This document shows, one piece after another, positions 1 to 64,000 of a stretch of DNA of 64,000 nucleotides. How positions within the stretch are numbered: the first letter of the stretch is position 1; each line of letters starts with the position of its first letter. Both the position numbers and the translations under genes were made by a program. The stretch is from Lachnospiraceae bacterium (GTDB lineage: Bacteria; Bacillota; Clostridia; Lachnospirales; Lachnospiraceae): NCBI GenBank assembly GCA_024698705.1, contig JAILQX010000017.1:13988-77987 (forward strand), in the 5' to 3' direction. A model generated the notes under the pieces. The model saw nothing but the letters and a program-made list of their open reading frames with translations. It searched no databases and had not been told where the DNA came from.

Positions 1-2001
1 GTCCGTCCCGGAATTTAAAAGTGCTTTTTCTATACTTTCTTTATCGGGTACCTTCGGATCCTCGGCATGAAAGTCCCAGAGTTCGCTCACATTCCCTATA
101 GCGATGTCAAAGCATCCCGATGTGGAATCGGCGTATTCCCTTCCAAGGCATATGACACTGTACATATCCTCGGAAATATCCGTCATATAGGCTCCGTCTT
201 CGTCCGTATTCAGGTTGCCCTGCCTGCTGTTTATCTTATATAACTCGCTTTCCGGATCGGTCCTTGAAAATATCCTCTCATACTCAGCGCATTTTTCGAG
301 TGCATCGTCCAATATGATACCGTTCGTGTCATCAAACACCCTAATATTTACATAAGTATCAAAATAAAACCCCGAGACGCTGTCCTTTTTTTCATCCGTT
401 TCAGCGTTTGTGTCACTCTTCATCTTTCTTGCGGCAAGATATTTGTAGAAGAACTTGTCCTCCGGCTCATAGGTGTAATAATTGTAGAGCATATCCTCCG
501 ACAGCTCGGCATCCCTGTTTGAGTAGAACTCAAGCGAACCGTAGACATCCTGAAGATGCGATTCTGTCTTGTAGACCTTTATATTGTCCTTTATCTCCAT
601 GAGCGGATACCACATGCCTATCACAAGTACCACAGCCGTTACCGTCGCCCTGACAACGAGCTTACGGTCGACATCTTCCGACTTCACCCGGCGATCGTAA
701 GTATTGAACAGCTCGATCACAAAGATCATTATCACAAACAATCCCGGGATCGACGTTCCCATTACCCAGTCATTGCACAGTCCCATACGGAATACGGGTA
801 TAACGGTAAGTACCGCAACTGTCGTGTAATATATGATGTCCTTCTTATGCTCCTTAAAAGTACAGATCGCATATATCCCGAACATCATAAAGTCAAATAT
901 AAATATGATCCACACTGTCCCAAGATCCATATCCTGCACATGAAACTTCATGTATCTCGGCTTCTCTACCTGCATATAGCCGAGGAAATACGTGATCAGT
1001 ACGGTTCCCAGAGTGGCCATCGTGCATATATTTGAAAGTGAAAATATCTTAAATAAGCTCTTTTTCTTATCTTCCGCCTTGATGAAACTCTGAACGGCAA
1101 CGGCTATACCGAGGCAAGCGAAGCATACGATCGAAAATGTACCGTACAGAAGTGCCGGTGCAAATAAAAGCACATAATGTTCGGTATGTTTTTTGTGCTC
1201 CATAAAGAGCATCACGATCAGCCAGATGACTATCACCTGTGGATACACCCAGCGTATCATGACGATATTACTTCGGTACTGAAGCATAAAATCTTCTACG
1301 AGGAGCCAGTGATGTGCCCCGAGTGAGAACATGTCGACCGAATAGAGGTCATTGCACACGAGCTGTGCAAGCGGCAACGCACCGCAGAATAACAGCATGA
1401 TGAACAGTGTCCTGAACTGTTTTTTTACATTATCGCTTTTTGTGATACGCACGAGATTCAGATAAACAAGATACAGCCCTGTAACGCCCCATACGGCCAT
1501 TACGGCGCTTGCGACCTTAAAGCCAATGTCTGTCTCCATCCCGCCGTTTCTTGCCATTACAAGACCGCGTACGGCTTTACCGATCAGTGCCGGAAGCATG
1601 TACTGCCCCAAATAATAGGTCAGCATGCTTTTTTCGTATCTCTCATAATATACGGGCCAGCTGCGGTTCACGAGATCACGCAGCACTGCATTATGTTTGT
1701 GCCAGTCTCCCGCCTGCTGGAATATACCTCCGAAACCTATGAGTATACAGATCACGATCAGGATAAGGGCGGAAAGCGCCATCATCCACGGACCGATCTT
1801 CACAGGCTCGGTGTTCTCAAGTTCGCCGGTATAATCCTCATACATTTTTTTCATGAAAAAAGCACAAAAAGATAACGTTATGATCCATACCGCTATCTTA
1901 GTGTGACCGATCATGAATATGCAGACCGGCAGATATATGTATATAAAGGTTATCAACAATAAAGCTTTGCTGTTGCTTTTCATTCCGCGACTCCAGCTCA
2001 T
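1..2001 (-). CDS. Polytopic membrane protein (GT-C-like, inferred) fused in frame to a C-terminal ApbE-family FAD:protein FMN transferase domain; runs off the window edge
   Basis: Absent from the ORF track because it has no stop in the window. I read the frame by hand from ATG 2001 (alternative ATG 1983) to base 1 and found no stop. The N-terminal ~530 aa have many hydrophobic segments (GGIFQQAGDWHKHNAVLRDL...MLTYYLGQY). The last ~125 aa read SGFYFDTYVNIRVF...YERIFSRTDPESELYKIN...STSGCFDIAIGNVSELWDF, typical of the ApbE N-terminus. Confidence 0.8.
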   Translation of the reverse strand, partial: MSWSRGMKSNSKALLLITFIYIYLPVCIFMIGHTKIAVWIITLSFCAFFMKKMYEDYTGELENTEPVKIGPWMMALSALILIVICILIGFGGIFQQAGDWHKHNAVLRDLVNRSWPVYYERYEKSMLTYYLGQYMLPALIGKAVRGLVMARNGGMETDIGFKVASAVMAVWGVTGLYLVYLNLVRITKSDNVKKQFRTLFIMLLFCGALPLAQLVCNDLYSVDMFSLGAHHWLLVEDFMLQYRSNIVMIRWVYPQVIVIWLIVMLFMEHKKHTEHYVLLFAPALLYGTFSIVCFACLGIAVAVQSFIKAEDKKKSLFKIFSLSNICTMATLGTVLITYFLGYMQVEKPRYMKFHVQDMDLGTVWIIFIFDFMMFGIYAICTFKEHKKDIIYYTTVAVLTVIPVFRMGLCNDWVMGTSIPGLFVIMIFVIELFNTYDRRVKSEDVDRKLVVRATVTAVVLVIGMWYPLMEIKDNIKVYKTESHLQDVYGSLEFYSNRDAELSEDMLYNYYTYEPEDKFFYKYLAARKMKSDTNAETDEKKDSVSGFYFDTYVNIRVFDDTNGIILDDALEKCAEYERIFSRTDPESELYKINSRQGNLNTDEDGAYMTDISEDMYSVICLGREYADSTSGCFDIAIGNVSELWDFHAEDPKVPDKESIEKALLNSGTD

Positions 2002-4146
2002 TCAGTCAATTTTTATGATCTCGATGATCTGACCGTTATCACCGACCGCCAGGAAAATGATCTCTCCCAGTGTTTCAAGCACACCGTTTTCGACCGTGCC
2101 GTACTTTTCGTATTCACGCGGTCCGATGTAAATATAGTCAACATTATATTTGTCAAGCAGTGACTTTGCCCTCATGCTGTCGGTCCCCGTATAAATATCC
2201 TTAATGTCACCCGCTCTGAGTTCGTAGAAATTATAGGAATTGTTCCACAGCCATTCGTGGGTCCTCCAGCCCATAACGGTCGGAAATCCCGTTAGCACCG
2301 ATACATAGCAGCTGTTAGAATAGCTGTCGCCGTCTGCCTGGAGAACAACGGGCTGCAATTCACCTGTATCCGCGACCTGATCTGTCAGTGAATCTATGGC
2401 ACCCATCTCCGTTTGGTTTTCAAGCCTTATGCTGTAGGCCGCATCCATGCTGAGATAGCCTTTATTGCCGCCGTCATTTAACCACATACGGGTCGCCATA
2501 AAGATATAACCGGACAGCATTGCGATACAGATCAGCAATCCTGTCGCAGTCCGCCGGTATTTTTTCCTGTAATACATCTCCTCCTCGGCCTTTGCCTGAG
2601 TGTGGAAAAAATTGACGATATAACCCGAGCAGAGGCCGAACATGATAAATGCTTCAAACGTAAGTTTGAACATCGTATTGGCCCTCGGGAATCCGTCTAT
2701 ATAGATATCCTTGACAAATATAAACTCCGGCATGAATATAAGCCCGGTCGCACACAGCAAGAGCAGCAGTACGTAAAGAGCTGACAGCGTCAGTTTCTTA
2801 AGTCTTATGATGAGTGCTGTGAACAATGCCGTCATAATAAGGTCAAAGCCCCAGAGAATCAGGAACTGATACCATCTCGTATGCGTATAAGCAATACCCA
2901 GTCCCTCGGTCATCGTCTTGAAGTTCAGTGAGAACGGCAGAGCGACCGCCAATGTGATTATCACGACAAACGCGCCTATTGCCGCAGTATTGCCTATGAT
3001 CTTCTTGCATCTGACAGGTTTCGTGTATCCGGCCGTGTTGTCCTTACCGAAATGTCTGATCAGTCCAAACAATATGATGCTGCCCGAAACCACGAAGTAG
3101 ATCATGAAATCCCAGCTGTTGGCCATAAAGCTTATGCCGATCAGAAAGCCCAGACACGCTATTTTAAGATCGAGCATGTTCTTCAGCCAGCTGTCACTCA
3201 AACTGTCGGAATCCTGCAGCCAGGCCCACAGAATGGCCAGGATGCATATGACTGCCATCATATTTACCACATGTGCATGAAGGTCACCTACTATGAACGA
3301 ATACGCCGGGAATTCATGGATCGTATGATCATTGGCGACTTCGGGAATGTAGCCTATGTATCTGGTCGAATTTGCAAACCAGTAGTTGGGCGCCGGACCT
3401 TCGAGCTGAAGCATTTCCCATACGGCGGGAACCAGATATTTAAAAACTATAAAATGAAAACTGCCCGCACACACGACTGCACATGAGGAAATGATACCTG
3501 CGATCCTGCTCTTTGAAATATTTCTTACAAGTGCAAAGATGCCGACAAGCGCAAAAGCCATCACGGCATAAAGTCCGAAGGTATAGGCATAACCCATGTC
3601 TATAAATGCCAGTTTACCGGCAAATGTAAATATATATTGGCCGAAATAATAATAATTGATGCTTTTCCCCGCGCACCAAATATCGGCAGCCGGCATATAT
3701 TCAGTCCTTGCGATGGACATCATAAATCCAAGATCCATGAAGCGTTCGGTACCGTAAGAAGGCACCCTGTACGCATAGATAATGCATACGAGCACAAAAA
3801 GGAAAGCAAATACAAGGCCTTCGATGAGCATATATCTGAAAGAAGCCCTGAGTTCCTCAAAAAACGAGTTGTCGCCTTTTTTATATTTCCAAAAAACATA
3901 TGAATAATTAAGAACGGTTATCAGAATGACGCAGAACCATGAAGTGCCCACTCCAAACTTCAGAATGTGGCAGGAAGAAAAAAACCACATCAGATATCCG
4001 GACAGATACAGACCGATGATCCCCGAAAATATAAATCCCCTGTTCTCAAACTTATGAAAAAGTTTGAAACAAAGCGGCAATACCGAAATGCCGAGGATCA
4101 GAAGTATGCATAAGAATTTGAATAATTGCAGAAGATCATTCCACAT
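2002..4146 (-). CDS. DUF2298 / YYY-domain membrane protein (predicted GT-C fold glycosyltransferase)
   Basis: 714 aa with many TM segments; motifs ERFMDLGF, INYYYFGQY, EFPAYSFIVGDLHAH, RANTMFK; soluble C-terminal domain. Confidence 0.8.
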   Translation of the reverse strand: MWNDLLQLFKFLCILLILGISVLPLCFKLFHKFENRGFIFSGIIGLYLSGYLMWFFSSCHILKFGVGTSWFCVILITVLNYSYVFWKYKKGDNSFFEELRASFRYMLIEGLVFAFLFVLVCIIYAYRVPSYGTERFMDLGFMMSIARTEYMPAADIWCAGKSINYYYFGQYIFTFAGKLAFIDMGYAYTFGLYAVMAFALVGIFALVRNISKSRIAGIISSCAVVCAGSFHFIVFKYLVPAVWEMLQLEGPAPNYWFANSTRYIGYIPEVANDHTIHEFPAYSFIVGDLHAHVVNMMAVICILAILWAWLQDSDSLSDSWLKNMLDLKIACLGFLIGISFMANSWDFMIYFVVSGSIILFGLIRHFGKDNTAGYTKPVRCKKIIGNTAAIGAFVVIITLAVALPFSLNFKTMTEGLGIAYTHTRWYQFLILWGFDLIMTALFTALIIRLKKLTLSALYVLLLLLCATGLIFMPEFIFVKDIYIDGFPRANTMFKLTFEAFIMFGLCSGYIVNFFHTQAKAEEEMYYRKKYRRTATGLLICIAMLSGYIFMATRMWLNDGGNKGYLSMDAAYSIRLENQTEMGAIDSLTDQVADTGELQPVVLQADGDSYSNSCYVSVLTGFPTVMGWRTHEWLWNNSYNFYELRAGDIKDIYTGTDSMRAKSLLDKYNVDYIYIGPREYEKYGTVENGVLETLGEIIFLAVGDNGQIIEIIKID

Positions 4147-4167
4147 TAAAAAACTCCCCTAAAGCAA

Positions 4168-4647
4168 TCAAAACAGCCCTACAAACCAGGCAACTATACC
4201 GGTACCGCATCCCATGATCACACCGGCGAGCACAACTCCCGCAAGTACGGCGATGACACTTTTCTTAAAGTCCATATCGAGTATGCTGGCAGCAAGTGTG
4301 CCTGTCCATGCTCCCGTACCCGGCAGCGGTATACCGACAAATAAAAACAGTGCGACATACAATCCGCGTCCTGCCTTGCTCTGCAGCTTTTCCCCGCCCT
4401 TTTCACCTTTTACCATACAAAAATCACAGAACCTGCTGAAAAGAGGTATGTTCTTCTTCTGTCCCCATGCAAGAACCTTTCTCGCAAACAGATAGATTAC
4501 GGGAACCGGAAGCATATTTCCGATTATACAGACTATATAAGCGTTTAGTACGGGTATCCCGGCCGTCAGAGCATAAGGTATTGCAACCCTGAGTTCAATG
4601 AGCGGAACCATGGATATCAAAAATGAAATAAGATATTTTTTAAACAT
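4168..4647 (-). CDS. Small multi-drug export family membrane protein (COG2426-like)
   Basis: SMVPLIELRVAIP and LFVGIPLPGTGAWTGTLAASIL motifs. Confidence 0.85.
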   Translation of the reverse strand: MFKKYLISFLISMVPLIELRVAIPYALTAGIPVLNAYIVCIIGNMLPVPVIYLFARKVLAWGQKKNIPLFSRFCDFCMVKGEKGGEKLQSKAGRGLYVALFLFVGIPLPGTGAWTGTLAASILDMDFKKSVIAVLAGVVLAGVIMGCGTGIVAWFVGLF

Positions 4648-4660
4648 ATATAAACCTTTA

Positions 4661-5119
4661 CTACAGAAATCTGACTATTATGACCGCTACTATTACACCG
4701 GTGAGTGCACCTATGAGAACCTGCAACGGTGTATGTCCGACAAGTTCCTTTAATCTTTCTTCCGGTGAGATATTCTTACCCATGTTCTGGAATATCTCGA
4801 TCATATCATTGAGGATCTTGCCCTGACGTCCTGTTTCCATACGCACATTCATGGCATCATACATGACTATGATCGCAAAGCAGAGCGCTATCGCAAATTC
4901 AATACTGCCTCCGCCGTATATCATGCCTGTTGCGGTCGCAAGGCCACATACCATGGATGAATGGCAGCTCGGCATACCTCCGGCACCGACAAAACGCTCT
5001 AGCTCAAATTTCTTGTTGATTATGGCATAAATAATGGTTTTGGCAACCTGTGCAACAGCCCATCCGCCGAGCCCTGCCAAAAAGGCCTTATTGGCAAACA
5101 GACTTCTCAAAAAATCCAT
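4661..5119 (-). CDS. Divergent PAP2 family protein (DUF212)
   Basis: GGMPSCHS, IVMYDAMNVR, LKELVGHTPLQV motifs. Confidence 0.85.
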   Translation of the reverse strand: MDFLRSLFANKAFLAGLGGWAVAQVAKTIIYAIINKKFELERFVGAGGMPSCHSSMVCGLATATGMIYGGGSIEFAIALCFAIIVMYDAMNVRMETGRQGKILNDMIEIFQNMGKNISPEERLKELVGHTPLQVLIGALTGVIVAVIIVRFL

Positions 5120-5171
5120 GAAAACTCCTTTTTGTTATTACAACATTCGTATTATATCATCACATGCCAAA

Positions 5172-5205
5172 TAATAAAAGACCCACTTCCGCGGGTCTTT
5201 TATTA
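5172..5205. terminator. Intrinsic terminator downstream of degV
   Basis: 13-bp inverted repeat TAATAAAAGACCC / GGGTCTTTTATTA with A/T tails. Confidence 0.75.
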
Positions 5206-5287
5206 CCGAAAATCTTTATATGTTTAAGTATAGTCGTATCGAACCGGCATTAAACTTCGATCTCGTAAGCGGGTACGACAGTTCAAT

Positions 5288-6169
5288 TTAACCTTCGATC
5301 TCATATCCGAGAACGAGTCCGCCTCTTTCGGCGTAGAAAGTACAGAGTCCTGTCGTTTCGGCAATGGTTATGTCGGCATTCGGAAACTCCTTTAAAATAA
5401 GGTTCTTTAAGTTTTCGGCATCCTCAACTGCAAGACAGTGATCTATGATGAACCTTCCGCCCTTGTATCCGGCTTCCTTCATGGCATCAACCAGAGTACG
5501 GAGTGTCTTGTCATCGCCCCTTACCTTATTCTTGGGCTGAAGTACACCTGTCTCCGAAAAATCCCCGACGATGTGAATCTTAAGTGTCTCTGCGATCTTG
5601 GCAACAGTTTTGTTTATACGTCCATTATTTGCAAGATTCTTAAGTGATTTTAAAGCAAATCCTATCTTTGTATTTCTGTGGCAATACTCATCCAGTTCCT
5701 TACAGAAGCTGTCAAACTCTTCGGCACTCTTGAAGTTCAAAGCTTCCGGATCCGCTTTTTCCTTATTTGCTATATATTCGATACAGAGTTTTTCAACCGG
5801 TCCTATGGCCGTTGTATCAAGTACATATACTCTTCTGCCTTCGTGTTCTTCCATATACTGCTCCGCAGCGACCCTGCAGGCATTGTAGGAACCCGATAAG
5901 ATGCTTGCGAGTGTGATACCTATGACATATTCGTGCTCACCGAAGCTTTCAAGCCATTCATCAATACCCGGGCAGGCCGAATGCGATGCAAGCTTTGTTC
6001 CTTCCAGATAGCTGACCATGTCATTGATATCAAGATCCGCATCATCAATGAACTCTTTCTCATCGGTACAGATCTTAAGAGGTACAACGCAGCCGTCCAG
6101 TTTAACTCCGTTAACCTCATCCAATCTTCTGTAGTTTGATGCAGAATCGATCGTAATGTGTAAATTCAT
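5288..6169 (-). CDS. DegV family fatty-acid-binding protein
   Basis: ITIDSAS start, SHSACP, LSGSYN, SLKNLANNGRI, GGLVLGY; 293 aa. Confidence 0.85.
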   Translation of the reverse strand: MNLHITIDSASNYRRLDEVNGVKLDGCVVPLKICTDEKEFIDDADLDINDMVSYLEGTKLASHSACPGIDEWLESFGEHEYVIGITLASILSGSYNACRVAAEQYMEEHEGRRVYVLDTTAIGPVEKLCIEYIANKEKADPEALNFKSAEEFDSFCKELDEYCHRNTKIGFALKSLKNLANNGRINKTVAKIAETLKIHIVGDFSETGVLQPKNKVRGDDKTLRTLVDAMKEAGYKGGRFIIDHCLAVEDAENLKNLILKEFPNADITIAETTGLCTFYAERGGLVLGYEIEG

Positions 6170-6326
6170 AGTATTTATCTCCCTATCATAAGTTTTTCAA
6201 AAACCGATGTCATATATATTTATATCAGTATTATAATGGCAAGTCAAGTATCTTACAATTTATAAAAAAAAATTAAGATAAAAATCGTATTTTGAGATAT
6301 AATATCATGTGTGAGGGGAATCAGCC

Positions 6327-6848
6327 ATGGATAAATTTGAAAATACAAGAGCGATCGATGATATCAAGAGATTTCATCTTCCCAAATACAACGAGATACC
6401 GGATGTCGGCCTTTTTCTTGAACAGACGACCAAATATGTAAGCGGCTATCTGGAAAACCTTGAAGGAATAACGATAACATCGTCCATGATAAGCAATTAT
6501 GTCAAGAAGAAGCTTATCGACAATCCTATCAAAAAGCAGTATTACCGCGATCAGATCGTCTACATCATATTTATCGCAATCGCAAAATCAGTGCTCTCTC
6601 TCGAAGAGATCGAGCACCTGATCAATGTACGCGGTAAACAATATGATTGTAAAGAGCTGTATGAATATTTCTGCAATGAATTCGAAAGCAATCTGTATTC
6701 GGTATTCGGGATCACACCCGAAGCCAAAGAAGAACCGTATCCCCAGAACGAGGACCGCTTTCTTCTTCACAATACAATCATAACAGCTTCACACAAGATA
6801 TATCTTGATAAGATATTTGCACTGAGGATCCACAATGAAAAAGAGTGA
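6327..6848 (+). CDS. DUF1836 family protein
   Basis: LPKYNEIPDVGLFLEQ, ITSSMISNYVKKKLI; divergent from degV; GAGGGG SD. Confidence 0.85.
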   Translation: MDKFENTRAIDDIKRFHLPKYNEIPDVGLFLEQTTKYVSGYLENLEGITITSSMISNYVKKKLIDNPIKKQYYRDQIVYIIFIAIAKSVLSLEEIEHLINVRGKQYDCKELYEYFCNEFESNLYSVFGITPEAKEEPYPQNEDRFLLHNTIITASHKIYLDKIFALRIHNEKE

Positions 6849-6870
6849 GCACCGATCACTCCGATAAATG

Positions 6871-6920
6871 CCTGTCGATCGGTCACTCATATCATTTCCT
6901 GTCGATTGGTCACTCATATC
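6871..6920. repeat. Two 23-bp direct repeats (27-bp period) overlapping the VanW-like gene stop codon
   Basis: CCTGTCGATCGGTCACTCATATC at 6871-6893 and CCTGTCGATTGGTCACTCATATC at 6898-6920. Confidence 0.9.
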
Positions 6921-7806
6921 TTGCTATCGATACGGTAAGCACTCCGTTATCTGCGGAAGCATATATAACGATCGGAAAATCAAAGGTATTGTCGAACTTA
7001 AGATCCAGAGAATTTCCCGCTATAGTGGCATCCATACCCGCCGGAATATATGTTACCGGCAATGAATGGGGATGACGCTCCGTAGCAGGCAGGCCTGCCG
7101 AAAGCATGGCCGCATATAATGTCGAAGAAACCTGACACACGCCACCGCCTATACCGCTGGCGTGTTGTTTATTTAGGAAAATAGGTGCGACCACATATCC
7201 GTTGGCCGAAGTCCTCGGAAGGATGGTCTGATTAAATGAAAAACTCTCTCCTCTTTTAACGACAACACCGTTGATACGAGAAGCTGCAACGCCCACATTT
7301 GTTGCTCTTGCAACCTTTGCATCATACTTTGTCGTATATGTTCCGATGATATTGCCCGCTTTGACTGTCACGGCTTTAGGCTGTGCAGTTGCGGTTTTTG
7401 CGTTATTTGTGCCTCTACCGTATACGGACTTGCGGTTCTCGTTGACGCCGAATACCGCATAATGAACATGGTATTCCGCCCAGTTATCACCGTAGGCCTG
7501 ATCCAGGTCTTCATTATTCTCTCTGTAAGCCTTGGCATTGAACGTGGCTGAAGCATTTCTGCCTTCCTTAACACCGTTATTGATGTAATGTGTAAGCAGG
7601 CTGTCATAATTGTTGCCATACGCCGCCACAACATCCGGGTAAGTTGCCGCATAATACTGCGCATCAAATGCCATGGCATATTTTGCCCTTGCACTTGTCT
7701 TCTTAGGTGCCGCCAGACTTTCGATCGCAAAGGTATTGCCGAGTACAAGAATACCCGTCAAAACCGCTGCCAGTCTGTACAACAGCTTTCTGATAGATCT
7801 TTTCAT
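6910..7806 (-). CDS. Secreted VanW-domain protein with two N-terminal FD-x-x-Y...HY...G..E.R repeats
   Basis: Signal peptide; VanW motifs FSFNQTI, GGGVCQVSSTLY, HPHSLPVTYIPAGMDATI. Confidence 0.85.
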   Translation of the reverse strand: MKRSIRKLLYRLAAVLTGILVLGNTFAIESLAAPKKTSARAKYAMAFDAQYYAATYPDVVAAYGNNYDSLLTHYINNGVKEGRNASATFNAKAYRENNEDLDQAYGDNWAEYHVHYAVFGVNENRKSVYGRGTNNAKTATAQPKAVTVKAGNIIGTYTTKYDAKVARATNVGVAASRINGVVVKRGESFSFNQTILPRTSANGYVVAPIFLNKQHASGIGGGVCQVSSTLYAAMLSAGLPATERHPHSLPVTYIPAGMDATIAGNSLDLKFDNTFDFPIVIYASADNGVLTVSIARYE

Positions 7807-7885
7807 AATATTGCCTCACTCATATATAAGAAGTTCCGGTACGATCATTTTGCGGTCTCCCGGATCAAATAACAGCTTTAACGGC

Positions 7886-8296
7886 TTAATTCCTGTAATC
7901 CTTGCCATGTTTGCCGTTCGGATTGACAAATATGGATTTGAGCACCAGCGCAAGTCCGCCGAACAGCATGATAAAGATCAGAAGCGTGGCAAATAAAGAT
8001 GTCGTATTCCAATAAAGTCTAAGATTCATGATCACATTTGCAATGATCAGAAGGATACTGAGCCCCGTACATATCTTTGATGTCATGTTATATCTGTAGA
8101 ACAGGAAAATGATACTTGCTATAAACGGCACAAAGATCAGTCCGTCCATTCGTCTTCCGAACATCGAAAACGCAAAGATACTGCTCGTCGTTACTTCCAC
8201 ATTCTGCATGAACAGATAACCGCCCACACACAGCATTACCAGCCCGACAAAAAACTGGATTATATCATTTTCACCTAAATTCTCGTTATTTCCCAT
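7886..8296 (-). CDS. Small 4-TM membrane protein, unknown function
   Basis: Four hydrophobic segments. Start set at ATG 8296 (GGAGGAGAGG SD) rather than the track's GTG 8341. Confidence 0.7.
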   Translation of the reverse strand: MGNNENLGENDIIQFFVGLVMLCVGGYLFMQNVEVTTSSIFAFSMFGRRMDGLIFVPFIASIIFLFYRYNMTSKICTGLSILLIIANVIMNLRLYWNTTSLFATLLIFIMLFGGLALVLKSIFVNPNGKHGKDYRN

Positions 8297-8337
8297 ATCC
8301 TCTCCTCCTTCTATCAAACCTGCAATACTAACCCGAT

Positions 8338-9882
8338 TCACCTTCCGGGCTTTCGCATGCCCTGCAATACAGCGAGCAGTACCTTGAACACATCCGTATT
8401 GTCCAGTACGACGATGGCAAGTTCCTTTCTTGCCCTGTTTAGCCCATGGAACAGGTTCCTTACCGGTGATTCATCACCCTCATACCTTGCACGCAGGCTT
8501 CCGTCACCGTCATAATAGAACATATCATCCATAAGCATAACCACTTTATCATATTCCTGACGGCTTGAAAAGTACACTTCCACGCTTCTCGGGGACGTTA
8601 TTCGGGTATAATCGTGCAAATAAACCTCGTTATTTCCGCAGCCGATATCATTTATCAGATCATCGTACACATAAGTGTAATCGTCAGCCATGTAAGAGTT
8701 GATGAGCTTGCGGGCTTCATCGGCATCATTTGCCCAAAGAAGTGACACTGAAGGATATTCCTTGCGATGGTTCATCCTCGTTCCCTGCATCACGCACTGG
8801 ATAAATGACGACAGCTCACTGTTGGTCCTTATCCTGTTGGTGAGCCTGTAATCGGCATAGCCTTCCAGGCCATCTATCCTCCCAACGATATCAGTTGAAA
8901 ATTCTTTCTTTGAGATCACTTTTTCGCTGTCATAACAAAAGATAACAGGCACTTTTAACCTGACAGCATTTGATACTATATGATCAAGCACGTTAACATC
9001 CATGCGGTGAGCCTCGTCGGCAAGTATCGCGGAATAATCATCCAATCCCGGCAGGAAAACACCGTTTTTGCCGTCATAAAAATCTATACGCTTCAGTCTG
9101 CTGTCCAGATGTTTAAGTTCATCGGAAAATGCTCCGCAATGAAATATACATACCTTCTGCTTCTCGGACAGTTTCATGGCTATATCGTACAAAAGCAGAG
9201 TCTTACCCGTTCCGGGAAGACCCGTAAAGCCCTGAAAACAACCGCCCTCAGCCTGTATCTTCTTGAGTATCCTGCGTTTAATGTCCTTCTGACCTGAAGT
9301 AAGAAAATATTCGTTCTGAAGAAATCTGTCCGGATCGTCCAGAGGTGATATGATGTATCTCTCCTCCTTGAAAAGCTCCTCTATGTTGTCCTCGTAGCAA
9401 TGCTTCTGCTTTGCGAGTTCGTTGCACAACTCTTCCCATCCGGCATTCACTATCCTGCCGCTGTTCGTCAGCCTTACAAGCCTGTCAACGGCACTTATGT
9501 AGGTATAAGACCTGATATTGATACCGAGAGTAGACAGATAATATCTGTTCTGCTCCAGTTGTTTCTGTATCTGTTCATCACTTACCGGCTTGCTCTTAAG
9601 CTCGATATTGATGACCGTATCCTCCGAAATACGAAGGAGATCGAACTCCTTTCCAAGTTTCGGGATCTGAAATGAATAATAGAACTTATAACCCGAAGCC
9701 TCCGGTAAAAAAGCCATAAGGTGCTCTACCAGCTGTTCAAGTCCTGTCATTTCCCAGCTTTTTACGGCGATATGACCTGCTCTTGAAGACATCTGGCGTT
9801 CCATCCTGCCAAGGACCGAATTAAGTTCGTCATTTGGCATGGATAATACACGTGTCAATGCATATATATTTACCGGTTTCAA
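8338..9882 (-). CDS. NERD/PD-(D/E)XK-like nuclease fused to a P-loop SF1 helicase-like domain (DUF2075-like)
   Basis: EFDLL...NIELKS nuclease-like motif; Walker A GLPGTGKT; Walker B LADEAH; C-terminal QEYDKV and LFHGLNRARKEL; TTG start. Confidence 0.7.
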   Translation of the reverse strand: MKPVNIYALTRVLSMPNDELNSVLGRMERQMSSRAGHIAVKSWEMTGLEQLVEHLMAFLPEASGYKFYYSFQIPKLGKEFDLLRISEDTVINIELKSKPVSDEQIQKQLEQNRYYLSTLGINIRSYTYISAVDRLVRLTNSGRIVNAGWEELCNELAKQKHCYEDNIEELFKEERYIISPLDDPDRFLQNEYFLTSGQKDIKRRILKKIQAEGGCFQGFTGLPGTGKTLLLYDIAMKLSEKQKVCIFHCGAFSDELKHLDSRLKRIDFYDGKNGVFLPGLDDYSAILADEAHRMDVNVLDHIVSNAVRLKVPVIFCYDSEKVISKKEFSTDIVGRIDGLEGYADYRLTNRIRTNSELSSFIQCVMQGTRMNHRKEYPSVSLLWANDADEARKLINSYMADDYTYVYDDLINDIGCGNNEVYLHDYTRITSPRSVEVYFSSRQEYDKVVMLMDDMFYYDGDGSLRARYEGDESPVRNLFHGLNRARKELAIVVLDNTDVFKVLLAVLQGMRKPGR

Positions 9883-9924
9883 TCTGAGTTTCCTTTCGTC
9901 TAAGTGCTACAGTACTTCATCAGA

Positions 9925-10002
9925 CTCTGCAACACCTCGGTTGCTTATCATTAGGCTCTACAGCACTTCGGTCGCTTATCATTAGGCTCTACAACACTTC
10001 AG
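9925..10002. repeat. 31-bp tandem repeat (2.5 copies) containing the last codons and stop of the DAHP synthase gene
   Basis: CTCTGCAACACCTCGGTTGCTTATCATTAGG / CTCTACAGCACTTCGGTCGCTTATCATTAGG / CTCTACAACACTTCAG. Confidence 0.9.
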
Positions 10003-11020
10003 CCATCTCATATATCATACGTTCTGTTTTTTCCCAGCCGATGCAGGGATCGGTTATAGACTTGCCGTAAACGGTTCCTCCGACTTCCTGTGCACCGTCT
10101 TCTATATAGCTCTCAACCATGAAGCCCTTGACGTGCTTTCCTATCGTTTCATTGTGTCTGCAGCTATGAAGCACTTCCTTGATTATCCTTGACTGCTCAA
10201 ATGGATTTTTGTTCGAGTTGGAGTGGTTTGTATCGACCACTATGGCCGGGTTGGCCAGTCCCTTATCCGCATACAGATCGCAGATATTTATCAGATCCTC
10301 ATAATGATAATTGGGGATGTTCTGACCATGTTTATTGGTATATCCTCTGAGGATAACATGCGCATACGGATTTCCGGGTGAATGAACCTGCCAGCCTCTG
10401 TAAATAAAAGTATGCTTGCTCTGTGCTGCAAGTAAAGAGTTCATCATGACCAGATTATCACCGCTTGTCGGATTCTTCATACCGACAGGTATTCCGACAC
10501 CGCTTGCCGTCAGTCTGTGCTGCTGGTTCTCAACGCTTCTTGCGCCTACGGCTACATATGCGAGCAGGTCATCAAGATACTTGTGATTCTCAGGATAAAG
10601 CATCTCATCGGCACATGCGAATCCTGTTTCATTTACCGCTCTCATGTGCAACTCTCTTGTGGCAATGATACCTTTGAACAGATCTGATTTCTGTGTTGGA
10701 TCGGGCTGATGCAGAAGTCCCTTATAACCCTTGCCCGTGGTCCTCGGTTTGTTGGTATATATCCTCGGCACGATAAGTATCTTATCCTTGACCTTATCCT
10801 GAACCGGAATGAGTCTCGATATATAATCCATGACACTGTCTTCCCTGTCAGCGGAACACGGTCCGATCACCAACAATTTCTTATCACTTCTTCCGTCAAG
10901 GATCTGCTTGATCTCACCGATCTTCCGCTCAACTATCTGAGTACTCTCCTGCGTAAGCGGATACATCTCCTTAACTTCCATAGGTATGGCAAGCTTTCTT
11001 TCAAATTCCATATCCATCAT
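9989..11020 (-). CDS. aroF: 3-deoxy-7-phosphoheptulonate (DAHP) synthase, class I
   Basis: VIGPCS, KPRTTGKGYKG, VGARSVENQQHR, GMKNPTSG, VDTNHSNS, SITDPCIGW. Confidence 0.93.
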   Translation of the reverse strand: MMDMEFERKLAIPMEVKEMYPLTQESTQIVERKIGEIKQILDGRSDKKLLVIGPCSADREDSVMDYISRLIPVQDKVKDKILIVPRIYTNKPRTTGKGYKGLLHQPDPTQKSDLFKGIIATRELHMRAVNETGFACADEMLYPENHKYLDDLLAYVAVGARSVENQQHRLTASGVGIPVGMKNPTSGDNLVMMNSLLAAQSKHTFIYRGWQVHSPGNPYAHVILRGYTNKHGQNIPNYHYEDLINICDLYADKGLANPAIVVDTNHSNSNKNPFEQSRIIKEVLHSCRHNETIGKHVKGFMVESYIEDGAQEVGGTVYGKSITDPCIGWEKTERMIYEMAEVL

Positions 11021-11130
11021 AATTCCAAATACTCCAATCTATTGATAAATATAATATGTCAGATAAAATCAATATGGATATTTTAATTAGTTTCCTGTCA
11101 AAATACAACAATTTTTTGCATGAGTCTAAA

Positions 11131-11241
11131 GAAGAATCTTCTGTGTGGTTTTCGGTGGATTCTTTTGTATGGTTTTCGGTGGATTCTTTTGTATGGTTTT
11201 CGGTGGATTTTTTTACATGGTTTGCATTGGAATCTTTTGCG
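11131..11241. repeat. 24-bp tandem repeat, 3 near-perfect copies plus degenerate flanking copies
   Basis: TGGTTTTCGGTGGATTCTTTTGTA at 11146 and 11170, a variant at 11194, degenerate copies at 11218 and about 11131. Confidence 0.92.
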
Positions 11242-11303
11242 TCGATTGGCAATAAAATAAGTTTTGAAAGCTCGCGACATATATTTCCAATAAATTAGCT
11301 ATT

Positions 11304-11780
11304 TTATCTGTTCTTTTTCCTCTAATCTACCGGTTTTCGAGGGCTAGGACAGATAATTCCTTCGGATTGGCTACTTTATCTGTTCTTTTTCCTCTAATCT
11401 ACCTGTTTTCGAGGGTTTGAACAGATAATTCCTTAGGATTGGCTGTTTTATCTGTTCTTTTTCCTCTAATCTACCGGTTTTCGAGGGCTGGGACAGATAA
11501 TTCCTTTGAATCGGCTGTTTTATCTGTCCGCTCACCCACAGGAAGCTTGATTCTCTTGGGTTTGAACAGATAATTCCTCCGAATCGGCTGTTTTATCTGT
11601 TCTTTTTCCTCTATTCTACCGGTTTTCGAAGGTTTGAACAGATAATTCCTCCGGATTGGCTGCTTTATCTGTTCTTTTTCCTCTAATCTACCTGTTTTCG
11701 AGGGCTGGGACAGATAATTCCTACGGATTGGCTGTTTTATCTGTCCGCTCACCCCCCTCTGATCTATCGGTTTCGAGGGC
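11304..11780. repeat. 72-bp-period tandem array of palindromic 39-nt elements (6 complete plus 1 half)
   Basis: TTATCTGT starts at 11304, 11376, 11448, 11520, 11593, 11665, 11737. Each later copy is preceded 29 nt earlier by G(G/A)ACAGATAA. Confidence 0.95.
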
Positions 11781-11791
11781 TGATTTATCGT

Positions 11792-14728
11792 CTACTGCAC
11801 ATTATATTTGCTGAGGATGCGGGCATCCGGCTGGTAGCTGCCGAGTTCCTCGGCTGCACGTTTTATGATCTCATCATAACTGAGTACAGGTGAAGAGAAC
11901 ATGGCGGACGTAGTGATAAATGTCAGCTTGTCTTCCTTCCTGTTGTAGCCCTTTACAAAATAGATCTCAGCGATCTCCTCCATGTCAGGATTGAGGAGCA
12001 GGCTCGTATTGGCTTTTATCAGATAGTTGCCGTTTGCAGGCATGCTGATGACATCCCAGATGCGGCCGTAATCTCCGTATGAAGTCTTGACAAGATCACA
12101 TGTACCGGCATCATAGATCTGCATTGTGTTCGAATTGTAGACTATGAACAGGTACTTACCGTCGCTCGAATACATGATACTGCTTACAACACCGTAATCA
12201 CCCATGATCTCCTTATAAGGCTTTGTATCACCTTTGTTATATATGTATATCTTCTTGGATTTTGAATCACAGACTGCCGCATGACTGCCGTCTGCCGAGC
12301 AGGCCACATCATCACTGATGAGCCTGAAACCGGTGATATCGATCTTGATACCGGCATCTTCACCGGTCCTTGTATTCTTAAATTCCACGTATTCATTGCC
12401 GTCATCAGTTGTAAAATATCCGAGATAATTGCCGTCTCCGTATACCTCGAGATCATACAGATAAATATCATCACCAAATTCTATAGTCTTACTGTGCTTC
12501 TTTTCCGCAATATCGTAATATTCCAGAGCTTCCCGTCCGAATAACACAAAACCGTCATCGCCGTCACCCACATAGTTGAAGCGATAGTTTGGCGTCTTAA
12601 ACTCGTCTATCAATGAGGCATCCAATGTATCATAAAGTGATACCGTGAATTCATCATCTCCCGTTTCGGTCAGGATGACTCCGTATTTCAGGTTGTCAGA
12701 TGTGTAATCATAGTTGGCAACATTGGCTGTAAATTCCACATTGGGGCTCTTCAGATATTCATACAACGTGACATAATTCCTGCCCTGAGTTGCAAGGAAA
12801 AGCTTTCCCTTAGCCATACAGCTGTCTTTGACCTTGCCGTTGATCTCATATTCATACAGCGAACTGTCAAGGACCAGTCCGTTTTCAAGGACATATCTGT
12901 TGATAGTACCGTCCTTCGTGATAAGGACTTCAAATTTACCGCCGCTGAGCGGGAATGAATCCACTACCGCCGAGCTCAGACCGCTGTTATAATAGACCGA
13001 TCCGTCATAAGGGCTCAGAGTAAAAGGTCCGTCTGAATCCCTCGCGTAGAGGAAATCCTCTTCTTCGCCTTCGTAATAACGCATGTCGTATAAGAATGAT
13101 GCGATCAGTTGATTATTTGTAAATGCTATCTTTCCCTCATCCATGTTTATTCCGATGATCACACACTGATACTCTATGTAATTGCCGGTCGAGGTCGCAC
13201 TTACATAAGCCATATTGTCATGCATGCACATGGTTGTATAATAATCGCCTTCCGGTCCGAGGTATACATTTTGGATCATGTCACCACTGTCGGTATCATA
13301 TACCACGAAATAATTCTTTTCATCTTCCATCAGACCAACACTTACAATGATACCGAACTTACTGCCGTCATCGGAAAATGATGCCGTTATCATATTGGCG
13401 TAATTTTCTTCCGCAAAGTCACCTTCCCACGAGATCATCGGCTTTGTGTATTCAGCCTTTGCCGTAGCCGTATCGATCAGTATGATGTCATCGTTTACAA
13501 CCATGCATTTCGAATGATCACTGTTAAAAAAGGCCTTACCGACATGATCGGAAATATATGTTTTATTTCCGGACGGTATGTCATATATGTATTCACCTTC
13601 TTCGTCGAAAGTTAAGATGGCATCATCATTGAGAAACTTGATGTAGTCCATGTTATTAAACAGATCACCGACACTGAGACCTGCGACTTCTTCTCCGCTC
13701 TCCACATCCCAGATGACCAGATTATAACTCTCATTGAGTGCCGCGATATGTACTCCCCCGGGTGATACGGTGATCCCGGTAACTCCCGAACCCGCATCAA
13801 AATTTGCCATGGGCATGTACAGATCACCTGACGAATAGCAGCCGAGTGCCTTGGTCATGGCCTTCTGTGCTTCTGCGGCGTAAGGTATGTTATCATTGGC
13901 CGGATCTTTGGGCATCGAGTAATAAAGAGCGTAGAGCGCTTCCATCCTTCGTCCCTCGCTCATGATCGTATCCGAAGCATCGGCCATGCTTATCTCGTAT
14001 TTTTTCAGTGATTCTTTGTATTGCTGCTCTATCTCACCGGCCTGACGGCTGATCTCAACGTTCTGTGCCGCTATTTCCTCAGACTGCTTTTTGATCTTGT
14101 GTGCAGTTATAGCACTGTATGTTCCGAATGCAAGTACAACAGCCATGACAGCCGAGCCTATGGCCAGTATCCTGTGCATCCTCTGTTCACGATGCCTCTG
14201 CTTGAGGTCGTCAAAATTAAGACCGAACATGGGGGCTAAAAGCCTGAGGCCCTCGTCTTTCATCCTCTTTTTGATCTCGTCCCGGTTTGCTCCCCTGAAA
14301 TCCGCTGCAAGCGGTTCACAGAGAATACCCTCCTCATCCTTTAAAAGCTCTTCGGGAAATGAATCGGCCGGCTCGCCTTCAGCCAGCACAACAAATACAT
14401 GCTCCCTGCCATGCATTTTCATGAAAGTCTCTATCTCCTTGCGGCACCACAGAGACTCCTTGAGCCTTGGCGTACAGATGACTATGAGATTACTTGAATT
14501 CTTCAGTGCCTCAGTGATCGGATCGCCGAGATTGGCTACAAGCGGCAGTTCCTCCTGATCCCTGAATACCCTGCTTATCTTTGCGGGCAGGTCGGGATGC
14601 GCCTTTCTGACAGAGCGCGGCAGTTTGAAACTCTCCAGATACTTATGAAGTGTCTTCGCAACAAACATATCCAGTTCGCAATGTCTGTAGCTTATAAATG
14701 CGTCATAATGTATGTTTTCCAGATTCAT
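11792..14728 (-). CDS. TIR-domain protein: N-terminal TIR, one TM helix, coiled coil, C-terminal WD40/beta-propeller
   Basis: YDAFISYRH, VFRDQEEL, SLWCRKEI (catalytic Glu position); TM RILAIGSAVMAVVLAFGTYSAI; propeller-like repeats such as ITVSPGGVHIAA...LVIWDV and IMYSSDGKYL...MQIYDA. Confidence 0.85.
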   Translation of the reverse strand: MNLENIHYDAFISYRHCELDMFVAKTLHKYLESFKLPRSVRKAHPDLPAKISRVFRDQEELPLVANLGDPITEALKNSSNLIVICTPRLKESLWCRKEIETFMKMHGREHVFVVLAEGEPADSFPEELLKDEEGILCEPLAADFRGANRDEIKKRMKDEGLRLLAPMFGLNFDDLKQRHREQRMHRILAIGSAVMAVVLAFGTYSAITAHKIKKQSEEIAAQNVEISRQAGEIEQQYKESLKKYEISMADASDTIMSEGRRMEALYALYYSMPKDPANDNIPYAAEAQKAMTKALGCYSSGDLYMPMANFDAGSGVTGITVSPGGVHIAALNESYNLVIWDVESGEEVAGLSVGDLFNNMDYIKFLNDDAILTFDEEGEYIYDIPSGNKTYISDHVGKAFFNSDHSKCMVVNDDIILIDTATAKAEYTKPMISWEGDFAEENYANMITASFSDDGSKFGIIVSVGLMEDEKNYFVVYDTDSGDMIQNVYLGPEGDYYTTMCMHDNMAYVSATSTGNYIEYQCVIIGINMDEGKIAFTNNQLIASFLYDMRYYEGEEEDFLYARDSDGPFTLSPYDGSVYYNSGLSSAVVDSFPLSGGKFEVLITKDGTINRYVLENGLVLDSSLYEYEINGKVKDSCMAKGKLFLATQGRNYVTLYEYLKSPNVEFTANVANYDYTSDNLKYGVILTETGDDEFTVSLYDTLDASLIDEFKTPNYRFNYVGDGDDGFVLFGREALEYYDIAEKKHSKTIEFGDDIYLYDLEVYGDGNYLGYFTTDDGNEYVEFKNTRTGEDAGIKIDITGFRLISDDVACSADGSHAAVCDSKSKKIYIYNKGDTKPYKEIMGDYGVVSSIMYSSDGKYLFIVYNSNTMQIYDAGTCDLVKTSYGDYGRIWDVISMPANGNYLIKANTSLLLNPDMEEIAEIYFVKGYNRKEDKLTFITTSAMFSSPVLSYDEIIKRAAEELGSYQPDARILSKYNVQ

Positions 14729-14739
14729 TTAGATCCCCC

Positions 14740-16245
14740 TTAAGCCTCTTCATACGTTTTAGCAAATATCTTTCCTTCGATTATGTATATATCATCATTG
14801 TCATCTATCCTGGCCGCCATATAATCATGTTGGCGACCCAGCATATAATTCTGGTTATCCCATGAAGTAAATACCTTTACGGTCTTATCCAGTTCTTTTG
14901 CAAGTATGTAGTTTGTCTGTGTCGAACGGCACGGTCTGATGTAATCCCTCAGTTCTTTCATCTCTCCGGTGATCCTGTTCCTGATCGTAGGTGTGTAGGA
15001 TACATCGCATTCGTACGGCTCATCCACTATCATGTATGTGCTGTCGAACTTTTCTTTTCTGATCGGATATACTTCTCCGACTATTCCGACCATTATGTAT
15101 GTGTTTTCATCTATAACGGTGTTGATATCGCCTTCCAATGTCCTTACCGTTATGAGTGTGTCCTTGGGCCAGAATTCCGAAGGATCCACCATACCGATGA
15201 TGATAGGCTTCTTTACGTATTTTTTGAATTCACTCGGATCGATCTTGTATCGTCCCGCATATATCACTTCACTGCTTGCGAAATACCTGTTCATCGCATT
15301 TCCTATATATGCATCGATATCGAGTTCCTTATAGACACTCTCCATCCTGTTTTTGGCGATAAATCCGCCTGCCTTGTCAATGTGACCGCCTCCGTTGCCT
15401 ATATCGGCCGTCAGGAATTCTATCAGCTCATCCGCGTGCACTTCCTTTACACAGCTTCTGACAGAGAATTTATAACCGCCCGATTCCTCGTTAAATACCA
15501 CGCATATGTCTATCACATCCACCTGAAGCAGGAAATCCGCAATAAGTCCGAGGATATTGGGATCGCAGGGCTGAGAATGGATGATCGCGTATCTTCTGTC
15601 GGGATTGTAGACATATCTGATCAGTGCCACTCCCGCTATTTCCAGTTCTCTTAAGGAAATATTGGAGTTGACGAGCAATGATATCACCGACTGGTCATAT
15701 GCAAGAGAATCCTGCATATCGCGATCCAGAGGGTGTTTCATTTCCGCAAAATTACTTGTATCCGTCATCAGCCCATAATACAGAGCCGTTGCCAGTTTTG
15801 AGTTCATATTGACATTAAAGCCCTCGTATCCGAGCAGCTGCCATACAAGTGTCGAGCAGCTTCCCAGTTCGGAACGTATCTCCGTCATGTCCATGGCCGC
15901 CAACGGTGAAGGTGATGACTGATGATGGTCGATTATTGCCAGGCTATCGTATTCAAAGGGGGTCACATTGCTTTCTCCCTCCTGGCAGTCCACGGTTATC
16001 AGGAGGCCGTCGATATGCATCCTCTTGTCATCTATATAAGTTACAGGTATGGAGAATTCTTTTAGCATCAGTTTAAGATTGGATTTCTGGATCTCATTTC
16101 TTCCGCCGTAGATTATCCTGACGTCCTTTCCCTGATCTCTGAAATACAGGTAAAGTCCGTATGCTGACGCCAATGCATCCGCATCCGGATTATCATGGCA
16201 CTGAAGTGTTATCTTGTCGTATTTTTTCAGATCTGAAAGTCTCAT
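14740..16245 (-). CDS. DHH/DHHA1 family phosphoesterase with a duplicated C-terminal accessory domain
   Basis: HDNPDADA, TVDCQ, IIDHH, GLMTDT, GGGHIDKAGG; the C-terminal ~160 aa contain two similar repeats. Confidence 0.88.
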   Translation of the reverse strand: MRLSDLKKYDKITLQCHDNPDADALASAYGLYLYFRDQGKDVRIIYGGRNEIQKSNLKLMLKEFSIPVTYIDDKRMHIDGLLITVDCQEGESNVTPFEYDSLAIIDHHQSSPSPLAAMDMTEIRSELGSCSTLVWQLLGYEGFNVNMNSKLATALYYGLMTDTSNFAEMKHPLDRDMQDSLAYDQSVISLLVNSNISLRELEIAGVALIRYVYNPDRRYAIIHSQPCDPNILGLIADFLLQVDVIDICVVFNEESGGYKFSVRSCVKEVHADELIEFLTADIGNGGGHIDKAGGFIAKNRMESVYKELDIDAYIGNAMNRYFASSEVIYAGRYKIDPSEFKKYVKKPIIIGMVDPSEFWPKDTLITVRTLEGDINTVIDENTYIMVGIVGEVYPIRKEKFDSTYMIVDEPYECDVSYTPTIRNRITGEMKELRDYIRPCRSTQTNYILAKELDKTVKVFTSWDNQNYMLGRQHDYMAARIDDNDDIYIIEGKIFAKTYEEA

Positions 16246-16357
16246 ATATTTCCCCCATCTTTAGAACATCGGCCGATTTTCGCATAATATTTTATTGTAT
16301 TATACTATAAAAACTCAGGTAATACATTATTTATGATCAAATCTTAAGAGTTAACGA

Positions 16358-16386
16358 TTGTATTGGACGGGGCAAAATAATATAAT
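16358..16386 (+). promoter_or_regulatory. Putative sigma-70 promoter for the aquaporin gene
   Basis: TTGTAT-17 bp-TATAAT. Confidence 0.5.
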
Positions 16387-16472
16387 AATAGATGTGGGTA
16401 TATTATTATCAGGTCAGTTCTCTGACCATGTATACTGCGCCGTATCGGCGTTTACAAAAGGAGGTAGAGTAA

Positions 16473-17156
16473 ATGAAAAAGTACATTGCTGAATTTATCG
16501 GCACATGTGTATTGGTTGTTATGGGTTGTGGTACGGCAATGCTGGTAGGCTGTGATGCCGCAAACGGAAGCGGCTATCTGCTGACTGCACTTGCATTTGG
16601 TCTGACCATCGTAGGTATGGCTTACTGTGTCGGCAATATTTCCGGCTGTCATATCAATCCCGCTGTTTCACTCGGTGTATTCATGAGCGGCGGTATGGAC
16701 GGCAAGGATTTCTGCTGTTACGTAGTATCGCAGATCCTCGGTGCCATCGCAGGCACGGGCATTCTCGCAGCCATATTTAATCTCGGTGCTGTTCCCGACA
16801 TGACAGGCGGCTACGGCTCCAACGGACTTGCCGGAGTAAGCGGAAGCGCTGTCGCAGGTCTTCTGGTTGAGATCGTTCTTACATTCATCTTCGTTATGAC
16901 CATTCTCGGCGTTACTTCAAAGAAAGCCGGCCATGGTTCTTTCGGAGGACTGATCATCGGTCTCACACTTACACTTGTACATATCCTCGGCATCGGCCTC
17001 ACAGGTACTAGCGTTAACCCCGCAAGAAGTATAGGTCCCGCTCTTTTCGCAGGCGGTGACGCACTTTCAAGCCTTTGGGTATTTATCGTAGGCCCTCTTG
17101 CAGGCGCAGCTATCGCAGCACTTGTCTACAAGGCACTCGAAGCAGAGAAGAAATGA
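16473..17156 (+). CDS. aqpZ: MIP family channel (aquaporin Z-like)
   Basis: Two NPA motifs (GCHINPAVS, TSVNPARS); AAAGGAGG SD. Confidence 0.9.
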   Translation: MKKYIAEFIGTCVLVVMGCGTAMLVGCDAANGSGYLLTALAFGLTIVGMAYCVGNISGCHINPAVSLGVFMSGGMDGKDFCCYVVSQILGAIAGTGILAAIFNLGAVPDMTGGYGSNGLAGVSGSAVAGLLVEIVLTFIFVMTILGVTSKKAGHGSFGGLIIGLTLTLVHILGIGLTGTSVNPARSIGPALFAGGDALSSLWVFIVGPLAGAAIAALVYKALEAEKK

Positions 17157-17204
17157 TCCGTTTGGTGTGATTTAACATCTGTTTATATACGTTTATAAAA
17201 ATCC

Positions 17205-17230
17205 AAAAGACCGCCTCCGGGCGGTCTTTT
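17205..17230. terminator. Bidirectional intrinsic terminator between convergent genes
   Basis: AAAAGACCGCC-TCCG-GGCGGTCTTTT. Confidence 0.85.
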
Positions 17231-17240
17231 AGTTTATCTT

Positions 17241-17906
17241 TCAAGCTTTGTTGTATTTATTCTTTCTGCGTCTGCGTCGCTTTTTATGTCCATGCTCTGT
17301 CCTATAAGCATTGATCTCATCAAATATGGTCGTATAATCCCTTTCAAATAATTCCTCGCTTACCTGTTTCCAAAGTATTTCCTCCGGAACACTGTCCAGA
17401 ATGTATCTTTGAACATATTGCTTGCTCTTTGCGGCATACATATACAGCCCGTTTATCTGCTGAATGTGTGCAAGTTCCGGTCTCCAGAGTATGGTGATCT
17501 TATTCTCCGATTTCAGTAGCGGGTTGATCTCCGGCTTTCTCAGGACATAAAAATCGATAGCATCACCCGGCTCGCTCCCGGTCTCCATAGCTTCGGCTAC
17601 TATGATGCCCCAGTATTCCGGTACATGCTCCTCGATGTGAGCAGCGTGACTTGAACCGACCACAACTATATTGCGATCGTAATACATATCATAATTTCTG
17701 ACCTGTCCTTCAAGTCTTGTGTAACTGTCGCGGTCACTCTTGATCTCTATACCGTACAATGCATCCTCGGTGACCATCACGATATCCGCTCTTGCCTTTC
17801 CTGTCCTTTTCTCATCAAGGATGCGGACCTTACCGTATTCATTTTCCAGAAAATCATACAGTGATTCTCTTATATCTTTATCCGAAGTTCTGTATACTTC
17901 TTTCAT
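17241..17906 (-). CDS. sce7726 family protein (PD-(D/E)XK-like fold)
   Basis: RADIV...YGIEIKSDRDSYTRL..QV..Y...YD...VV pattern. Confidence 0.75.
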   Translation of the reverse strand: MKEVYRTSDKDIRESLYDFLENEYGKVRILDEKRTGKARADIVMVTEDALYGIEIKSDRDSYTRLEGQVRNYDMYYDRNIVVVGSSHAAHIEEHVPEYWGIIVAEAMETGSEPGDAIDFYVLRKPEINPLLKSENKITILWRPELAHIQQINGLYMYAAKSKQYVQRYILDSVPEEILWKQVSEELFERDYTTIFDEINAYRTEHGHKKRRRRRKNKYNKA

Positions 17907-17989
17907 TTGGTGTAATCTTTTGCCTCATCAATAAATCTTCTGCGGCTCAATATAATATATCTCTCCGTTTCCAATGATATGATATATTT

Positions 17990-18796
17990 TCATACCATTC
18001 TCAGATCGCAAGTATCAAATACAGTCCCTGTACTTATGTATCCCAGTCTTTCACCCATTACGGCCTTCATGATATCATATTGCTCCTGCCCAGTACAATG
18101 TCCGGTCAGGTAATACGTATCATAACTCATCAATTCCTTCGCTGCTTCCTGTAATCTGAGTGTTCCTGCTTCATCGGGCTCTATACCCATAAAATGAAAC
18201 CCTCCGACAAGAATATCAGGTTTAAACCAGTTCTCGATGTTAAGTATGCCCTTATGCGAGCATCCGCTTATCAGGACTCTGCGATCCTCTTCGAGAAGCA
18301 GGTAATGTTCATGCTTAAAATCCTCCGGTCTCTTCACATTATCAGTCACCACCGAAAGTCCTGCCGGATCTATCGGGCACTTAAGTTCCCTGTCATTGCA
18401 ACTAAAAAGAGTGATGCCTTTGTCGATCTCAAATTCATCACCTGTGTATACTATCCTGTCGGAGTCTTTAAGACTGATGTCTACTCCGATATATTTGTCC
18501 TTTTTATTGAAATGCTCCTCGAAAGCCCTGACATTCATGTAGATCTTCGCCTTGTCATTTACCTCAAAGAATCTCACGAATCCATTGCCATGATCATAGT
18601 GTCCGTGCGACAGGACCGCTATATCCACCTCACTGAGATCGACACCAAGTTTCGCTGCGTTTTCGATGATCGCTCCCGACTGCCCCGCATCAAACAATAT
18701 CTTATGCCCTGCGGTCTCGATATACAGACTGAGTCCATGCTCACACACAAGCGACTCATCTGCAGTTGTATTTTCCATCAATGTTGTGATCTTCAT
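17990..18796 (-). CDS. MBL-fold metallo-hydrolase (COG1237-like)
   Basis: EHGLSLYIE, LFDAG, LSHGHYDH, SGCSHKG, GGFH, GHCTG. Confidence 0.9.
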   Translation of the reverse strand: MKITTLMENTTADESLVCEHGLSLYIETAGHKILFDAGQSGAIIENAAKLGVDLSEVDIAVLSHGHYDHGNGFVRFFEVNDKAKIYMNVRAFEEHFNKKDKYIGVDISLKDSDRIVYTGDEFEIDKGITLFSCNDRELKCPIDPAGLSVVTDNVKRPEDFKHEHYLLLEEDRRVLISGCSHKGILNIENWFKPDILVGGFHFMGIEPDEAGTLRLQEAAKELMSYDTYYLTGHCTGQEQYDIMKAVMGERLGYISTGTVFDTCDLRMV

Positions 18797-18874
18797 GATA
18801 TACTCCGTCTTTAAGTTTCATGATATGCTCCGTCCGGCAGCTTCAAGATATGCTCCGTCCGGCAGCTTCATGAT
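18791..18874. repeat. 25-bp tandem repeat (3.4 copies) spanning the VanZ stop and the MBL start
   Basis: CTTCATGATATACTCCGTCTTTAAG / TTTCATGATATGCTCCGTCCGGCAG / CTTCAAGATATGCTCCGTCCGGCAG / CTTCATGAT. Confidence 0.9.
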
Positions 18875-19410
18875 TTCGGTTCGTTTCTTTTGGATCCTAT
18901 GCAACGCGCCACGATCCATACTATTAACATCCCGATGGATCCACCCAATACGTTGCATATGATATCATCAACCTCGCTCTTTCCGAGTGCAAATACAAAC
19001 TGCGCCACCTCTATCAGAAGCGAGATCAACGCAGTGATGAGCAAAGTCTTCTTTACGGACTTACACGCCATGCCGATCAGGATCCCTGCCGGAACAAAGA
19101 AAATAATATTTTCTACGATCAAAGCTTTCTCATAATTCCAGTTCAGCAATATATGGAACGGCCTCAGCTCCAACTCTCGCCTAACACCGATATCGCGCAT
19201 AAAGATCGCCACATACAGCAAAAATGAAAAATACACCCCTGACAAGCCACCAAAGAGCGCCCGTGAAACGGCCGCTCCGACAGTAAATCCTTCGTTTTTT
19301 TCTTTATATATCAACACGGCCCCCGTGGCCGCAAAAGCACCTACGAACAGCACTAAAAACCATGAACCGTTCCAGTATGAACGCAGGTGATTCATTATCA
19401 TAGAAAACAC
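18868..19410 (-). CDS. VanZ family membrane protein
   Basis: ENIIFFVPAG, SLLIEVAQF, EVDDIICNVLGG. Confidence 0.88.
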   Translation of the reverse strand: MFSMIMNHLRSYWNGSWFLVLFVGAFAATGAVLIYKEKNEGFTVGAAVSRALFGGLSGVYFSFLLYVAIFMRDIGVRRELELRPFHILLNWNYEKALIVENIIFFVPAGILIGMACKSVKKTLLITALISLLIEVAQFVFALGKSEVDDIICNVLGGSIGMLIVWIVARCIGSKRNEPKS

Positions 19411-19441
19411 ACAAAATATCTCCGTTATTAGTATTCAAGCC

Positions 19442-19470
19442 ATTATATCAAGCCCGGTTCGGAATATCAA
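19442..19470 (-). promoter_or_regulatory. Sigma-70 promoter (extended -10) for vanZ-like/MBL genes
   Basis: Minus strand TTGATA-17 bp-TATAAT with TGn immediately before the -10. Confidence 0.7.
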
Positions 19471-19483
19471 GATTGTAAAGATC

Positions 19484-19563
19484 TTTACGCTGTACGTCAA
19501 CAGTACGAGTTATTACGCTGTTCTTGAACAGTACAGGGACTTTTCGCTATACATGAACAGACT
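19484..19563. repeat. Three degenerate 28-29-bp repeats, each with a CT(G/A)T-N6-ACAG dyad
   Basis: CTGTACGTCAACAG at 19490, CTGTTCTTGAACAG at 19518, CTATACATGAACAG at 19547. Confidence 0.65.
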
Positions 19564-20544
19564 CTAACTCTGCATAAGCATAGCCTTAAGTCTTTCGACC
19601 TCTTCGAGAAGATTCTTGTAGGATTCCTTAAGGCTGTTGTTATCTTCCTGCAGACTGTTGTAGGCTTCCTGCAATTCCATAATGGTATTGTCCTTCTCCT
19701 TCAACTCTATCCTCTGCTGTATTATCATCCTGCGATCATTCTTCGCAGGATAATCTTCTATAACTCTGCCACCCATGATATCACCTATCCCTTTCCTCAC
19801 ATTGCTCCATTTATCGGATATCCGGTCAATTACGATCGCGGTCATGTTTATGACCGAGCGTACTTCATTTGAATCGAGCAGGCCCTCCGTGTACGCCATT
19901 TCAAGCCGCCCATAGATGTCTTTAAAATATGCCTTCAGGCTTTCAAGTTTCTCCTCGTCTTCGTTGTATATCTTCAATTCCTTCTCAAATACAAATATAT
20001 GAAATGGTATCAGAAAATACAACCTTTTTTCAAATAATTCATCAATACTATACCCGTTTAAGCTCACTGTTCTCACAGGTATATGCATATCGCCGGCTTC
20101 ACTTCTTAAGTGAATGAACAGTTTCTCGGGATTATCCGTACCCCTTAGAAATATAACAGCCGTCTGAGGAAAATCAACATCTATGGTCTTCCTGTCATCA
20201 CTGAAAGTTATCGACTTTTCAGCCAGTTTGAAATCATACTCGTATATACGTATGAGTATGATCCCATCACCATAAGCCTTAGATTCAGACTCCACATGAT
20301 AAACATGCTTCCGCTTATCATCATCTTCTAAACTTATCACCGAATCCACAGCCCTTCGCCGTGTTTTCCGCGGCGTCTGATACATCAGTTCCTGCTGAAG
20401 CAGTTCATTTCCGGTATCACGTTTGTAATGTGTACCGAATACCTCATTGATCAGAGGGATGAGAAGCTGACTGCAGTCAGTTGCGAGGGTCTTATGCACA
20501 TCATCGTATGTAGGTACAGAACCCGCTTTTCTCTTGTTTGCCAT
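19564..20544 (-). CDS. Rpn / PD-(D/E)XK nuclease family 'transposase'-like protein with a coiled-coil tail
   Basis: YDDVHKTL, LIPLINEVFG, RAVDSVI, YHVESES, IRIYEYD, LYFLIPFHIF; start ATG 20544 with AAGGAGG SD. Confidence 0.75.
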   Translation of the reverse strand: MANKRKAGSVPTYDDVHKTLATDCSQLLIPLINEVFGTHYKRDTGNELLQQELMYQTPRKTRRRAVDSVISLEDDDKRKHVYHVESESKAYGDGIILIRIYEYDFKLAEKSITFSDDRKTIDVDFPQTAVIFLRGTDNPEKLFIHLRSEAGDMHIPVRTVSLNGYSIDELFEKRLYFLIPFHIFVFEKELKIYNEDEEKLESLKAYFKDIYGRLEMAYTEGLLDSNEVRSVINMTAIVIDRISDKWSNVRKGIGDIMGGRVIEDYPAKNDRRMIIQQRIELKEKDNTIMELQEAYNSLQEDNNSLKESYKNLLEEVERLKAMLMQS

Positions 20545-20927
20545 TAGCGCCTCCTTCACATTTGATAGCGCAGGAGACACATATATGATGCCCATAGGGT
20601 TGATTGAAGTACCGAGACAAAATTTATAAGAACGTACCAAACTTCATCCGGATGATCCAAACCGCCCCTGATACATGCTTAAACATAAGCTCCTGCTATT
20701 TGATTGAAAATAATATGAATAGCATGAGCTTTATGTGGATAAAGATTGGTATATCCAAGTCCAAAGATTGTGGTCGTTTAACCGATCATTCCGGTAAGAT
20801 AGCGGCCCGCGTGGACTCTCGGAGGAAGCGGTCCTCCTTATATACCTTCATGCTTAATCGAGCTTTGATGCCCTTGATCTGATTCTATCTTAACATCCAA
20901 AGATGCAATAAACAATAAAAATCTGCT

Positions 20928-21722
20928 TTATAGCTTAACCTTTTCCGCCGTCAAACGCCTCTTTTCAAGCGTTTTGTCAAATAACTCATCCGCGATACGC
21001 GGCAATTGTTCATAGATGACCTTCGTCCCTTCCTCCGTAATACCGTTTGGTGTAGCCACGCGTTTAACAACATCATCAAAGTTCATATCACGATCGAGCA
21101 TCAGCTCGCCGGTTGCCGTAAGGGTATGAAGGACCATTTGCGATATCTCAGCCTGCGATAATGAGGTATGCTTGCCGGCCGCTTCGCAGATCACATCAAA
21201 TACAGCCGCAATAAATCCCGGCATGCAACTGACCAGTTCGGAACCCATACCAAGCTCATTTTCAGGAAGTTCTATGACACGACCGATCGACTCCAGCAAT
21301 CCGCACAGGCGTCCTTTGTCATCTTCGGTAATTCCGCGTCCAAAGCTTACCAGCGTCTGCGAACGATCGATCTCGGCCGTCACACTTGGTATGACCTTCG
21401 CAAGTCCGGCGCATGTCAGCTTCTCAAGCTGTTCAAATGTCACGCTTCCGTTAAGAGACACTATTACCTTGTCTTCGCTGACACAGTCCGCAATATCGGT
21501 AAGCACCGTTCCGATATCCATGGGCCGCACACAGACAAATATAATGTCCGACTCTCCGGCAAGTTCAGCCGCACCGGTGCATATCTTATATCTGTCCGGT
21601 CTTACCGGTATCTTCGCCATAGTCCTGTTATAAACCAGGTAATCATTATCCGGCAACCCAACCGAAAATTTATCAAGCAGCATGCTTCCCATGCTGCCGT
21701 ATCCGATTATTCCAACATTCAT
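20928..21722 (-). CDS. proC: Pyrroline-5-carboxylate reductase family protein (ProC/ComER-like)
   Basis: Rossmann GIIGYGSMG, FVCVRP, SCMPGF, VATPNGITEEG. Confidence 0.75.
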   Translation of the reverse strand: MNVGIIGYGSMGSMLLDKFSVGLPDNDYLVYNRTMAKIPVRPDRYKICTGAAELAGESDIIFVCVRPMDIGTVLTDIADCVSEDKVIVSLNGSVTFEQLEKLTCAGLAKVIPSVTAEIDRSQTLVSFGRGITEDDKGRLCGLLESIGRVIELPENELGMGSELVSCMPGFIAAVFDVICEAAGKHTSLSQAEISQMVLHTLTATGELMLDRDMNFDDVVKRVATPNGITEEGTKVIYEQLPRIADELFDKTLEKRRLTAEKVKL

Positions 21723-21737
21723 ATTTCCGTCCTTTAT

Positions 21738-22208
21738 CTACGGTTCCCGCTCTGCATCGGTGTCAACAGCATTCTCGGTGTCTGCGGTGTTCTTATTTGA
21801 TGCGATCCTTTTATCAACAACTTTGAGGATGCATTTCCTGATCACGGTCAGAATAACGGTCACAAATGCAGCCATAAAAAAATACGGCAATATAAAAAAT
21901 GTCCCCATTCCTTCTGTCATGAACAACAGCAGTATAATGGCCAGATACAGCAGAAACGGTAAAAAATCATAAAAGAATCTGTAATTCCTTTTTTCTCTCT
22001 CATAATCCCCATACAAATAATAATGATCCTGCACAACGCACCCGATCACTGTCAGTAAAAGTGCAACCGCAAAACCGATCGCATTCGGCCATCTCAGAAT
22101 ATTAACAAGCAGCGTGAAATTGATATATCCGATCGCCATCCACCACAAAATATGAACGACGATAACTATGCCATTGTTTCTTTTGAAATAATCTAAGAAT
22201 CTGTCCAT
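21738..22208 (-). CDS. Hypothetical 4-TM membrane protein
   Basis: Four hydrophobic segments; GGAG SD; 15 bp upstream of the proC-like gene. Confidence 0.65.
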   Translation of the reverse strand: MDRFLDYFKRNNGIVIVVHILWWMAIGYINFTLLVNILRWPNAIGFAVALLLTVIGCVVQDHYYLYGDYEREKRNYRFFYDFLPFLLYLAIILLLFMTEGMGTFFILPYFFMAAFVTVILTVIRKCILKVVDKRIASNKNTADTENAVDTDAEREP

Positions 22209-22297
22209 TGATCTCCTGTTTGTCAGTCTGCTTTTTGTGGAATGTCAAATACTAATTTCTCTATCCACGCTCAAATAACAGAGATTAGTTATTTGTT

Positions 22298-23422
22298 TCA
22301 TACATAATCTTTTATAATATGTAATTCAATAAGCAAATCTTTAAGTTTTTGTTTTATGCATGCTATAGGAAGAGCAATAAAAACAGCTCTTTTAAAATTC
22401 CCATTTTTTTTCAAACTCTTCATAAACCTTCTCCTTCCAATATGCCTGTTGGATGGATGTTTCAGTTGATGATTCGCATCAACTGCTGCACTTAAATCAA
22501 CCTCTTCTAAATGCAATTCAGCTGTTTCAAGTAAGGCAATACCCTTCTCACTTTGACAAAGGATAAGTGAAACTCCCTTATCCATCTTATCCGACAGCTG
22601 TCCCCATGCATCTCCAAGTGTGATATCAGAGACGCGTTTGATAGACGCGTACCTACAAGAATAGCAATTCTCTGTATAATTAAGACTATTTAAAAAAGCC
22701 AAAAGATACGAATCCAAAACGCGATTAGGCTTAATACGACTTCCATTTATGCTTATTCCAAATCTGTTATTATTTCTGAAGTCTATTTGCGTGATAGTCT
22801 CCCATATAATTCCTTCATCTGAAATGTATTGTTTCAACAAACTTGGCGATGGGGTCCCATGGCAAATCAAATCCATGGTGTATAGTTCTTCATATTCCCT
22901 ATAAAGACTTATTACTCCAGCGACTTGACATGGAAGGCCAATAAAAAGGACTTTCTCACCTCTACTAAGAAGAGTTTTAATCTCTTCATAAATGTTTTGT
23001 GGATTACTTTTAACATATTTTGACCCAGCAAACTTGTTTATATCTTTTACATTATTAGTTGCCTTAAATATAAAATCTCCATCCTCAAATAAACAAGAAA
23101 CCACATATCCGCCTTTTTTTACGAAAGACATAATAATAGCTGAAGCCGCTCCTCCCGATGCTGAGTGTTGTCTGATTTCTTCCGGGGCCCACCCTTGTTT
23201 CCAAAAAATCGGCTCTCTCAACTCGCATAAAACTTCATTTGGACAAACCTTTTTACATGTATCGCAATCCACACACTTTTCCTTATCAATTATGGCATTA
23301 AGTGCTCCTATAGAATCTTCTATTCGTATAGCATTCTTGGGACATACGTTCTCACAAGCTCTACATCCAGTACACATATCAATATCACATACTGTACTCA
23401 TCTTTTCACTCTTTCTCATCAT
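22298..23422 (-). CDS. 4Fe-4S protein with FrhB-type (F420 hydrogenase beta subunit-like) domains, polysaccharide-locus type
   Basis: CTGCRACENVCP, CVDCDTCKKVCP, SASGGAAS, GSKYVKS, GLPCQV, DLICHGTPS, CYSCRY. Confidence 0.88.
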   Translation of the reverse strand: MMRKSEKMSTVCDIDMCTGCRACENVCPKNAIRIEDSIGALNAIIDKEKCVDCDTCKKVCPNEVLCELREPIFWKQGWAPEEIRQHSASGGAASAIIMSFVKKGGYVVSCLFEDGDFIFKATNNVKDINKFAGSKYVKSNPQNIYEEIKTLLSRGEKVLFIGLPCQVAGVISLYREYEELYTMDLICHGTPSPSLLKQYISDEGIIWETITQIDFRNNNRFGISINGSRIKPNRVLDSYLLAFLNSLNYTENCYSCRYASIKRVSDITLGDAWGQLSDKMDKGVSLILCQSEKGIALLETAELHLEEVDLSAAVDANHQLKHPSNRHIGRRRFMKSLKKNGNFKRAVFIALPIACIKQKLKDLLIELHIIKDYV

Positions 23423-24867
23423 CTGCGCAGACTCTTATGCCTATTTAAAACTATATGGGATACTCCCTTAACTAATTCACGAAATTCTTTTCCAAAAACA
23501 CATGGTATAACAATAACGCAAATTATCCTTATGATTTCATATGCTATGCCATTAAAAAATAACGACACTCCCGAAATAATCATTATAAAAAGACATGTAA
23601 AATATTTTAAATCTGATATTTTTATTCTAATATATTTTCGGGTATCAAAAAGGCGATAAATAAATACTCCAACATAACTTAACAACGTAGCAACTGCAGC
23701 TCCATTAACTTTCATCTTTGGTATTAGGATCAGATTCAACAATATATTTATCGTTGCCCCCAATGCTGCCGAAAACAAAAACCCCTTTCCATCTTTCTCA
23801 ACTACATATGGTGTTGCCAAAAAAGATCCTAGAGAAAGAAAAACAAACCCTATTACTAAATATGGTGTATATTTCCAAGACTCATAAAACTCTTTTCCCG
23901 TATACACCCGTAAAAAAGATTTAATAACAAGAAAAATGGATACTGCAACAAAAGAAGCGGTAGCGAACAGTCCTCTAAACACTTTATTACTATATGCTTC
24001 CTTATCGTCACTATCATTTTCTCGGATTGCCGAGTAAGACCATGCCTGGTTAAATATCTGTACTAAACCAGTTAATAGAGATGGGATTTTATATGAAACC
24101 GCATATACTCCATTTGCCGCTTCACTAACCAATGCTGTAACCATAATTCGATCCGATGAATTAGTAACCCACCACAGAAAAGTGTTGGGCGCTAAAACCA
24201 TTGCATATCGTATCATATTTTTCGTTAAAGCAACATCAATATGAAATGCCTTTAACTCTAAAATTACCTTTCCGGCAATACACGCATATATGGAAGTGAT
24301 TAAGTTTGCCAAAATATATGCTAGAAAATACCCTTTTATCCCTAACTTAAATGAAACCAGAAATAAAATATTGAATCCTGCTATTAATCCCGCATTAATG
24401 ATATTCCCTATAGAATACTTTAATAACTCTTCCTTTCCCCTTAAATAGCACAAGAATAATTGACTACTTGCTAACATAAATATACATGCACAAAGATAAA
24501 AAGAGTATTCAGAGATATACTGCGCCTGGTGAAGAAAAACAACCGGAAATACTACGTGAGTAATTGGTATTGCAAAAAGTGTGATAAGTAACGCTATTCC
24601 CCAAATACTTATTCCCGTACTTATAATCCCTGTCCTATCCGAATCTTTATCAAGTGGAAATCTCATCAATGATTCACCTATATTCAATATTACTAGAGGC
24701 GCCAGAACAGTACATATTGTAAAAAGTAAATCTATAATTCCATATTCTTCTGTAGTTAAAACATTCGTATATAATGGCACTAGAAAAAAAGCTATTATTT
24801 TCGTACCCAAGCTACCAATTGCGAAAATAAAGGTATTCTTAGCAAGATATCCCCTGCGTCCCATCAA
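23419..24867 (-). CDS. wzx: Wzx flippase
   Basis: About 12-14 TM; LAKNTFIFAIGS...LVPLYTNVL, SDRIMV...GVYAVSYK. Confidence 0.88.
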   Translation of the reverse strand: MMGRRGYLAKNTFIFAIGSLGTKIIAFFLVPLYTNVLTTEEYGIIDLLFTICTVLAPLVILNIGESLMRFPLDKDSDRTGIISTGISIWGIALLITLFAIPITHVVFPVVFLHQAQYISEYSFYLCACIFMLASSQLFLCYLRGKEELLKYSIGNIINAGLIAGFNILFLVSFKLGIKGYFLAYILANLITSIYACIAGKVILELKAFHIDVALTKNMIRYAMVLAPNTFLWWVTNSSDRIMVTALVSEAANGVYAVSYKIPSLLTGLVQIFNQAWSYSAIRENDSDDKEAYSNKVFRGLFATASFVAVSIFLVIKSFLRVYTGKEFYESWKYTPYLVIGFVFLSLGSFLATPYVVEKDGKGFLFSAALGATINILLNLILIPKMKVNGAAVATLLSYVGVFIYRLFDTRKYIRIKISDLKYFTCLFIMIISGVSLFFNGIAYEIIRIICVIVIPCVFGKEFRELVKGVSHIVLNRHKSLRR

Positions 24868-24868
24868 T

Positions 24869-25834
24869 TCATCTCCAACTTCTGTTTCTTACTGCAATAG
24901 AAATGTATGTATCAATTAAACACATTCTCAATGCTTTACCCACTCTAGTACGATGTCCAACCAGTTGCCATAATAATCTGTACATTTCTCTTAACTCATT
25001 GGTCATCAGTTTTTTGTTTTCTTTATCTGGCAATTGATTCATTGCGCGAATCAAACGATGTCTTACTATTAATTCGAAATACTCGCAGGCATAAACCAAA
25101 TTATCCGGAGCATTATTATTTACAAAAAATTTTTTTAATCCTCTAGCAACATCTATTCCTGACCATTGCCCTGGAAAAAAAGCTCTTTTACTCTGAGATA
25201 ATGGATTTTGCACCCAATGATATAATGGCGTATCATCAAAATATAGTTTTCTCACCTTATACATCAATCTAATCATCATTGAATAGTCTTCATATTGACT
25301 ACCCACTGGGAAAACAACATCCTCTATTACTGATCGACTTATCAGCTTGTTCCACACCGCCCCAGAAGCAGTTTTGTTTTGAAAAAGAATATTATATATA
25401 AAAACTTCCGACTCATATATACCCGAATGCATTTCAACAAATCTATTCTCCTCGCTTCCGTCTATATAAGTCATATAATTAGCGCAACAAGACAGAAGTA
25501 CATCATTATCGATAGCATTCTTTAAGAGTCTCTCATACATTGTAGGTTCTATATAATCGTCATCATCTACAAATCCTATATAATCCCCTGTGGAGATTTC
25601 TATGCCAAAATTTCTCGCTTCAGCCTGTCCCCCGTTTGCCTTGTGTAACACTACTATCCGTTTATCCTCTTGTTTTAATTCGTCACAAATATGAGGAGAT
25701 TCATCTGGGCTTCCATCATCAACAAGTATTATTTCAAGGTTTTCATACGTTTGTTTCATAATCGACTGAACACACTTACGTAACGTTTTTTCACCTCGAA
25801 ATACGGGAACTATCACGCTAATTTTACATTTCAT
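24869..25834 (-). CDS. GT2 glycosyltransferase
   Basis: ISVIVPVF, LVDDGS, ARNFG, FVDDDD. Confidence 0.9.
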   Translation of the reverse strand: MKCKISVIVPVFRGEKTLRKCVQSIMKQTYENLEIILVDDGSPDESPHICDELKQEDKRIVVLHKANGGQAEARNFGIEISTGDYIGFVDDDDYIEPTMYERLLKNAIDNDVLLSCCANYMTYIDGSEENRFVEMHSGIYESEVFIYNILFQNKTASGAVWNKLISRSVIEDVVFPVGSQYEDYSMMIRLMYKVRKLYFDDTPLYHWVQNPLSQSKRAFFPGQWSGIDVARGLKKFFVNNNAPDNLVYACEYFELIVRHRLIRAMNQLPDKENKKLMTNELREMYRLLWQLVGHRTRVGKALRMCLIDTYISIAVRNRSWR

Positions 25835-25880
25835 TTAAAAACCGCCTAAACAATCTAATAATCTAATAAAGCAGGAAACA

Positions 25881-27011
25881 TCAGTCAATCAAAATCTTCT
25901 TCATTATCGAAAAGGATTTTTCTCGCTCAGATAACAATACTTGTTCAACTTTATCAAAACCTATCTTCCTATCACATAAGTCATATTCATCAAATGACAA
26001 GAGAATTCTATCTTCTGTACCCGTCATCATTAAAATGCTTTCTATTCTAGTGGCATATTTCTTCGGTTTAACCACAATAAACGGCACTTTAAAGTTTAAA
26101 GAAAATGCAGTCATATGAAAGGAATCCGTTATTATACAGGTGGCATCTGAAATCAAACGAAGAAATGTTTCTATTGTAACATTATTCAAGCATCTTCCTA
26201 TTTTTTTTCGATCCCCTCTTCGCATACCAATACGTATTATTTGCCAGCCTTTTAGTATCGCTAATTCTTTAGTATACTTTTCAAATAATGGATTATCATT
26301 AAGCTGGTATACTAGAAGATATTTGCCCTTAATGGTTTGCTTCTCTGCAGCAAGAGTTCTCCATTCAACGTCAGTTAACATTAATGTTGGATCCAAAACC
26401 TGATGGGATTTGATTCCAATAGAATCCAACAACTCCTTCGCAGAGTTTTCTCGAACCGTTATTCCGGAATATTTACACAACATTTTCTGAAACAAAGAAA
26501 TTTCTTTTGTGTCAAGGTGCTCCTTTCCAATGCTTGAAGAATAAGATATTCTTTTTGATTCTTCTGGCAAGAAATCAAGAAAGAAAACTCTGTCCACTCC
26601 TCCGTTCCAATCACTATTCCATATTTGATCACTTCCCGAAATATACACATCTGCCACAGGATAGTTTGATAAAAGTTCCTCGAATGAATAATATCTGGCC
26701 TGAGTCAGATTCACATTATGCGTAATGAACTCCCAAAAGATGTTTTTTTTATCTACAAACATCACCCTAATAAACCATTTAGAAAATGATCCTATTGGAT
26801 TGCGATCATCATTTATCAACTTGATTCTTGAAGTAATTCTATTCCTTCTTAAAATTAGTTTCGCAATTGCATCTGATGTGTTGCTCTCTCTCCAATAATC
26901 AATGAATTCAACATCATATCCAAGTTTATTAAGTACTTTCATAGTTGCATATGTCTGTAACACCGACCCATAGTTTCTAACTGTATGTAAAGTAATCACA
27001 TCCGCTTTCAC
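25881..27011 (-). CDS. Polysaccharide pyruvyl transferase family protein
   Basis: NYGSVLQTYA, SGSDQIWN, SYSSSIG, VRE, DPT, TDSFH; GTG start. Confidence 0.9.
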   Translation of the reverse strand: MKADVITLHTVRNYGSVLQTYATMKVLNKLGYDVEFIDYWRESNTSDAIAKLILRRNRITSRIKLINDDRNPIGSFSKWFIRVMFVDKKNIFWEFITHNVNLTQARYYSFEELLSNYPVADVYISGSDQIWNSDWNGGVDRVFFLDFLPEESKRISYSSSIGKEHLDTKEISLFQKMLCKYSGITVRENSAKELLDSIGIKSHQVLDPTLMLTDVEWRTLAAEKQTIKGKYLLVYQLNDNPLFEKYTKELAILKGWQIIRIGMRRGDRKKIGRCLNNVTIETFLRLISDATCIITDSFHMTAFSLNFKVPFIVVKPKKYATRIESILMMTGTEDRILLSFDEYDLCDRKIGFDKVEQVLLSEREKSFSIMKKILID

Positions 27012-27144
27012 AATTTAATCTCCATATCATTCATCCTATATTATTTACCAATTGAATCGGCGGCAGCGTAAAGCCGCATAGAAACTTGACATTTTTATAC
27101 TGTTAAAAAAACATAGGGTATAATTTTAGGAATTATATTCATGG

Positions 27145-27993
27145 TCAGTCTCCCAAAGTATACTTTTTAAAACCATCTATCTTCCCTTTTAACGAATATA
27201 ATGAACGCTTATACTTCTTATTACCGATACTGTACAATAATATTCCGCCCATACTTTTTATGAGCGATTTTATATATAACCAGCCCCACAGGATCTTTCT
27301 GTTTTTTAAATAATATTTTTTATATAATGCCCCAAATCCAACACTGTAATTATATGTACGAGTATAATCAATTATATCTGTGTTACTTTTATGATAAACA
27401 ATTAACGCAGGATTATATATAACTCTCTTTTTTTCTATAAGTGTTTTAATTACTATATCAGTTTCTTCCCCCGCTCCATATTGGGCTCCAATACCAAAAT
27501 CCATATCAAATCCATCAGATAATATACTTTTGTGTATTATCATTGCCGCACTCATACAATAATCAAATATTGAATTCCATTTGATATTGATCGTGTTTGC
27601 CTCTATCATGTGCGGAAGCAGATACTCTCCTGTTATCGGATCTTTTATTCTTCCCGCAAGTATTCCAACGTCGTTTGTATTTTCAATTGTTTCATTAGCT
27701 TCTTTTAAGTAGTTATGATCATAAACTGCATCATCATCAATCAGAGCAATAAAATCACCTTCGCAAAATTGTAATCCAAGATTTCTGGATCTTGATAACC
27801 CTTTTTCTGATACATGATAATATTTTATACATTCACTATTCTGATAATCATAATTGATATTATCACTCTGATCTATAATTACTATTTCATATTTATCATA
27901 TGACTGCTCAAGTAAAGAATTAACACATCTTCTCAACAATTCCTCGCGATTCAAAGTACATAATAAAAATGAAAATTTTATATTTCTACCCAT
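27145..27993 (-). CDS. GT2 glycosyltransferase
   Basis: LLCTLNR, IIDQS, GLSRSRNLG, LIDDDA, GAGEETD. Confidence 0.88.
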   Translation of the reverse strand: MGRNIKFSFLLCTLNREELLRRCVNSLLEQSYDKYEIVIIDQSDNINYDYQNSECIKYYHVSEKGLSRSRNLGLQFCEGDFIALIDDDAVYDHNYLKEANETIENTNDVGILAGRIKDPITGEYLLPHMIEANTINIKWNSIFDYCMSAAMIIHKSILSDGFDMDFGIGAQYGAGEETDIVIKTLIEKKRVIYNPALIVYHKSNTDIIDYTRTYNYSVGFGALYKKYYLKNRKILWGWLYIKSLIKSMGGILLYSIGNKKYKRSLYSLKGKIDGFKKYTLGD

Positions 27994-28005
27994 ATGTCAC
28001 CCAAT

Positions 28006-29094
28006 TTATTTCCAAAATGGTATATACGGAATATATGCCTGCATGTTTTTGAAATATGGTATCATAAGCACTCCGCATATCATAACCTTTAATATCTTAC
28101 CGTTGGCAGATCCGTTTTTACTCTGTCTAATAAAGAATTCCGGCAGATATAATATTGCTACCTGTGAAAAATAAAGGGATAATCTTGCCGGATAATTCAT
28201 ATTTCGTAAAACAAATGCTGTAACGATATAAACACATATTATCGCTATTTTTTGATATGCATCTTTTTTCCCTTTATCATCAATATATGATTTGTTTTTT
28301 TCCAAATATATGCAATCAAATACTATTATTAAGATCAAAAGCAATGCCATATAAAAGCTATATGTTTTTCCATCATTCTTGGTTAGATTATCCACTCTGA
28401 GATAGCCAACATACGCCGGGAAAAATCTGATAAATAATAATGTAATTGATTTATAAGCGCCCTCTATCAAAGCAATAATGACAGAAAAAATAATCGTTTT
28501 TTTTAAATCCGGTTTGATCAGCATAACAATATAAAATAAAATGGCAACGATCGAAATCTGATGAACCCCTACGGCAATTAAGAAAAATACTATACTGGTC
28601 TTTATTCTTTGACTTTTTAGCATACTATATGCCACCAAAACGATAGCCATAGCCACACACTGTCTTGTGGCATTAAATGCAAAAAGGTATAATCCCAGAG
28701 TAATATATATATACCACGACGTTTTTATATCTGTTGACTCCTTATAGATCACATATCCATAACAAGTCACAATAATAATGGCATTAAGTATGATTATTGC
28801 CTGAGCTTGCGGAAAGAAAAAGAATAACGCTTTACTATAAATGGCATAAATAGGGGCTTGTTTAAGGAACATTTCAAACCCGGCACGTGAATTAACATAT
28901 AATCTCATTATACCCAAAGTATCCGTACCGACGCTTTTCCCTCTGAATCCCATTAGTATTCCTAATGCAACAGACGCAAGTATAACTTCTATTTTTCGTA
29001 TTTTTAAAATATTGTTTGTTCTGTTTTTTAATAAATAATCAATTAAACCAGTTGTAGATAAAACAATTACTACAAGGCCTATATATATACCCAT
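28006..29094 (-). CDS. wzy: Wzy polymerase, EpsG family
   Basis: About 10 TM; GFRGKSVGTDT, FNATRQCVA, VHQIS, RLSLYF. Confidence 0.8.
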   Translation of the reverse strand: MGIYIGLVVIVLSTTGLIDYLLKNRTNNILKIRKIEVILASVALGILMGFRGKSVGTDTLGIMRLYVNSRAGFEMFLKQAPIYAIYSKALFFFFPQAQAIIILNAIIIVTCYGYVIYKESTDIKTSWYIYITLGLYLFAFNATRQCVAMAIVLVAYSMLKSQRIKTSIVFFLIAVGVHQISIVAILFYIVMLIKPDLKKTIIFSVIIALIEGAYKSITLLFIRFFPAYVGYLRVDNLTKNDGKTYSFYMALLLILIIVFDCIYLEKNKSYIDDKGKKDAYQKIAIICVYIVTAFVLRNMNYPARLSLYFSQVAILYLPEFFIRQSKNGSANGKILKVMICGVLMIPYFKNMQAYIPYIPFWK

Positions 29095-29101
29095 AACAAA
29101 T

Positions 29102-30148
29102 TCATCCTATCAATAACCGATATAATCTGTTTGCTGATTCTTTCCAACTATATTTTTCTAACAGTTTACTGCTATCTATGGTCTGTTCTGTTATTTCAGA
29201 AAATGACTTTACAGATGATGGATCGATATACAAAGCAAATCCGTCATATATTTCACGCAAACACGGTATATCCGATATGATTATTTCTTTTGCACCTGAT
29301 GCAACAGCTTCCAGCGGCGGAATACCAAATCCTTCGTAAAATGTTGGAAAAAGAAAGGCCTCACAATATTTCATGAGTGCCTTCGCTTCTTCATCTGACA
29401 CATATCCAAGATATTTCAAATTGGTTAATTGTGAATAATCTTTGGATATGACATCAGCGATTTTTCCTCCACCCGCAATAACAAATGTTTTTTTCGGGTT
29501 GTTTTTTGCAGCCTCAACGATCCATTTAAAGTTTTTATTTGGTGCTAATGTTGCCATAGCAAAATAATAGTTATATTTTTCTAACGAATATCTATGGATT
29601 ACGTTTTCATCTTCAACTATGTTTTCAATATGTTGCCATGCGTTATATATGACATGTATCCTGGATTCATTTACATTATAGTGTTTTAAGATTTCAGATT
29701 TTGAAAATTCGGATACTGTGATTATCTGCATATCTGAATTTACGATCAACCTATACATGTATTTACGATACATTACCGTCAAAAAACCTTTTAAACTGGT
29801 ATTAAAAAGTTGAGGATTGACCTTTAAACCGATATCATGCAAGGCAACATACCCTTTTTTATAAAAAACAGGGATCGTATTCTCAAAGAATATTCCTTTA
29901 GTCCTGTTCTTTTTCAGATACCTCATCAGGTCGATCTGTTCCCAGATCCTTTGTGAGTGATTTCCATATTTGATTATTTTAATATTATTTAACTTAAAAT
30001 CTCCTTTATACCATTCAGGAAGCAACAATTCGATAGTTGTGTTGTCATCTATGAGCTTATCCAATTCTTTAGTTATCTCAATTGCATATCTTTGAATGCC
30101 TGTGATACGTTTGGTTAAAAAGATACCGTCAATAACATAATCAGCCAT
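29102..30148 (-). CDS. GT4 glycosyltransferase
   Basis: ITGIQRYA, TVSEFSK, PNKN, FPTFYEGFGIPPLEA. Confidence 0.9.
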   Translation of the reverse strand: MADYVIDGIFLTKRITGIQRYAIEITKELDKLIDDNTTIELLLPEWYKGDFKLNNIKIIKYGNHSQRIWEQIDLMRYLKKNRTKGIFFENTIPVFYKKGYVALHDIGLKVNPQLFNTSLKGFLTVMYRKYMYRLIVNSDMQIITVSEFSKSEILKHYNVNESRIHVIYNAWQHIENIVEDENVIHRYSLEKYNYYFAMATLAPNKNFKWIVEAAKNNPKKTFVIAGGGKIADVISKDYSQLTNLKYLGYVSDEEAKALMKYCEAFLFPTFYEGFGIPPLEAVASGAKEIIISDIPCLREIYDGFALYIDPSSVKSFSEITEQTIDSSKLLEKYSWKESANRLYRLLIG

Positions 30149-30155
30149 ATGCGCC

Positions 30156-31304
30156 TCATTTCATCTCGTTATTTATAAATCTTCTGAAATTATCATAGAA
30201 ATATTTAGACAGGAATTCCTTTTCCACACGTTCTTTTGCCGCTTTACCATATTTATCACGCAGTTCTTTGTCTTCACCTAATTTGATAATCGCATCAGCA
30301 TATGCTTTGACATCTTTATTGGGAACTTCGATTCCTGTTACATTGTTGATATTGACATAGTTAACACCACTGCCTTCTATCGTATATGTAACAGCAGGTT
30401 TCTCATAATACATACCTTCTGCCAAAGCTATACCGAACGCCTCATTTTTTGTTATAGATGAGAAACAAAAGATATCACAGGCATTTAAATATGCTTTTAA
30501 TGCTTTTCCGTCGATCTCACCCAACAAAACAACATTGGTTAAGCCTTCTGATAATCTTTTGATTGCTGCTGTTGACTCATCTTCTCTGCCAATGAGATAT
30601 AAAACATATTTATCCGGCAGTAATCCCATTGATTGTACCAGATACTCAAACCCTTTATACGGGACCTGTCTTCCAACACCAACACATATGATCTTATCTT
30701 TATTTTTCTCACGTATTTTGTTGGATTCTATGCGGGTGTCCTCGTCAATTACAAGTTTATCTTCTTCAATGCAATTCGGTATTACAACACATTTTTCTTT
30801 ATACTGGGAAAGATAATAACTGTCAGTTATATAGTTAGGACTGGTTGCTACGATTTTCGTCGCTTTATCCAATAGTCTGACTGTCAGTTTTCTGAATATC
30901 TTCTCGCCTATCTTTTGCTTAACTATGTCAGAATGCCAGTAAACTATCAGCTTGGATGAACTGCTTAAATGCTTTAATGTGTAATATTCTGTAAATGGAT
31001 TGGGGAGATGTAAGATGATAATGTCAGGTTTGAAATCTTTTATCAATTTCTTTATGTTTTTTGCCATTGAAATAGAAAGTGGCTGAGAAAACAGTTTTAG
31101 TTTTGTACCGCATCGTGTTATTTCAACCCCTTCAACATTATCTACGCTGTCTTCTTTTCCACGTGTAAAACATACTATCTTTTCTTCATATTGATCCGAT
31201 ATTGCATTTGAAATCGCTTGAGCTATTTTTTCAATACCGCCCAACTCAGGATAGTAATAATTTACTATCTGCAATACTCTCTTTTTAGTACTATGATCAT
31301 CCAT
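30156..31304 (-). CDS. GT4 glycosyltransferase
   Basis: GGIE, HLPNP, WHSDIV, VGRQVPYKG, NEAFGIALAEGM. Confidence 0.9.
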   Translation of the reverse strand: MDDHSTKKRVLQIVNYYYPELGGIEKIAQAISNAISDQYEEKIVCFTRGKEDSVDNVEGVEITRCGTKLKLFSQPLSISMAKNIKKLIKDFKPDIIILHLPNPFTEYYTLKHLSSSSKLIVYWHSDIVKQKIGEKIFRKLTVRLLDKATKIVATSPNYITDSYYLSQYKEKCVVIPNCIEEDKLVIDEDTRIESNKIREKNKDKIICVGVGRQVPYKGFEYLVQSMGLLPDKYVLYLIGREDESTAAIKRLSEGLTNVVLLGEIDGKALKAYLNACDIFCFSSITKNEAFGIALAEGMYYEKPAVTYTIEGSGVNYVNINNVTGIEVPNKDVKAYADAIIKLGEDKELRDKYGKAAKERVEKEFLSKYFYDNFRRFINNEMK

Positions 31305-31316
31305 AGTAGTTCCCTT

Positions 31317-32660
31317 TCAAGCCGTAGTTTTTCCCTCATCAACCCCTTCGGTGCTTTCCTTCATAAACAGAATCTTTACTGTTGCAAAACATATCCTCAG
31401 ATCCTCGATAATACTTGGATGTCCTATATATATCAGGTCCATAAGAAGTTTATCATATGGGGTTGTATTGTATTTTCCATATACCTGGGCATAACCTGTG
31501 AGACCTGCCTTGGCTTGTAATCTGAGTTTAAATTCCGGTATTTCCTTTTCGTATTGAGCAGCTATTTCCGGACGCTCCGGTCTGGGGCCTACTATGCTCA
31601 TATCGCCTTTAATGATATTGAATACCTGAGGTAACTCATCGAAACGGATCGCTCTGATCACTTTTCCGACCTTTGTGATTCGGTCATCCTTATCACCCGT
31701 CGATAATCTGGCAACGCCGTCTTTCTCCGCATCAACACGCATGCTTCTGAACTTGAGTATATAGAATTCCTTACCGTCCTTTGTAAGTCTCTTTTGCTTA
31801 TATAGCACGGGTCCGCCATCCGTTTTAACGGCAATGGCTGTAATTAGCATGAATGGTGATAAGATTATCAAAAATATCAGACTGCAGACTATATCGAAAA
31901 CTCTTTTGAACAGAACATATTCAGGATTGGGTCTGTATCTTCTTACCTGCATGAGTGGCAGGTGGAACATATGAAGTGTTCTGGCACTGCCCATCATCAC
32001 ATCTCCAACCTTGGGCAGGATCATAGTTTCCACGTTGTTCTCTATGCATGCTTTCAGAATTGTATTTCTGTCGTGACTGCTTATACCAACGATAAATACA
32101 GTTTCATACTCTTTGACCAGTTTAGGATCGGCAAGAACTTCATCTACATGAAGTTTCGCAGCTATGTTGTATTTCTTATCCATTCCATAGCTTCCGACCA
32201 GACCTGCAAAATTTTCACGCCTGTTATATATTACTGCGGATTTACGAGGTTTATGTGCTTTAAAATACCAGATATGGACAAGAGAAGACCACGCTATACT
32301 CAGGCCCACCTGTATTATAAGGCATGAGATCATAGGCCATACATTAGGCAGATACAATGATAACAGCCATATGACCATGAACATGATCGAATCACTTATA
32401 AAGAGCGCCAGAAACTGGCTGTATATCATTTCCGATATCTGGCTTGTTGAAATGATAAAGCCGTCATATGCTCTGCAAAGGATGATATACAGTATTGCAA
32501 ACATACCTATTACCACAAGGTCACCCTTAAGATAATAATGCACCTTGGCATGTACCGAATAATGCACATACCATACCAGTGCGAAGCTTGCTGCCATCAG
32601 AGCCGCATTCAGTATTTTCAACAGTCTGACCGCCAGATCGTGTCTCAGATTGCTATTCAC
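31317..32660 (-). CDS. Priming polyprenyl-phosphate hexose-1-phosphate transferase (WcaJ/CpsE-like)
   Basis: KRVFDI, KFRSM, DELPQ, MSIVGPRPE, GLTGYAQV. Confidence 0.92.
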   Translation of the reverse strand: MNSNLRHDLAVRLLKILNAALMAASFALVWYVHYSVHAKVHYYLKGDLVVIGMFAILYIILCRAYDGFIISTSQISEMIYSQFLALFISDSIMFMVIWLLSLYLPNVWPMISCLIIQVGLSIAWSSLVHIWYFKAHKPRKSAVIYNRRENFAGLVGSYGMDKKYNIAAKLHVDEVLADPKLVKEYETVFIVGISSHDRNTILKACIENNVETMILPKVGDVMMGSARTLHMFHLPLMQVRRYRPNPEYVLFKRVFDIVCSLIFLIILSPFMLITAIAVKTDGGPVLYKQKRLTKDGKEFYILKFRSMRVDAEKDGVARLSTGDKDDRITKVGKVIRAIRFDELPQVFNIIKGDMSIVGPRPERPEIAAQYEKEIPEFKLRLQAKAGLTGYAQVYGKYNTTPYDKLLMDLIYIGHPSIIEDLRICFATVKILFMKESTEGVDEGKTTA

Positions 32661-32673
32661 TCTTTACGCCCTC

Positions 32674-34692
32674 TCATCCCTTTTTGATTGCCTTTACGAG
32701 TATCCTCATATCTCTTGCAAGGCTGTATCTTTGAACATATATCATGTCATATTTGAGCATATCTTCATTGTTGGTGTATTTGCCGCCATACGCCTGGGCA
32801 TATCCGGTTATTCCGGGTTTTGTTCTCAGACGATACTTGTAATTACTGTCTTCGGCGAGAAGTCTGTCAGTCTTCTCTTTGGTATATGCCATCGGTCCGA
32901 CTATCGACATCCTGCCCCTGAACACTGCCATGAGTTTCTCTGTCGTCCCGGCCTCTTCCTTATATGCAAATCTCCTCATGCGGAACTCTTTGCCGTATCT
33001 GCCGGTATATGTATCGCTCTTCCATACCTGTCCGCAAATGATCTTGGCTTTAATCGACTTGATGATGATCGATGGTATCAGGATGATCAATGCCAATGTT
33101 GAGAAGCACTGATCAAGTGCTCTCTTAACCATTCTGTTTTCCCATGTGATACCATACTCCTTAAGTTCTATGATCGGAGCTTCTATCAGTTCCATGATAC
33201 CTGCGCAGTTTATCAGCAGGTCAGACAGTTGCGGTACCATATATACTCTTACAAAATGGCTGTAGCAGAATTCAAGTATGTCGTTACGCAGTTCGGTATC
33301 CATCTCTCCGAGGATCACTGCGCCGTACCAGTACAGGCATTCGTGCTTGATCTCATCAAGTTTCATGTCGGTATCGATAACCTTCACTATACGGTATCTG
33401 TCCTGACGCATATTGAATGCATCAATGGTCGAAGTTAAGTTCTTATTACTTTGAACAACAAGTATCTCTTTGGGCGGAAATACCCTGCTGTAGATCCAGT
33501 CACTTATTATCGTCCATATGATCGTAAGTACAAGCTGCATTCCCAGCAGTTTTAGCATGGGTATAACAGGTATCAGCCAGTTCCTTATAAGTGACAATTG
33601 GAAATATGTTATGACATCAGTGATCAATATCGCTGACAGTTGGGCCGCTATGATACTTCCCGGTCTCTGATATCCGGTCTTCATGCCATCGCCTGTTTTC
33701 GATATGAAAAGCAATATCATAAAGTATATGGCGAGTATCAGCAAATGTCCTCTGAAATACAGTTTCAGACCACCGCCGAACAGATAACCTTCCTGACTCA
33801 CTCTGACCTTGGCCAGATAGGGATAAAGTTCCTTGAACCATGCATAGGCATACAGTCCCGTCTGCCCGACTATCCCGACTATGGAAAGCTGTACGGCTGT
33901 AAATCGCTTGAGGGCCTCAAGATATCTCCATATAACGTCCGAAAGCACTCTTCTGACCGTCGCTCTGAAAGCCCACATACACAGGCAGAACACAGCTGTT
34001 GGCAGGCTCAGATGTTCTACGTTTCTGTAGAGGTTCCATATACGCTTTACAGCTGTACCTTTATTTGATGACAATGATTCTCCGGGTCTTCTGTAAATCG
34101 CCAGAGCCTCATCCAGTCCGTATGCATTTATCCCGCTTTTGAGTATCTTCCACCATGTCGCAGAATCTTCACTGCCGACATCAGGCATCTCAAGAAGACT
34201 TTTATCTACTATCTGCGTATCTATAAGAACCGTTGATGTGAAGATAACGGTTCTTGAAAGTGCTTTTCTGTAGGCAAGAGATTTGGGAACATGAACAACC
34301 TTGCCAAGCGGATTGCCTTCCTCATCACCGTAGTGATACGAGGTAAATACAAATCCCGCTCCCGTCTTGTCCATATACTGAAGTTCTTTAAGCAGTTTAT
34401 CCGGATACCACAGATCATCCGCATCAAGGAATGCCACATATCTGCCCTTTGATGCTTCCACACCGGTATTACGTGCCTTTGCGGCTCCTTCGTTCCGCTC
34501 CTTGCAGATCAATATGATCCTCTTGTCATTGGTTTTTTTCTGAAGAGCTTTGATCTTTTCGACACTGTCATCGGAAGATCTGTCGTCAACAAGTATGAGT
34601 TCCCAATCCTCATATGTCTGGGTCCTCACACTCTCTATGGTCTTCTCTATGTACTTGCCGGCATTGTATACCGGAACTACGATACTTACCAT
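32674..34692 (-). CDS. TuaG-like GT2 fused to a degenerate priming-transferase-like module
   Basis: N-terminus VSIVVPVYN, LVDDRS, FLDADD, EDSATW; C-terminus KRALDQ, MSIVGPMAY, PGITGYAQ, but no DELPQ. Confidence 0.8.
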   Translation of the reverse strand: MVSIVVPVYNAGKYIEKTIESVRTQTYEDWELILVDDRSSDDSVEKIKALQKKTNDKRIILICKERNEGAAKARNTGVEASKGRYVAFLDADDLWYPDKLLKELQYMDKTGAGFVFTSYHYGDEEGNPLGKVVHVPKSLAYRKALSRTVIFTSTVLIDTQIVDKSLLEMPDVGSEDSATWWKILKSGINAYGLDEALAIYRRPGESLSSNKGTAVKRIWNLYRNVEHLSLPTAVFCLCMWAFRATVRRVLSDVIWRYLEALKRFTAVQLSIVGIVGQTGLYAYAWFKELYPYLAKVRVSQEGYLFGGGLKLYFRGHLLILAIYFMILLFISKTGDGMKTGYQRPGSIIAAQLSAILITDVITYFQLSLIRNWLIPVIPMLKLLGMQLVLTIIWTIISDWIYSRVFPPKEILVVQSNKNLTSTIDAFNMRQDRYRIVKVIDTDMKLDEIKHECLYWYGAVILGEMDTELRNDILEFCYSHFVRVYMVPQLSDLLINCAGIMELIEAPIIELKEYGITWENRMVKRALDQCFSTLALIILIPSIIIKSIKAKIICGQVWKSDTYTGRYGKEFRMRRFAYKEEAGTTEKLMAVFRGRMSIVGPMAYTKEKTDRLLAEDSNYKYRLRTKPGITGYAQAYGGKYTNNEDMLKYDMIYVQRYSLARDMRILVKAIKKG

Positions 34693-34712
34693 ACTCTTCC
34701 CCGCCTTACAGG

Positions 34713-35879
34713 CTAATCGTTCAATCCTACTTCCTTGTAGAACACATCTATTATCAGATCGTACAACGCCTCTTCATCCACGTAGTACTCTTCAAATTCT
34801 TCTCCCATAACGGTCTCACCTTTTATCATATGAAAACCGTCTGTTTCAAATGTATATCCCGTGACCTCCGGCGCCAGATATGCAACCTCATCAAATGTCA
34901 CATCCGTTGTCATATACGGCATTAACTGATTGTATAGCTCACTGACAACTCCTATGTCATCTTTTGCCGCCGCTTTTGCCTGACTGACAAAATTTGTCAG
35001 ATATTGCTTCTGTCTTGCAAGTCTGACGTCTGCAGAACCAAACTCGCCGGTGTCTCTGTCACGTACGTACATTGCAGCATCATTTCCCATCAAATGTACC
35101 GCTTCGCCCTGCGATATTATCTTTCTGTCCTTTTCATCATATACATCCGACAATGCTTCGACATTTACTCCGCCCACGGTATCATTGATGATCGGTATCG
35201 CTTTCATGTTAATGGCGGCGTAGCCGTGTATCGGTATGTTGTAGAGGAGTTTTCTGACCGCATCGACCTGGTATTCGCAGGATTTTTCCACGCCGTTGCC
35301 GAAGCCGTGCTGTACGGCTATCTGGGCCTTGACCGTGTCGACGTAGTCGCCGTTTTCATTGTATATATCTATATCGGTCATGGTGTTTCTGTTGATGCCG
35401 ACTATATTGATCTCTCTGTTGTACTGATCGAGAACAAGGAGGAAAAGCGCATCTGCCTGGCCGCCGTTTGTTCCTTCAGCCACTTCCTTTACCTTGCCGC
35501 TCTTGTCTATGCCCATGAAGAGAAATGTGATCAGGTCATCGTTATACTCATATATCTTTCCGTTATATTTGACCCAGCCTTCCTTCCACTCCTGCTTCTC
35601 CTCGGGGGGCGCTTCGATGGTTTCCGGTGTCTGTAGCACCGGTACGGCCGCCTGAGCCTGCTTTTCAAGGTTAACCTTGCCGACAGCCCTTATCACCGTC
35701 CATGAGGCCACCATGGCAAATATGACACCGAAAACAGAGAACAGAATATTTCTTGCTATCTTTCTCTTCCGTTCTCTCGATGCTCTGGCCAATGCTACCG
35801 GATCCAGCATGGTCTGCTTTTCATGTTCAATTTGCCGGAAATTTCGTCTGTTACCAAACATTGTCAGATCATTCCTCAA
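34713..35879 (-). CDS. LCP (LytR-CpsA-Psr) family glycopolymer ligase
   Basis: TM anchor; FLFMGID, QADALFL, INRNTMTDI, YVRDR, RLARQKQY. Confidence 0.88.
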   Translation of the reverse strand: MRNDLTMFGNRRNFRQIEHEKQTMLDPVALARASRERKRKIARNILFSVFGVIFAMVASWTVIRAVGKVNLEKQAQAAVPVLQTPETIEAPPEEKQEWKEGWVKYNGKIYEYNDDLITFLFMGIDKSGKVKEVAEGTNGGQADALFLLVLDQYNREINIVGINRNTMTDIDIYNENGDYVDTVKAQIAVQHGFGNGVEKSCEYQVDAVRKLLYNIPIHGYAAINMKAIPIINDTVGGVNVEALSDVYDEKDRKIISQGEAVHLMGNDAAMYVRDRDTGEFGSADVRLARQKQYLTNFVSQAKAAAKDDIGVVSELYNQLMPYMTTDVTFDEVAYLAPEVTGYTFETDGFHMIKGETVMGEEFEEYYVDEEALYDLIIDVFYKEVGLND

Positions 35880-36696
35880 TAACCCTGTCTATGATGCCGG
35901 CGGGATCCTCGATGAGGGTTCCGTATACTACCAGTTGTCTGTCCGAATCCGGATCATCTATGGTGAGCGTCACCATAAAATTATACTCACTCAACTGTTC
36001 CCATCCGTTTCGTATCTGTTTCCCTACTATCTTGCTCTCATATACATCTTCCATAAACTGTCTGCAGCCCGATGCATATGTAAAATCATAGGTTCTTATC
36101 AGACTGGTGTTGTCTCGTTCCATGCATCCCCATATCTCATAGGTGAGCACGTCACCGTCTATATAAATGTAGAATGTTTCATTTTCATCAAAAAAATCCG
36201 GATTTTCGAAGTTTACCAGTTCCCTGAAGAGTCCCTTTTCTCCGCCATTGCCGTGTATGACCGTGTTGAAATCGCACATGTTGGTCATATTGGCCATCTC
36301 TATATACAATGCACCGCTTTCGTCCGCTTCCTTCTTTGAATTGTGTGTCATATAGAAGTCATCCGCAATCGCACTCTGAAGGATCGGGCAATCTATATCG
36401 GTACCGGGTACCGTAAGCCATCCGAATATCTCTTCATTTTCGGCCGCAAGTGCCGGAATATCTATATTTCTCGATTTGATCGCATCGGGATCCGAAGTAC
36501 TCGTAACTGTGACCGCGTTGTCTTCTCCGTTGCTTTCGGAAGGATCTCCACCGTTTTCGTTTACTGCAACATTCTCATCGGTCTCAGCCGTTATATCTTC
36601 CTGCGTTTCCGCACCTTTGCCGCATCCCACACCGGATACAGCCAGCAAAAGAGCTGCCGCACATATGGAAATATTTCTCATATACCGGCTAGTCAT
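35869..36696 (-). CDS. Class B sortase-like lipoprotein, catalytic His/Cys apparently absent
   Basis: Lipobox-like SGVGC; FGWLTVPGTDIDCPILQ...FYMTHN...SGALYIE is typical of SrtB; start ATG 36696 overlaps the end of cpsD. Confidence 0.75.
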   Translation of the reverse strand: MTSRYMRNISICAAALLLAVSGVGCGKGAETQEDITAETDENVAVNENGGDPSESNGEDNAVTVTSTSDPDAIKSRNIDIPALAAENEEIFGWLTVPGTDIDCPILQSAIADDFYMTHNSKKEADESGALYIEMANMTNMCDFNTVIHGNGGEKGLFRELVNFENPDFFDENETFYIYIDGDVLTYEIWGCMERDNTSLIRTYDFTYASGCRQFMEDVYESKIVGKQIRNGWEQLSEYNFMVTLTIDDPDSDRQLVVYGTLIEDPAGIIDRVIEE

Positions 36697-37552
36697 CGTT
36701 TCCGCCCTCATTCTTTGAAGGGATCGAGTCCAGTGTATCCAGATCAAATTCAAAATCGTCATCCAGTATCATGCGGGATGTTGTATCTTTCACAACGCCT
36801 CTGAGAGCATCCTCCTCACTTATAAGGTAATTCGGATTCATGCTTCCGTCCTCGCCGTATTTGCCATAATATTTGCCATAATACTTGCCATAATACTTGC
36901 CGTAATTGCCGTACAGGCTCTTGGCAGACATATCGACCTTGTTGAGAACAACGCCCAGTATCCTGCAGTCCGCTTTATCAAGCTGCGCTTTTACGGATTG
37001 TGCGAATCTGTAACTTATGGCGTTGGATTCTATGACCACAACAACACCGTCGCATCTGTGTCCGACGACCGCAGCATCTATGACAGATCCTAGGGGAGGT
37101 GTGTCTATGATGATATAGTCAAATGTTCCTCTGAATTTAGCCAGAAGATCCCTAAATTCTTCGCCGCCGAGAAGCTCCGAAGGGTTCGGAGGGACCGGTC
37201 CGGAAAATACCATGAACAGGTTTGTCACATTGGTAGAATAGACTACGTCCACTGCGGGTGCTTTGCCTATCAGAGCGTGTGTGAGACCTTTTCTTACCCC
37301 ACCGGTCTTATATCTTCCGACAAGGACAGACTTTCTTAAGTCTGCATCGAGCAGAAGCGTCTTATTGCCCGCTTTTGCAAATGCTTTCGCCATCTCCATT
37401 GCCGTGCTTGATTTTCCCTCGTTGGGGGTGCACGAAGTAACAGCGATGGTCTTTACTTCACCGCCGCAGAATTCGACATTGCTTCTAAGAGACTTGAATG
37501 CCTCATTTACTCTGTAATCTTCTTCCTGAAATGTAAGATTTATCTTCTGCAT
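36689..37552 (-). CDS. cpsD: BY-kinase CpsD/CapB
   Basis: EAFKSLRSN, PNEGKS, LLDADLR, IIIDTPP; tyrosine cluster YGNYGKYYGKYYGKYYGKYG. Confidence 0.92.
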   Translation of the reverse strand: MQKINLTFQEEDYRVNEAFKSLRSNVEFCGGEVKTIAVTSCTPNEGKSSTAMEMAKAFAKAGNKTLLLDADLRKSVLVGRYKTGGVRKGLTHALIGKAPAVDVVYSTNVTNLFMVFSGPVPPNPSELLGGEEFRDLLAKFRGTFDYIIIDTPPLGSVIDAAVVGHRCDGVVVVIESNAISYRFAQSVKAQLDKADCRILGVVLNKVDMSAKSLYGNYGKYYGKYYGKYYGKYGEDGSMNPNYLISEEDALRGVVKDTTSRMILDDDFEFDLDTLDSIPSKNEGGNDD

Positions 37553-37554
37553 CT

Positions 37555-38292
37555 TTATCTTCTCTTTTTCTTCTTCCTGTTATCTTCCGTTTCGATGATC
37601 GGAATGATGCCCAGTGTTGACAATCCGAGGAATCTCTCCACATCTTCGCTTGTCTTGATGGTGTCATCCATCAGGTATCCTATAAGTATGATCGCGCACA
37701 TCAGTATACCTCCGAGTGCTCCTCCCACCACTATCCACTTGGTATAACTGGGGGATGATTTCTCTGTGGGCATATTGGCACTTTCAACTATATTGACCGC
37801 ATCGATATCCATAACGTTGCTGATATGCTGTGATGCGCTTTCTCTCAATGCATTGGCCATGTTCATGGCTACCACCGGATCGTGATCCGAAACGGTGATC
37901 GCAAGTATTCGTGTGTCCGAAGGTGAAGATACGCTTATCTTTTTCTTCATCTGGGCATATTCAAGATCGAGTCCCATTTTCTGGATGACTTCTTCCACAA
38001 CGTACCTCGAATTGATCAGTTCCGAATAGTCCTTGGTCAGCTGCGTTCCGAGCTGCACATCCGAATATGTGACCGTCTGGCTGTCGCTCTTGTTTAGTAT
38101 GTAGATCTTGGTCGTGGATTCGTAGGTCGGCTTTATCACAAAAAAACTGATAGCAAACCCCGCGATAGCCGTTGTCAGTGCCACCAGCAGGATCAGCCAC
38201 CATCTGCCGATCAGTATGGAGAAGACCTCAAGAAGGTCTATCTCGATCATATCATTTGTCTTATTATTGTTATTATTGTCCATCTTCCCCAA
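37555..38292 (-). CDS. cpsC: CpsC/YveK polysaccharide co-polymerase
   Basis: IEIDLLEVF, PTYESTTKIY, 2 TM segments, DDTIKTSEDVERFLGLSTLGIIP. Confidence 0.9.
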   Translation of the reverse strand: MGKMDNNNNNKTNDMIEIDLLEVFSILIGRWWLILLVALTTAIAGFAISFFVIKPTYESTTKIYILNKSDSQTVTYSDVQLGTQLTKDYSELINSRYVVEEVIQKMGLDLEYAQMKKKISVSSPSDTRILAITVSDHDPVVAMNMANALRESASQHISNVMDIDAVNIVESANMPTEKSSPSYTKWIVVGGALGGILMCAIILIGYLMDDTIKTSEDVERFLGLSTLGIIPIIETEDNRKKKKRR

Positions 38293-38337
38293 CCATTAAT
38301 GTTGTTCTTTATATTTCGTGCCGTGATCATATCCGGC

Positions 38338-39063
38338 TCAGATATATTCGTCGTTTATTATATGCATCGGATTTGTCTCAAATATCGTTGTTACAAAATC
38401 CTCTCCGTATTTCTTGGCCAGATACCTGATGCATTTATCCATCCGCATGGTCCTTTTGGTATCTTCATGTGCGTCGCTTGCCACAAATGACACAACGCCT
38501 TCCTTAAGAAGCTTTCTGGCGTCCGACTTGACCTTCCATCCGAAGTTTCCCATTATCGAGCCTGAATTGACCTGAAGGTAACATCCTTTGTCAGTCAGGT
38601 CATATACTCGCTCCACATCCTTCATAACATTGACATATCTCTCCACATGAGCGATTATCGGGCGGTAACCTCTCGCAAGCATATCATCTGCGCCCCGCTT
38701 TATATAATCCCAGTCGTCCATGGGGTTGTATTCCAGCAGAACATAATGCGAACCCGCCATTGTCGCCGCTTTTCCGTTCTCAAGTCTCTCTCCGACATCC
38801 ATACGGTAATATATCTCATTGCCGTGATAAAGGTTGATACCGATACCTTCCTGCACACACGCTTTTTTCAGCATATTCATGAGTTCAAGCATCTCTGATC
38901 TGTAGACATTGCGACGGTTCGGCTTATTGTGCGGTGTAAGTATGACATCCGTCGTACCGCTCTCTTCGGCCTGCTTTAACATTCTCAGGCTCATATCGAT
39001 ATTCTTCGAGCCGTCATCCACTCCCCACAATATGTGGTTATGTATGTCAAATATTCTTCCCAT
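38338..39063 (-). CDS. cpsB: CpsB/CapC PHP-family tyrosine phosphatase
   Basis: DIHNHILWGVDDGS, TPH, GNE, IAHVERY, ASDAH. Confidence 0.92.
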   Translation of the reverse strand: MGRIFDIHNHILWGVDDGSKNIDMSLRMLKQAEESGTTDVILTPHNKPNRRNVYRSEMLELMNMLKKACVQEGIGINLYHGNEIYYRMDVGERLENGKAATMAGSHYVLLEYNPMDDWDYIKRGADDMLARGYRPIIAHVERYVNVMKDVERVYDLTDKGCYLQVNSGSIMGNFGWKVKSDARKLLKEGVVSFVASDAHEDTKRTMRMDKCIRYLAKKYGEDFVTTIFETNPMHIINDEYI

Positions 39064-39264
39064 ATATAGTATCTACTTTCAAATTTTAAACATTTCACGG
39101 TCCTGCGTCAACCGTATATGGGCAAATATCCCAAAAACAGCCCTGCAAAAACAAGGTTCTGCAGAGCTGCATCAATTACACTTCACGAAAGAAATCCACA
39201 AAGTGGACGTGACACACAAGCTTGCTTGTGTGTTTTATCATGCATGATAAAAATTTTTGTATAT

Positions 39265-39828
39265 TTATACTTCTACAAAAAGAAGTTTCTCTGCGTTCTT
39301 CGTAAGAGTAACAACCACGTGATCTTTTCTGACCTCGTTTACGACAACCTTTGTCCAAACGCCGTTATTAAGCTGGTAAGCTTCTATCTTCTTACCGGAC
39401 TGCATACCGCTTACCCAGAAATTGATCTTTGCCGTATTAAAGTTAAAGCCCTTAAGACCAAAGAAAGAAACGATCTTTCCTTTTGCCTTCTTGGCCTGAT
39501 CCTTTGCAGCATCTGTATCTGCTTTGTTGGGTTTGATCAGAGTAACTGTATAATTTGAAGGTGCACCGTTTATCTCTACATGGCCTCCCTGACCGGTTAC
39601 CATGAGTGCCTCACCTTCAAGACCCGGTACGCTTGTTATGACATTGTTACGGTATTCCGGAACTGTCATATTAAGTTCAGCTGCTGAGCCGGCGTAAATC
39701 GAAGTTGCATCATTCGTCTGTGTTGTCGCAACTACAGCAGATGCTGACGGTGAATTGGCTGCTACTGCAGATATAGCCATTCCGAATGTCATGACGCCAA
39801 CCATAAGCAATGCTACTAATTTTTTCAT
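39265..39828 (-). CDS. Hypothetical secreted protein
   Basis: Signal peptide MKKLVALLMVGVMTFGMAISAVAA; GAGGAGG upstream. Confidence 0.7.
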   Translation of the reverse strand: MKKLVALLMVGVMTFGMAISAVAANSPSASAVVATTQTNDATSIYAGSAAELNMTVPEYRNNVITSVPGLEGEALMVTGQGGHVEINGAPSNYTVTLIKPNKADTDAAKDQAKKAKGKIVSFFGLKGFNFNTAKINFWVSGMQSGKKIEAYQLNNGVWTKVVVNEVRKDHVVVTLTKNAEKLLFVEV

Positions 39829-39922
39829 CGAGTCAAACTTCCTCCTCTCATAATCGTTGAAGTGTAATGTATGTATCACGTGCAATGCACATCATACCAT
39901 ATGTTCTTCAGGAAATATTCCC

Positions 39923-40309
39923 TTACTCTTTTCCCTTCCCGTCAGTTTCCACGGCTTCGGGGATCTCTTTTTTTTCTTCTTTAAATTCGGCCTTAAATAC
40001 CCTTGATGCCTTTGACACATTGCCACTGTAATCGCATACAGCATAGTATACGACCGCGCTGTTGTCGTCTCTGTTCTCAAGGATTTTCTCCACAACAACC
40101 CTGTCAGTTATGTCACCGTCAACGTTGTCCTGCGCACTTACTCCTTCGAGCAAAATATCATTGCCGATATCTGCAGTATAAACAGCTGTATTCTCGGTAA
40201 AACTGATCTTCGGCCTCTGTCCGTCTTTGTTGATATAAAAGAATGCACATATGCCAAGCATCGCGATGTCTATCACTATTAATAATATAACTGTAACCTT
40301 GCTGTTCAT
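39923..40309 (-). CDS. Membrane-anchored protein with a bacterial Ig-like domain
   Basis: N-terminal TM; PKISF...GVSAQDNVDGDIT...YAVCDYSGN. Confidence 0.7.
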   Translation of the reverse strand: MNSKVTVILLIVIDIAMLGICAFFYINKDGQRPKISFTENTAVYTADIGNDILLEGVSAQDNVDGDITDRVVVEKILENRDDNSAVVYYAVCDYSGNVSKASRVFKAEFKEEKKEIPEAVETDGKGKE

Positions 40310-40380
40310 GCCTGACTCGCATACCTTTCCTACTGTAAACTACATTTTACTATCAACACGGAATTATGTCAACTTTTTAT

Positions 40381-41394
40381 TTAAACAGTGTCCTGTTTGT
40401 CCAAATGATCATACGGAAATATCGTCTTGATCGTGCCGTCAGCATTGTACTCGAGCTCGGTATACTTTACATTTCTTCTGTGATTTATGCCATTGCTGAG
40501 CTCACAGTCATGGTAGAAAAGATACCATTTGCCATGATATTCGATGATGGAATGATGCGTTGTCCAGCCAAGGACCGGCTCCATGATCCTTCCGCGGTAT
40601 GTAAACGGTCCCATCGGATCCGTTCCGGTTGCGTATACGAGATAATGTGTTGTTCCGGTCGAATAAGACAGATAATAAAGCCCGTTGTATTTATGTACCC
40701 AGGGACCTTCAAAATATCTCCTGTCTTCATCTCCGGCTTTGAGTGGTTCACCGTTCTCATCGAGGATCTGAACCATCTTCGGAGTTTCTTTAAAAGATTT
40801 CATGTCATCGGCAAGTTCTGCCGCAAACGGACCGAGTGCCGCCTCATCTCCCTGCGGTCCGTCAGCTCCGGGTATCATATCAGGATCGCCCATTACGAAC
40901 TCACCTGTCTGCCATTTCTCAAGCTGGCCTCCCCAAAGGCCGCCGTTGTACATATAATACCTTCCGTTATCGTCCTCAAATACAGCAGGATCGATACTCA
41001 TGCTGTCTTTTATGTAATCGGGTTCAGCCTTGAACGGTCCGACAGGACTGTCACTTACGGCAACTCCGACTCTGAATATGCCTTCTTTGTCCCTTGCCGG
41101 AAAATAAAGATAATATTTACCATCCTTGCGTGCCACATCGGGTGCCCACATCTGCTTGCTGACCCACGGAACATCCTTCATATGAAGTGCTTCGCCGTTG
41201 TCAACGCAATCTGCCTCAAGGTTGTCCATAGACAGAATATGATAGTCTTCCATCTGATATTCGCCGCCGTCATCGTCGTCTTCGCCCCCATGTGCGATAT
41301 CATGTGACGGATATACGTATATCTTGTCGTCAAATACGTGCGCAGACGGATCTGCAGTAAAAATGTGTCTTACAAGTGGTTCTCTTTGTTTCAT
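40381..41394 (-). CDS. GH43 beta-xylosidase/arabinofuranosidase, cytoplasmic
   Basis: ADPSAHVF, WAPD, SIDPAVF, FEGPW; no signal peptide. Confidence 0.92.
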   Translation of the reverse strand: MKQREPLVRHIFTADPSAHVFDDKIYVYPSHDIAHGGEDDDDGGEYQMEDYHILSMDNLEADCVDNGEALHMKDVPWVSKQMWAPDVARKDGKYYLYFPARDKEGIFRVGVAVSDSPVGPFKAEPDYIKDSMSIDPAVFEDDNGRYYMYNGGLWGGQLEKWQTGEFVMGDPDMIPGADGPQGDEAALGPFAAELADDMKSFKETPKMVQILDENGEPLKAGDEDRRYFEGPWVHKYNGLYYLSYSTGTTHYLVYATGTDPMGPFTYRGRIMEPVLGWTTHHSIIEYHGKWYLFYHDCELSNGINHRRNVKYTELEYNADGTIKTIFPYDHLDKQDTV

Positions 41395-41447
41395 GTCATC
41401 TCCTTATTGATAAATATATTCCCCCGGCTTTTACGCCATCCCAAGGT

Positions 41448-42932
41448 CTATTTTGTATACTCCTGCAGTTTGCTGATATTGTCTATGATACCCTGCATGA
41501 GAGTTGAAAAACTGTTGACCAGTTTAACATTTCTTTCCGTTGTGCTGTAAGCTTCCTGTGCACTTGCACTGATCTCTTCGCTTGTTGCGGACAATGTGGA
41601 TACATTGTCAACGATCGTATTGTTTGCTTCGAGCAATTTCTTCATCACACTGTCAACATCACGTACATGTCCGGTAAGTTCATTGACTTTGTTGCTGATG
41701 ATCTCAAACTTTGCACTCGCTTCCTGTGCTGCCTGATTTTCCTTATTGGAATTATCAACCGTTACGGAAACCTTATCCGTCATAAGCTGAGCATTGTCAG
41801 CAAGTTCATCGATGAGTACGGTGATATGCTCCGTCTCTTCCTTTGTCTGTTCAGCGAGCTTTCTGATCTCTTCAGCAACTACCGCAAAGCCTCTGCCTGC
41901 CTCTCCGGCTCTTGCAGCCTCTATGCTGGCATTGAGCGCGAGCAGGTTGGTCTGTGTCGAAATACCGAGAATGATGCTTGTGATGACACGCATCTCATTG
42001 GACTTATCAAGCAGGTGATTTGCCGCCTCTTCCATGGCATTTGTATTGTTGATCGTATGATTTACCTGCTCAAACAGGCTCTTCATGATGTCGCTGCCGG
42101 TATCGAGCGCTTCTTTTGCATCTTCAGTGATATCAAGGATCGCCGAAGTCTTCTCCTGAGTCTGATCCATGATCTCCTGGATCTCCTTGGTCTGCTCGGT
42201 CTGATTTACAAATGCTTCCGCACTGCTGTTGACACCGACACTGATGTTGTTCATCGACTCACTTACGAGTTCTGTTATTTCCGAAATATCCTTAAGGTTT
42301 TCAGAAAGCCCCGCGGTACTCTCTTCAACCGATCTGACAACTTCTATTATCTGTCTTGTAACCGTTTCATTGTGATCAGATGCTGAAGTAACCTCTGAGA
42401 GTGATTCATCAAAGAACCTCTTAACGAGTTTTAAACCTTTAAGTGCGACAATCGATACAATGACTGTTATGATAGCCTCGATCATGACCTCCTCAAGCTT
42501 ATCGGTAACGACCTCGGCACGTGTCATCGTGAGTACTATCCTTATGATGTTGGTGATGATATAAGCGATACATCCCAGATTTACCAGCCACTCATCCATT
42601 GCAAATATCGCAAGGAAAAGATAAGGTATCATATAAGGGAACATTGTACCGCTTGCTCCGAGTATCATCATAAGAAAATAAACCAGCGCAAATGCAAGAA
42701 CTACGTATCTGGTAAATATGATCTCACTCTTATACCTCGCAAACATGATAAATGTGCCTATAAGTGCGATAAGACATACAACAGACGGTATAACGCACAT
42801 TGCAACAGTAATATTTGCATCTTCGTCCACAGCTGTTATCTGGCTCATTACCCCCATGATCGCAAAAAATGAAACGATCACATGTACCAATAAAATCAAC
42901 CTGTTTGTTCTAAACAAATGCTTTTCTCTCAT
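41448..42932 (-). CDS. Methyl-accepting chemotaxis protein with a multi-TM N-terminal sensor
   Basis: [39 protein letters not shown]. Confidence 0.95.
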
Positions 42933-43108
42933 TGTTTCTTCTCCTCTGTAATAATGGTTTTTTTATCAATACATTCCCCCATGTAGTAAAGAAAATTATA
43001 CCACAAATTTAGTGGTTTTGACTATATTTTTCTGAAAATTTGCCCCAAAATCCGTTTATTTGTTCAAACGCAAAAGAAAAGAGTCCCGAGCCCCGGTTCC
43101 AAGGTCTT

Positions 43109-43158
43109 TTCCGCATCAAAAAAGGACATCCTTTCGGATGTCCTTTTTTGATGCGGAA
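43109..43158. terminator. Long hairpin / intrinsic terminator after tRNA-Leu(AAG)
   Basis: Perfect 23-bp arms around TTTC, including A6/T6 tracts. Confidence 0.85.
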
Positions 43159-43235
43159 GATGGGACTTGAACCCACACGACGTAGCCGCCACAAGATCCT
43201 TAGTCTTGCCTGTCTGCCAATTCCAGCACTTCCGC
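43152..43235 (-). tRNA. tRNA-Leu (anticodon AAG)
   Basis: GCGGAAG/CTTCCGC acceptor stem with A73; anticodon arm CAAGA-CTAAGGA-TCTTG; long variable arm; GGGTTCAAGTCCC T-arm; CCA not encoded. Confidence 0.95.
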
Positions 43236-43266
43236 TTACCGCAATCATTTCGTGACCGCAAAAGAT

Positions 43267-43295
43267 ATATTATCACGCAAAAACTCTTTCGTCAA
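43267..43295 (-). promoter_or_regulatory. Sigma-70 promoter of tRNA-Leu(AAG)
   Basis: Minus strand TTGACG-17 bp-TAATAT. Confidence 0.65.
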
Positions 43296-43336
43296 CAACA
43301 AATTACAGAATTTCTCCGGCTGTGTTATTATTAGCC

Positions 43337-43365
43337 TTGACAGTGACAGTAAAACACTATAAAAT
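43337..43365 (+). promoter_or_regulatory. Sigma-70 promoter of tRNA-Leu(CAG)
   Basis: TTGACA-17 bp-TAAAAT. Confidence 0.8.
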
Positions 43366-43377
43366 AACAAAGTGCTT

Positions 43378-43461
43378 GCAGAAATGGCGGAATTGGCAGA
43401 CGCGCACGGTTCAGGTCCGTGTGGTAGCAATACCATGAGGGTTCAAGTCCCTTTTTCTGCA
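43378..43461 (+). tRNA. tRNA-Leu (anticodon CAG)
   Basis: GCAGAAA/TTTCTGC acceptor stem with A73; CACGG-TTCAGGT-CCGTG; long variable arm; GAGGGTTCAAGTCCCTT. Confidence 0.95.
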
Positions 43462-43475
43462 TTGTATCTAAATTC

Positions 43476-43510
43476 AAAACCTCGGGATTTGTTACATCCC
43501 GAGGTTTTTT
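43476..43510. terminator. Bidirectional terminator between tRNA-Leu(CAG) and the convergent capA-like gene
   Basis: AAAACCTCGGGAT...ATCCCGAGGTTTTT. Confidence 0.85.
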
Positions 43511-43532
43511 ATTATCAACTTCGACCGCGTTT

Positions 43533-45026
43533 CTATTCTTTTATATGTACCGCAACATCCCCCTCTTCAATGTGCATAACGATCTTTGTAAGATTCTCAT
43601 CGCATATTTCTGTGGTTCCGTCTTTATGTTTCACTATGTTAAAGCAGGCCAGGCCGCCCGTACGACACTCCTCTTCTTTCTGTCCCGAAACGAAATTTCC
43701 CAATGAGTAATAAACCAGTGTTTTGTGTCCGCTGTCCGTCACTATAGTCTCGAAAGGTTCGAGAACATGCGGATGGGAACCTATTATCACATCTGCACCG
43801 TTTTGGGCCATAAGGTACGCCAGACGCTTCTGTTCCTCATTCGGTTCCGTATTGTATTCATCCCCCCAATGAGCCATGACCAATACAACATCGGCACGCG
43901 CCCTTGCATACTTAAGCTGATCCGTAAGCCGTTCTTCATCGGTGAATTTCCATACCGCATTAGGATTATCCGCAGGCTCGGGCATTCCGTTTGTACCGTA
44001 GGTATAAGCAAGACATGCGATCCTTACTCCGCGGCATTCCAAAAATCCTATCCCTTCGTAAATATCATCTGTTTTAGAAGCCCCAACGATGATCCGGCCA
44101 CTTACGGCTGTTTCACTCTCCGTTTCGTCAAATGCCTTCTCATACGCATCTATGGTCGAACATAATCCTGTCTCACCTTTGTCCAACATATGATTGTTGG
44201 CCAGTCCGATAACATCGAAACCTGTGTCGACAATCGCGTCTGCTATACCCGCAGGTAATGCAAACCTAGGATGATCACCGACTTCAGACCTGTCATAGAC
44301 AAGTACCGTCTCCTGATTGACAAGTGCCAGATCAGCAGCTTCTATAAAGGGTTTTACGGGTTCATACAGGTCGTCAAATCCGTCTATGTGATCCAGCAGA
44401 TAGGGGTGCACCAGATTATCTCCTGCACAGACAACTCTGACCGAAGTTTCTTTCGGATTGCCCGCCAGACGCAACCCAAAGTTTTCCCACATCCAGATGG
44501 TATGTCTTTCATCATCAGATGCTCCCTCGATCGGCACATAATCGATCATTACCTTATCATCACCGTATCCGGCCATGGATTCAACTCTGTTATTCAATGC
44601 GGATGACATCCACAGGGCTCTTATCTTTTCTTCTTCTTTTTCATCCCACCTGTATATGAACACATGCTGCTCAAGCCTTATATCATTGTGACTTACCCAT
44701 CTGGGATGAACCTTACCGTAACTTCCGTGCTTCCATACCAGCAGGACCAATTCATCGGTCCCGTCCCGGTCCACATCTCTTACGAGCATATCCTGTACAA
44801 ACCAGTCATCCTCCGTCTTCCACAAGAGATTATGGTTCCGGTCGGACAGTCTCATTTCCCTGTTCCGCAATGTTACATAGCCGCCTTCAAATGCGGTTTC
44901 ATATTCGTTCCATATTACATTGCGGGGCAGAAATGCACCCTTCCACCACAATGCAAATATGGCAGTGATGATGATCACTGCCACTATTACAAAATATATG
45001 AAGCTGTGCTTTCTGACTTTCAGCAT
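43533..45026 (-). CDS. CapA/PGA_cap family metallophosphoesterase with an N-terminal TM and a VCBS-like segment
   Basis: CAGDNL, NQET, LANNHMLD, HWGDEY, IIGSHPHV, YYSLGNF. Confidence 0.88.
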   Translation of the reverse strand: MLKVRKHSFIYFVIVAVIIITAIFALWWKGAFLPRNVIWNEYETAFEGGYVTLRNREMRLSDRNHNLLWKTEDDWFVQDMLVRDVDRDGTDELVLLVWKHGSYGKVHPRWVSHNDIRLEQHVFIYRWDEKEEEKIRALWMSSALNNRVESMAGYGDDKVMIDYVPIEGASDDERHTIWMWENFGLRLAGNPKETSVRVVCAGDNLVHPYLLDHIDGFDDLYEPVKPFIEAADLALVNQETVLVYDRSEVGDHPRFALPAGIADAIVDTGFDVIGLANNHMLDKGETGLCSTIDAYEKAFDETESETAVSGRIIVGASKTDDIYEGIGFLECRGVRIACLAYTYGTNGMPEPADNPNAVWKFTDEERLTDQLKYARARADVVLVMAHWGDEYNTEPNEEQKRLAYLMAQNGADVIIGSHPHVLEPFETIVTDSGHKTLVYYSLGNFVSGQKEEECRTGGLACFNIVKHKDGTTEICDENLTKIVMHIEEGDVAVHIKE

Positions 45027-45038
45027 TATTTTGTATCC

Positions 45039-47306
45039 CTAATCGTGATATCTGGTGAAACTGTCTGTCCACTCAGGCTGTCTTATACTTTTATCCGGTA
45101 TGTCATATTCCATATTGTCGTTAAGTTCCATTCCGAGCTTGCGTTTCCATTGTGAATCGGTCATTCTCTCGCTTATCGGAACTTCAAACTGATAATAACT
45201 GTATACTGCGCCTTTTCCGAGGTGCAGTTCTCCGTCTATCGGAAATACGACGTACACCACATTGATACGTCCGATTGCTTCTTCAAGTACGGCACCGTTC
45301 GGATCCGTTGCCACATCCGCTACCAGTGCGGCGGGAAAATTGCTGCTTTCAGCATAGTTGCTGTCTTCAAGAGCGGATTTGTCTATCGTCATCTCCCAGA
45401 AATGTTCAAGGTTTCCTCCCATGCATCTGATCAGTTCGTAATCGTCGTCCGTCAATGCTTCATTTGTAAGTTCCTTGATCGCTATATCCTTAAGGTCATC
45501 CGAAAGCGAGCTCAGTTCGGCGAGTGCTTTTCTGTCCTGATCGGACAGGATACCGAACTTATCGAGTCCCGCACTCGTATCTGCCGTCAGTTTGGCAAGT
45601 CTTGCAAAGAGTTCCGGTTCAGGTTCCACATAACCCCTGTCATCGATCTCTTCTTCCCAACCGCCGCCCATTTCAGCCATGAACTGCTTTGAATACAGGA
45701 TCGAATCGTGTTTGAGTTCGGTCCAGCTTCCGAGGAATGTCACAAGATCTTTCTTTGTCCACTCATCATTTGTCATGAACGAAGGATAACCGTTCCCCTT
45801 CGGAACAAGCAGCGGATTTAACGTGTTGAGCCAACCGCCGTAAAGGCTCGCTGACCACAATGTATCAGGAGCATTTGCTATGCTGTCCCTGAGCATATCC
45901 ATATTTTTGCTGTAGTTCTCATACTCTGCGTTGCCGTTTTCTTCAAGGATACCGAGCGCCATATCCGAGCCCATTGCAGCCGGAACATCGAGTGCATCGG
46001 GAAGCATCCTCTTATTGCCTTGGGGGTTTGTCATAACCTTGCTGTAGCACAGTTGTGTAAATATCGCCGCATCAAGTGTAAAGCGCTGTCCCATGAACCT
46101 GTAGCCCTTGGCCATTTCCGTCTTGTCGGTCTCACCTTCATCATCCGCAAATACCATCGAATTGATCTTTGGCGGTTCCATCTCGGCAGTCAGTTTTTTG
46201 TATGTTTTATAGCCTTCCTTATCATCTATGATATCAGCGATATCGGCACCCGTGCCAAATGACTGCTCTATCACCGGCATGTATTCATAATATCCCGAAT
46301 CGTCGCTTGCTCCAGCAAAGAACGCGGTAACGCTGTATATCCTATCCCATGAAGCAAGTGCATCTTCATCCATGCACAGGTTCATGAGCAGAGCCGCCTT
46401 GTTAAGCTTCTCCTCTTTCTGTGTAAAATTACACCTGCCGAACCACATCATGGCTTTAAAATATCCCTGCAGCTGCGGTGTGCTCTCATAATAGCCCCTG
46501 ACAACATACTGAGAATAATCTTCATCGACATTGAAAATATCATTATGTCTGATCGCATCGGCCGCCTCTATTTTGTGCAGTTCGTCTTCAACATGATCGG
46601 CATAATCCGGAACATCGATATCATTTCCCATCAGCTTTGCTCCGACAGCAAAGAACTCCACATTTACTTTTGCGGCATCTTCCCAGTCGGTGCCTTTGCA
46701 TTCATCATACATGGCGACTGCTTTGTCAAACATATGCTCAGATAACTTCTTCAGATCGTCCGATAAGAAGTTGATCTCGGTATTCTTCTGAAGCGTCGAA
46801 TAATAAAGATGATAAGTATGCATCATCGAATCCGTTGTTACGAAATTCGGTGTCATATCATAACGGTTATCTTCATAGATATCGAAAAACTCATCGCCCC
46901 AGCCTTCGACAACAACAAAACAATTGTCGGCGATCGCCTGCTTCATATCATCCTGCAAATAGAACCGGCCCAGATTCGTCACATTGGACAGATCGGGCTC
47001 AACGCTGTAGGCTTCGACCGAAGGTGTGTATGACGGATCTGCCCCTTTGAAATCGACTGTCATCAGTTTTCTCTCGTACTCACCGTAATCCCGGTTTTTT
47101 ACGATTTTTATATCGTCCTTATCCTCTTTGTCGTCCTTATTATCTTTGTCCTTTTTCTTTTTGTCGGTTTTCTCCGGCTCTTCCTCAGCCACGGTGACAT
47201 CCTTATTCTGACTTCTCAGGTACAGCAAACCACCGCCGCACACAAGTACAAATGCAAGTACTCCGATAAGTATTCCAAGAACTATCTTTCCTTTTTTACT
47301 CTTCAT
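45039..47306 (-). CDS. DUF3160 domain membrane-anchored protein
   Basis: PNFVTTDSMMHTYHLYY, EDYSQYVVRGYY, YFKAMMW, GSWTELKHDSILYSKQ, GYVEP, LVADVATD; start ATG 47306. Confidence 0.85.
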   Translation of the reverse strand: MKSKKGKIVLGILIGVLAFVLVCGGGLLYLRSQNKDVTVAEEEPEKTDKKKKDKDNKDDKEDKDDIKIVKNRDYGEYERKLMTVDFKGADPSYTPSVEAYSVEPDLSNVTNLGRFYLQDDMKQAIADNCFVVVEGWGDEFFDIYEDNRYDMTPNFVTTDSMMHTYHLYYSTLQKNTEINFLSDDLKKLSEHMFDKAVAMYDECKGTDWEDAAKVNVEFFAVGAKLMGNDIDVPDYADHVEDELHKIEAADAIRHNDIFNVDEDYSQYVVRGYYESTPQLQGYFKAMMWFGRCNFTQKEEKLNKAALLMNLCMDEDALASWDRIYSVTAFFAGASDDSGYYEYMPVIEQSFGTGADIADIIDDKEGYKTYKKLTAEMEPPKINSMVFADDEGETDKTEMAKGYRFMGQRFTLDAAIFTQLCYSKVMTNPQGNKRMLPDALDVPAAMGSDMALGILEENGNAEYENYSKNMDMLRDSIANAPDTLWSASLYGGWLNTLNPLLVPKGNGYPSFMTNDEWTKKDLVTFLGSWTELKHDSILYSKQFMAEMGGGWEEEIDDRGYVEPEPELFARLAKLTADTSAGLDKFGILSDQDRKALAELSSLSDDLKDIAIKELTNEALTDDDYELIRCMGGNLEHFWEMTIDKSALEDSNYAESSNFPAALVADVATDPNGAVLEEAIGRINVVYVVFPIDGELHLGKGAVYSYYQFEVPISERMTDSQWKRKLGMELNDNMEYDIPDKSIRQPEWTDSFTRYHD

Positions 47307-47352
47307 AATACTTTCCTGACCCGAAAGGAACTTATGCGACAAACGCGGGGTA

Positions 47353-48783
47353 TCAGCCGTATAACAGCTCCTTAAGGGCTCCCTCCTCAGTTGTTTTATT
47401 AACAACCTCTGCGCCCCGCTTACCAAATATCATATCACATTCACTGCCCTTTTTGTAGGGAGACCACACCGGCATGGGGGTTCCGTCGGCGTCATTGCCG
47501 TTGGGATCACCGGTCTTCACGAAATTGCTCCAGTAATTACACATCTGTCTTGCCAGATCGTAATGTCTTCCGACAAACGGTCTCCAGCATTTGGCCAATG
47601 TTTCAAAGAAAAACCACAGTTCAACCGAATGAAAGGTTCCCGGATCGTCCCAGCCGGGAATGTCCGCATCAAATCTGTAATAATATAAAGGCAGATCGAT
47701 ACCGTTGTTTTTCCTGTCAACTGCCATCTTTTTGATAGCCCATTCAAGCGGGCTCAGATCTCCGTACTTATCAGATGTCTCAAAGAATCTGAATTCATCG
47801 GTCGTATTGCCGGCCATGATGGGAACGTTGTTGCATTTGCCTGCAACGATGGCATCATAAGGATCGCCAAAGCAGAACCTGTCATCCTTGACCGTCATAA
47901 ATCTCTTTATCATACCTGCGGGACTAAAATCATTGCCGCAATATTCGGCATATTTGTCCCTTATGTACATCGCATCGAGTTCTCTTGCTTCCTCAAGTGT
48001 ACTTACACCAAGGATTTTAAAGAACTCCTCACCTTTCCCTGCAGCTTCCTCAAGTGTATCGGGATGCCCCAGCGGAGATATTCCGTTTATGAATCTGATT
48101 ATACCGCTCTGTACGATCGCTTTTGAAAACAGCCCCTTATTGCCCGCATAGGCTATCTGCGACAGCACGCTTCCGCCTCCAGCAGACTGTCCGGCGATCG
48201 TCACATTTGACGGATCGCCGCCAAATGCCGCTATGTTACGTGATACCCATTGAAGGCCGTACTGCTGGTCCAGATTACCGAAATTCGCCGGGAAGTCAGG
48301 CTGTTCCTGTATGATCTGCGGATGAGTCATGAAGCCCATTGCCGCAACCCTGTAATTGACGGAAACCACTACGATGCCTCTTCTTGCGACACGTTCGCCG
48401 TCAAATTCCATTTCCGAAGGGTAGCCCCACTGAAGTGCTCCTCCGAAGAACCATACGACTACAGGAAGCTTCTCATCTGCTTTCTTTGCCGGTGTCCACA
48501 CATTTAAGTACAGGCAGTCCTCACTCATTTCTATGTCCGGATCTACATGCCATTCACGACAGTAAATATCCGTACCCAGTCCCGGTGTATCCTGTACCGA
48601 TATAGGTGCGAACCTGTAGCATTCCCTGACACCTTCCCATTTTGATGCGGGCTGCGGTGCTCTCCATCTGTTCTTTCCGACAGGCGGTGCCGCAAACGGG
48701 ATCCCCTTAAACGCCGTGATCCTCGGATCTGCCGCCTCTATGCCTTTTACTGTCCCGTACTCTGTTTCAACTACCCTTAACAT
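47353..48783 (-). CDS. Type-B carboxylesterase (pNB esterase-like)
   Basis: FKGIPFAAPPVG, SEDCLYLNVW, GQSAGG nucleophile elbow, FHSVE. Confidence 0.93.
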   Translation of the reverse strand: MLRVVETEYGTVKGIEAADPRITAFKGIPFAAPPVGKNRWRAPQPASKWEGVRECYRFAPISVQDTPGLGTDIYCREWHVDPDIEMSEDCLYLNVWTPAKKADEKLPVVVWFFGGALQWGYPSEMEFDGERVARRGIVVVSVNYRVAAMGFMTHPQIIQEQPDFPANFGNLDQQYGLQWVSRNIAAFGGDPSNVTIAGQSAGGGSVLSQIAYAGNKGLFSKAIVQSGIIRFINGISPLGHPDTLEEAAGKGEEFFKILGVSTLEEARELDAMYIRDKYAEYCGNDFSPAGMIKRFMTVKDDRFCFGDPYDAIVAGKCNNVPIMAGNTTDEFRFFETSDKYGDLSPLEWAIKKMAVDRKNNGIDLPLYYYRFDADIPGWDDPGTFHSVELWFFFETLAKCWRPFVGRHYDLARQMCNYWSNFVKTGDPNGNDADGTPMPVWSPYKKGSECDMIFGKRGAEVVNKTTEEGALKELLYG

Positions 48784-48837
48784 TTTGTATTTTCGACGAT
48801 CGGCGGTCCGGCTGCCGAAAGTCTACTCTCCTTTCTC

Positions 48838-50235
48838 TTATATGAATTCAATTGAACCGAGGCTGGCGTTGCCTCCGCCCACATATGTTACATATATGTC
48901 ATGAACCCCGTCCGCAAGATCCACGTCGGTCTCATATCTTTCCCAGACATTGGCATTGGGTATGTTGCAGACCTTTCCTATGACCTTTCCGTCGAGTCCG
49001 TCTCTTATCTCAATGTCCCCACCCATATAGCCTCTGACTTTTACAGCCATTTTCCTGACACCCTTGCAGTCGAATGACTTGAAGCCGGCAGTCGTACCAT
49101 CAGTCATATTGGTGATATAACCGGGATTCTCGTCGCCGTCTCTTCCTTCCTGAACTATCCTCGGCTGCTTCTCGCCTACATAAAGCTCGGGCTCCTTATT
49201 GAACAGATTACATGCGATGTATGCGGGATATTCTCCCTTTCCGATGAGCGGTCCGCCGTTTAAACCGCAGGATGTCATCATAACCTGTGCTATGTCACCG
49301 TTTTCGTCGAAATGTATCTTTTCGGCGCAGCCCTGTCTGCTGTACCAGGTTCCGTTGGTCTGCCTGTGATAGAAAATATACCAGTCATCATCTATCTGAA
49401 CTATGCTTCCGTGGTTATTACCGCCGTAAGCCATGATGCGGTCCTTATCCTTGTAGCTGTCTATGCCCACATCGGTATTGCTGACGATGACTCCGCCGTA
49501 TTCAAAGCGGCCGTCGGGGCTTTGACTCTTGGCATAGCACAATTCATGCATCCACGTTGATGAATAGATCAGATAATACCAGTCGCCTCTCTTCCTGATG
49601 GAAGGCGCTTCAAAAAACGTATGTCCTTCAAAACCCGTTCCGTCCCCGTATTCACAGCCCGGTGCGACTATCTCGGGGGCTTTTATTACAGTGAGCATAT
49701 CCTTATCGAGAACGGTATGCTGCGCTCCCGTCCTGCTCTTGTCACCGCGTCCGCAGAAACCGGTGTAGAGATGAGTTATATTTCCCTCGGTTATGACTCC
49801 GGGATCGAATTGTGGCTCATCGCCTTCCTTATCACCGAGTTTTGTTCCGTCTTCGTAATGTACATATCCGTAAAATTCATATTTGCCCGCAGGAGTATCG
49901 CAAACCGCAACGGATACTACGGAAACATGGTCAAGTACGTAGTACAGATAGTATCTTCCGTCGGGTCCGACAGTCACATCGGGCGCATACAAACACATCT
50001 TCGCATCACGGTTCAGAGGATCGTCAGTCTTTCTGTATATCACTCCCTCGTATCTCCAGTTGCCCGGATCATCTACGGGAGCCGAATAGCATACATAATC
50101 GCCCGGACAGAACACAAAGCCGTTATAGTGGTCATGCGATCCGTACACATACACTCTGCCGTTAAATACATAAGGTTCTCCGTCGGGAACATATTCCCAT
50201 GATGGTAAATACGGATTAAATGCCTGTTTTTTCAT
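48838..50235 (-). CDS. GH43 glycosidase with a C-terminal CBM6-like module
   Basis: PDGEPYVF, YAPDV, FDPGV, FFEAPS, GNNHGS; start ATG 50235. Confidence 0.9.
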   Translation of the reverse strand: MKKQAFNPYLPSWEYVPDGEPYVFNGRVYVYGSHDHYNGFVFCPGDYVCYSAPVDDPGNWRYEGVIYRKTDDPLNRDAKMCLYAPDVTVGPDGRYYLYYVLDHVSVVSVAVCDTPAGKYEFYGYVHYEDGTKLGDKEGDEPQFDPGVITEGNITHLYTGFCGRGDKSRTGAQHTVLDKDMLTVIKAPEIVAPGCEYGDGTGFEGHTFFEAPSIRKRGDWYYLIYSSTWMHELCYAKSQSPDGRFEYGGVIVSNTDVGIDSYKDKDRIMAYGGNNHGSIVQIDDDWYIFYHRQTNGTWYSRQGCAEKIHFDENGDIAQVMMTSCGLNGGPLIGKGEYPAYIACNLFNKEPELYVGEKQPRIVQEGRDGDENPGYITNMTDGTTAGFKSFDCKGVRKMAVKVRGYMGGDIEIRDGLDGKVIGKVCNIPNANVWERYETDVDLADGVHDIYVTYVGGGNASLGSIEFI

Positions 50236-50357
50236 AAATAATTTGCCTTTCTTTGCGATCTTCCCCTCTTGGTAAAACATTTTACCAAATTCAAAGAAAA
50301 AATATAACCCTTTTGCATAAAATACAAAAGGGTTAGTGGAATTTTTACAAATCTTTT

Positions 50358-51335
50358 TTATTTTTTCAGGCAATATATCCCCCAGTTTTTATTGGCGTTT
50401 CCGGCAAACCAGTAAAAGCCGTCATCGGAATCATCCGTACTGTGATCGTTGTCATCACCTTTTTTCCAATAGGGCTTCTTTCCTGTGGTGCTGACCTTAT
50501 TTTCAACACAAACCACAAAGTCGCCTTCTCTGGCCTTTGCATACCAGTCGTAGGTCCTTCCCGTGTTATCTATAGTCATGATATATACTTCGCCGTCATA
50601 ATAGCCGTTCTTGAAATTTCCGAGTACATTGACTATGCATGTCTCGCCCTTCACCTTTTCAACGTTGTAGGTGTAATGCTCCTGACCCTCGCCGTTTGGC
50701 AGATCGTTCTTGAACTGACCGTTGTACTGATGCTCAAGCACGCCTTCGTAGGTTCCTTCCACGCCCTCTTTGTCAGGGTATATCCTCAGCCAGTAACCGG
50801 TTCCTTCACGTATCCCGTTCTTCCAGTCTCCGAAATAATACGTGTCGTCGGCATATATGGCAAGTCCCCTGCCTTCGGGTTTATTATCACTGTTAACGGC
50901 ACCGTAATAATAATACTCATCCGTTCCCCTGAGTTCCCTTGAGATGTTCCTTACCCTTTCAAGCCTGATCAGATCAAATACGGCATCAAGTTTGTATTCA
51001 TCCCAGTATCCGTAAAGCTCGGCCATCTGACTGTCATCGTTTCTGACTGCCTTTAGTATCTTCTTCTCATAATGTTCTTCGTAGGTATAGCCCGATTCCA
51101 CTCCGGTCACAATCTGGGCATCCACGGGCTCGCTCTGTGCATCTGCGGGCTTCGCCTCTTTTGAAACGGCGGTCTCGGTCTCCTGTGTTTCCTTAAGTTC
51201 CACCTTCTCAACACTGTCAACGACCTTTATACGCTGATCATGCTTGCCGTCCGTCAGCAGCACTATCGCTACTATCGCTAGGATTATGATGATCGCCACA
51301 CCGCCTATGGCTATTTTTTTGTCATAATTGTTCAT
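50358..51335 (-). CDS. Membrane-anchored MORN-repeat-like protein
   Basis: N-terminal TM; YFGDWKNGIREGTG, YNGQFKNDLPNGEG, GNFKNGYYDG. Confidence 0.75.
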   Translation of the reverse strand: MNNYDKKIAIGGVAIIIILAIVAIVLLTDGKHDQRIKVVDSVEKVELKETQETETAVSKEAKPADAQSEPVDAQIVTGVESGYTYEEHYEKKILKAVRNDDSQMAELYGYWDEYKLDAVFDLIRLERVRNISRELRGTDEYYYYGAVNSDNKPEGRGLAIYADDTYYFGDWKNGIREGTGYWLRIYPDKEGVEGTYEGVLEHQYNGQFKNDLPNGEGQEHYTYNVEKVKGETCIVNVLGNFKNGYYDGEVYIMTIDNTGRTYDWYAKAREGDFVVCVENKVSTTGKKPYWKKGDDNDHSTDDSDDGFYWFAGNANKNWGIYCLKK

Positions 51336-51438
51336 GGATATAACCTCTGTCGTTTTACCTTATCTGATATGTTACATTCTAATTCTCATACTTGTAAATA
51401 TTCTGTAGAATAAATTAAGAAATTATTAAAACTTCTCC

Positions 51439-51467
51439 TTGACATTCATTTGTAAATCTAATATCAT
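51439..51467 (+). promoter_or_regulatory. Sigma-70 promoter of tRNA-Pro
   Basis: TTGACA-17 bp-TATCAT. Confidence 0.75.
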
Positions 51468-51482
51468 AGTTGACGGACGTTT

Positions 51483-51555
51483 CGGGATGTGGCTCAGGTG
51501 GTAGAGCGCCTCGTTAGGGACGAGGAGGTCGCAAGTTCAAGTCTTGTCATTCCGA
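51483..51555 (+). tRNA. tRNA-Pro (anticodon AGG)
   Basis: CGGGATG/CATTCCG acceptor stem with C1-G72 and A73 (Pro identity); GCTC/GAGC D-stem; CCTCG-TTAGGGA-CGAGG; GCAAGTTCAAGTCTTGT T-arm. Confidence 0.93.
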
Positions 51556-51564
51556 TGGATAAAG

Positions 51565-51595
51565 AAAGCCGATGACTCAGGTCATCGGCTTTTTT
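51565..51595. terminator. Bidirectional terminator after tRNA-Pro
   Basis: AAAGCCGATGAC-TCAG-GTCATCGGCTTTTT. Confidence 0.88.
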
Positions 51596-51603
51596 GTGTA
51601 TTT

Positions 51604-52527
51604 TTATTCCCAAAGCTTCACGGGATATTCTCCCTTACTTTTAAGATCCTTTATGGCTGCGCTCACAAGAGGCTTGTCTTCCTTGTAGGTAACTCCGTGC
51701 CATACATCCGGTGTGGGCAGCATCTTTGCCGTAGCCTTACCTTCATGAAGAAGTTCGTCCACAACGAAAGGAAGGAAAAATTCTCCCTTGAGCGGATTAT
51801 CCGCAAGCTTCTCATCCAAAAATACCTTGAAACGATTCTCCAGTTCGTCCAGTATCGAATGTGTGAACCCCCACATGTTCATGGATACGTAGCTGTCCTT
51901 CGGCAATCTCACCCATGTCTTACCGTCGTTCTCCGTATATTCCGCATCCTCCCCATGCTTTTCTATACGTGTACGCTCGTGTATGGTTTCCAGATAGCTG
52001 TTTTCATCGATCACACATACGCCTCTCGACACATAACCGTTCTCAGTAAGCGTATTGTGAAGTTCATATCCAACAAATGCATATCTGTACTTATCGTCAT
52101 CCTTTGCAGTCTTGAGATATTCCGCTATCTTTTCAAAACCGCCTCTTCCGTAGAAATCATCGGCATTGATAACTGCAAAATTGCCTTCTATCGCATTCTT
52201 TGCACAAAGTACGGCATGTCCCGTTCCGAAAGGTTTTTCCCTTCCTTCGGGAACGCTGTATCCTTCAGGCAGCTTATCCAGCTCCTGAAATACATATTCA
52301 ACATCGACATATCGTGCTATCTTGTCGCCTATGGCCTCTTTGAATTCCTTCTCTATGGCATGCTTAATGATAAATACAATCTTGCCGAAGCCTGCCTTTA
52401 CGGCATCGAATATACTGAAATCAATTATGATGTCGCCTTCTTCGTCAATCTTGTCTATCTGTTTGAGGCCTCCGTATCTTGAGCCCATTCCGGCTGCCAT
52501 GATAACAAGTGTCGGTTTTGGATCCAT
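51604..52527 (-). CDS. Sugar-phosphate nucleotidyltransferase family protein
   Basis: LVIMAAGMGSRYGGLKQ, GTGHAVL, VINADDFYG, VSMNMWG. Confidence 0.88.
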   Translation of the reverse strand: MDPKPTLVIMAAGMGSRYGGLKQIDKIDEEGDIIIDFSIFDAVKAGFGKIVFIIKHAIEKEFKEAIGDKIARYVDVEYVFQELDKLPEGYSVPEGREKPFGTGHAVLCAKNAIEGNFAVINADDFYGRGGFEKIAEYLKTAKDDDKYRYAFVGYELHNTLTENGYVSRGVCVIDENSYLETIHERTRIEKHGEDAEYTENDGKTWVRLPKDSYVSMNMWGFTHSILDELENRFKVFLDEKLADNPLKGEFFLPFVVDELLHEGKATAKMLPTPDVWHGVTYKEDKPLVSAAIKDLKSKGEYPVKLWE

Positions 52528-52531
52528 GGTA

Positions 52532-54313
52532 TCATATTCCTTTCATCGCAGTGAGTATCTCCTGCGTTATATTGTCCACAATACAGAAATATACACCATG
52601 TTCCTCATTCTTTTCAAGCAGTCTTGCCTTTACGTGTATCCAGAAAGTTCCGAGCGGACAGCTGATCCTGTATATCTCCTGTCCTATCGAATGATAATCC
52701 TTGAGAGAATCAAGCGATGCCATTACTCTTTCCTTGTCACGCTCCATGAAGAAATCCGTAATGTTGCACCTTAGGTTGTACATGCGTTCTCTCGTGGTAC
52801 CGAATACCTCATAGAAGCTGTCGGAAGCAAGTATGATCTCCAATTCCTCGCCTTCGCCCCTGTCACACAGAAGATAACAGTCATGCATCTCAAGGACGGC
52901 CTCGCAGTCCGAGATCACATATTCCCACCATTTGTCAGGATCTAAAACTTCCTCGTCAAAAGGTTTTGAAACAACGGGTTCTATATTGTGTTCACGATCT
53001 TTTATATATTGGATGAACTGTTTTGCGGGCATGGGCTTGGCAAAGTAGAAGCCCTGTACCATGGTGCATCCCAGGTTCTTTAAGTGTGAGACCTGTTCGG
53101 GTGTCTCTACGCCTTCAACTATGGCCGGTATTCCGAGCCATTTTGCCATATGTATGACAGCCGCAAGTATACGGTTGCTCTTTCTTTCATCATTGGATTT
53201 GTCAAGGAAGCGCAGGTCGATCTTAAGACCGTCGATCGGTACATCCTTTAACATGTTGAGTGACGAATAACCGCTTCCGAAATCGTCCATGTCAACCTCA
53301 AGTCCGTGTTGATGGAACTCTTCCATAACACTTAGCATAAGCTGCTCACTCTCGGAATATGCGCTCTCGGTAAACTCAAGTTTTAACAGATTCGGAGCTA
53401 TCGCATATTTTTTGACCAGTCCCATGAGTATATTTACAAGATCCGGATTATACAGATCTACCCTGGATACATTGACACTTATCGGCGGTACATTAACGCC
53501 GACCGACTGGGCAGAACTGATAAATTTGCACGTCTCCTCCCACACATAATAATCCAGTTTCATGATAAAACCGTTTTCCTCAAATATGTGTATGAAATCC
53601 GAGGGAGTATAATTGTCGGGGCTGTTCCATCTTACCAGTGCTTCAGCTCCTATCAGTTTCTCACCGTCAAGGTTGTGCTTTGGCTGGAAATAAACCTCGA
53701 ATTCACCGTTCATAAGAGCGGCATTCATCTTTGAGGTGATCTCAACTTCCTTAACAGCCTTGTCGTGCATCTTCTTGTCAAATATACCGACGTGGTTCAC
53801 GTAATTGCCCTTAACGGACTTTAAGGCAAGGTTGGCACGCTCACACATGCTGGAAATGCTGAGATCCCTGTTCGTAACGATATAGACACCAAAAGAGATC
53901 AGCAATTCAAAATTCAGATTGCTGGAAAACTCGGTGGCTCTTTTTTCGATCGCGGAAATGTAAGAATTGAGATTCTGTTTCGAATAAGGACATAAGAACA
54001 CGAAAAGATCTGCGTGAACCCTTGCATATATGGAATACTCGACTTCCTCAAGCACCATATTGAGCGTCTCGGCCATGTACTTCAACAGCCTGTCGCCTTC
54101 TCCCAGACCATAGATATCATTGATCATGGTCAGTCTGTTTACATCAAGCTCTACAACGGAAAAATCTATCTCAGGGTGAGCCATGATCATGGCATCGGCC
54201 TCAGACATGAAATATTCCTTTGTGTATACCTGTGTCATTGCGTCGTATTTTTTTGCGTCAAATCTAGCATTATTCACAACGGCACCCCCATAAGTAATAT
54301 ATTCCCCGAGCAA
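52532..54313 (-). CDS. GGDEF(degenerate)-EAL-PAS protein, probable c-di-GMP phosphodiesterase
   Basis: RVHADLF at the GGDEF site; AEALVRW, DDFGSGYSSL, EGVET intact. Start uncertain (TTG 54313 or GTG 54277). Confidence 0.85.
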   Translation of the reverse strand: MLGEYITYGGAVVNNARFDAKKYDAMTQVYTKEYFMSEADAMIMAHPEIDFSVVELDVNRLTMINDIYGLGEGDRLLKYMAETLNMVLEEVEYSIYARVHADLFVFLCPYSKQNLNSYISAIEKRATEFSSNLNFELLISFGVYIVTNRDLSISSMCERANLALKSVKGNYVNHVGIFDKKMHDKAVKEVEITSKMNAALMNGEFEVYFQPKHNLDGEKLIGAEALVRWNSPDNYTPSDFIHIFEENGFIMKLDYYVWEETCKFISSAQSVGVNVPPISVNVSRVDLYNPDLVNILMGLVKKYAIAPNLLKLEFTESAYSESEQLMLSVMEEFHQHGLEVDMDDFGSGYSSLNMLKDVPIDGLKIDLRFLDKSNDERKSNRILAAVIHMAKWLGIPAIVEGVETPEQVSHLKNLGCTMVQGFYFAKPMPAKQFIQYIKDREHNIEPVVSKPFDEEVLDPDKWWEYVISDCEAVLEMHDCYLLCDRGEGEELEIILASDSFYEVFGTTRERMYNLRCNITDFFMERDKERVMASLDSLKDYHSIGQEIYRISCPLGTFWIHVKARLLEKNEEHGVYFCIVDNITQEILTAMKGI

Positions 54314-54454
54314 ATGTGCTCAGACACTATAATAACATTTTTGAATATTATATTCAAGTAAACTTAAGGCAAAAATGAAAAAAATCCATCGATTTTTTGT
54401 AAATTGTCGCACAATAAACCGATGGATCTTTGATTTGTATTAAATTTTATTCAA

Positions 54455-55633
54455 CTAATGATGGAAAAGTCTCACTCCATTGCACACCATGGCCATTCCG
54501 TACTTGTCGGCACACTCTATAACCAGGTCATCCCTTACGGATCCGCCGGGCTGAACAATATATTTTACACCGCTCTTTCTTGCTCTTTCGATATTGTCCG
54601 CAAACGGGAAGAATGCGTCCGAACCAAGTGATGCTCCGTCCATTTTGGCAAGCCATGCCTTCTTCTCCTCAGCAGTAAATACCTCAGGCTTTACCTTGAA
54701 TACCTTCTGCCATGCTCCTTCGGCAAGGACATCCATATATTCGTCGCCGATGTAATTGTCTATCGCATTGTCCCTGTTGGCTCTACCGAGGTCGTCCACA
54801 AACTGCAGGTCAAGTACTTTGGGGCACTGTCTGAGCAGCCAGTTATCGGCCTTCTGTCCCGCAAGTCTTGTACAATGTACTCTTGACTGCTGTCCTGCTC
54901 CGATACCGATTGCCTGTCCGTCCTTTACATAGCATACCGAATTTGACTGTGTATACTTGAGAGTGATGAGCGCAATCTTGAGGTCGATGCGGGCACTTTC
55001 GGGTATATCCCTATTCTTTGTTACAACGTTTGCAAGAAGGGAATCGTCGATCTTTATCTCATTTCTTCCCTGTTCAAATGTGATGCCGAATACATCCTTA
55101 TGCTCTATGGGTTCAGGCTTGTAATCCTTATCTATCTTTATGACGTTATAATTGCCCTTTTTCTTTGCCTTGAGGATCTCAAGTGCTTCGGGCTCGTAGC
55201 CGGGAGCTATAACACCGTCACTGACTTCTCTCTTGATGATATTGGCTGTAGATACGTCACATATGTCGCTGAGTGCTATGAAATCACCGAAACTGCTCAT
55301 GCGGTCCGCACCTCTTGCTCTTGCATATGCGCATGCGAGCGGGCTCAGTTCTCCGAGATCGTCAACCCAATAGATCTTTGCGAGCACATCATTGAGCGGA
55401 AGTCCCACTGCTGCTCCCGCAGGTGAAACATGCTTGAAACTTGTTGCTGCCGGAAGCCCTGTGGCTTCCTTAAGTTCCTTTACAAGCTGCCAGCCGTTAA
55501 AGGCATCCAGAAAATTGATATAGCCCGGACGACCGTTCAAAACCTCGATGGGAAGATCGCTTCCGTTATTTGTAAATATCTTTGCCGGCTTCTGATTCGG
55601 ATTGCAGCCGTATTTTAATTCAAATTCTTTCAT
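54455..55633 (-). CDS. purH: AICAR formyltransferase, short form lacking the N-terminal IMP-cyclohydrolase domain
   Basis: LKYGCNPNQ, GYINFLDA, SFKHVSPAGAA, KYTQSNSV, GAGQQSR, SDAFFPF, VRLFHH. Confidence 0.9.
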   Translation of the reverse strand: MKEFELKYGCNPNQKPAKIFTNNGSDLPIEVLNGRPGYINFLDAFNGWQLVKELKEATGLPAATSFKHVSPAGAAVGLPLNDVLAKIYWVDDLGELSPLACAYARARGADRMSSFGDFIALSDICDVSTANIIKREVSDGVIAPGYEPEALEILKAKKKGNYNVIKIDKDYKPEPIEHKDVFGITFEQGRNEIKIDDSLLANVVTKNRDIPESARIDLKIALITLKYTQSNSVCYVKDGQAIGIGAGQQSRVHCTRLAGQKADNWLLRQCPKVLDLQFVDDLGRANRDNAIDNYIGDEYMDVLAEGAWQKVFKVKPEVFTAEEKKAWLAKMDGASLGSDAFFPFADNIERARKSGVKYIVQPGGSVRDDLVIECADKYGMAMVCNGVRLFHH

Positions 55634-55669
55634 GACTTTTCCTTTCAAATAAAATGCCGATAAGAACGA

Positions 55670-56383
55670 TCAGCTGTTCTTATTGATTATGCGTGAGGTG
55701 AACTCTCCTGTCTCGATATCGATGAATCTCGTGAAAAGAGAGACCTTGTTGTCCTCGTTGAGGTTCTTCCAGATCATATCCGTGAATTCATCTATATTGC
55801 CTTCGATCTTAACCCACTTGGGTTCGCCCTCAAAGCTCGGGAGCGGGTTACCGTCTCCCATGTATGTATGTATGAAATGTCCCTCTCCGGCAACGGGGTT
55901 CGTATATGCAAACGTATATCTGTTGCACGCATCCGGATTACCGTTGTTGCTCTTTAATATACTCATCGCATAGTTATAGGTTCCGTTCTCAACATGCATG
56001 ATGCCTGAGATCCTGGGTGTGTAATTCGGTCCGTCGGGCTCGAATTCCCTGGTCCTCAAAGACTGCTCAAACGTAAGCTGCTTATCCATTCCTTCGTAAA
56101 TGGTATCGGTCTGGTCGCCGTTTGTAACGATCGTCTTGTTGCCGAGTACCCTTACCGGTGCATAGATGATAAGTGAAGGATCGCTCAGTTTACTCGGGTC
56201 ATATGCCTGTGTCCTGATGCCCTTTCCGTCAACAACAAATACCCGGTTTCTGCTGTTTACGCTTCTTCCCATGATGAAATATGCCGTTACCGCATATTTG
56301 CCGTCTGCCGTTCTGCCTATCACTATTCCTCTTCCGGGATATGAATTGGCAGACAATTCCGTTGCAAGATTCATAAATTCCAT
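55670..56383 (-). CDS. Stand-alone IMP cyclohydrolase (PurO-like)
   Basis: YPGRGIV, AYFIMGRSVNSRNR, SLIIYAP, IVTNGDQTD, FEPDGPNYTPRISG. Confidence 0.85.
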   Translation of the reverse strand: MEFMNLATELSANSYPGRGIVIGRTADGKYAVTAYFIMGRSVNSRNRVFVVDGKGIRTQAYDPSKLSDPSLIIYAPVRVLGNKTIVTNGDQTDTIYEGMDKQLTFEQSLRTREFEPDGPNYTPRISGIMHVENGTYNYAMSILKSNNGNPDACNRYTFAYTNPVAGEGHFIHTYMGDGNPLPSFEGEPKWVKIEGNIDEFTDMIWKNLNEDNKVSLFTRFIDIETGEFTSRIINKNS

Positions 56384-56428
56384 TCTTATATCTCCTTTAT
56401 ATGATTTACATAACTAATAAATGAAGAT

Positions 56429-57430
56429 CTATCTCCTTTTATTTGCGAGATATTCCCTTATCTTTCTGACACTTGTCAGATGCATTTCCATGGGTCCGGC
56501 GGTGACAAATACGGTATCTATGCCCCGGCTCTCCGCGTGATCGCAGATCGACTTAAGGTCTGTCTCCACATAACGGTATTCTCCCATGTACTTGAATCTT
56601 TCGGTGTAAAGAATATAGCAGGCCTTGCCCTGGTTGATGAATATCTCATCGTTATCCTGAAGTGTAAATATCTGTATCTTGTCAAGCCTGTCTATGATCA
56701 CCTGCTCAAGTATACCATAAAGACTTTCAAAAAACTTATAGTCATTATCCTTTTTTTCTTTTAATGCGATCCCCTCATATCTCCTCTTGAGCAGCTCTGA
56801 GAAAAATATGAGCTCGTTCATCGGCAGATCCTTGATCGCGTCCACGTATTCGTGGGCATTGCCGGCATGCTCAAACGGTATATGGCCAATCTCCTTCTTT
56901 CTCTCATCGGTGATCCTGAAGGGATTTGTAAACCCGAGTATGGGCATCGGATTGAACCTTAACGGCGCCTTTGCACTCTTATCCTTCGTCATGGTATCAA
57001 CTTCGCTCTTGTTGAGCATGATCTGGATACTTGCATTTTTATCATATCCCAGAACATCCTGCATCCATGAAACCTTAGCGCCGAGGCATTTGCTCTCGTG
57101 TCCCGGGTTTATATCAACAAGTTCTATACCTAAGTGAAGAGCTATATTAAGTACCATTTCCAGACCCAGGGCCGGTTTTTCATTGTCTATGAGCCCCAAC
57201 GGATATATGCCGTCAAGCACCTCATAACCCTGTTCATCGATATAGTTCATGGCGTATTCGGGATCGGTGAACATCATTATGATCCTGCCTTCCGAAGTCG
57301 TTCCAACGTAAGGGAAACTGTAGCCCATCATCATCTCGGCGTTGACCGTGGAAAGAAGGATGTAAAGCTTCCCCGATGTATATTCCTTAAGTGCCTTTAC
57401 GGCTCCTTCTTCGTTCATATTTTCCTGCAT
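56429..57430 (-). CDS. Hypothetical protein (SseB-like N-terminus possible)
   Basis: 333-aa ORF in operon context; GGGAGAG SD before ATG 57430; no firm family motif. Confidence 0.65.
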   Translation of the reverse strand: MQENMNEEGAVKALKEYTSGKLYILLSTVNAEMMMGYSFPYVGTTSEGRIIMMFTDPEYAMNYIDEQGYEVLDGIYPLGLIDNEKPALGLEMVLNIALHLGIELVDINPGHESKCLGAKVSWMQDVLGYDKNASIQIMLNKSEVDTMTKDKSAKAPLRFNPMPILGFTNPFRITDERKKEIGHIPFEHAGNAHEYVDAIKDLPMNELIFFSELLKRRYEGIALKEKKDNDYKFFESLYGILEQVIIDRLDKIQIFTLQDNDEIFINQGKACYILYTERFKYMGEYRYVETDLKSICDHAESRGIDTVFVTAGPMEMHLTSVRKIREYLANKRR

Positions 57431-57455
57431 AAGATCTCTCCCTTGTATTATTAAA

Positions 57456-60077
57456 TCACTGCACAAAGCCTTCTTCGTTCAGGCGCCTGCGTTCCCTGTT
57501 CATCTCTTCGTAGAGTTCCATGGCCGGCATTCGTCTTGCGCCCTCACCGAAAATAATGACCTGCTCAAGTCCGTCACTCGTAGCAACTATTATATCATGT
57601 TTCTTTGCTAATTTATGCACTGTTTTTTCAATATACTGATCCGCTGTTTCGGCTTCCTTCGTATATACCACGTATATGTTGTCCTCATGCTTCACGCTCC
57701 CGGGATTTCCCTTCACCTTATAAGCATCAAACACAAGGATCAGCGTGCATCCGACACTGCCCTGATAATTGCTGCATTCCCTTATGAGAACCTCTCTTGC
57801 CCCGTCAAGATTGTCCGCGGCTATCTCCTTAAGATGGGGCCATGCAAATATTATATTGTAGCCGTCAACCAGCAGATATTTGTCCTTTGCCTCCACAGGC
57901 TTGTATACATAGGGCTTCTGCGCTTTATCACCTGTAGCAGGCTTTTTGTTCCCGTAGCCTATATATCTGTATGGCGTGAGTTCTTCTTTGCTTTTATGAT
58001 AGGTGTTCATGTAGATATTTTCTATCTCTTCCATGGAAATATCACGCGAACCGCTCGCTGTCCGTGCTTCTTTTGCCATACGTACGGGATCAAAGCCGCT
58101 GTCCTTCTGTCCGTCCTTGGCACTGTCGTTTTTCAACACGTCCCGCAGCTTATCGTCAACGTTGACGTGCGCCATCTCTTCCACCTCATACCACGGAACT
58201 ATGATCCCTGCTCCGTGCGAACAAAATACGGAAGATGACGGGTTTTCAGCATCCGCATCCGGGTCATAGCCTCTCTCATCTATCACTTCTTCGGCGTCAT
58301 GACACGGCACATAACCGTTTATCTCATAATTGAAGTTTCCGCGTCCCTTTGTATAATTATTGACCTCCCTGCCGTATTCCCTCATGGTCTTCAAGGGTGC
58401 AACACCGCTTATGGTACATAGATCACCTTCTGTCAAGGGTGTACCGCTCGTCCCCTTAAGACGGCTTATATCACTTATGGCACGGCCTGTCTCAGCGATC
58501 GGAACTGTAAGAGTAAATGCGATCTGCGGCTCCAGCAGTATGCTTTCCGCCTGCATCAGTCCCTGTCTTATCGCCCTGTATGTAGCCTGTCTGAAATCAC
58601 CGCCTTCCGTATGCTTGGTGTGAGCCCTGCCGCCTATAACGGTTATCTTCATATCGGTCAGTGCCGAACCGGTCAGTACTCCCTTATGCACCTTTTCCGT
58701 GATGTGCGTCATGATCAGTCTCTGCCAGTTAAGTGCCAGATCGTCTACAGAAACAAATGAAGCAACGCTTATCCCGCTTCCGGCCTCACCGGGCTCCATC
58801 AGAAGATGAACCTCCGCATAATGTCTGAGTGGTTCAAAATGACCTGTTGCATGTACCGGAGCGCCTATGGTCTCCTTATATACGATACGCCCCTTTCCGC
58901 ATCCTATCTCGGCGTCGAAACGGTCCTTATAAAGTCTCTGTATGATCTCAAGCTGTACATCTCCCATGATCTGTACGCTTATCTCACCGCTTTCTTCATC
59001 CTTCTCGATATTGAGCTCGGGGATCTCCGAAGCCAGCGTGAGCATATTGCGGTAACATATCGTATTGTCGGTTCCCTGAGGAGGTATGATCGCATATCTC
59101 ATGACGGGAAGCATGATCGGTGCATATTCACCGTTTTCAGCTCCCAATGTATCTCCCGCCCCGATCTTATCTATGCCTGTAAGTGCACATATTGTACCGG
59201 CATCCGCCGCCTGCAGGTTTTCGTATTCGTGACCGTTGTATCGTCTTATCTCATTTACCTTATATTCCCCGTATGCGGTCTGTACGGTATCTCTGACCTT
59301 CAGCTCTCCGCCGGTGATCTTAACATGCGTAAGCCTGTTGCCCTTACCATCATTGCCGATCTTATATACCCTTGCACCGAATTCTTTTGAATAGTTTCTC
59401 TTCGGTCTGTATTTCGTACATACTTCCAGCAATCTGTCTACGCCTTCGTTCTTAAGCGCGCTTCCGAACACAAGCGGTATGATCTTTCCGACGGCTACCG
59501 CTTTTCTTATGCTCTCATCGCTCACTGTTTCTCCCGAAATGAACTCATCCATGATCTCATCGTCGAGATAGGCCATATATTCCATATCTTCTTCGTCAAA
59601 CGCGTCATCGTGAAAGTCCATTATACCCTCGGACAGCTTTGAAGTGAGCATAGCAATAAGGGCGTCTTTATCGGCGCCCTCAAGATCCATCTTATTGACA
59701 AATATAACGGTTGGGATCCCATACCTTCCCAGAAGCTTAAAAAGTGTGCGTGTATGGGTAAGACGGTCATTTCTGCTTATAACCAGTATCGCAAGGTCCA
59801 TGACCTGAAATGTTCTCTCTGTTTCTGCCGAGAAATCAACATGTCCCGGTGTATCCAGTAAAGTTATGTTAACCTCATTGTATCTGACAACTGCCTGCTT
59901 TGCAAATACGGTGATGCCACGTTCCCGCTCAATGGCGTGATCGTCGAGCATACTGTCACCATGATCCACCCTGCCCTGCTTTCTTAAAACTCCGCATGTG
60001 TAAAGCATTGCTTCGGCGAGTGTTGTTTTTCCCGAATCGACGTGGGCCACAATCCCAACGACCAGATCATTGTCCAT
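57456..60077 (-). CDS. EF-G/TetM-like translational GTPase fused to a C-terminal NYN (YacP/Rae1-like) nuclease domain
   Basis: AHVDSGKTT, ERERGIT, DTPGHVDF, NKMD; C-terminal LLVDGYNII, LVFDAYKV, ETADQYIEK, VATSD. Confidence 0.88.
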   Translation of the reverse strand: MDNDLVVGIVAHVDSGKTTLAEAMLYTCGVLRKQGRVDHGDSMLDDHAIERERGITVFAKQAVVRYNEVNITLLDTPGHVDFSAETERTFQVMDLAILVISRNDRLTHTRTLFKLLGRYGIPTVIFVNKMDLEGADKDALIAMLTSKLSEGIMDFHDDAFDEEDMEYMAYLDDEIMDEFISGETVSDESIRKAVAVGKIIPLVFGSALKNEGVDRLLEVCTKYRPKRNYSKEFGARVYKIGNDGKGNRLTHVKITGGELKVRDTVQTAYGEYKVNEIRRYNGHEYENLQAADAGTICALTGIDKIGAGDTLGAENGEYAPIMLPVMRYAIIPPQGTDNTICYRNMLTLASEIPELNIEKDEESGEISVQIMGDVQLEIIQRLYKDRFDAEIGCGKGRIVYKETIGAPVHATGHFEPLRHYAEVHLLMEPGEAGSGISVASFVSVDDLALNWQRLIMTHITEKVHKGVLTGSALTDMKITVIGGRAHTKHTEGGDFRQATYRAIRQGLMQAESILLEPQIAFTLTVPIAETGRAISDISRLKGTSGTPLTEGDLCTISGVAPLKTMREYGREVNNYTKGRGNFNYEINGYVPCHDAEEVIDERGYDPDADAENPSSSVFCSHGAGIIVPWYEVEEMAHVNVDDKLRDVLKNDSAKDGQKDSGFDPVRMAKEARTASGSRDISMEEIENIYMNTYHKSKEELTPYRYIGYGNKKPATGDKAQKPYVYKPVEAKDKYLLVDGYNIIFAWPHLKEIAADNLDGAREVLIRECSNYQGSVGCTLILVFDAYKVKGNPGSVKHEDNIYVVYTKEAETADQYIEKTVHKLAKKHDIIVATSDGLEQVIIFGEGARRMPAMELYEEMNRERRRLNEEGFVQ

Positions 60078-60078
60078 G

Positions 60079-61428
60079 TTATATCCCCAGCAGCTGTGTA
60101 GCGATACCAAAGTAGATCAGAAGCGAGATCGCATCCACGATAGTCGTGATAAACGGCGATGCCATTACCGCAGGGTCAAAGCCAAGCTTCTTGGCAAACA
60201 TCGGCAATGTACAGCCGACGATCTTGGCTATGATGACCACGCATATCAATGTAAAGCATACAACAAGTGCCACGCTTATGCCCACCTTATCGAAGAGCAG
60301 AAGTTTGGCAAAATTACATATCGCAAGGGTGACTCCGCAAAGCGCGGCAACCCTGATCTCCTTGAATATGACCTTGAACATGTCCCCGAATTCTATCTCA
60401 TCCAGTGAAAGTCCACGGATGATCGTGACCGAAGCCTGTCCTCCGGCATTACCGCCTGTATCCATGAGCATGGGTATGAACATCGTAAGTGCGACATATA
60501 TGCTCAGAGCATTTTCAAATGAAGCGATGATTCGCCCCGTAAATGTAGCCGATATCATCAACAGCATCAGCCAGGGTATCCTCTTCTTGTATGTTTCCCA
60601 TATACCGGTACGCATGTAGGATTTGTCCGTAGGCACGATAGCTGCCATCTTTTCGATATCTTCCGTTGCCTCTTTTTCCATGATGTCGACTACATCATCG
60701 ACGGTGATGATACCGACGAGTCTGGATTCATTATCCACAACCGGCATGGCCGTAAAGTCGTATTTCTGGAAGGTTCTCGCAACCTCTTCCTGGTCCATCA
60801 GGGTGTTGATCGAAATAACATTTTCATGCATGATGTCACCGATCAGTTCATCCGGATCCCTGAGCAAAAGGTAACGCAAAGCAACCGTGCCGACCAGTTT
60901 TCTTCTGCTGTCAAGCACGTAACATATATTGATGGTCTCGCTGTCGAGTCCAACCTTTCTTATTCGGTTAATAGCCTGTTCAACCGTGAGATTCTCTTTG
61001 AGATCGACGTACTCCACCGTCATGATGGAACCCGCACTGTCCTCCGGATATCTTAAAAGGTGATTGATATCCCTTCTTGTCTCGGGACTTGCGAGTGTGA
61101 GCAGTCTCTTTACAACATTGGCCGGCATCTCTTCCAAAAGGTCCGTAGCATCATCGGCCATCAGGTTATCGATGATGCCCGCAGCATCCTTATCTGACAA
61201 TGATGTGATGATGAACTGCTGATCGTCCGTATTAAGATATGAAAATACGTCAGCCGCCATATCCTTGGGCAATATTCTGAACAGCTTTACCTGCTGAGCC
61301 TCATCAAGATCCTCAAACAGAGTAGCTATATCAGCCTCATTCATGTCCGAAAGCATCTGGCGAAGTGTTGTGTACTGCTTATTGTCTAAAAGATCGCGTA
61401 CGTGAGTAAGTTCAATGATTTCTTCCAT
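60079..61428 (-). CDS. mgtE: Magnesium transporter MgtE
   Basis: N domain, CBS pair (AGSIMT, GIITVDD), DTGGNAGGQ, DPAVMASPFITT; start ATG 61428 with GGGAGA SD. Confidence 0.95.
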   Translation of the reverse strand: MEEIIELTHVRDLLDNKQYTTLRQMLSDMNEADIATLFEDLDEAQQVKLFRILPKDMAADVFSYLNTDDQQFIITSLSDKDAAGIIDNLMADDATDLLEEMPANVVKRLLTLASPETRRDINHLLRYPEDSAGSIMTVEYVDLKENLTVEQAINRIRKVGLDSETINICYVLDSRRKLVGTVALRYLLLRDPDELIGDIMHENVISINTLMDQEEVARTFQKYDFTAMPVVDNESRLVGIITVDDVVDIMEKEATEDIEKMAAIVPTDKSYMRTGIWETYKKRIPWLMLLMISATFTGRIIASFENALSIYVALTMFIPMLMDTGGNAGGQASVTIIRGLSLDEIEFGDMFKVIFKEIRVAALCGVTLAICNFAKLLLFDKVGISVALVVCFTLICVVIIAKIVGCTLPMFAKKLGFDPAVMASPFITTIVDAISLLIYFGIATQLLGI

Positions 61429-61577
61429 AGCAATTCTCCCAAATATGTGATTTTCATGCAACTTCGCCCGGGTATCGAGGAATCAGTACTGTTTTTACTA
61501 CTCTTCATGAAAACCACCACCTTTCTTAATTGCCATGAGACAAACAGATTTGCCGGATACAGACTTCCGACTTTCTA

Positions 61578-61606
61578 ATAATACTTTTTTAGGGTTTTAT
61601 TGTCAA
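61578..61606 (-). promoter_or_regulatory. Sigma-70 promoter of the mgtE operon
   Basis: Minus strand TTGACA-17 bp-TATTAT, giving a leader of about 140 nt. Confidence 0.75.
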
Positions 61607-61733
61607 TAAAATAGAATCATAAGATGAATTATTTCTTAATAAAATCTGAAGTACCTTTATCTTCTTATATTTATTTGTTATAATAGGATTTTGTAAAAAA
61701 TGCGGACGTGTTCCGCCCAAAAAGAGGAAGTAT

Positions 61734-64000
61734 ATGAACTATTCAAAACATGGTGTGGCACAGAAAAGAAAAGAAGTCAATTCGTTAGGTATCAAATGTG
61801 CGAAAAAACTTAATTTCTATCTTCTTGCCGTTATAATAATGGCCTTCATCGCGATCTCCGTCATTGGTATCTGCGGTGGGCTGGGTGTATTCAAAGGAAT
61901 CATAGATACCTCACCCGATATTACCAATATAGATGTTTCGCCCACGGGCTTCTCAACATTTATATACGACTCCGAAGGCAATCAGACAGCCAAGCTGGTC
62001 GCGACGGATTCAAACCGTATCCCCGTGACCATGGATCAGATACCCGATAACCTCGCACATGCATTTGTTGCGATCGAGGACGAACGTTTCTACTCTCATA
62101 ACGGTATCGATATAAAAGGTATCCTCCGTGCCATAGTTGAGGGCGTAAAGAACAAATTCAAGGGAATGCAGGGTGCTTCGACCATAACTCAGCAGTTGCT
62201 CAAAAACAACGTATTCAAGGACTGGACCGAAGAAGACAGTATGGCAGACAGGATCACACGTAAGATCCAGGAACAGTACCTTGCCATCCAGCTTGAAAAG
62301 GTCATGGACAAGGACAAGATCCTTGAAAATTACATGAATACGATCAACCTCGGTCAGAATACCCTCGGTGTCCAGGCTGCTTCGCTCAGATATTTTGACA
62401 AAAATGTATATGAGCTGACTCTTTCCGAGTGTGCCGTTATCGCAGCAATCACTCAGAACCCCAGCAGGCTCAATCCTATTTCCCATCCCGAAAAAAATAA
62501 GGAACGTAGGGATAAGGTACTTCGTAACATGAAGGAACAGGGCTATATCACAGAGGCCGAATACAATGCAGCCATTGCAGATGATGTATATTCACGTATT
62601 CAGCTTCACAACAGTTCGGTCGAAGATATAACGGTCAATTCGTATTTTGATGATGCCGTTACCGAAGCCGTATACAACGATCTGCTCGCCGCAGGTTATG
62701 ATGAACAGAAGGCTTATACTCTTCTGTATACCGGCGGTCTTGCGATATATTCGACACAGGATCCGAGGATCCAGAAGATCTGTGACGATGTATACAATAA
62801 CGAGGAAAACTATCCGGAAAATACCTACTGGTATCTCCGCTATGCCCTAACTATAGAACATTCCGACGGCGAAAAAGAAAACTTTTCATCGGAAATGTTC
62901 AAGGCATATTTTAAGGAATCCAATGCAAGGTTCAATATGCTCTTCAGTTCTCAGGAAGCCGCAAATGAAGCCATAGAGCAATACAAGACATATGTCATGG
63001 GTTCGGGTGATGAAGTAGTCGCAGAGACCATTTCCCTTACCCCCCAGCCACAGATCTCGCTCACAGTTGCCGAACAGTCAACCGGCAAGGTTGTAGCGAT
63101 GGTCGGAGGCCGCGGTGAAAAGACCGCATCAAGAACCTTTAACAGAGCGACAACGATGACCCGTCAGCCGGGTTCAACCTTTAAGGTCGTATCTACATAT
63201 GCACCCGCGCTCGACAGCGCAGGACTTACACTTGCCACGGTCCAGAATGATGCACCGTTCAATTATGCCAACGGAACACCTGTATCCAACTGGTACGGCG
63301 AAGAATACCGCGGTATCAATTCTCTTCGTACAGGTATCAAGGACAGTATGAACATAGTTACCGTCAAGACCCTCACGCAGATCGGTCCGCAGACAGGTTT
63401 CGATTATCTTCTGGATTTCGGCTTTACAACTCTCGAGACCGGACGTGAGATAAACGGCAAGATATATTCCGATATACAGCAGTCTCTCGCTCTCGGCGGT
63501 ATCACCAAAGGTGTTACAAACCTTGAGCTGAATGCGGCATATGCATGTATTGCCAACGGCGGTACTTATGTAAAACCAAAACTGTATACAAAGGTTGTCG
63601 ATCACGATGGCAATGTCATCCTCGATAACACCGTACCTCAGACCCATCAGGTACTTAAGCAGACAACCGCATGGCTTCTTACATCAGCCATGATGGATGT
63701 TGTAAATGCCGGTACAGGTACCAAGTGCCGTATCCCCGGTATGACGGTAGCCGGTAAGACCGGTACCACTTCGGATTACAATGATGTATGGTTCTCAGGC
63801 TATACACCTTACTATACCGCAACAACATGGACAGGCTATGACAATAACGCCAAGCTGACATCAAACGCGGAACATGATCTCTCCAAGACCATGTGGCAGA
63901 AGGTCATGAGTCAGATCCATGAAGGTATGGAAGACCGACCGTTTACAACTCCACCGGGCATAGTGACCTGTACCGTATGCTCACAAAGCGGTCTTCTTCC
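61734..64000 (+). CDS. Class A penicillin-binding protein (PBP1A family), runs off the window edge
   Basis: Not in the ORF track (no stop in window). ATG 61734 with AGAGGA SD; transglycosylase EDERFYSHNG, GASTITQQL, YMNTINLG; transpeptidase RQPGSTFK, SMN, GKTGTT. Confidence 0.93.
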   Translation, partial: MNYSKHGVAQKRKEVNSLGIKCAKKLNFYLLAVIIMAFIAISVIGICGGLGVFKGIIDTSPDITNIDVSPTGFSTFIYDSEGNQTAKLVATDSNRIPVTMDQIPDNLAHAFVAIEDERFYSHNGIDIKGILRAIVEGVKNKFKGMQGASTITQQLLKNNVFKDWTEEDSMADRITRKIQEQYLAIQLEKVMDKDKILENYMNTINLGQNTLGVQAASLRYFDKNVYELTLSECAVIAAITQNPSRLNPISHPEKNKERRDKVLRNMKEQGYITEAEYNAAIADDVYSRIQLHNSSVEDITVNSYFDDAVTEAVYNDLLAAGYDEQKAYTLLYTGGLAIYSTQDPRIQKICDDVYNNEENYPENTYWYLRYALTIEHSDGEKENFSSEMFKAYFKESNARFNMLFSSQEAANEAIEQYKTYVMGSGDEVVAETISLTPQPQISLTVAEQSTGKVVAMVGGRGEKTASRTFNRATTMTRQPGSTFKVVSTYAPALDSAGLTLATVQNDAPFNYANGTPVSNWYGEEYRGINSLRTGIKDSMNIVTVKTLTQIGPQTGFDYLLDFGFTTLETGREINGKIYSDIQQSLALGGITKGVTNLELNAAYACIANGGTYVKPKLYTKVVDHDGNVILDNTVPQTHQVLKQTTAWLLTSAMMDVVNAGTGTKCRIPGMTVAGKTGTTSDYNDVWFSGYTPYYTATTWTGYDNNAKLTSNAEHDLSKTMWQKVMSQIHEGMEDRPFTTPPGIVTCTVCSQSGLL

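Follow-up and report, generated by a model that had tools for sequence, protein, structure and literature searches.

Four genes at positions 22298–27011 of the window (the whole 64,000-nucleotide stretch analysed here, from an uncultured Lachnospiraceae bacterium of gut or rumen) are predicted from their sequences and context to form a polysaccharide tailoring module that makes a 1-carboxyethyl (lactyl) ether instead of a pyruvate ketal, a reading to which we give a probability of roughly 0.7. The block encodes a polysaccharide pyruvyl-transferase family protein (PPT), a family-2 glycosyltransferase (GT2), a Wzx-type flippase and a FrhB-family iron-sulfur flavoprotein. Lactyl-ether sugars have been known since the 1970s–80s in Shigella, Klebsiella, Butyrivibrio and other bacteria. 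Such a pathway is no new idea: glucolactilic-acid genes were reportedly described in 2006–2008, and the window adds a member to a system already known from genetics. In the literature, we found no characterised enzyme for lactyl-ether sugars other than for muramic acid, and no reconstitution of the PPT/FrhB-like reaction with purified enzymes. The sequence-only reading of this DNA had also invoked lactyl ethers in Butyrivibrio exopolysaccharide; there is a 1988 report of 4-O-(1-carboxyethyl)-D-galactose from that genus, and its tie to the window is by family (Lachnospiraceae) only.

The block lies on the minus strand, where it is tightly packed and forms the 3′ end of a Wzx/Wzy polysaccharide locus of low GC that spans 35879 to 22298. 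GC content is 32–35% over 22–31 kb, against approximately 44% in the flanks. The genes of the locus are as follows.

34713–35879, minus strand: LytR-CpsA-Psr protein (Pfam)
32674–34692, minus strand: GT2 with a partial Bac_transf domain (Pfam)
31317–32660, minus strand: Bac_transf initiating transferase (Pfam)
30156–31304, minus strand: GT4, the second of two (Pfam)
29102–30148, minus strand: GT4 (Pfam)
28006–29094, minus strand: EpsG-type polymerase (Pfam)
27145–27993, minus strand: GT2 (Pfam)
25881–27011, minus strand: PPT of the WfeP-type clade, 376 aa (PF04230, E 1.3e-37)
24869–25834, minus strand: GT2, 321 aa (PF00535, E 1.1e-38), possibly adding the sugar that is modified
23419–24867, minus strand: Wzx-type repeat-unit flippase, 482 aa (PF01943, E 1.7e-21)
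22298–23422, minus strand: FrhB-family iron-sulfur flavoprotein, 374 aa, with an N-terminal 2x[4Fe-4S] ferredoxin domain and a FrhB core (Pfam, AlphaFold, Foldseek, phmmer)

The PPT and FrhB-like genes share a strand and lie 2.46 kb apart, with only wzx and the GT2 gene in between, and the start of the FrhB-like gene overlaps the wzx stop or is within approximately 20 bases of it. Pfam matches, cysteine motifs and gene order confirm the two proteins and their place in one exopolysaccharide sub-module, as first noticed from the sequence. They are also the single PF04230 match and the single PF04432 match in the whole genome (96% complete). A scan for promoters and terminators returned sites no more numerous than in shuffled sequence.

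The FrhB-like protein matches PF04432 (E 4.1e-23, 82.4 bits) and scores slightly below the 22-bit cut-off for PF04422 (20.5 bits). Fer4 dicluster matches cover residues 14–64, which contain two CxxCxxCxxxC motifs (the first from residue 17, the second from residue 50), and four further cysteines (C165, C187, C253 and C256) are invariant across 35 relatives. The AlphaFold model has a pLDDT of 91.7, and its best Foldseek matches are the F420-reducing subunits 8rja_E and 8riu_B, Fsr (7np8), FrhB and HCAR (5dqr); a probability of 1.00 against 8rja_E, 7np8, 4ci0_C and 5dqr_B places the protein in the FrhB fold. By phmmer, residues 7–320 align with Fsr.

The FrhB-like and PPT families are paired far beyond chance and the two genes are functionally coupled. 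Among 151 genomes of the same bacterial order there are 34 FrhB-like genes, 32 of them on informative contigs, and 28 of these 32 are linked to a PPT gene (5 fused, 19 adjacent and 4 in the same locus at 2–6 kb); the remaining 4 come without any PPT. In other species (80 loci/species), a PPT lies within 6 kb of 79 of the 82 informative FrhB-like genes. PPT fusions account for 7 of the best 150 cluster representatives of the FrhB-like family, which comprises thousands of sequence clusters, and both domain orders occur. Cultured strains with close homologues of the pair include Fusicatenibacter saccharivorans AM67-22ACA, Gemmiger formicilis DFI.6.10, Clostridium fessum SNUG30386 and Agathobacter sp. 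LCP21S3_B2. The frequent co-occurrence of the two families, stated when the pair was first noticed, is borne out by these counts. In 26 of approximately 117 related loci, the gene immediately upstream of the FrhB-like gene is Wzx-like, and other partners of the family include DUF1919 (fusions), a nitroreductase (a fusion), PEP mutase (a neighbour) and cytidylyltransferases.

A link to a solved structure comes from E. coli O124. Its cluster was reached through enteroinvasive E. coli listed by the ipaH marker, whose chromosomes were scanned for PF04432; a route through glf homologues retrieved O96 and other clusters but not O124, and a tblastn search over a plasmid collection gave no enterobacterial match. 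The FrhB-like and PPT pair is present in 6 of 5426 E. coli genomes, six complete genomes that carry the O124/O164 O-antigen cluster. In strain RMDEC465 the order is galF, wzx (O124/O164 family), a FrhB-family gene (PF04422 and PF04432), PS_pyruv_trans and GT2, followed further on by glf and gnd. Three of the six genomes have lost one base in the region, which leaves the PPT gene as two separate ORFs; in TUM18780, the one split-PPT genome examined, the neighbouring wzx, FrhB-like and GT2 proteins are identical. This one-base loss matches the published wfeP frameshift to which the difference between O124 (GlcLA) and O164 (Glc) has been attributed (PMC7685785). The presence of the same pair in the O124 cluster makes lactic-acid ethers, rather than pyruvate ketals, the most likely product in the window.

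The transferase itself points in the same direction. The window PPT belongs to PF04230 (130.7 bits, cut-off 25.3; profile positions 1–276 of 280) and matches E. coli O124 WfeP at 31% identity and 97% coverage (E 1e-29), whereas BLASTP gives no significant match to the ketal enzyme WcaK. In a tree with WcaK as outgroup, WfeP, the window PPT and all fused forms fall in one clade (SH-aLRT 97), outside which lie, as a clade of their own, the CsaB-like and GT4-fused PPTs from this bacterial order; sampling in the tree is biased, as the presence of a FrhB-like gene was the criterion by which most loci were picked. The WfeP-type clade is possibly not exclusively ether-forming, since a few of its PPTs come from genomes without a FrhB-like gene (e.g. 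G054). PPTs of approximately 750 aa, common in Lachnospirales, were considered as reductase fusions and rejected, being GT4-PPT fusions. We propose that the window PPT is a PEP-dependent enolpyruvyl (carboxyvinyl) transferase.

A ketal as the end product of the PPT is argued against by the gene context, the activity itself being a prediction. The corresponding alternative, that the PPT makes an ordinary pyruvate ketal while the FrhB-like protein has an unrelated redox job (e.g. on a keto-sugar or another substituent), is distinctly unlikely in our estimation. It would fit the non-adjacency of the two genes in the window, the FrhB-like genes found without any PPT in some genomes (e.g. G076) and the fact that PF04230 is best known for ketal formation (PMC6801904). 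It sits poorly with fusions in both orders and a neighbourhood coupling of 88–96%, and with the grouping of the window PPT with WfeP rather than with WcaK or CsaB-like enzymes; moreover, ketal systems such as that of colanic acid need no FrhB-like partner. E. coli K-12 has WcaK and no PF04432 gene at all. The colanic-acid pyruvate ketal of this strain is made with WcaK. As to the comparison of the gene pair with ether and ketal structures suggested when the pair was first described, O124 and K66, which have the pair, carry lactyl-glucose, and the colanic-acid ketal system lacks PF04432.

That the pair makes some other reduced PEP-derived substituent, such as an amino sugar's N-(1-carboxyethyl) group or a C3 acid in reduced or rearranged form, is also unlikely: the variety of FrhB-like partners (DUF1919 and nitroreductase fusions, a PEP-mutase neighbour) leaves room for it, but O-lactyl glucose is what is found in the only structures tied to the exact pair (E. 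coli O124 and Klebsiella K66). The database name of the FrhB-like protein would make it a genuine F420-dependent enzyme or a subunit of a hydrogenase, which we consider very improbable. The family name and fold speak for such a role, as does one orphan CofE-like gene; that gene lies on another contig with no other cof genes beside it, the FrhB-like gene is located in a polysaccharide operon, and neither CofH nor a [NiFe] hydrogenase large subunit was found in the 96%-complete genome, so that the F420 or hydrogenase role of FrhB/FdhB has no counterpart here. The lack of hydrogenase and F420 genes first remarked upon for the window is in line with these genome-wide results for CofH and the [NiFe] large subunit. 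Among the fold matches, HCAR is a solved FrhB-family structure. HCAR reduces its substrate with ferredoxin, not F420. We propose that the FrhB-like protein is a ferredoxin-dependent enolpyruvyl-ether reductase.

Under the lactyl-ether reading, the block would serve as a module that tailors an extracellular or capsular polysaccharide of the Wzx/Wzy type. The PPT would link a C3 unit drawn from phosphoenolpyruvate to a single hydroxyl of a sugar, forming an enolpyruvyl (1-carboxyvinyl) ether; this would happen on the cytoplasmic side, with either a nucleotide sugar or the repeat unit bound to undecaprenyl diphosphate as acceptor. The ring would not close to a ketal; the double bond would be reduced by the FrhB-family flavoprotein, yielding the 1-carboxyethyl (lactyl) ether. 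Reduced ferredoxin would supply the electrons, which would reach the flavin by way of both N-terminal [4Fe-4S] clusters and the core cluster, and the modified unit would then be flipped by Wzx. Such a pathway would follow the logic of MurA and MurB with unrelated protein families. We infer the enolpyruvyl intermediate, the flavin, the ferredoxin donor, the identity of the sugar and the stage at which it is modified. The enolpyruvyl transfer and FrhB-like reduction put forward in the sequence-only reading gain support from comparison, namely the gene coupling, O124, K66 and the WfeP clade. A more specific version, which we hold tentatively and at a little below even odds, is that the FrhB-like partner is an analogue of MurB with an unrelated fold, which uses ferredoxin to reduce enolpyruvyl ethers, may act on the lipid-linked repeat unit and is carried on a mobile cassette with a matching Wzx.

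If the pair makes lactyl ethers, an acid-stable negative charge on a polysaccharide would become predictable from sequence, which is relevant to phage and antibody recognition and to polymer properties, and the misnamed ‘F420 hydrogenase beta’ family would gain a new reductase activity in organisms without F420. If the reductase-cassette version is true, lactyl-ether sugars, now deemed rare curiosities, would rank among the most common acidic groups on the polysaccharides of gut and rumen Clostridia, and their synthesis would be tied to the low-potential redox pool of the cell. The window itself is of modest value, as one more unfused example of a very widespread gene pair.

Comparison with known systems highlights both similarities and differences. 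E. coli O124/O164 (= Shigella dysenteriae type 3; also S. boydii type 17) likewise combines a PF04230 and a PF04432 gene in a Wzx/Wzy locus, and the window has both parts of the enterobacterial lactyl-ether pair, a WfeP-type PPT and a FrhB-family gene in the same Wzx/Wzy operon. In both, wzx is directly upstream of the FrhB-like gene, and the FrhB cores have in common an SxSGG motif and four cysteines. The E. coli pair overlaps by 4 bases and is followed by GT2, whereas the window pair is split by two genes, with GT2 between PPT and Wzx; the window host is Gram-positive, unlike E. coli. The 460-aa E. coli FrhB-like protein has no 2x[4Fe-4S] ferredoxin domain and shares only 19% identity with that of the window (pairwise E 2e-6), and a common function is for this reason suggested by family, context and core motifs.

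In Klebsiella, a pyruvyl transferase with a flavin reductase is confined to K types with lactyl-ether capsules. Among 79 K types, only K66, whose side chain is listed as beta-D-Glcp-Olac (lactyl-glucose), combines HG203 ‘coenzyme F420 hydrogenase’ with the pyruvyltransferase WcqF, while K22 and K37 (4-O-lactyl-GlcA) have the pyruvyl transferase WclZ and a nitroreductase. These loci are likened to the window by gene content, not by sequence, and the K22/K37 reductase is from a different family.

The proposed chemistry is like that of MurA and MurB (a sugar hydroxyl receives an enolpyruvyl group from PEP, and a flavin-dependent step then reduces the product to a lactyl ether), but neither window protein has a Pfam match to the MurA (EPSP-synthase fold) or MurB (FAD_binding_4) families, and the donor is NADPH for MurB and likely ferredoxin, through Fe-S clusters, in the window. 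The ketal pyruvyltransferases WcaK, CsaB, Pvg1p, GumL and ExoV belong to PF04230 like the window PPT, with PEP as presumed donor, but operate without a reductase. The FrhB family (FrhB, FdhB, the N-terminal half of Fsr, F420-reducing subunits of Fwd/CODH and plant HCAR) has its fold and Fe-S/flavin core in common with the window protein, whose N-terminal ferredoxin domain resembles the insert of Fsr and FpoF; it differs from the classical members in a genome where no F420 pathway or hydrogenase was found and in having a glycan-modifying transferase as its partner.

Pfam searches confirmed the sequence-only reading that a polysaccharide pyruvyl transferase (PPT; PF04230) and an FrhB-family Fe-S flavoprotein (FrhB-like; PF04432) are encoded in one polysaccharide locus of the window. 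Every gene of this locus is on the minus strand, running from 36762 to 22298, and in transcription order Pfam identifies:

First of the locus, minus strand: sortase B
34713-35879, minus strand: LytR-CpsA-Psr protein
32674-34692, minus strand: GT2 of 672 aa with only the C-terminal half of a Bac_transf domain
31317-32660, minus strand: Bac_transf initiating transferase, full domain
30156-31304, minus strand: GT4
29102-30148, minus strand: GT4
28006-29094, minus strand: EpsG-type polymerase
27145-27993, minus strand: GT2
25881-27011, minus strand: PPT (PF04230, E 1.3e-37)
24869-25834, minus strand: GT2
23419-24867, minus strand: Wzx flippase
22298-23422, minus strand: FrhB-family protein (PF04432, E 4.1e-23; Fer4; PF04422 borderline)

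Bac_transf domains occur in two neighbouring genes (31317-34692, minus strand). The last four genes, encoding the PPT, GT2, Wzx and FrhB-like proteins, are tightly packed, and the Wzx stop is overlapped or closely trailed by the FrhB-like start. GC content is 32-35% at 22-31 kb, the GT4 to FrhB-like part of the locus, against ~44% around it; low GC in the variable part is usual for exchangeable serotype cassettes, and suggests that this part is such an exchanged cassette. Elsewhere in the window, a 978-aa protein (11792-14728, minus strand) combines a TIR domain with beta-propeller (PQQ/WD-like) repeats; its relatives in Lachnospiraceae MAGs bear the name 'TIR domain-containing protein', and it may act in defence or signalling. 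An 884-aa translational GTPase (57456-60110, minus strand) matches a tetracycline ribosomal-protection model best, at 408 bits against a 775-bit cut-off; it is likelier to be a paralogue of EF-G than to confer resistance.

The best-supported reading of the pair, to which we give a probability of about 0.7, is that MurA/MurB logic would be run by unrelated proteins to yield a 1-carboxyethyl (lactyl) ether. The PPT would catalyse PEP-dependent carboxyvinyl transfer, and the FrhB-like flavoprotein would afterwards carry out a two-electron reduction with electrons from ferredoxin, delivered via its extra clusters. Lipid-linked units serve as acceptors for known PPTs that form cyclic pyruvate ketals, CsaB for example. 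For the lactyl-glucose of Escherichia coli, 'UDP-D-GlcpLA' is written in a review, i.e. modification at the nucleotide-sugar level (PMC7685785); either level is compatible with the GT2 gene next to that of the PPT and with the linked Wzx.

The two families are closely coupled. Across 151 sampled genomes of the same order, PF04230 was found in 138 and PF04432 in 29; all FrhB-like loci of these genomes were fetched, and PPTs were located by profiles and Pfam. Two of the 34 FrhB-like genes are on contigs too short to judge, leaving 32 informative cases: five fused to a PPT, 19 directly adjacent to one, four in the same locus at 2-6 kb (the window's pair among them) and four without a PPT. The claim that the families co-occur in polysaccharide loci thus holds for 28/32 genes here, and also beyond the order, where a pattern scan of 80 further species placed a PPT within 6 kb of 79 of 82 informative FrhB-like genes. 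Fusions were seen in seven of the 150 best cluster representatives, with the PPT first in three and last in four; that the domains are found fused in either order argues strongly for a substrate shared by the two proteins. The window's arrangement, in which a Wzx-like gene immediately precedes the FrhB-like one, recurs in 26 of about 117 loci.

The pair is already known genetically in enterobacteria. Lactyl groups in E. coli O antigens are carried by rhamnose in O58, glucose in O124 and O146, and GlcNAc in O69 and O150, and O164 differs from O124 solely in having glucose for glucolactilic acid, owing to a wfeP frameshift (PMC7685785). We listed enteroinvasive E. coli via the ipaH marker in a complete-genome collection and scanned the chromosomes for PF04432. 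Between galF and gnd, strain RMDEC465 carries wzx ('O124/O164 family'), FrhB-like, PPT, GT2, GT32, wzy ('O124/O164 family'), GT2, glf and GT2 genes. Its FrhB-like protein (460 aa, PF04422 and PF04432) is named 'Coenzyme F420 hydrogenase/dehydrogenase beta subunit C-terminal domain', and its gene overlaps by 4 bases that of the 378-aa PS_pyruv_trans protein. The pair is present at 100% identity in 6 of 5426 genomes, in three of which (TUM18780, TUM18530 and DETEC-C31) the region is shorter by one base, with two ORFs annotated in place of a single PPT gene; of these three TUM18780 was examined, and its wzx, FrhB-like and next GT2 proteins have the same accessions as in RMDEC465. With intact genes assigned to O124 and split genes to O164 on the strength of the review (PMC7685785), the split genotype matches its description of O164, and wfeP is therefore the PPT-family gene.

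Among 79 Klebsiella capsule loci, 'coenzyme F420 hydrogenase' (HG203) occurs once, in K66, adjoining the pyruvyltransferase WcqF, itself confined to K66, while K22 and K37 share the pyruvyl transferase WclZ and a 'nitroreductase' absent from other types (PMC4616057). A composition table gives beta-D-GlcpA-Olac for K22 and K37 and, on one reading of its columns, beta-D-Glcp-Olac for K66 (PMC6856556); a paper title names 4-O-[(S)-1-carboxyethyl]-D-glucuronic acid for K22. Survey and table together place a PPT and a flavin reductase in each of the three K types that bear lactyl groups, and in no others. In the negative control, E. coli K-12, the gene for WcaK, which forms the pyruvate ketal of colanic acid, sits between those of a glycosyltransferase and a flippase, and no PF04432 match was found anywhere on the chromosome. 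Both structures that could be linked to the pair, those of O124 and, by annotation, K66, have an O-lactyl glucose. No published reconstitution of its biochemistry was found in the literature.

The window's FrhB-like protein has two CxxCxxCxxxC motifs, and its AlphaFold model, from an alignment of 35 relatives, has a pLDDT of 91.7. The best Foldseek matches, 8rja_E and 8riu_B, are F420-reducing subunits of the formylmethanofuran dehydrogenase and CO dehydrogenase of an ethane oxidiser, and further ones are the N-terminal half of Fsr (7np8), FrhB, FdhB and HCAR (5dqr); residues 7-320 also align by sequence with the sulfite reductase Fsr. The eight ferredoxin cysteines, SGG (S89-G90-G91), C165, C187, C253 and C256 are invariant in the family alignment, the last four presumably fitting a third cluster beside the flavin, as in FrhB. 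Such matches recall F420, and true dependence on it is very improbable here. The genome (2.5 Mb, 54 contigs, 96% complete) holds a single PF04432 and a single PF04230 match, both within the locus, and searches of it found no [NiFe] hydrogenase large subunit and no CofH. PurH, a housekeeping protein of this genome, has relatives at 93% identity in Lachnospiraceae MAGs. A lone CofE-like gene on another contig (398 aa, G000:C21:132853-134049, or L140:7854-9050 in the fetched locus; F420-0:gamma-glutamyl ligase family, E 1e-56) has unrelated neighbours (LysR, Maf, GH115). Because of these absences and the isolation of the CofE-like gene, the annotation 'coenzyme F420 hydrogenase beta subunit' cannot describe the function here. 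The same fold serves HCAR, the plant 7-hydroxymethyl chlorophyll a reductase, to reduce an organic substrate from ferredoxin, with no F420 involved.

The remaining alternatives turn on the breadth of the FrhB-like family, which at 50% identity comprises 15,413 clusters (E <=0.001) or 5,613 (E <=1e-30). At locus L006 the gene lacks a PPT and is beside ACT and phenylacetate-CoA-ligase-like genes; a 582-aa nitroreductase-FrhB-like fusion (L011:1677-3425), on a contig with no PS_pyruv_trans among the matches listed, is of interest because a nitroreductase also accompanies the pyruvyl transferase of Klebsiella K22 and K37. FrhB-like genes adjoin cytidylyltransferase genes at L030 and L031, the latter from a genome (G076) that lacks PPTs altogether, and at L099:6016-9168 one is beside a nucleotidyltransferase-PEP-mutase fusion of the type used in phosphonate-type glycan decoration. 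A second, PEP-related or CDP-linked role seems to exist. Two proteins (P0264, P0268) have the FrhB-like domain fused to DUF1919 (PF08942) in place of a PPT. In genome G077 a 630-aa DUF1919 protein (L039:3652-5544) is encoded directly upstream of three tandem PPT genes. DUF1919 may stand in as the partner, or may itself be a related transferase. From these other partners and PPT-less contexts it follows that the family has more than one job. That the window's pair makes another reduced PEP-derived group is accordingly conceivable and unlikely, given the lactyl-bearing O124 and K66; an unrelated redox role for the FrhB-like protein is improbable, given the fusions in both orders.

For the lactyl-ether reading, the link to Butyrivibrio is plausible only at the level of the bacterial family: the title of a 1988 report, from a reference list, credits B. 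fibrisolvens strain 49 with 4-O-(1-carboxyethyl)-D-galactose. In the cultured rumen relative Pseudobutyrivibrio xylanivorans MA3014, a polysaccharide locus on a plasmid (pNP95, 16071-18317; L141) has a PPT gene immediately before an FrhB-like one; the PPT is annotated as two overlapping pieces and, by analogy with E. coli O164, may be a natural frameshift.

Compared with known systems, the window's PPT has 31% identity to WfeP over 97% of its length (E 1e-29) and no significant BLASTP match to WcaK. A maximum-likelihood tree built from 115 PPT domains, with WcaK as outgroup and a bias towards loci picked for having an FrhB-like gene, unites the window's PPT with WfeP and each of the five fused PPTs in one clade (SH-aLRT 97; wider clade 99), outside which fall the CsaB-like and GT4-fused PPTs carried by nearly every genome of the order. 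One genome without an FrhB-like gene (G054) has a PPT of the WfeP-type clade, which is perhaps not purely ether-forming. GT4-PPT fusions of ~750 aa, which many of the 151 genomes encode (e.g. L042:7603-9846, L043:6283-8526), probably serve a conserved wall polymer. The FrhB-like proteins of E. coli O124 and the window share 19% identity (E 2e-6), with the core aligned, including SxSGG and four core cysteines; the O124 protein lacks the ferredoxin domain that the window's protein has. What the window contributes is an ordinary case from a Gram-positive bacterium, in which the pair is unfused and the reductase is of the ferredoxin type.

Follow-up and report, generated by a model that had tools for sequence, protein, structure and literature searches.

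A tRNA-Pro gene with the anticodon AGG, found in a Lachnospiraceae draft genome, raised the question of whether it serves as the decoder of the proline codons CCU and CCC and, if so, whether its A34 is read as such or as inosine (I34). Reviews and a 2026 survey describe A-starting anticodons other than Arg-ACG as nearly absent from bacteria, with only Leu-AAG and Thr-AGU fixed in clades. The gene lies on contig C14 of the assembly (2.54 Mb, 54 contigs, 44% G+C), within the 64,000-nt stretch of DNA that was analysed (C14:13988-77987), hereafter the window.

Structure and expression signals of the Pro-AGG gene

The following features were annotated in the window:
51483..51555, + strand, tRNA-Pro(AGG) gene (ARAGORN, Rfam RF00005, direct sequence reading, orthologues)
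51439..51467, + strand, sigma-70-type promoter with -35 TTGACA (51439-51444), a 17-nt spacer and -10 TATCAT (51462-51467) (consensus scan, 11/12 matches)
51562..51605, + strand, intrinsic terminator with hairpin AAGAAAGCCGATGAC/GTCATCGGCTTTTTT, then a T-rich tail (terminator scan)

ARAGORN called a tRNA-Pro(agg) at 51482-51556 in the window scan, as one of three tRNA genes in the window, and the RF00005 model covered 51483-51555 end to end (model positions 1-71 of 71; gathering score 29, observed score 61.6 bits, E = 1.6e-11), with a cloverleaf that fits the tRNA covariance model. The anticodon was formed by A34 (51516), G35 (51517) and G36 (51518) in the loop T32 T33 A34 G35 G36 G37 A38 (UUAGGGA), carried by the stem CCTCG/CGAGG. 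The acceptor stem CGGGATG/CATTCCG provided a C1-G72 pair, followed by the discriminator A73, and the CCA end was absent from the encoded gene. Direct reading of the sequence agreed with the sequence-only reading of this DNA, which had reported AGG at 51516-51518, C1-G72, A73 and intact stems; the promoter and terminator that it had described were likewise recovered by the consensus and terminator scans.

In bacterial tRNA-Pro, the ProRS identity set consists of G35, G36, A73 and G72 (C1-G72), with G37 for m1G37. All of these elements were read in the sequence of the Pro-AGG gene, whose product is presumably charged by ProRS through G35, G36, A73 and C1-G72.

The promoter stopped 15 nt upstream of the tRNA, and the terminator hairpin, which with its T-run spanned 51562-51595, comprised 15 pairs, six of them G-C. 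To retrieve orthologues, the 73-nt gene was used as a BLAST query against 60 relatives, and the loci obtained were scanned with ARAGORN. In eight of 10 orthologous loci, a TTGACA box and a TATxATA box were preserved at a constant distance from the gene, with diverged spacer and flanks, and a hairpin with a T-run was found at the same place in most of them, with different stem sequences. As promoter and terminator were kept in position amid diverging flanks, the gene appears to be under purifying selection and to form its own transcription unit. Transcription would start from its own promoter.

The tRNA gene stood alone between two genes of the opposite strand. One (50358-51335, - strand) encoded a protein of 325 aa with a membrane helix at its N-terminus, the other (51604-52527, - strand) a predicted nucleotidyltransferase-like protein of 307 aa. 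The ORFs listed for 48.5-54.5 kb of the window included no mobile-element genes.

tRNA complement of the genome and the Leu-AAG gene

Only 31 tRNA genes were found in the assembly, and the tRNA set of the draft is therefore incomplete. The proline tRNAs carried the anticodons AGG, CGG and UGG, and Pro-GGG was found in this genome neither in the tRNA inventory nor by a pattern search, which also returned none in 25 other genomes of the genus. Pro-AGG was the sole purine-34 isoacceptor of its box, with no Pro-GGG in the genome, in the genus or in any AGG genus surveyed, as the sequence-only reading had anticipated. The leucine tRNAs were AAG, CAG, UAG and CAA, with GAG absent from the inventory; Arg-ACG was present, and the purine-34 threonine tRNA was GGU, not AGU. 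Thr-AGT and Ser-AGA, whose presence had also been anticipated, were both absent from the inventory of the genome, and the A34 set is thus confined to Arg, Leu and Pro, its expansion being limited to Leu and Pro.

Two leucine tRNA genes were located upstream of Pro-AGG in the window:
43152..43235, - strand, tRNA-Leu(AAG), loop CUAAGGA (ARAGORN; Rfam 50.4 bits)
43377..43462, + strand, tRNA-Leu(CAG) (ARAGORN)

They were arranged back to back, 141 nt apart, with Leu-AAG 8 kb from Pro-AGG, and the earlier claim of a second A34 tRNA within 8 kb is hence sound. In a sample of 80 Lachnospiraceae genomes (40 with Pro-AGG and 40 with Pro-GGG), 71 had a Leu-RAG match, all of them AAG and none GAG. Because Leu-AAG was found in all matches whatever the proline state, it is a family-wide trait, older than the proline switches and independent of them. 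In Bacteroidales, Cytophagales, Succinivibrio and Verrucomicrobia, genomes with Pro-AGG carried Leu-GAG, which indicates that Leu-AAG is not required for Pro-AGG. The term expanded A34 strategy, proposed earlier, therefore describes this genome correctly (Arg-ACG, Leu-AAG, Pro-AGG), but only for Leu and Pro, and the two have separate histories.

Two wider ideas were considered and rejected. One was a common origin of the two A34 tRNAs, as Leu-AAG is family-wide and Pro-AGG is not; the other was a general rule by which Pro-AGG needs a relaxed TadA of the Leu-AAG type, as other phyla pair Pro-AGG with Leu-GAG.

Distribution and repeated origin of Pro-AGG

According to BLAST and ARAGORN, at least 17 genomes of the genus carried Pro-AGG, as did one genome of another genus. 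Four other independently assembled genomes of the genus contained an identical gene and at least 13 more contained diverged AGG copies, which shows that A34 is no sequencing error. Four backbone variants were distinguished by compensatory changes in the anticodon stem (CCTCG/CGAGG, CTTCG/CGAAG, CTACT/AGTAG and CCGTC/GGCGG), around an invariant TTAGGGA loop.

These data bear on the possibility of a silent, decaying or wrongly assembled copy (in reality GGG, CGG or UGG), with proline decoded by other tRNAs. With a draft of 54 contigs and 31 tRNA genes, unassembled DNA might in principle hide a Pro-GGG gene; however, AGG was found in over 17 genomes of the genus that were assembled independently, one of them 99% complete in 30 contigs, and GGG in none. 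The compensatory stem changes, together with the kept promoter and the kept terminator, point to purifying selection, the use of CCY codons goes up and not down in AGG genomes (see below), and no genome whose matches were listed in the family survey possessed both AGG and GGG. A defective copy is thus very improbable, and the earlier judgement that this is no pseudogene is upheld by an intact, separately transcribed gene whose orthologues keep stems, promoter and terminator.

Across bacteria, a Pro-AGG-specific pattern was searched in 185,579 species genomes. At least 120 species genomes or loci from several phyla matched, and ARAGORN confirmed 119 as tRNA-Pro(agg). Among the matches listed, most belonged to Lachnospiraceae, including the cultured Butyrivibrio sp. 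NC3005 and Lachnospiraceae bacterium COE1; the others were from Christensenellales, other Clostridia, Bacteroidales, Cytophagales, Succinivibrio and a Verrucomicrobia MAG. The clearly different backbones of the non-Lachnospiraceae genes indicate that the anticodon arose many times.

Within the family, one genome per genus was surveyed (401 Lachnospiraceae genomes), with a GGG pattern widened for an AGGGC D-arm variant. A Pro-RGG tRNA was found in 231 of the 401 genomes. Of the 149 genomes with listed matches, 70 had AGG only (about 47%), 79 had GGG only, and none had the two together. By extrapolation, about a quarter of Lachnospiraceae genera use Pro-AGG. The family AGG genes displayed 25 different anticodon stems, all paired. 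The description of this tRNA as very rare in bacteria is consequently only partly correct: at least 120 species genomes have the gene, and the description is fair for reference collections but not for the Lachnospiraceae, where it occurs in about 47% of the listed genera with a Pro-RGG tRNA.

Position 34 was perfectly tied to the 32/38 pair, as all 70 Pro-AGG loops were UUAGGGA (U32, A38) and all 80 Pro-GGG loops were CUGGGGG (C32, G38; e.g. G000:C14:65490-65529 vs G156:C56:87945-87984). Possible sources of AGG genes are GGG genes with two further loop changes, or Pro-CGG and Pro-UGG genes, which have the same U32/A38.

A FastTree phylogeny was built from the ribosomal-protein operons of 58 genomes (4114 columns). 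The window's genome fell within an 18-genus clade (local support 100%) in which every genus was AGG, and the remaining AGG lineages were scattered among GGG lineages. At least six AGG/GGG changes were needed on the tree, on which the label was strongly clustered (0 of 500 shuffles were as low).

Proline codon usage

Proline codon frequencies were computed for this genome and compared between the ribosomal-protein operons of 30 AGG and 24 GGG genomes:
All genes, this genome: CCT 0.23, CCC 0.28, CCA 0.06, CCG 0.43
Ribosomal-protein operon (C39), this genome: CCT 0.25, CCC 0.36, CCA 0.08, CCG 0.32
Median CCY, all genomes: AGG 0.58, GGG 0.27
CCC, GC3 >= 0.4: AGG 0.36, GGG 0.09 (p = 1e-5)
CCT, GC3 >= 0.4: AGG 0.27, GGG 0.14 (p = 4e-4)
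CCA, GC3 >= 0.4: AGG 0.03, GGG 0.16 (p = 6e-4)
CCG, GC3 >= 0.4: AGG 0.26, GGG 0.56 (p = 4e-4)
ACC (control), GC3 >= 0.4: AGG 0.30, GGG 0.29 (p = 0.8)

In the ribosomal operon of this genome, C-ending codons dropped in the other four-codon boxes (ACC 0.16, GCC 0.10, GTC 0.09), where A-ending codons dominated. In the CCT/CCC comparison that the sequence-only reading had suggested, CCY was higher in the operons of AGG than of GGG genomes. On six phylogenetically independent contrasts, CCY went up in about three, down in none and was tied in about three (sign-test p ~0.25); the direction was consistent across contrasts and the test was underpowered. The shift in CCY indicates that the A34 tRNA is a major CCU/CCC decoder. 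Overall, the gene very probably encodes a functional tRNA-Pro(AGG) that has replaced the GGG isoacceptor and performs most CCU/CCC decoding. As the main decoder of these two codons, it would be complemented by Pro-UGG and Pro-CGG, which would cover CCA and CCG.

Genome-wide, A-ending codons were avoided in exactly the three boxes with A34 tRNAs (CCA 0.06, CTA 0.02, CGA 0.13), and were the most used in the other four-codon boxes (0.29-0.36). CCC exceeded CCU in the proline box of this genome, whereas its Arg and Leu boxes favoured U-ending over C-ending codons (CGU 0.83, CUU 0.65), a difference that counts against the I34 reading.

In a rival account, the tRNA is functional but its A34 stays unmodified and reads CCU by Watson-Crick pairing and CCC by (protonated) A-C wobble, like Salmonella proL207; we regard this as a tentative but serious possibility. 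The Pro-AGG of proL207 is unmodified and reads CCC almost like the GGG tRNA at no fitness cost (as cited in PMC3711424), and that of the E. coli proL G34A mutant is also unmodified and reads CCC without a fitness cost (bioRxiv 10.64898/2026.05.15.725136). These E. coli and Salmonella tRNAs, the sole bacterial Pro-AGG tRNAs examined by experiment, mature normally, with CCC decoding nearly as good as that of wild-type GGG. Heavy use of CCC consequently needs no inosine, and codon usage was set aside as a means of discriminating I34 from A34, not being decisive when the unmodified Salmonella tRNA reads CCC well. Nevertheless, it is CCC and not CCU that rises most in highly expressed genes, which fits I-C pairing better than A-C pairing and to that extent favours I34.

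TadA and the state of A34

The genome encoded a single TadA (C53:32810-33256; NF008113, 168 bits; S. aureus TadA 2B3J, 172 bits), and its sole further deaminase match was a dCMP deaminase. Exactly one TadA was found in 56 of 57 relatives. The enzymes were of the homodimer type (146-169 aa), and the TadA of this genome had no C-terminal extension of the S. pyogenes kind.

TadA of S. aureus and E. coli prefers U33-A34-C35-G36 (PMC10586758), a C35 rule that is also broken by the Leu-AAG substrates of Streptococcus. The three A34 loops of the genome, CUACGGA (Arg), CUAAGGA (Leu) and UUAGGGA (Pro), had U33, A34, G36, G37 and A38 in common and differed at position 35, with Pro differing also at position 32. 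Pro-AGG therefore departs from the preferred motif at position 35, which is G, and retains U33, A34 and G36. In the S. aureus enzyme, no base-specific contact is made with C35; G22 (R26 in E. coli) lines the C35 pocket, and R149 on helix alpha-5 (R153 in E. coli) reads G36 (PMC10586758).

The residues at these two surfaces were compared in an alignment of TadA from 29 AGG genomes, 24 GGG genomes and four genomes with neither tRNA (the last two groups being the 28 others):
Gly at the nucleotide-35 pocket: AGG 29/29, others 13/28 (the rest E, D, K, Q, L, M or N); Fisher p 1.7e-6
I, V, L or A at +1 after the G36-reading Arg: AGG 19/29, others 0/28; Fisher p 4e-8
N, V or L at +3 after the G36-reading Arg: AGG 22/29, others 0/28; Fisher p 6e-10

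Typical tails were LR-I-R-N-K and LR-V-R-V-K in AGG lineages and LR-E-K-K-K in GGG lineages, and the AGG-type tail recurred in each separate AGG lineage beside GGG-type sisters. Among eight phylogenetically independent pairs, the TadA features agreed with the tRNA in about five and disagreed in none (median sign-test p 0.06). Both the TadA and the codon contrasts fell short of p < 0.05 because the independent pairs were too few (6-8). The alignment suggests that TadA and Pro-AGG co-vary, short of formal significance.

The TadA of this genome had the pocket Gly and an atypical short tail (MR-T-S-N-R-stop), with the AGG-type motif only at +3, which is a point against the I34 reading. It ended early (...FFKQMRTSNR-stop; G000:C53:32810-33256; L031 1438-1947; outside the window), and a TAG was present inside the extended open frame upstream of its core. 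The tails of the genus relatives were longer and lysine-rich (LRVRLKTEK..., LRERNRAEK..., LRLRLKQEK...).

The sequence-only reading had named a broadened TadA and an unmodified A34 as the two options, and these are the right alternatives; the apparent co-variation of TadA tilts the choice towards TadA. The single TadA would most likely deaminate A34 of Pro-AGG to inosine, and would also have to act on Arg-ACG and, as in Streptococcus and Oenococcus, presumably on Leu-AAG. Several observations favour I34: a loop like the other two TadA-type loops save for position 35, a TadA type without a base-specific grip on nucleotide 35, and repeated TadA changes at the nucleotide-35 and nucleotide-36 surfaces.

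Under an unmodified A34, the TadA differences would be lineage effects or would relate to other substrates (Leu-AAG, mRNA sites). This account draws support from the Thr-AGU and Ser-AGA tRNAs of O. oeni, which contain G35 and stay A34 (PMC8072771), from the occurrence of Pro-AGG beside Leu-GAG in several phyla without sign of a broadened TadA there, and from the TadA associations, which were below significance on independent contrasts. The U32/A38 of Pro-AGG was moreover the same as in the Pro-UGG and Pro-CGG of the genome, and is thus not a TadA-specific adaptation. Against it, two separate TadA surfaces, by nucleotides 35 and 36, changed with Pro-AGG in every informative independent contrast, and the pocket Gly was invariant in the 29 AGG genomes. 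For an enzyme of the S. aureus type, which lacks the base-specific C35 contact and already faces C35 and A35, G35 would also be a small step. Partial or condition-dependent editing would stand between the I34 and unmodified A34 readings.

On balance, the conversion of A34 to inosine in Pro-AGG appears somewhat more probable than not. The reading as a whole, a working CCU/CCC decoder whose A34 is probably deaminated to I34 by TadA, is held with moderate confidence.

Comparison with known A34 tRNAs

Eukaryotic tRNA-Pro(AGG) is read as IGG after deamination by ADAT2/ADAT3, a heterodimer that recognises the whole tRNA. The Lachnospiraceae tRNA shares with it the anticodon, the absence of a GGG isoacceptor and the enrichment of CCU/CCC in highly expressed genes; unlike eukaryotes, these bacteria have only the homodimer-type TadA of 146-169 aa.

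Among bacteria, tRNA-Leu(AAG) is read as IAG in Lactobacillales, including Oenococcus oeni, Streptococcus pyogenes and oral streptococci (PMC11472039, PMC13249217, PMC8072771). In both cases, an A34 tRNA of a four-codon box has replaced the G34 isoacceptor clade-wide in Firmicutes, with a shift in synonymous codons. The Lactobacillales case requires a TadA tolerant of loops without C35, and Leu-AAG itself also occurs in the window and the family. Pro-AGG differs in its amino acid and in its G35, for which there is no report as a natural TadA substrate, and its inosine is only inferred; in addition, the TadA of this genome lacks the C-terminal extension of S. pyogenes.

The proL207 and proL G34A tRNAs likewise have the anticodon AGG in place of Pro-GGG and still decode CCC. 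However, these are laboratory mutants whose host TadA is strict for C35 and whose A34 is unmodified, whereas the Pro-AGG described here is natural, long fixed across many genera and appears to co-vary with TadA; its loop is U32/A38, against the C32/G38 of the local GGG type. Mycoplasma tRNA-Thr(AGU) and the Thr-AGU and Ser-AGA of O. oeni are, like Pro-AGG, A34 tRNAs that occur naturally in bacteria, serve four-codon boxes and contain G35. These unmodified-A34 tRNAs have U36 or A36 and so lack the G36 read by TadA, which Pro-AGG keeps.

Replacement of a G34 isoacceptor by a non-Arg A34 tRNA, possibly together with a broadened TadA, is already known from Firmicutes, Leu-AAG being the described case. 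The literature search returned no paper linking A34 tRNAs with Lachnospiraceae, and the searchable literature yielded no natural, clade-fixed Pro-AGG accompanied by a codon shift and apparent TadA co-variation.

Implications and further Pro-AGG loci

Pro-AGG represents a stable and heavily used alternative to Pro-GGG in a major gut family, and it recurs in other phyla. With several independent AGG/GGG switches and cultured members, it offers a natural system for two questions, namely why ANN anticodons are avoided and how a sequence-specific TadA widens its substrates, a step before the eukaryotic I34 expansion. The finding is also relevant to codon optimisation and to the annotation of tRNAs in gut anaerobes. 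The chances seem evenly balanced that I34 has been extended to a third tRNA, tRNA-Pro(IGG), in a large gut and rumen branch of the Lachnospiraceae, with several independent origins, small nucleotide-35 pocket and alpha-5 changes in an ordinary homodimeric TadA, and proline codons re-tuned in highly expressed genes. If true, tRNA-Pro(IGG) would be a natural bacterial intermediate between one I34 tRNA and the eukaryotic set of eight.

Some of the other Pro-AGG loci had features of their own. The Christensenellales-type genes (L034, L041, L042, L055, L075 and similar loci) started with T and ended with ...CCTCAACCA, which gives an encoded CCA and, where bacteria have C1-G72, a U1-A72 pair; such an acceptor end is unusual for a bacterial tRNA-Pro. 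An Anaerotignum MAG possessed a tandem pair of identical Pro-AGG genes, 107 nt apart (L103 2913-3170), and in the Verrucomicrobia MAG (L106; 0.8 Mb assembly), Pro-AGG was clustered with tRNA-Met(CAT) and tRNA-Leu(GAG).
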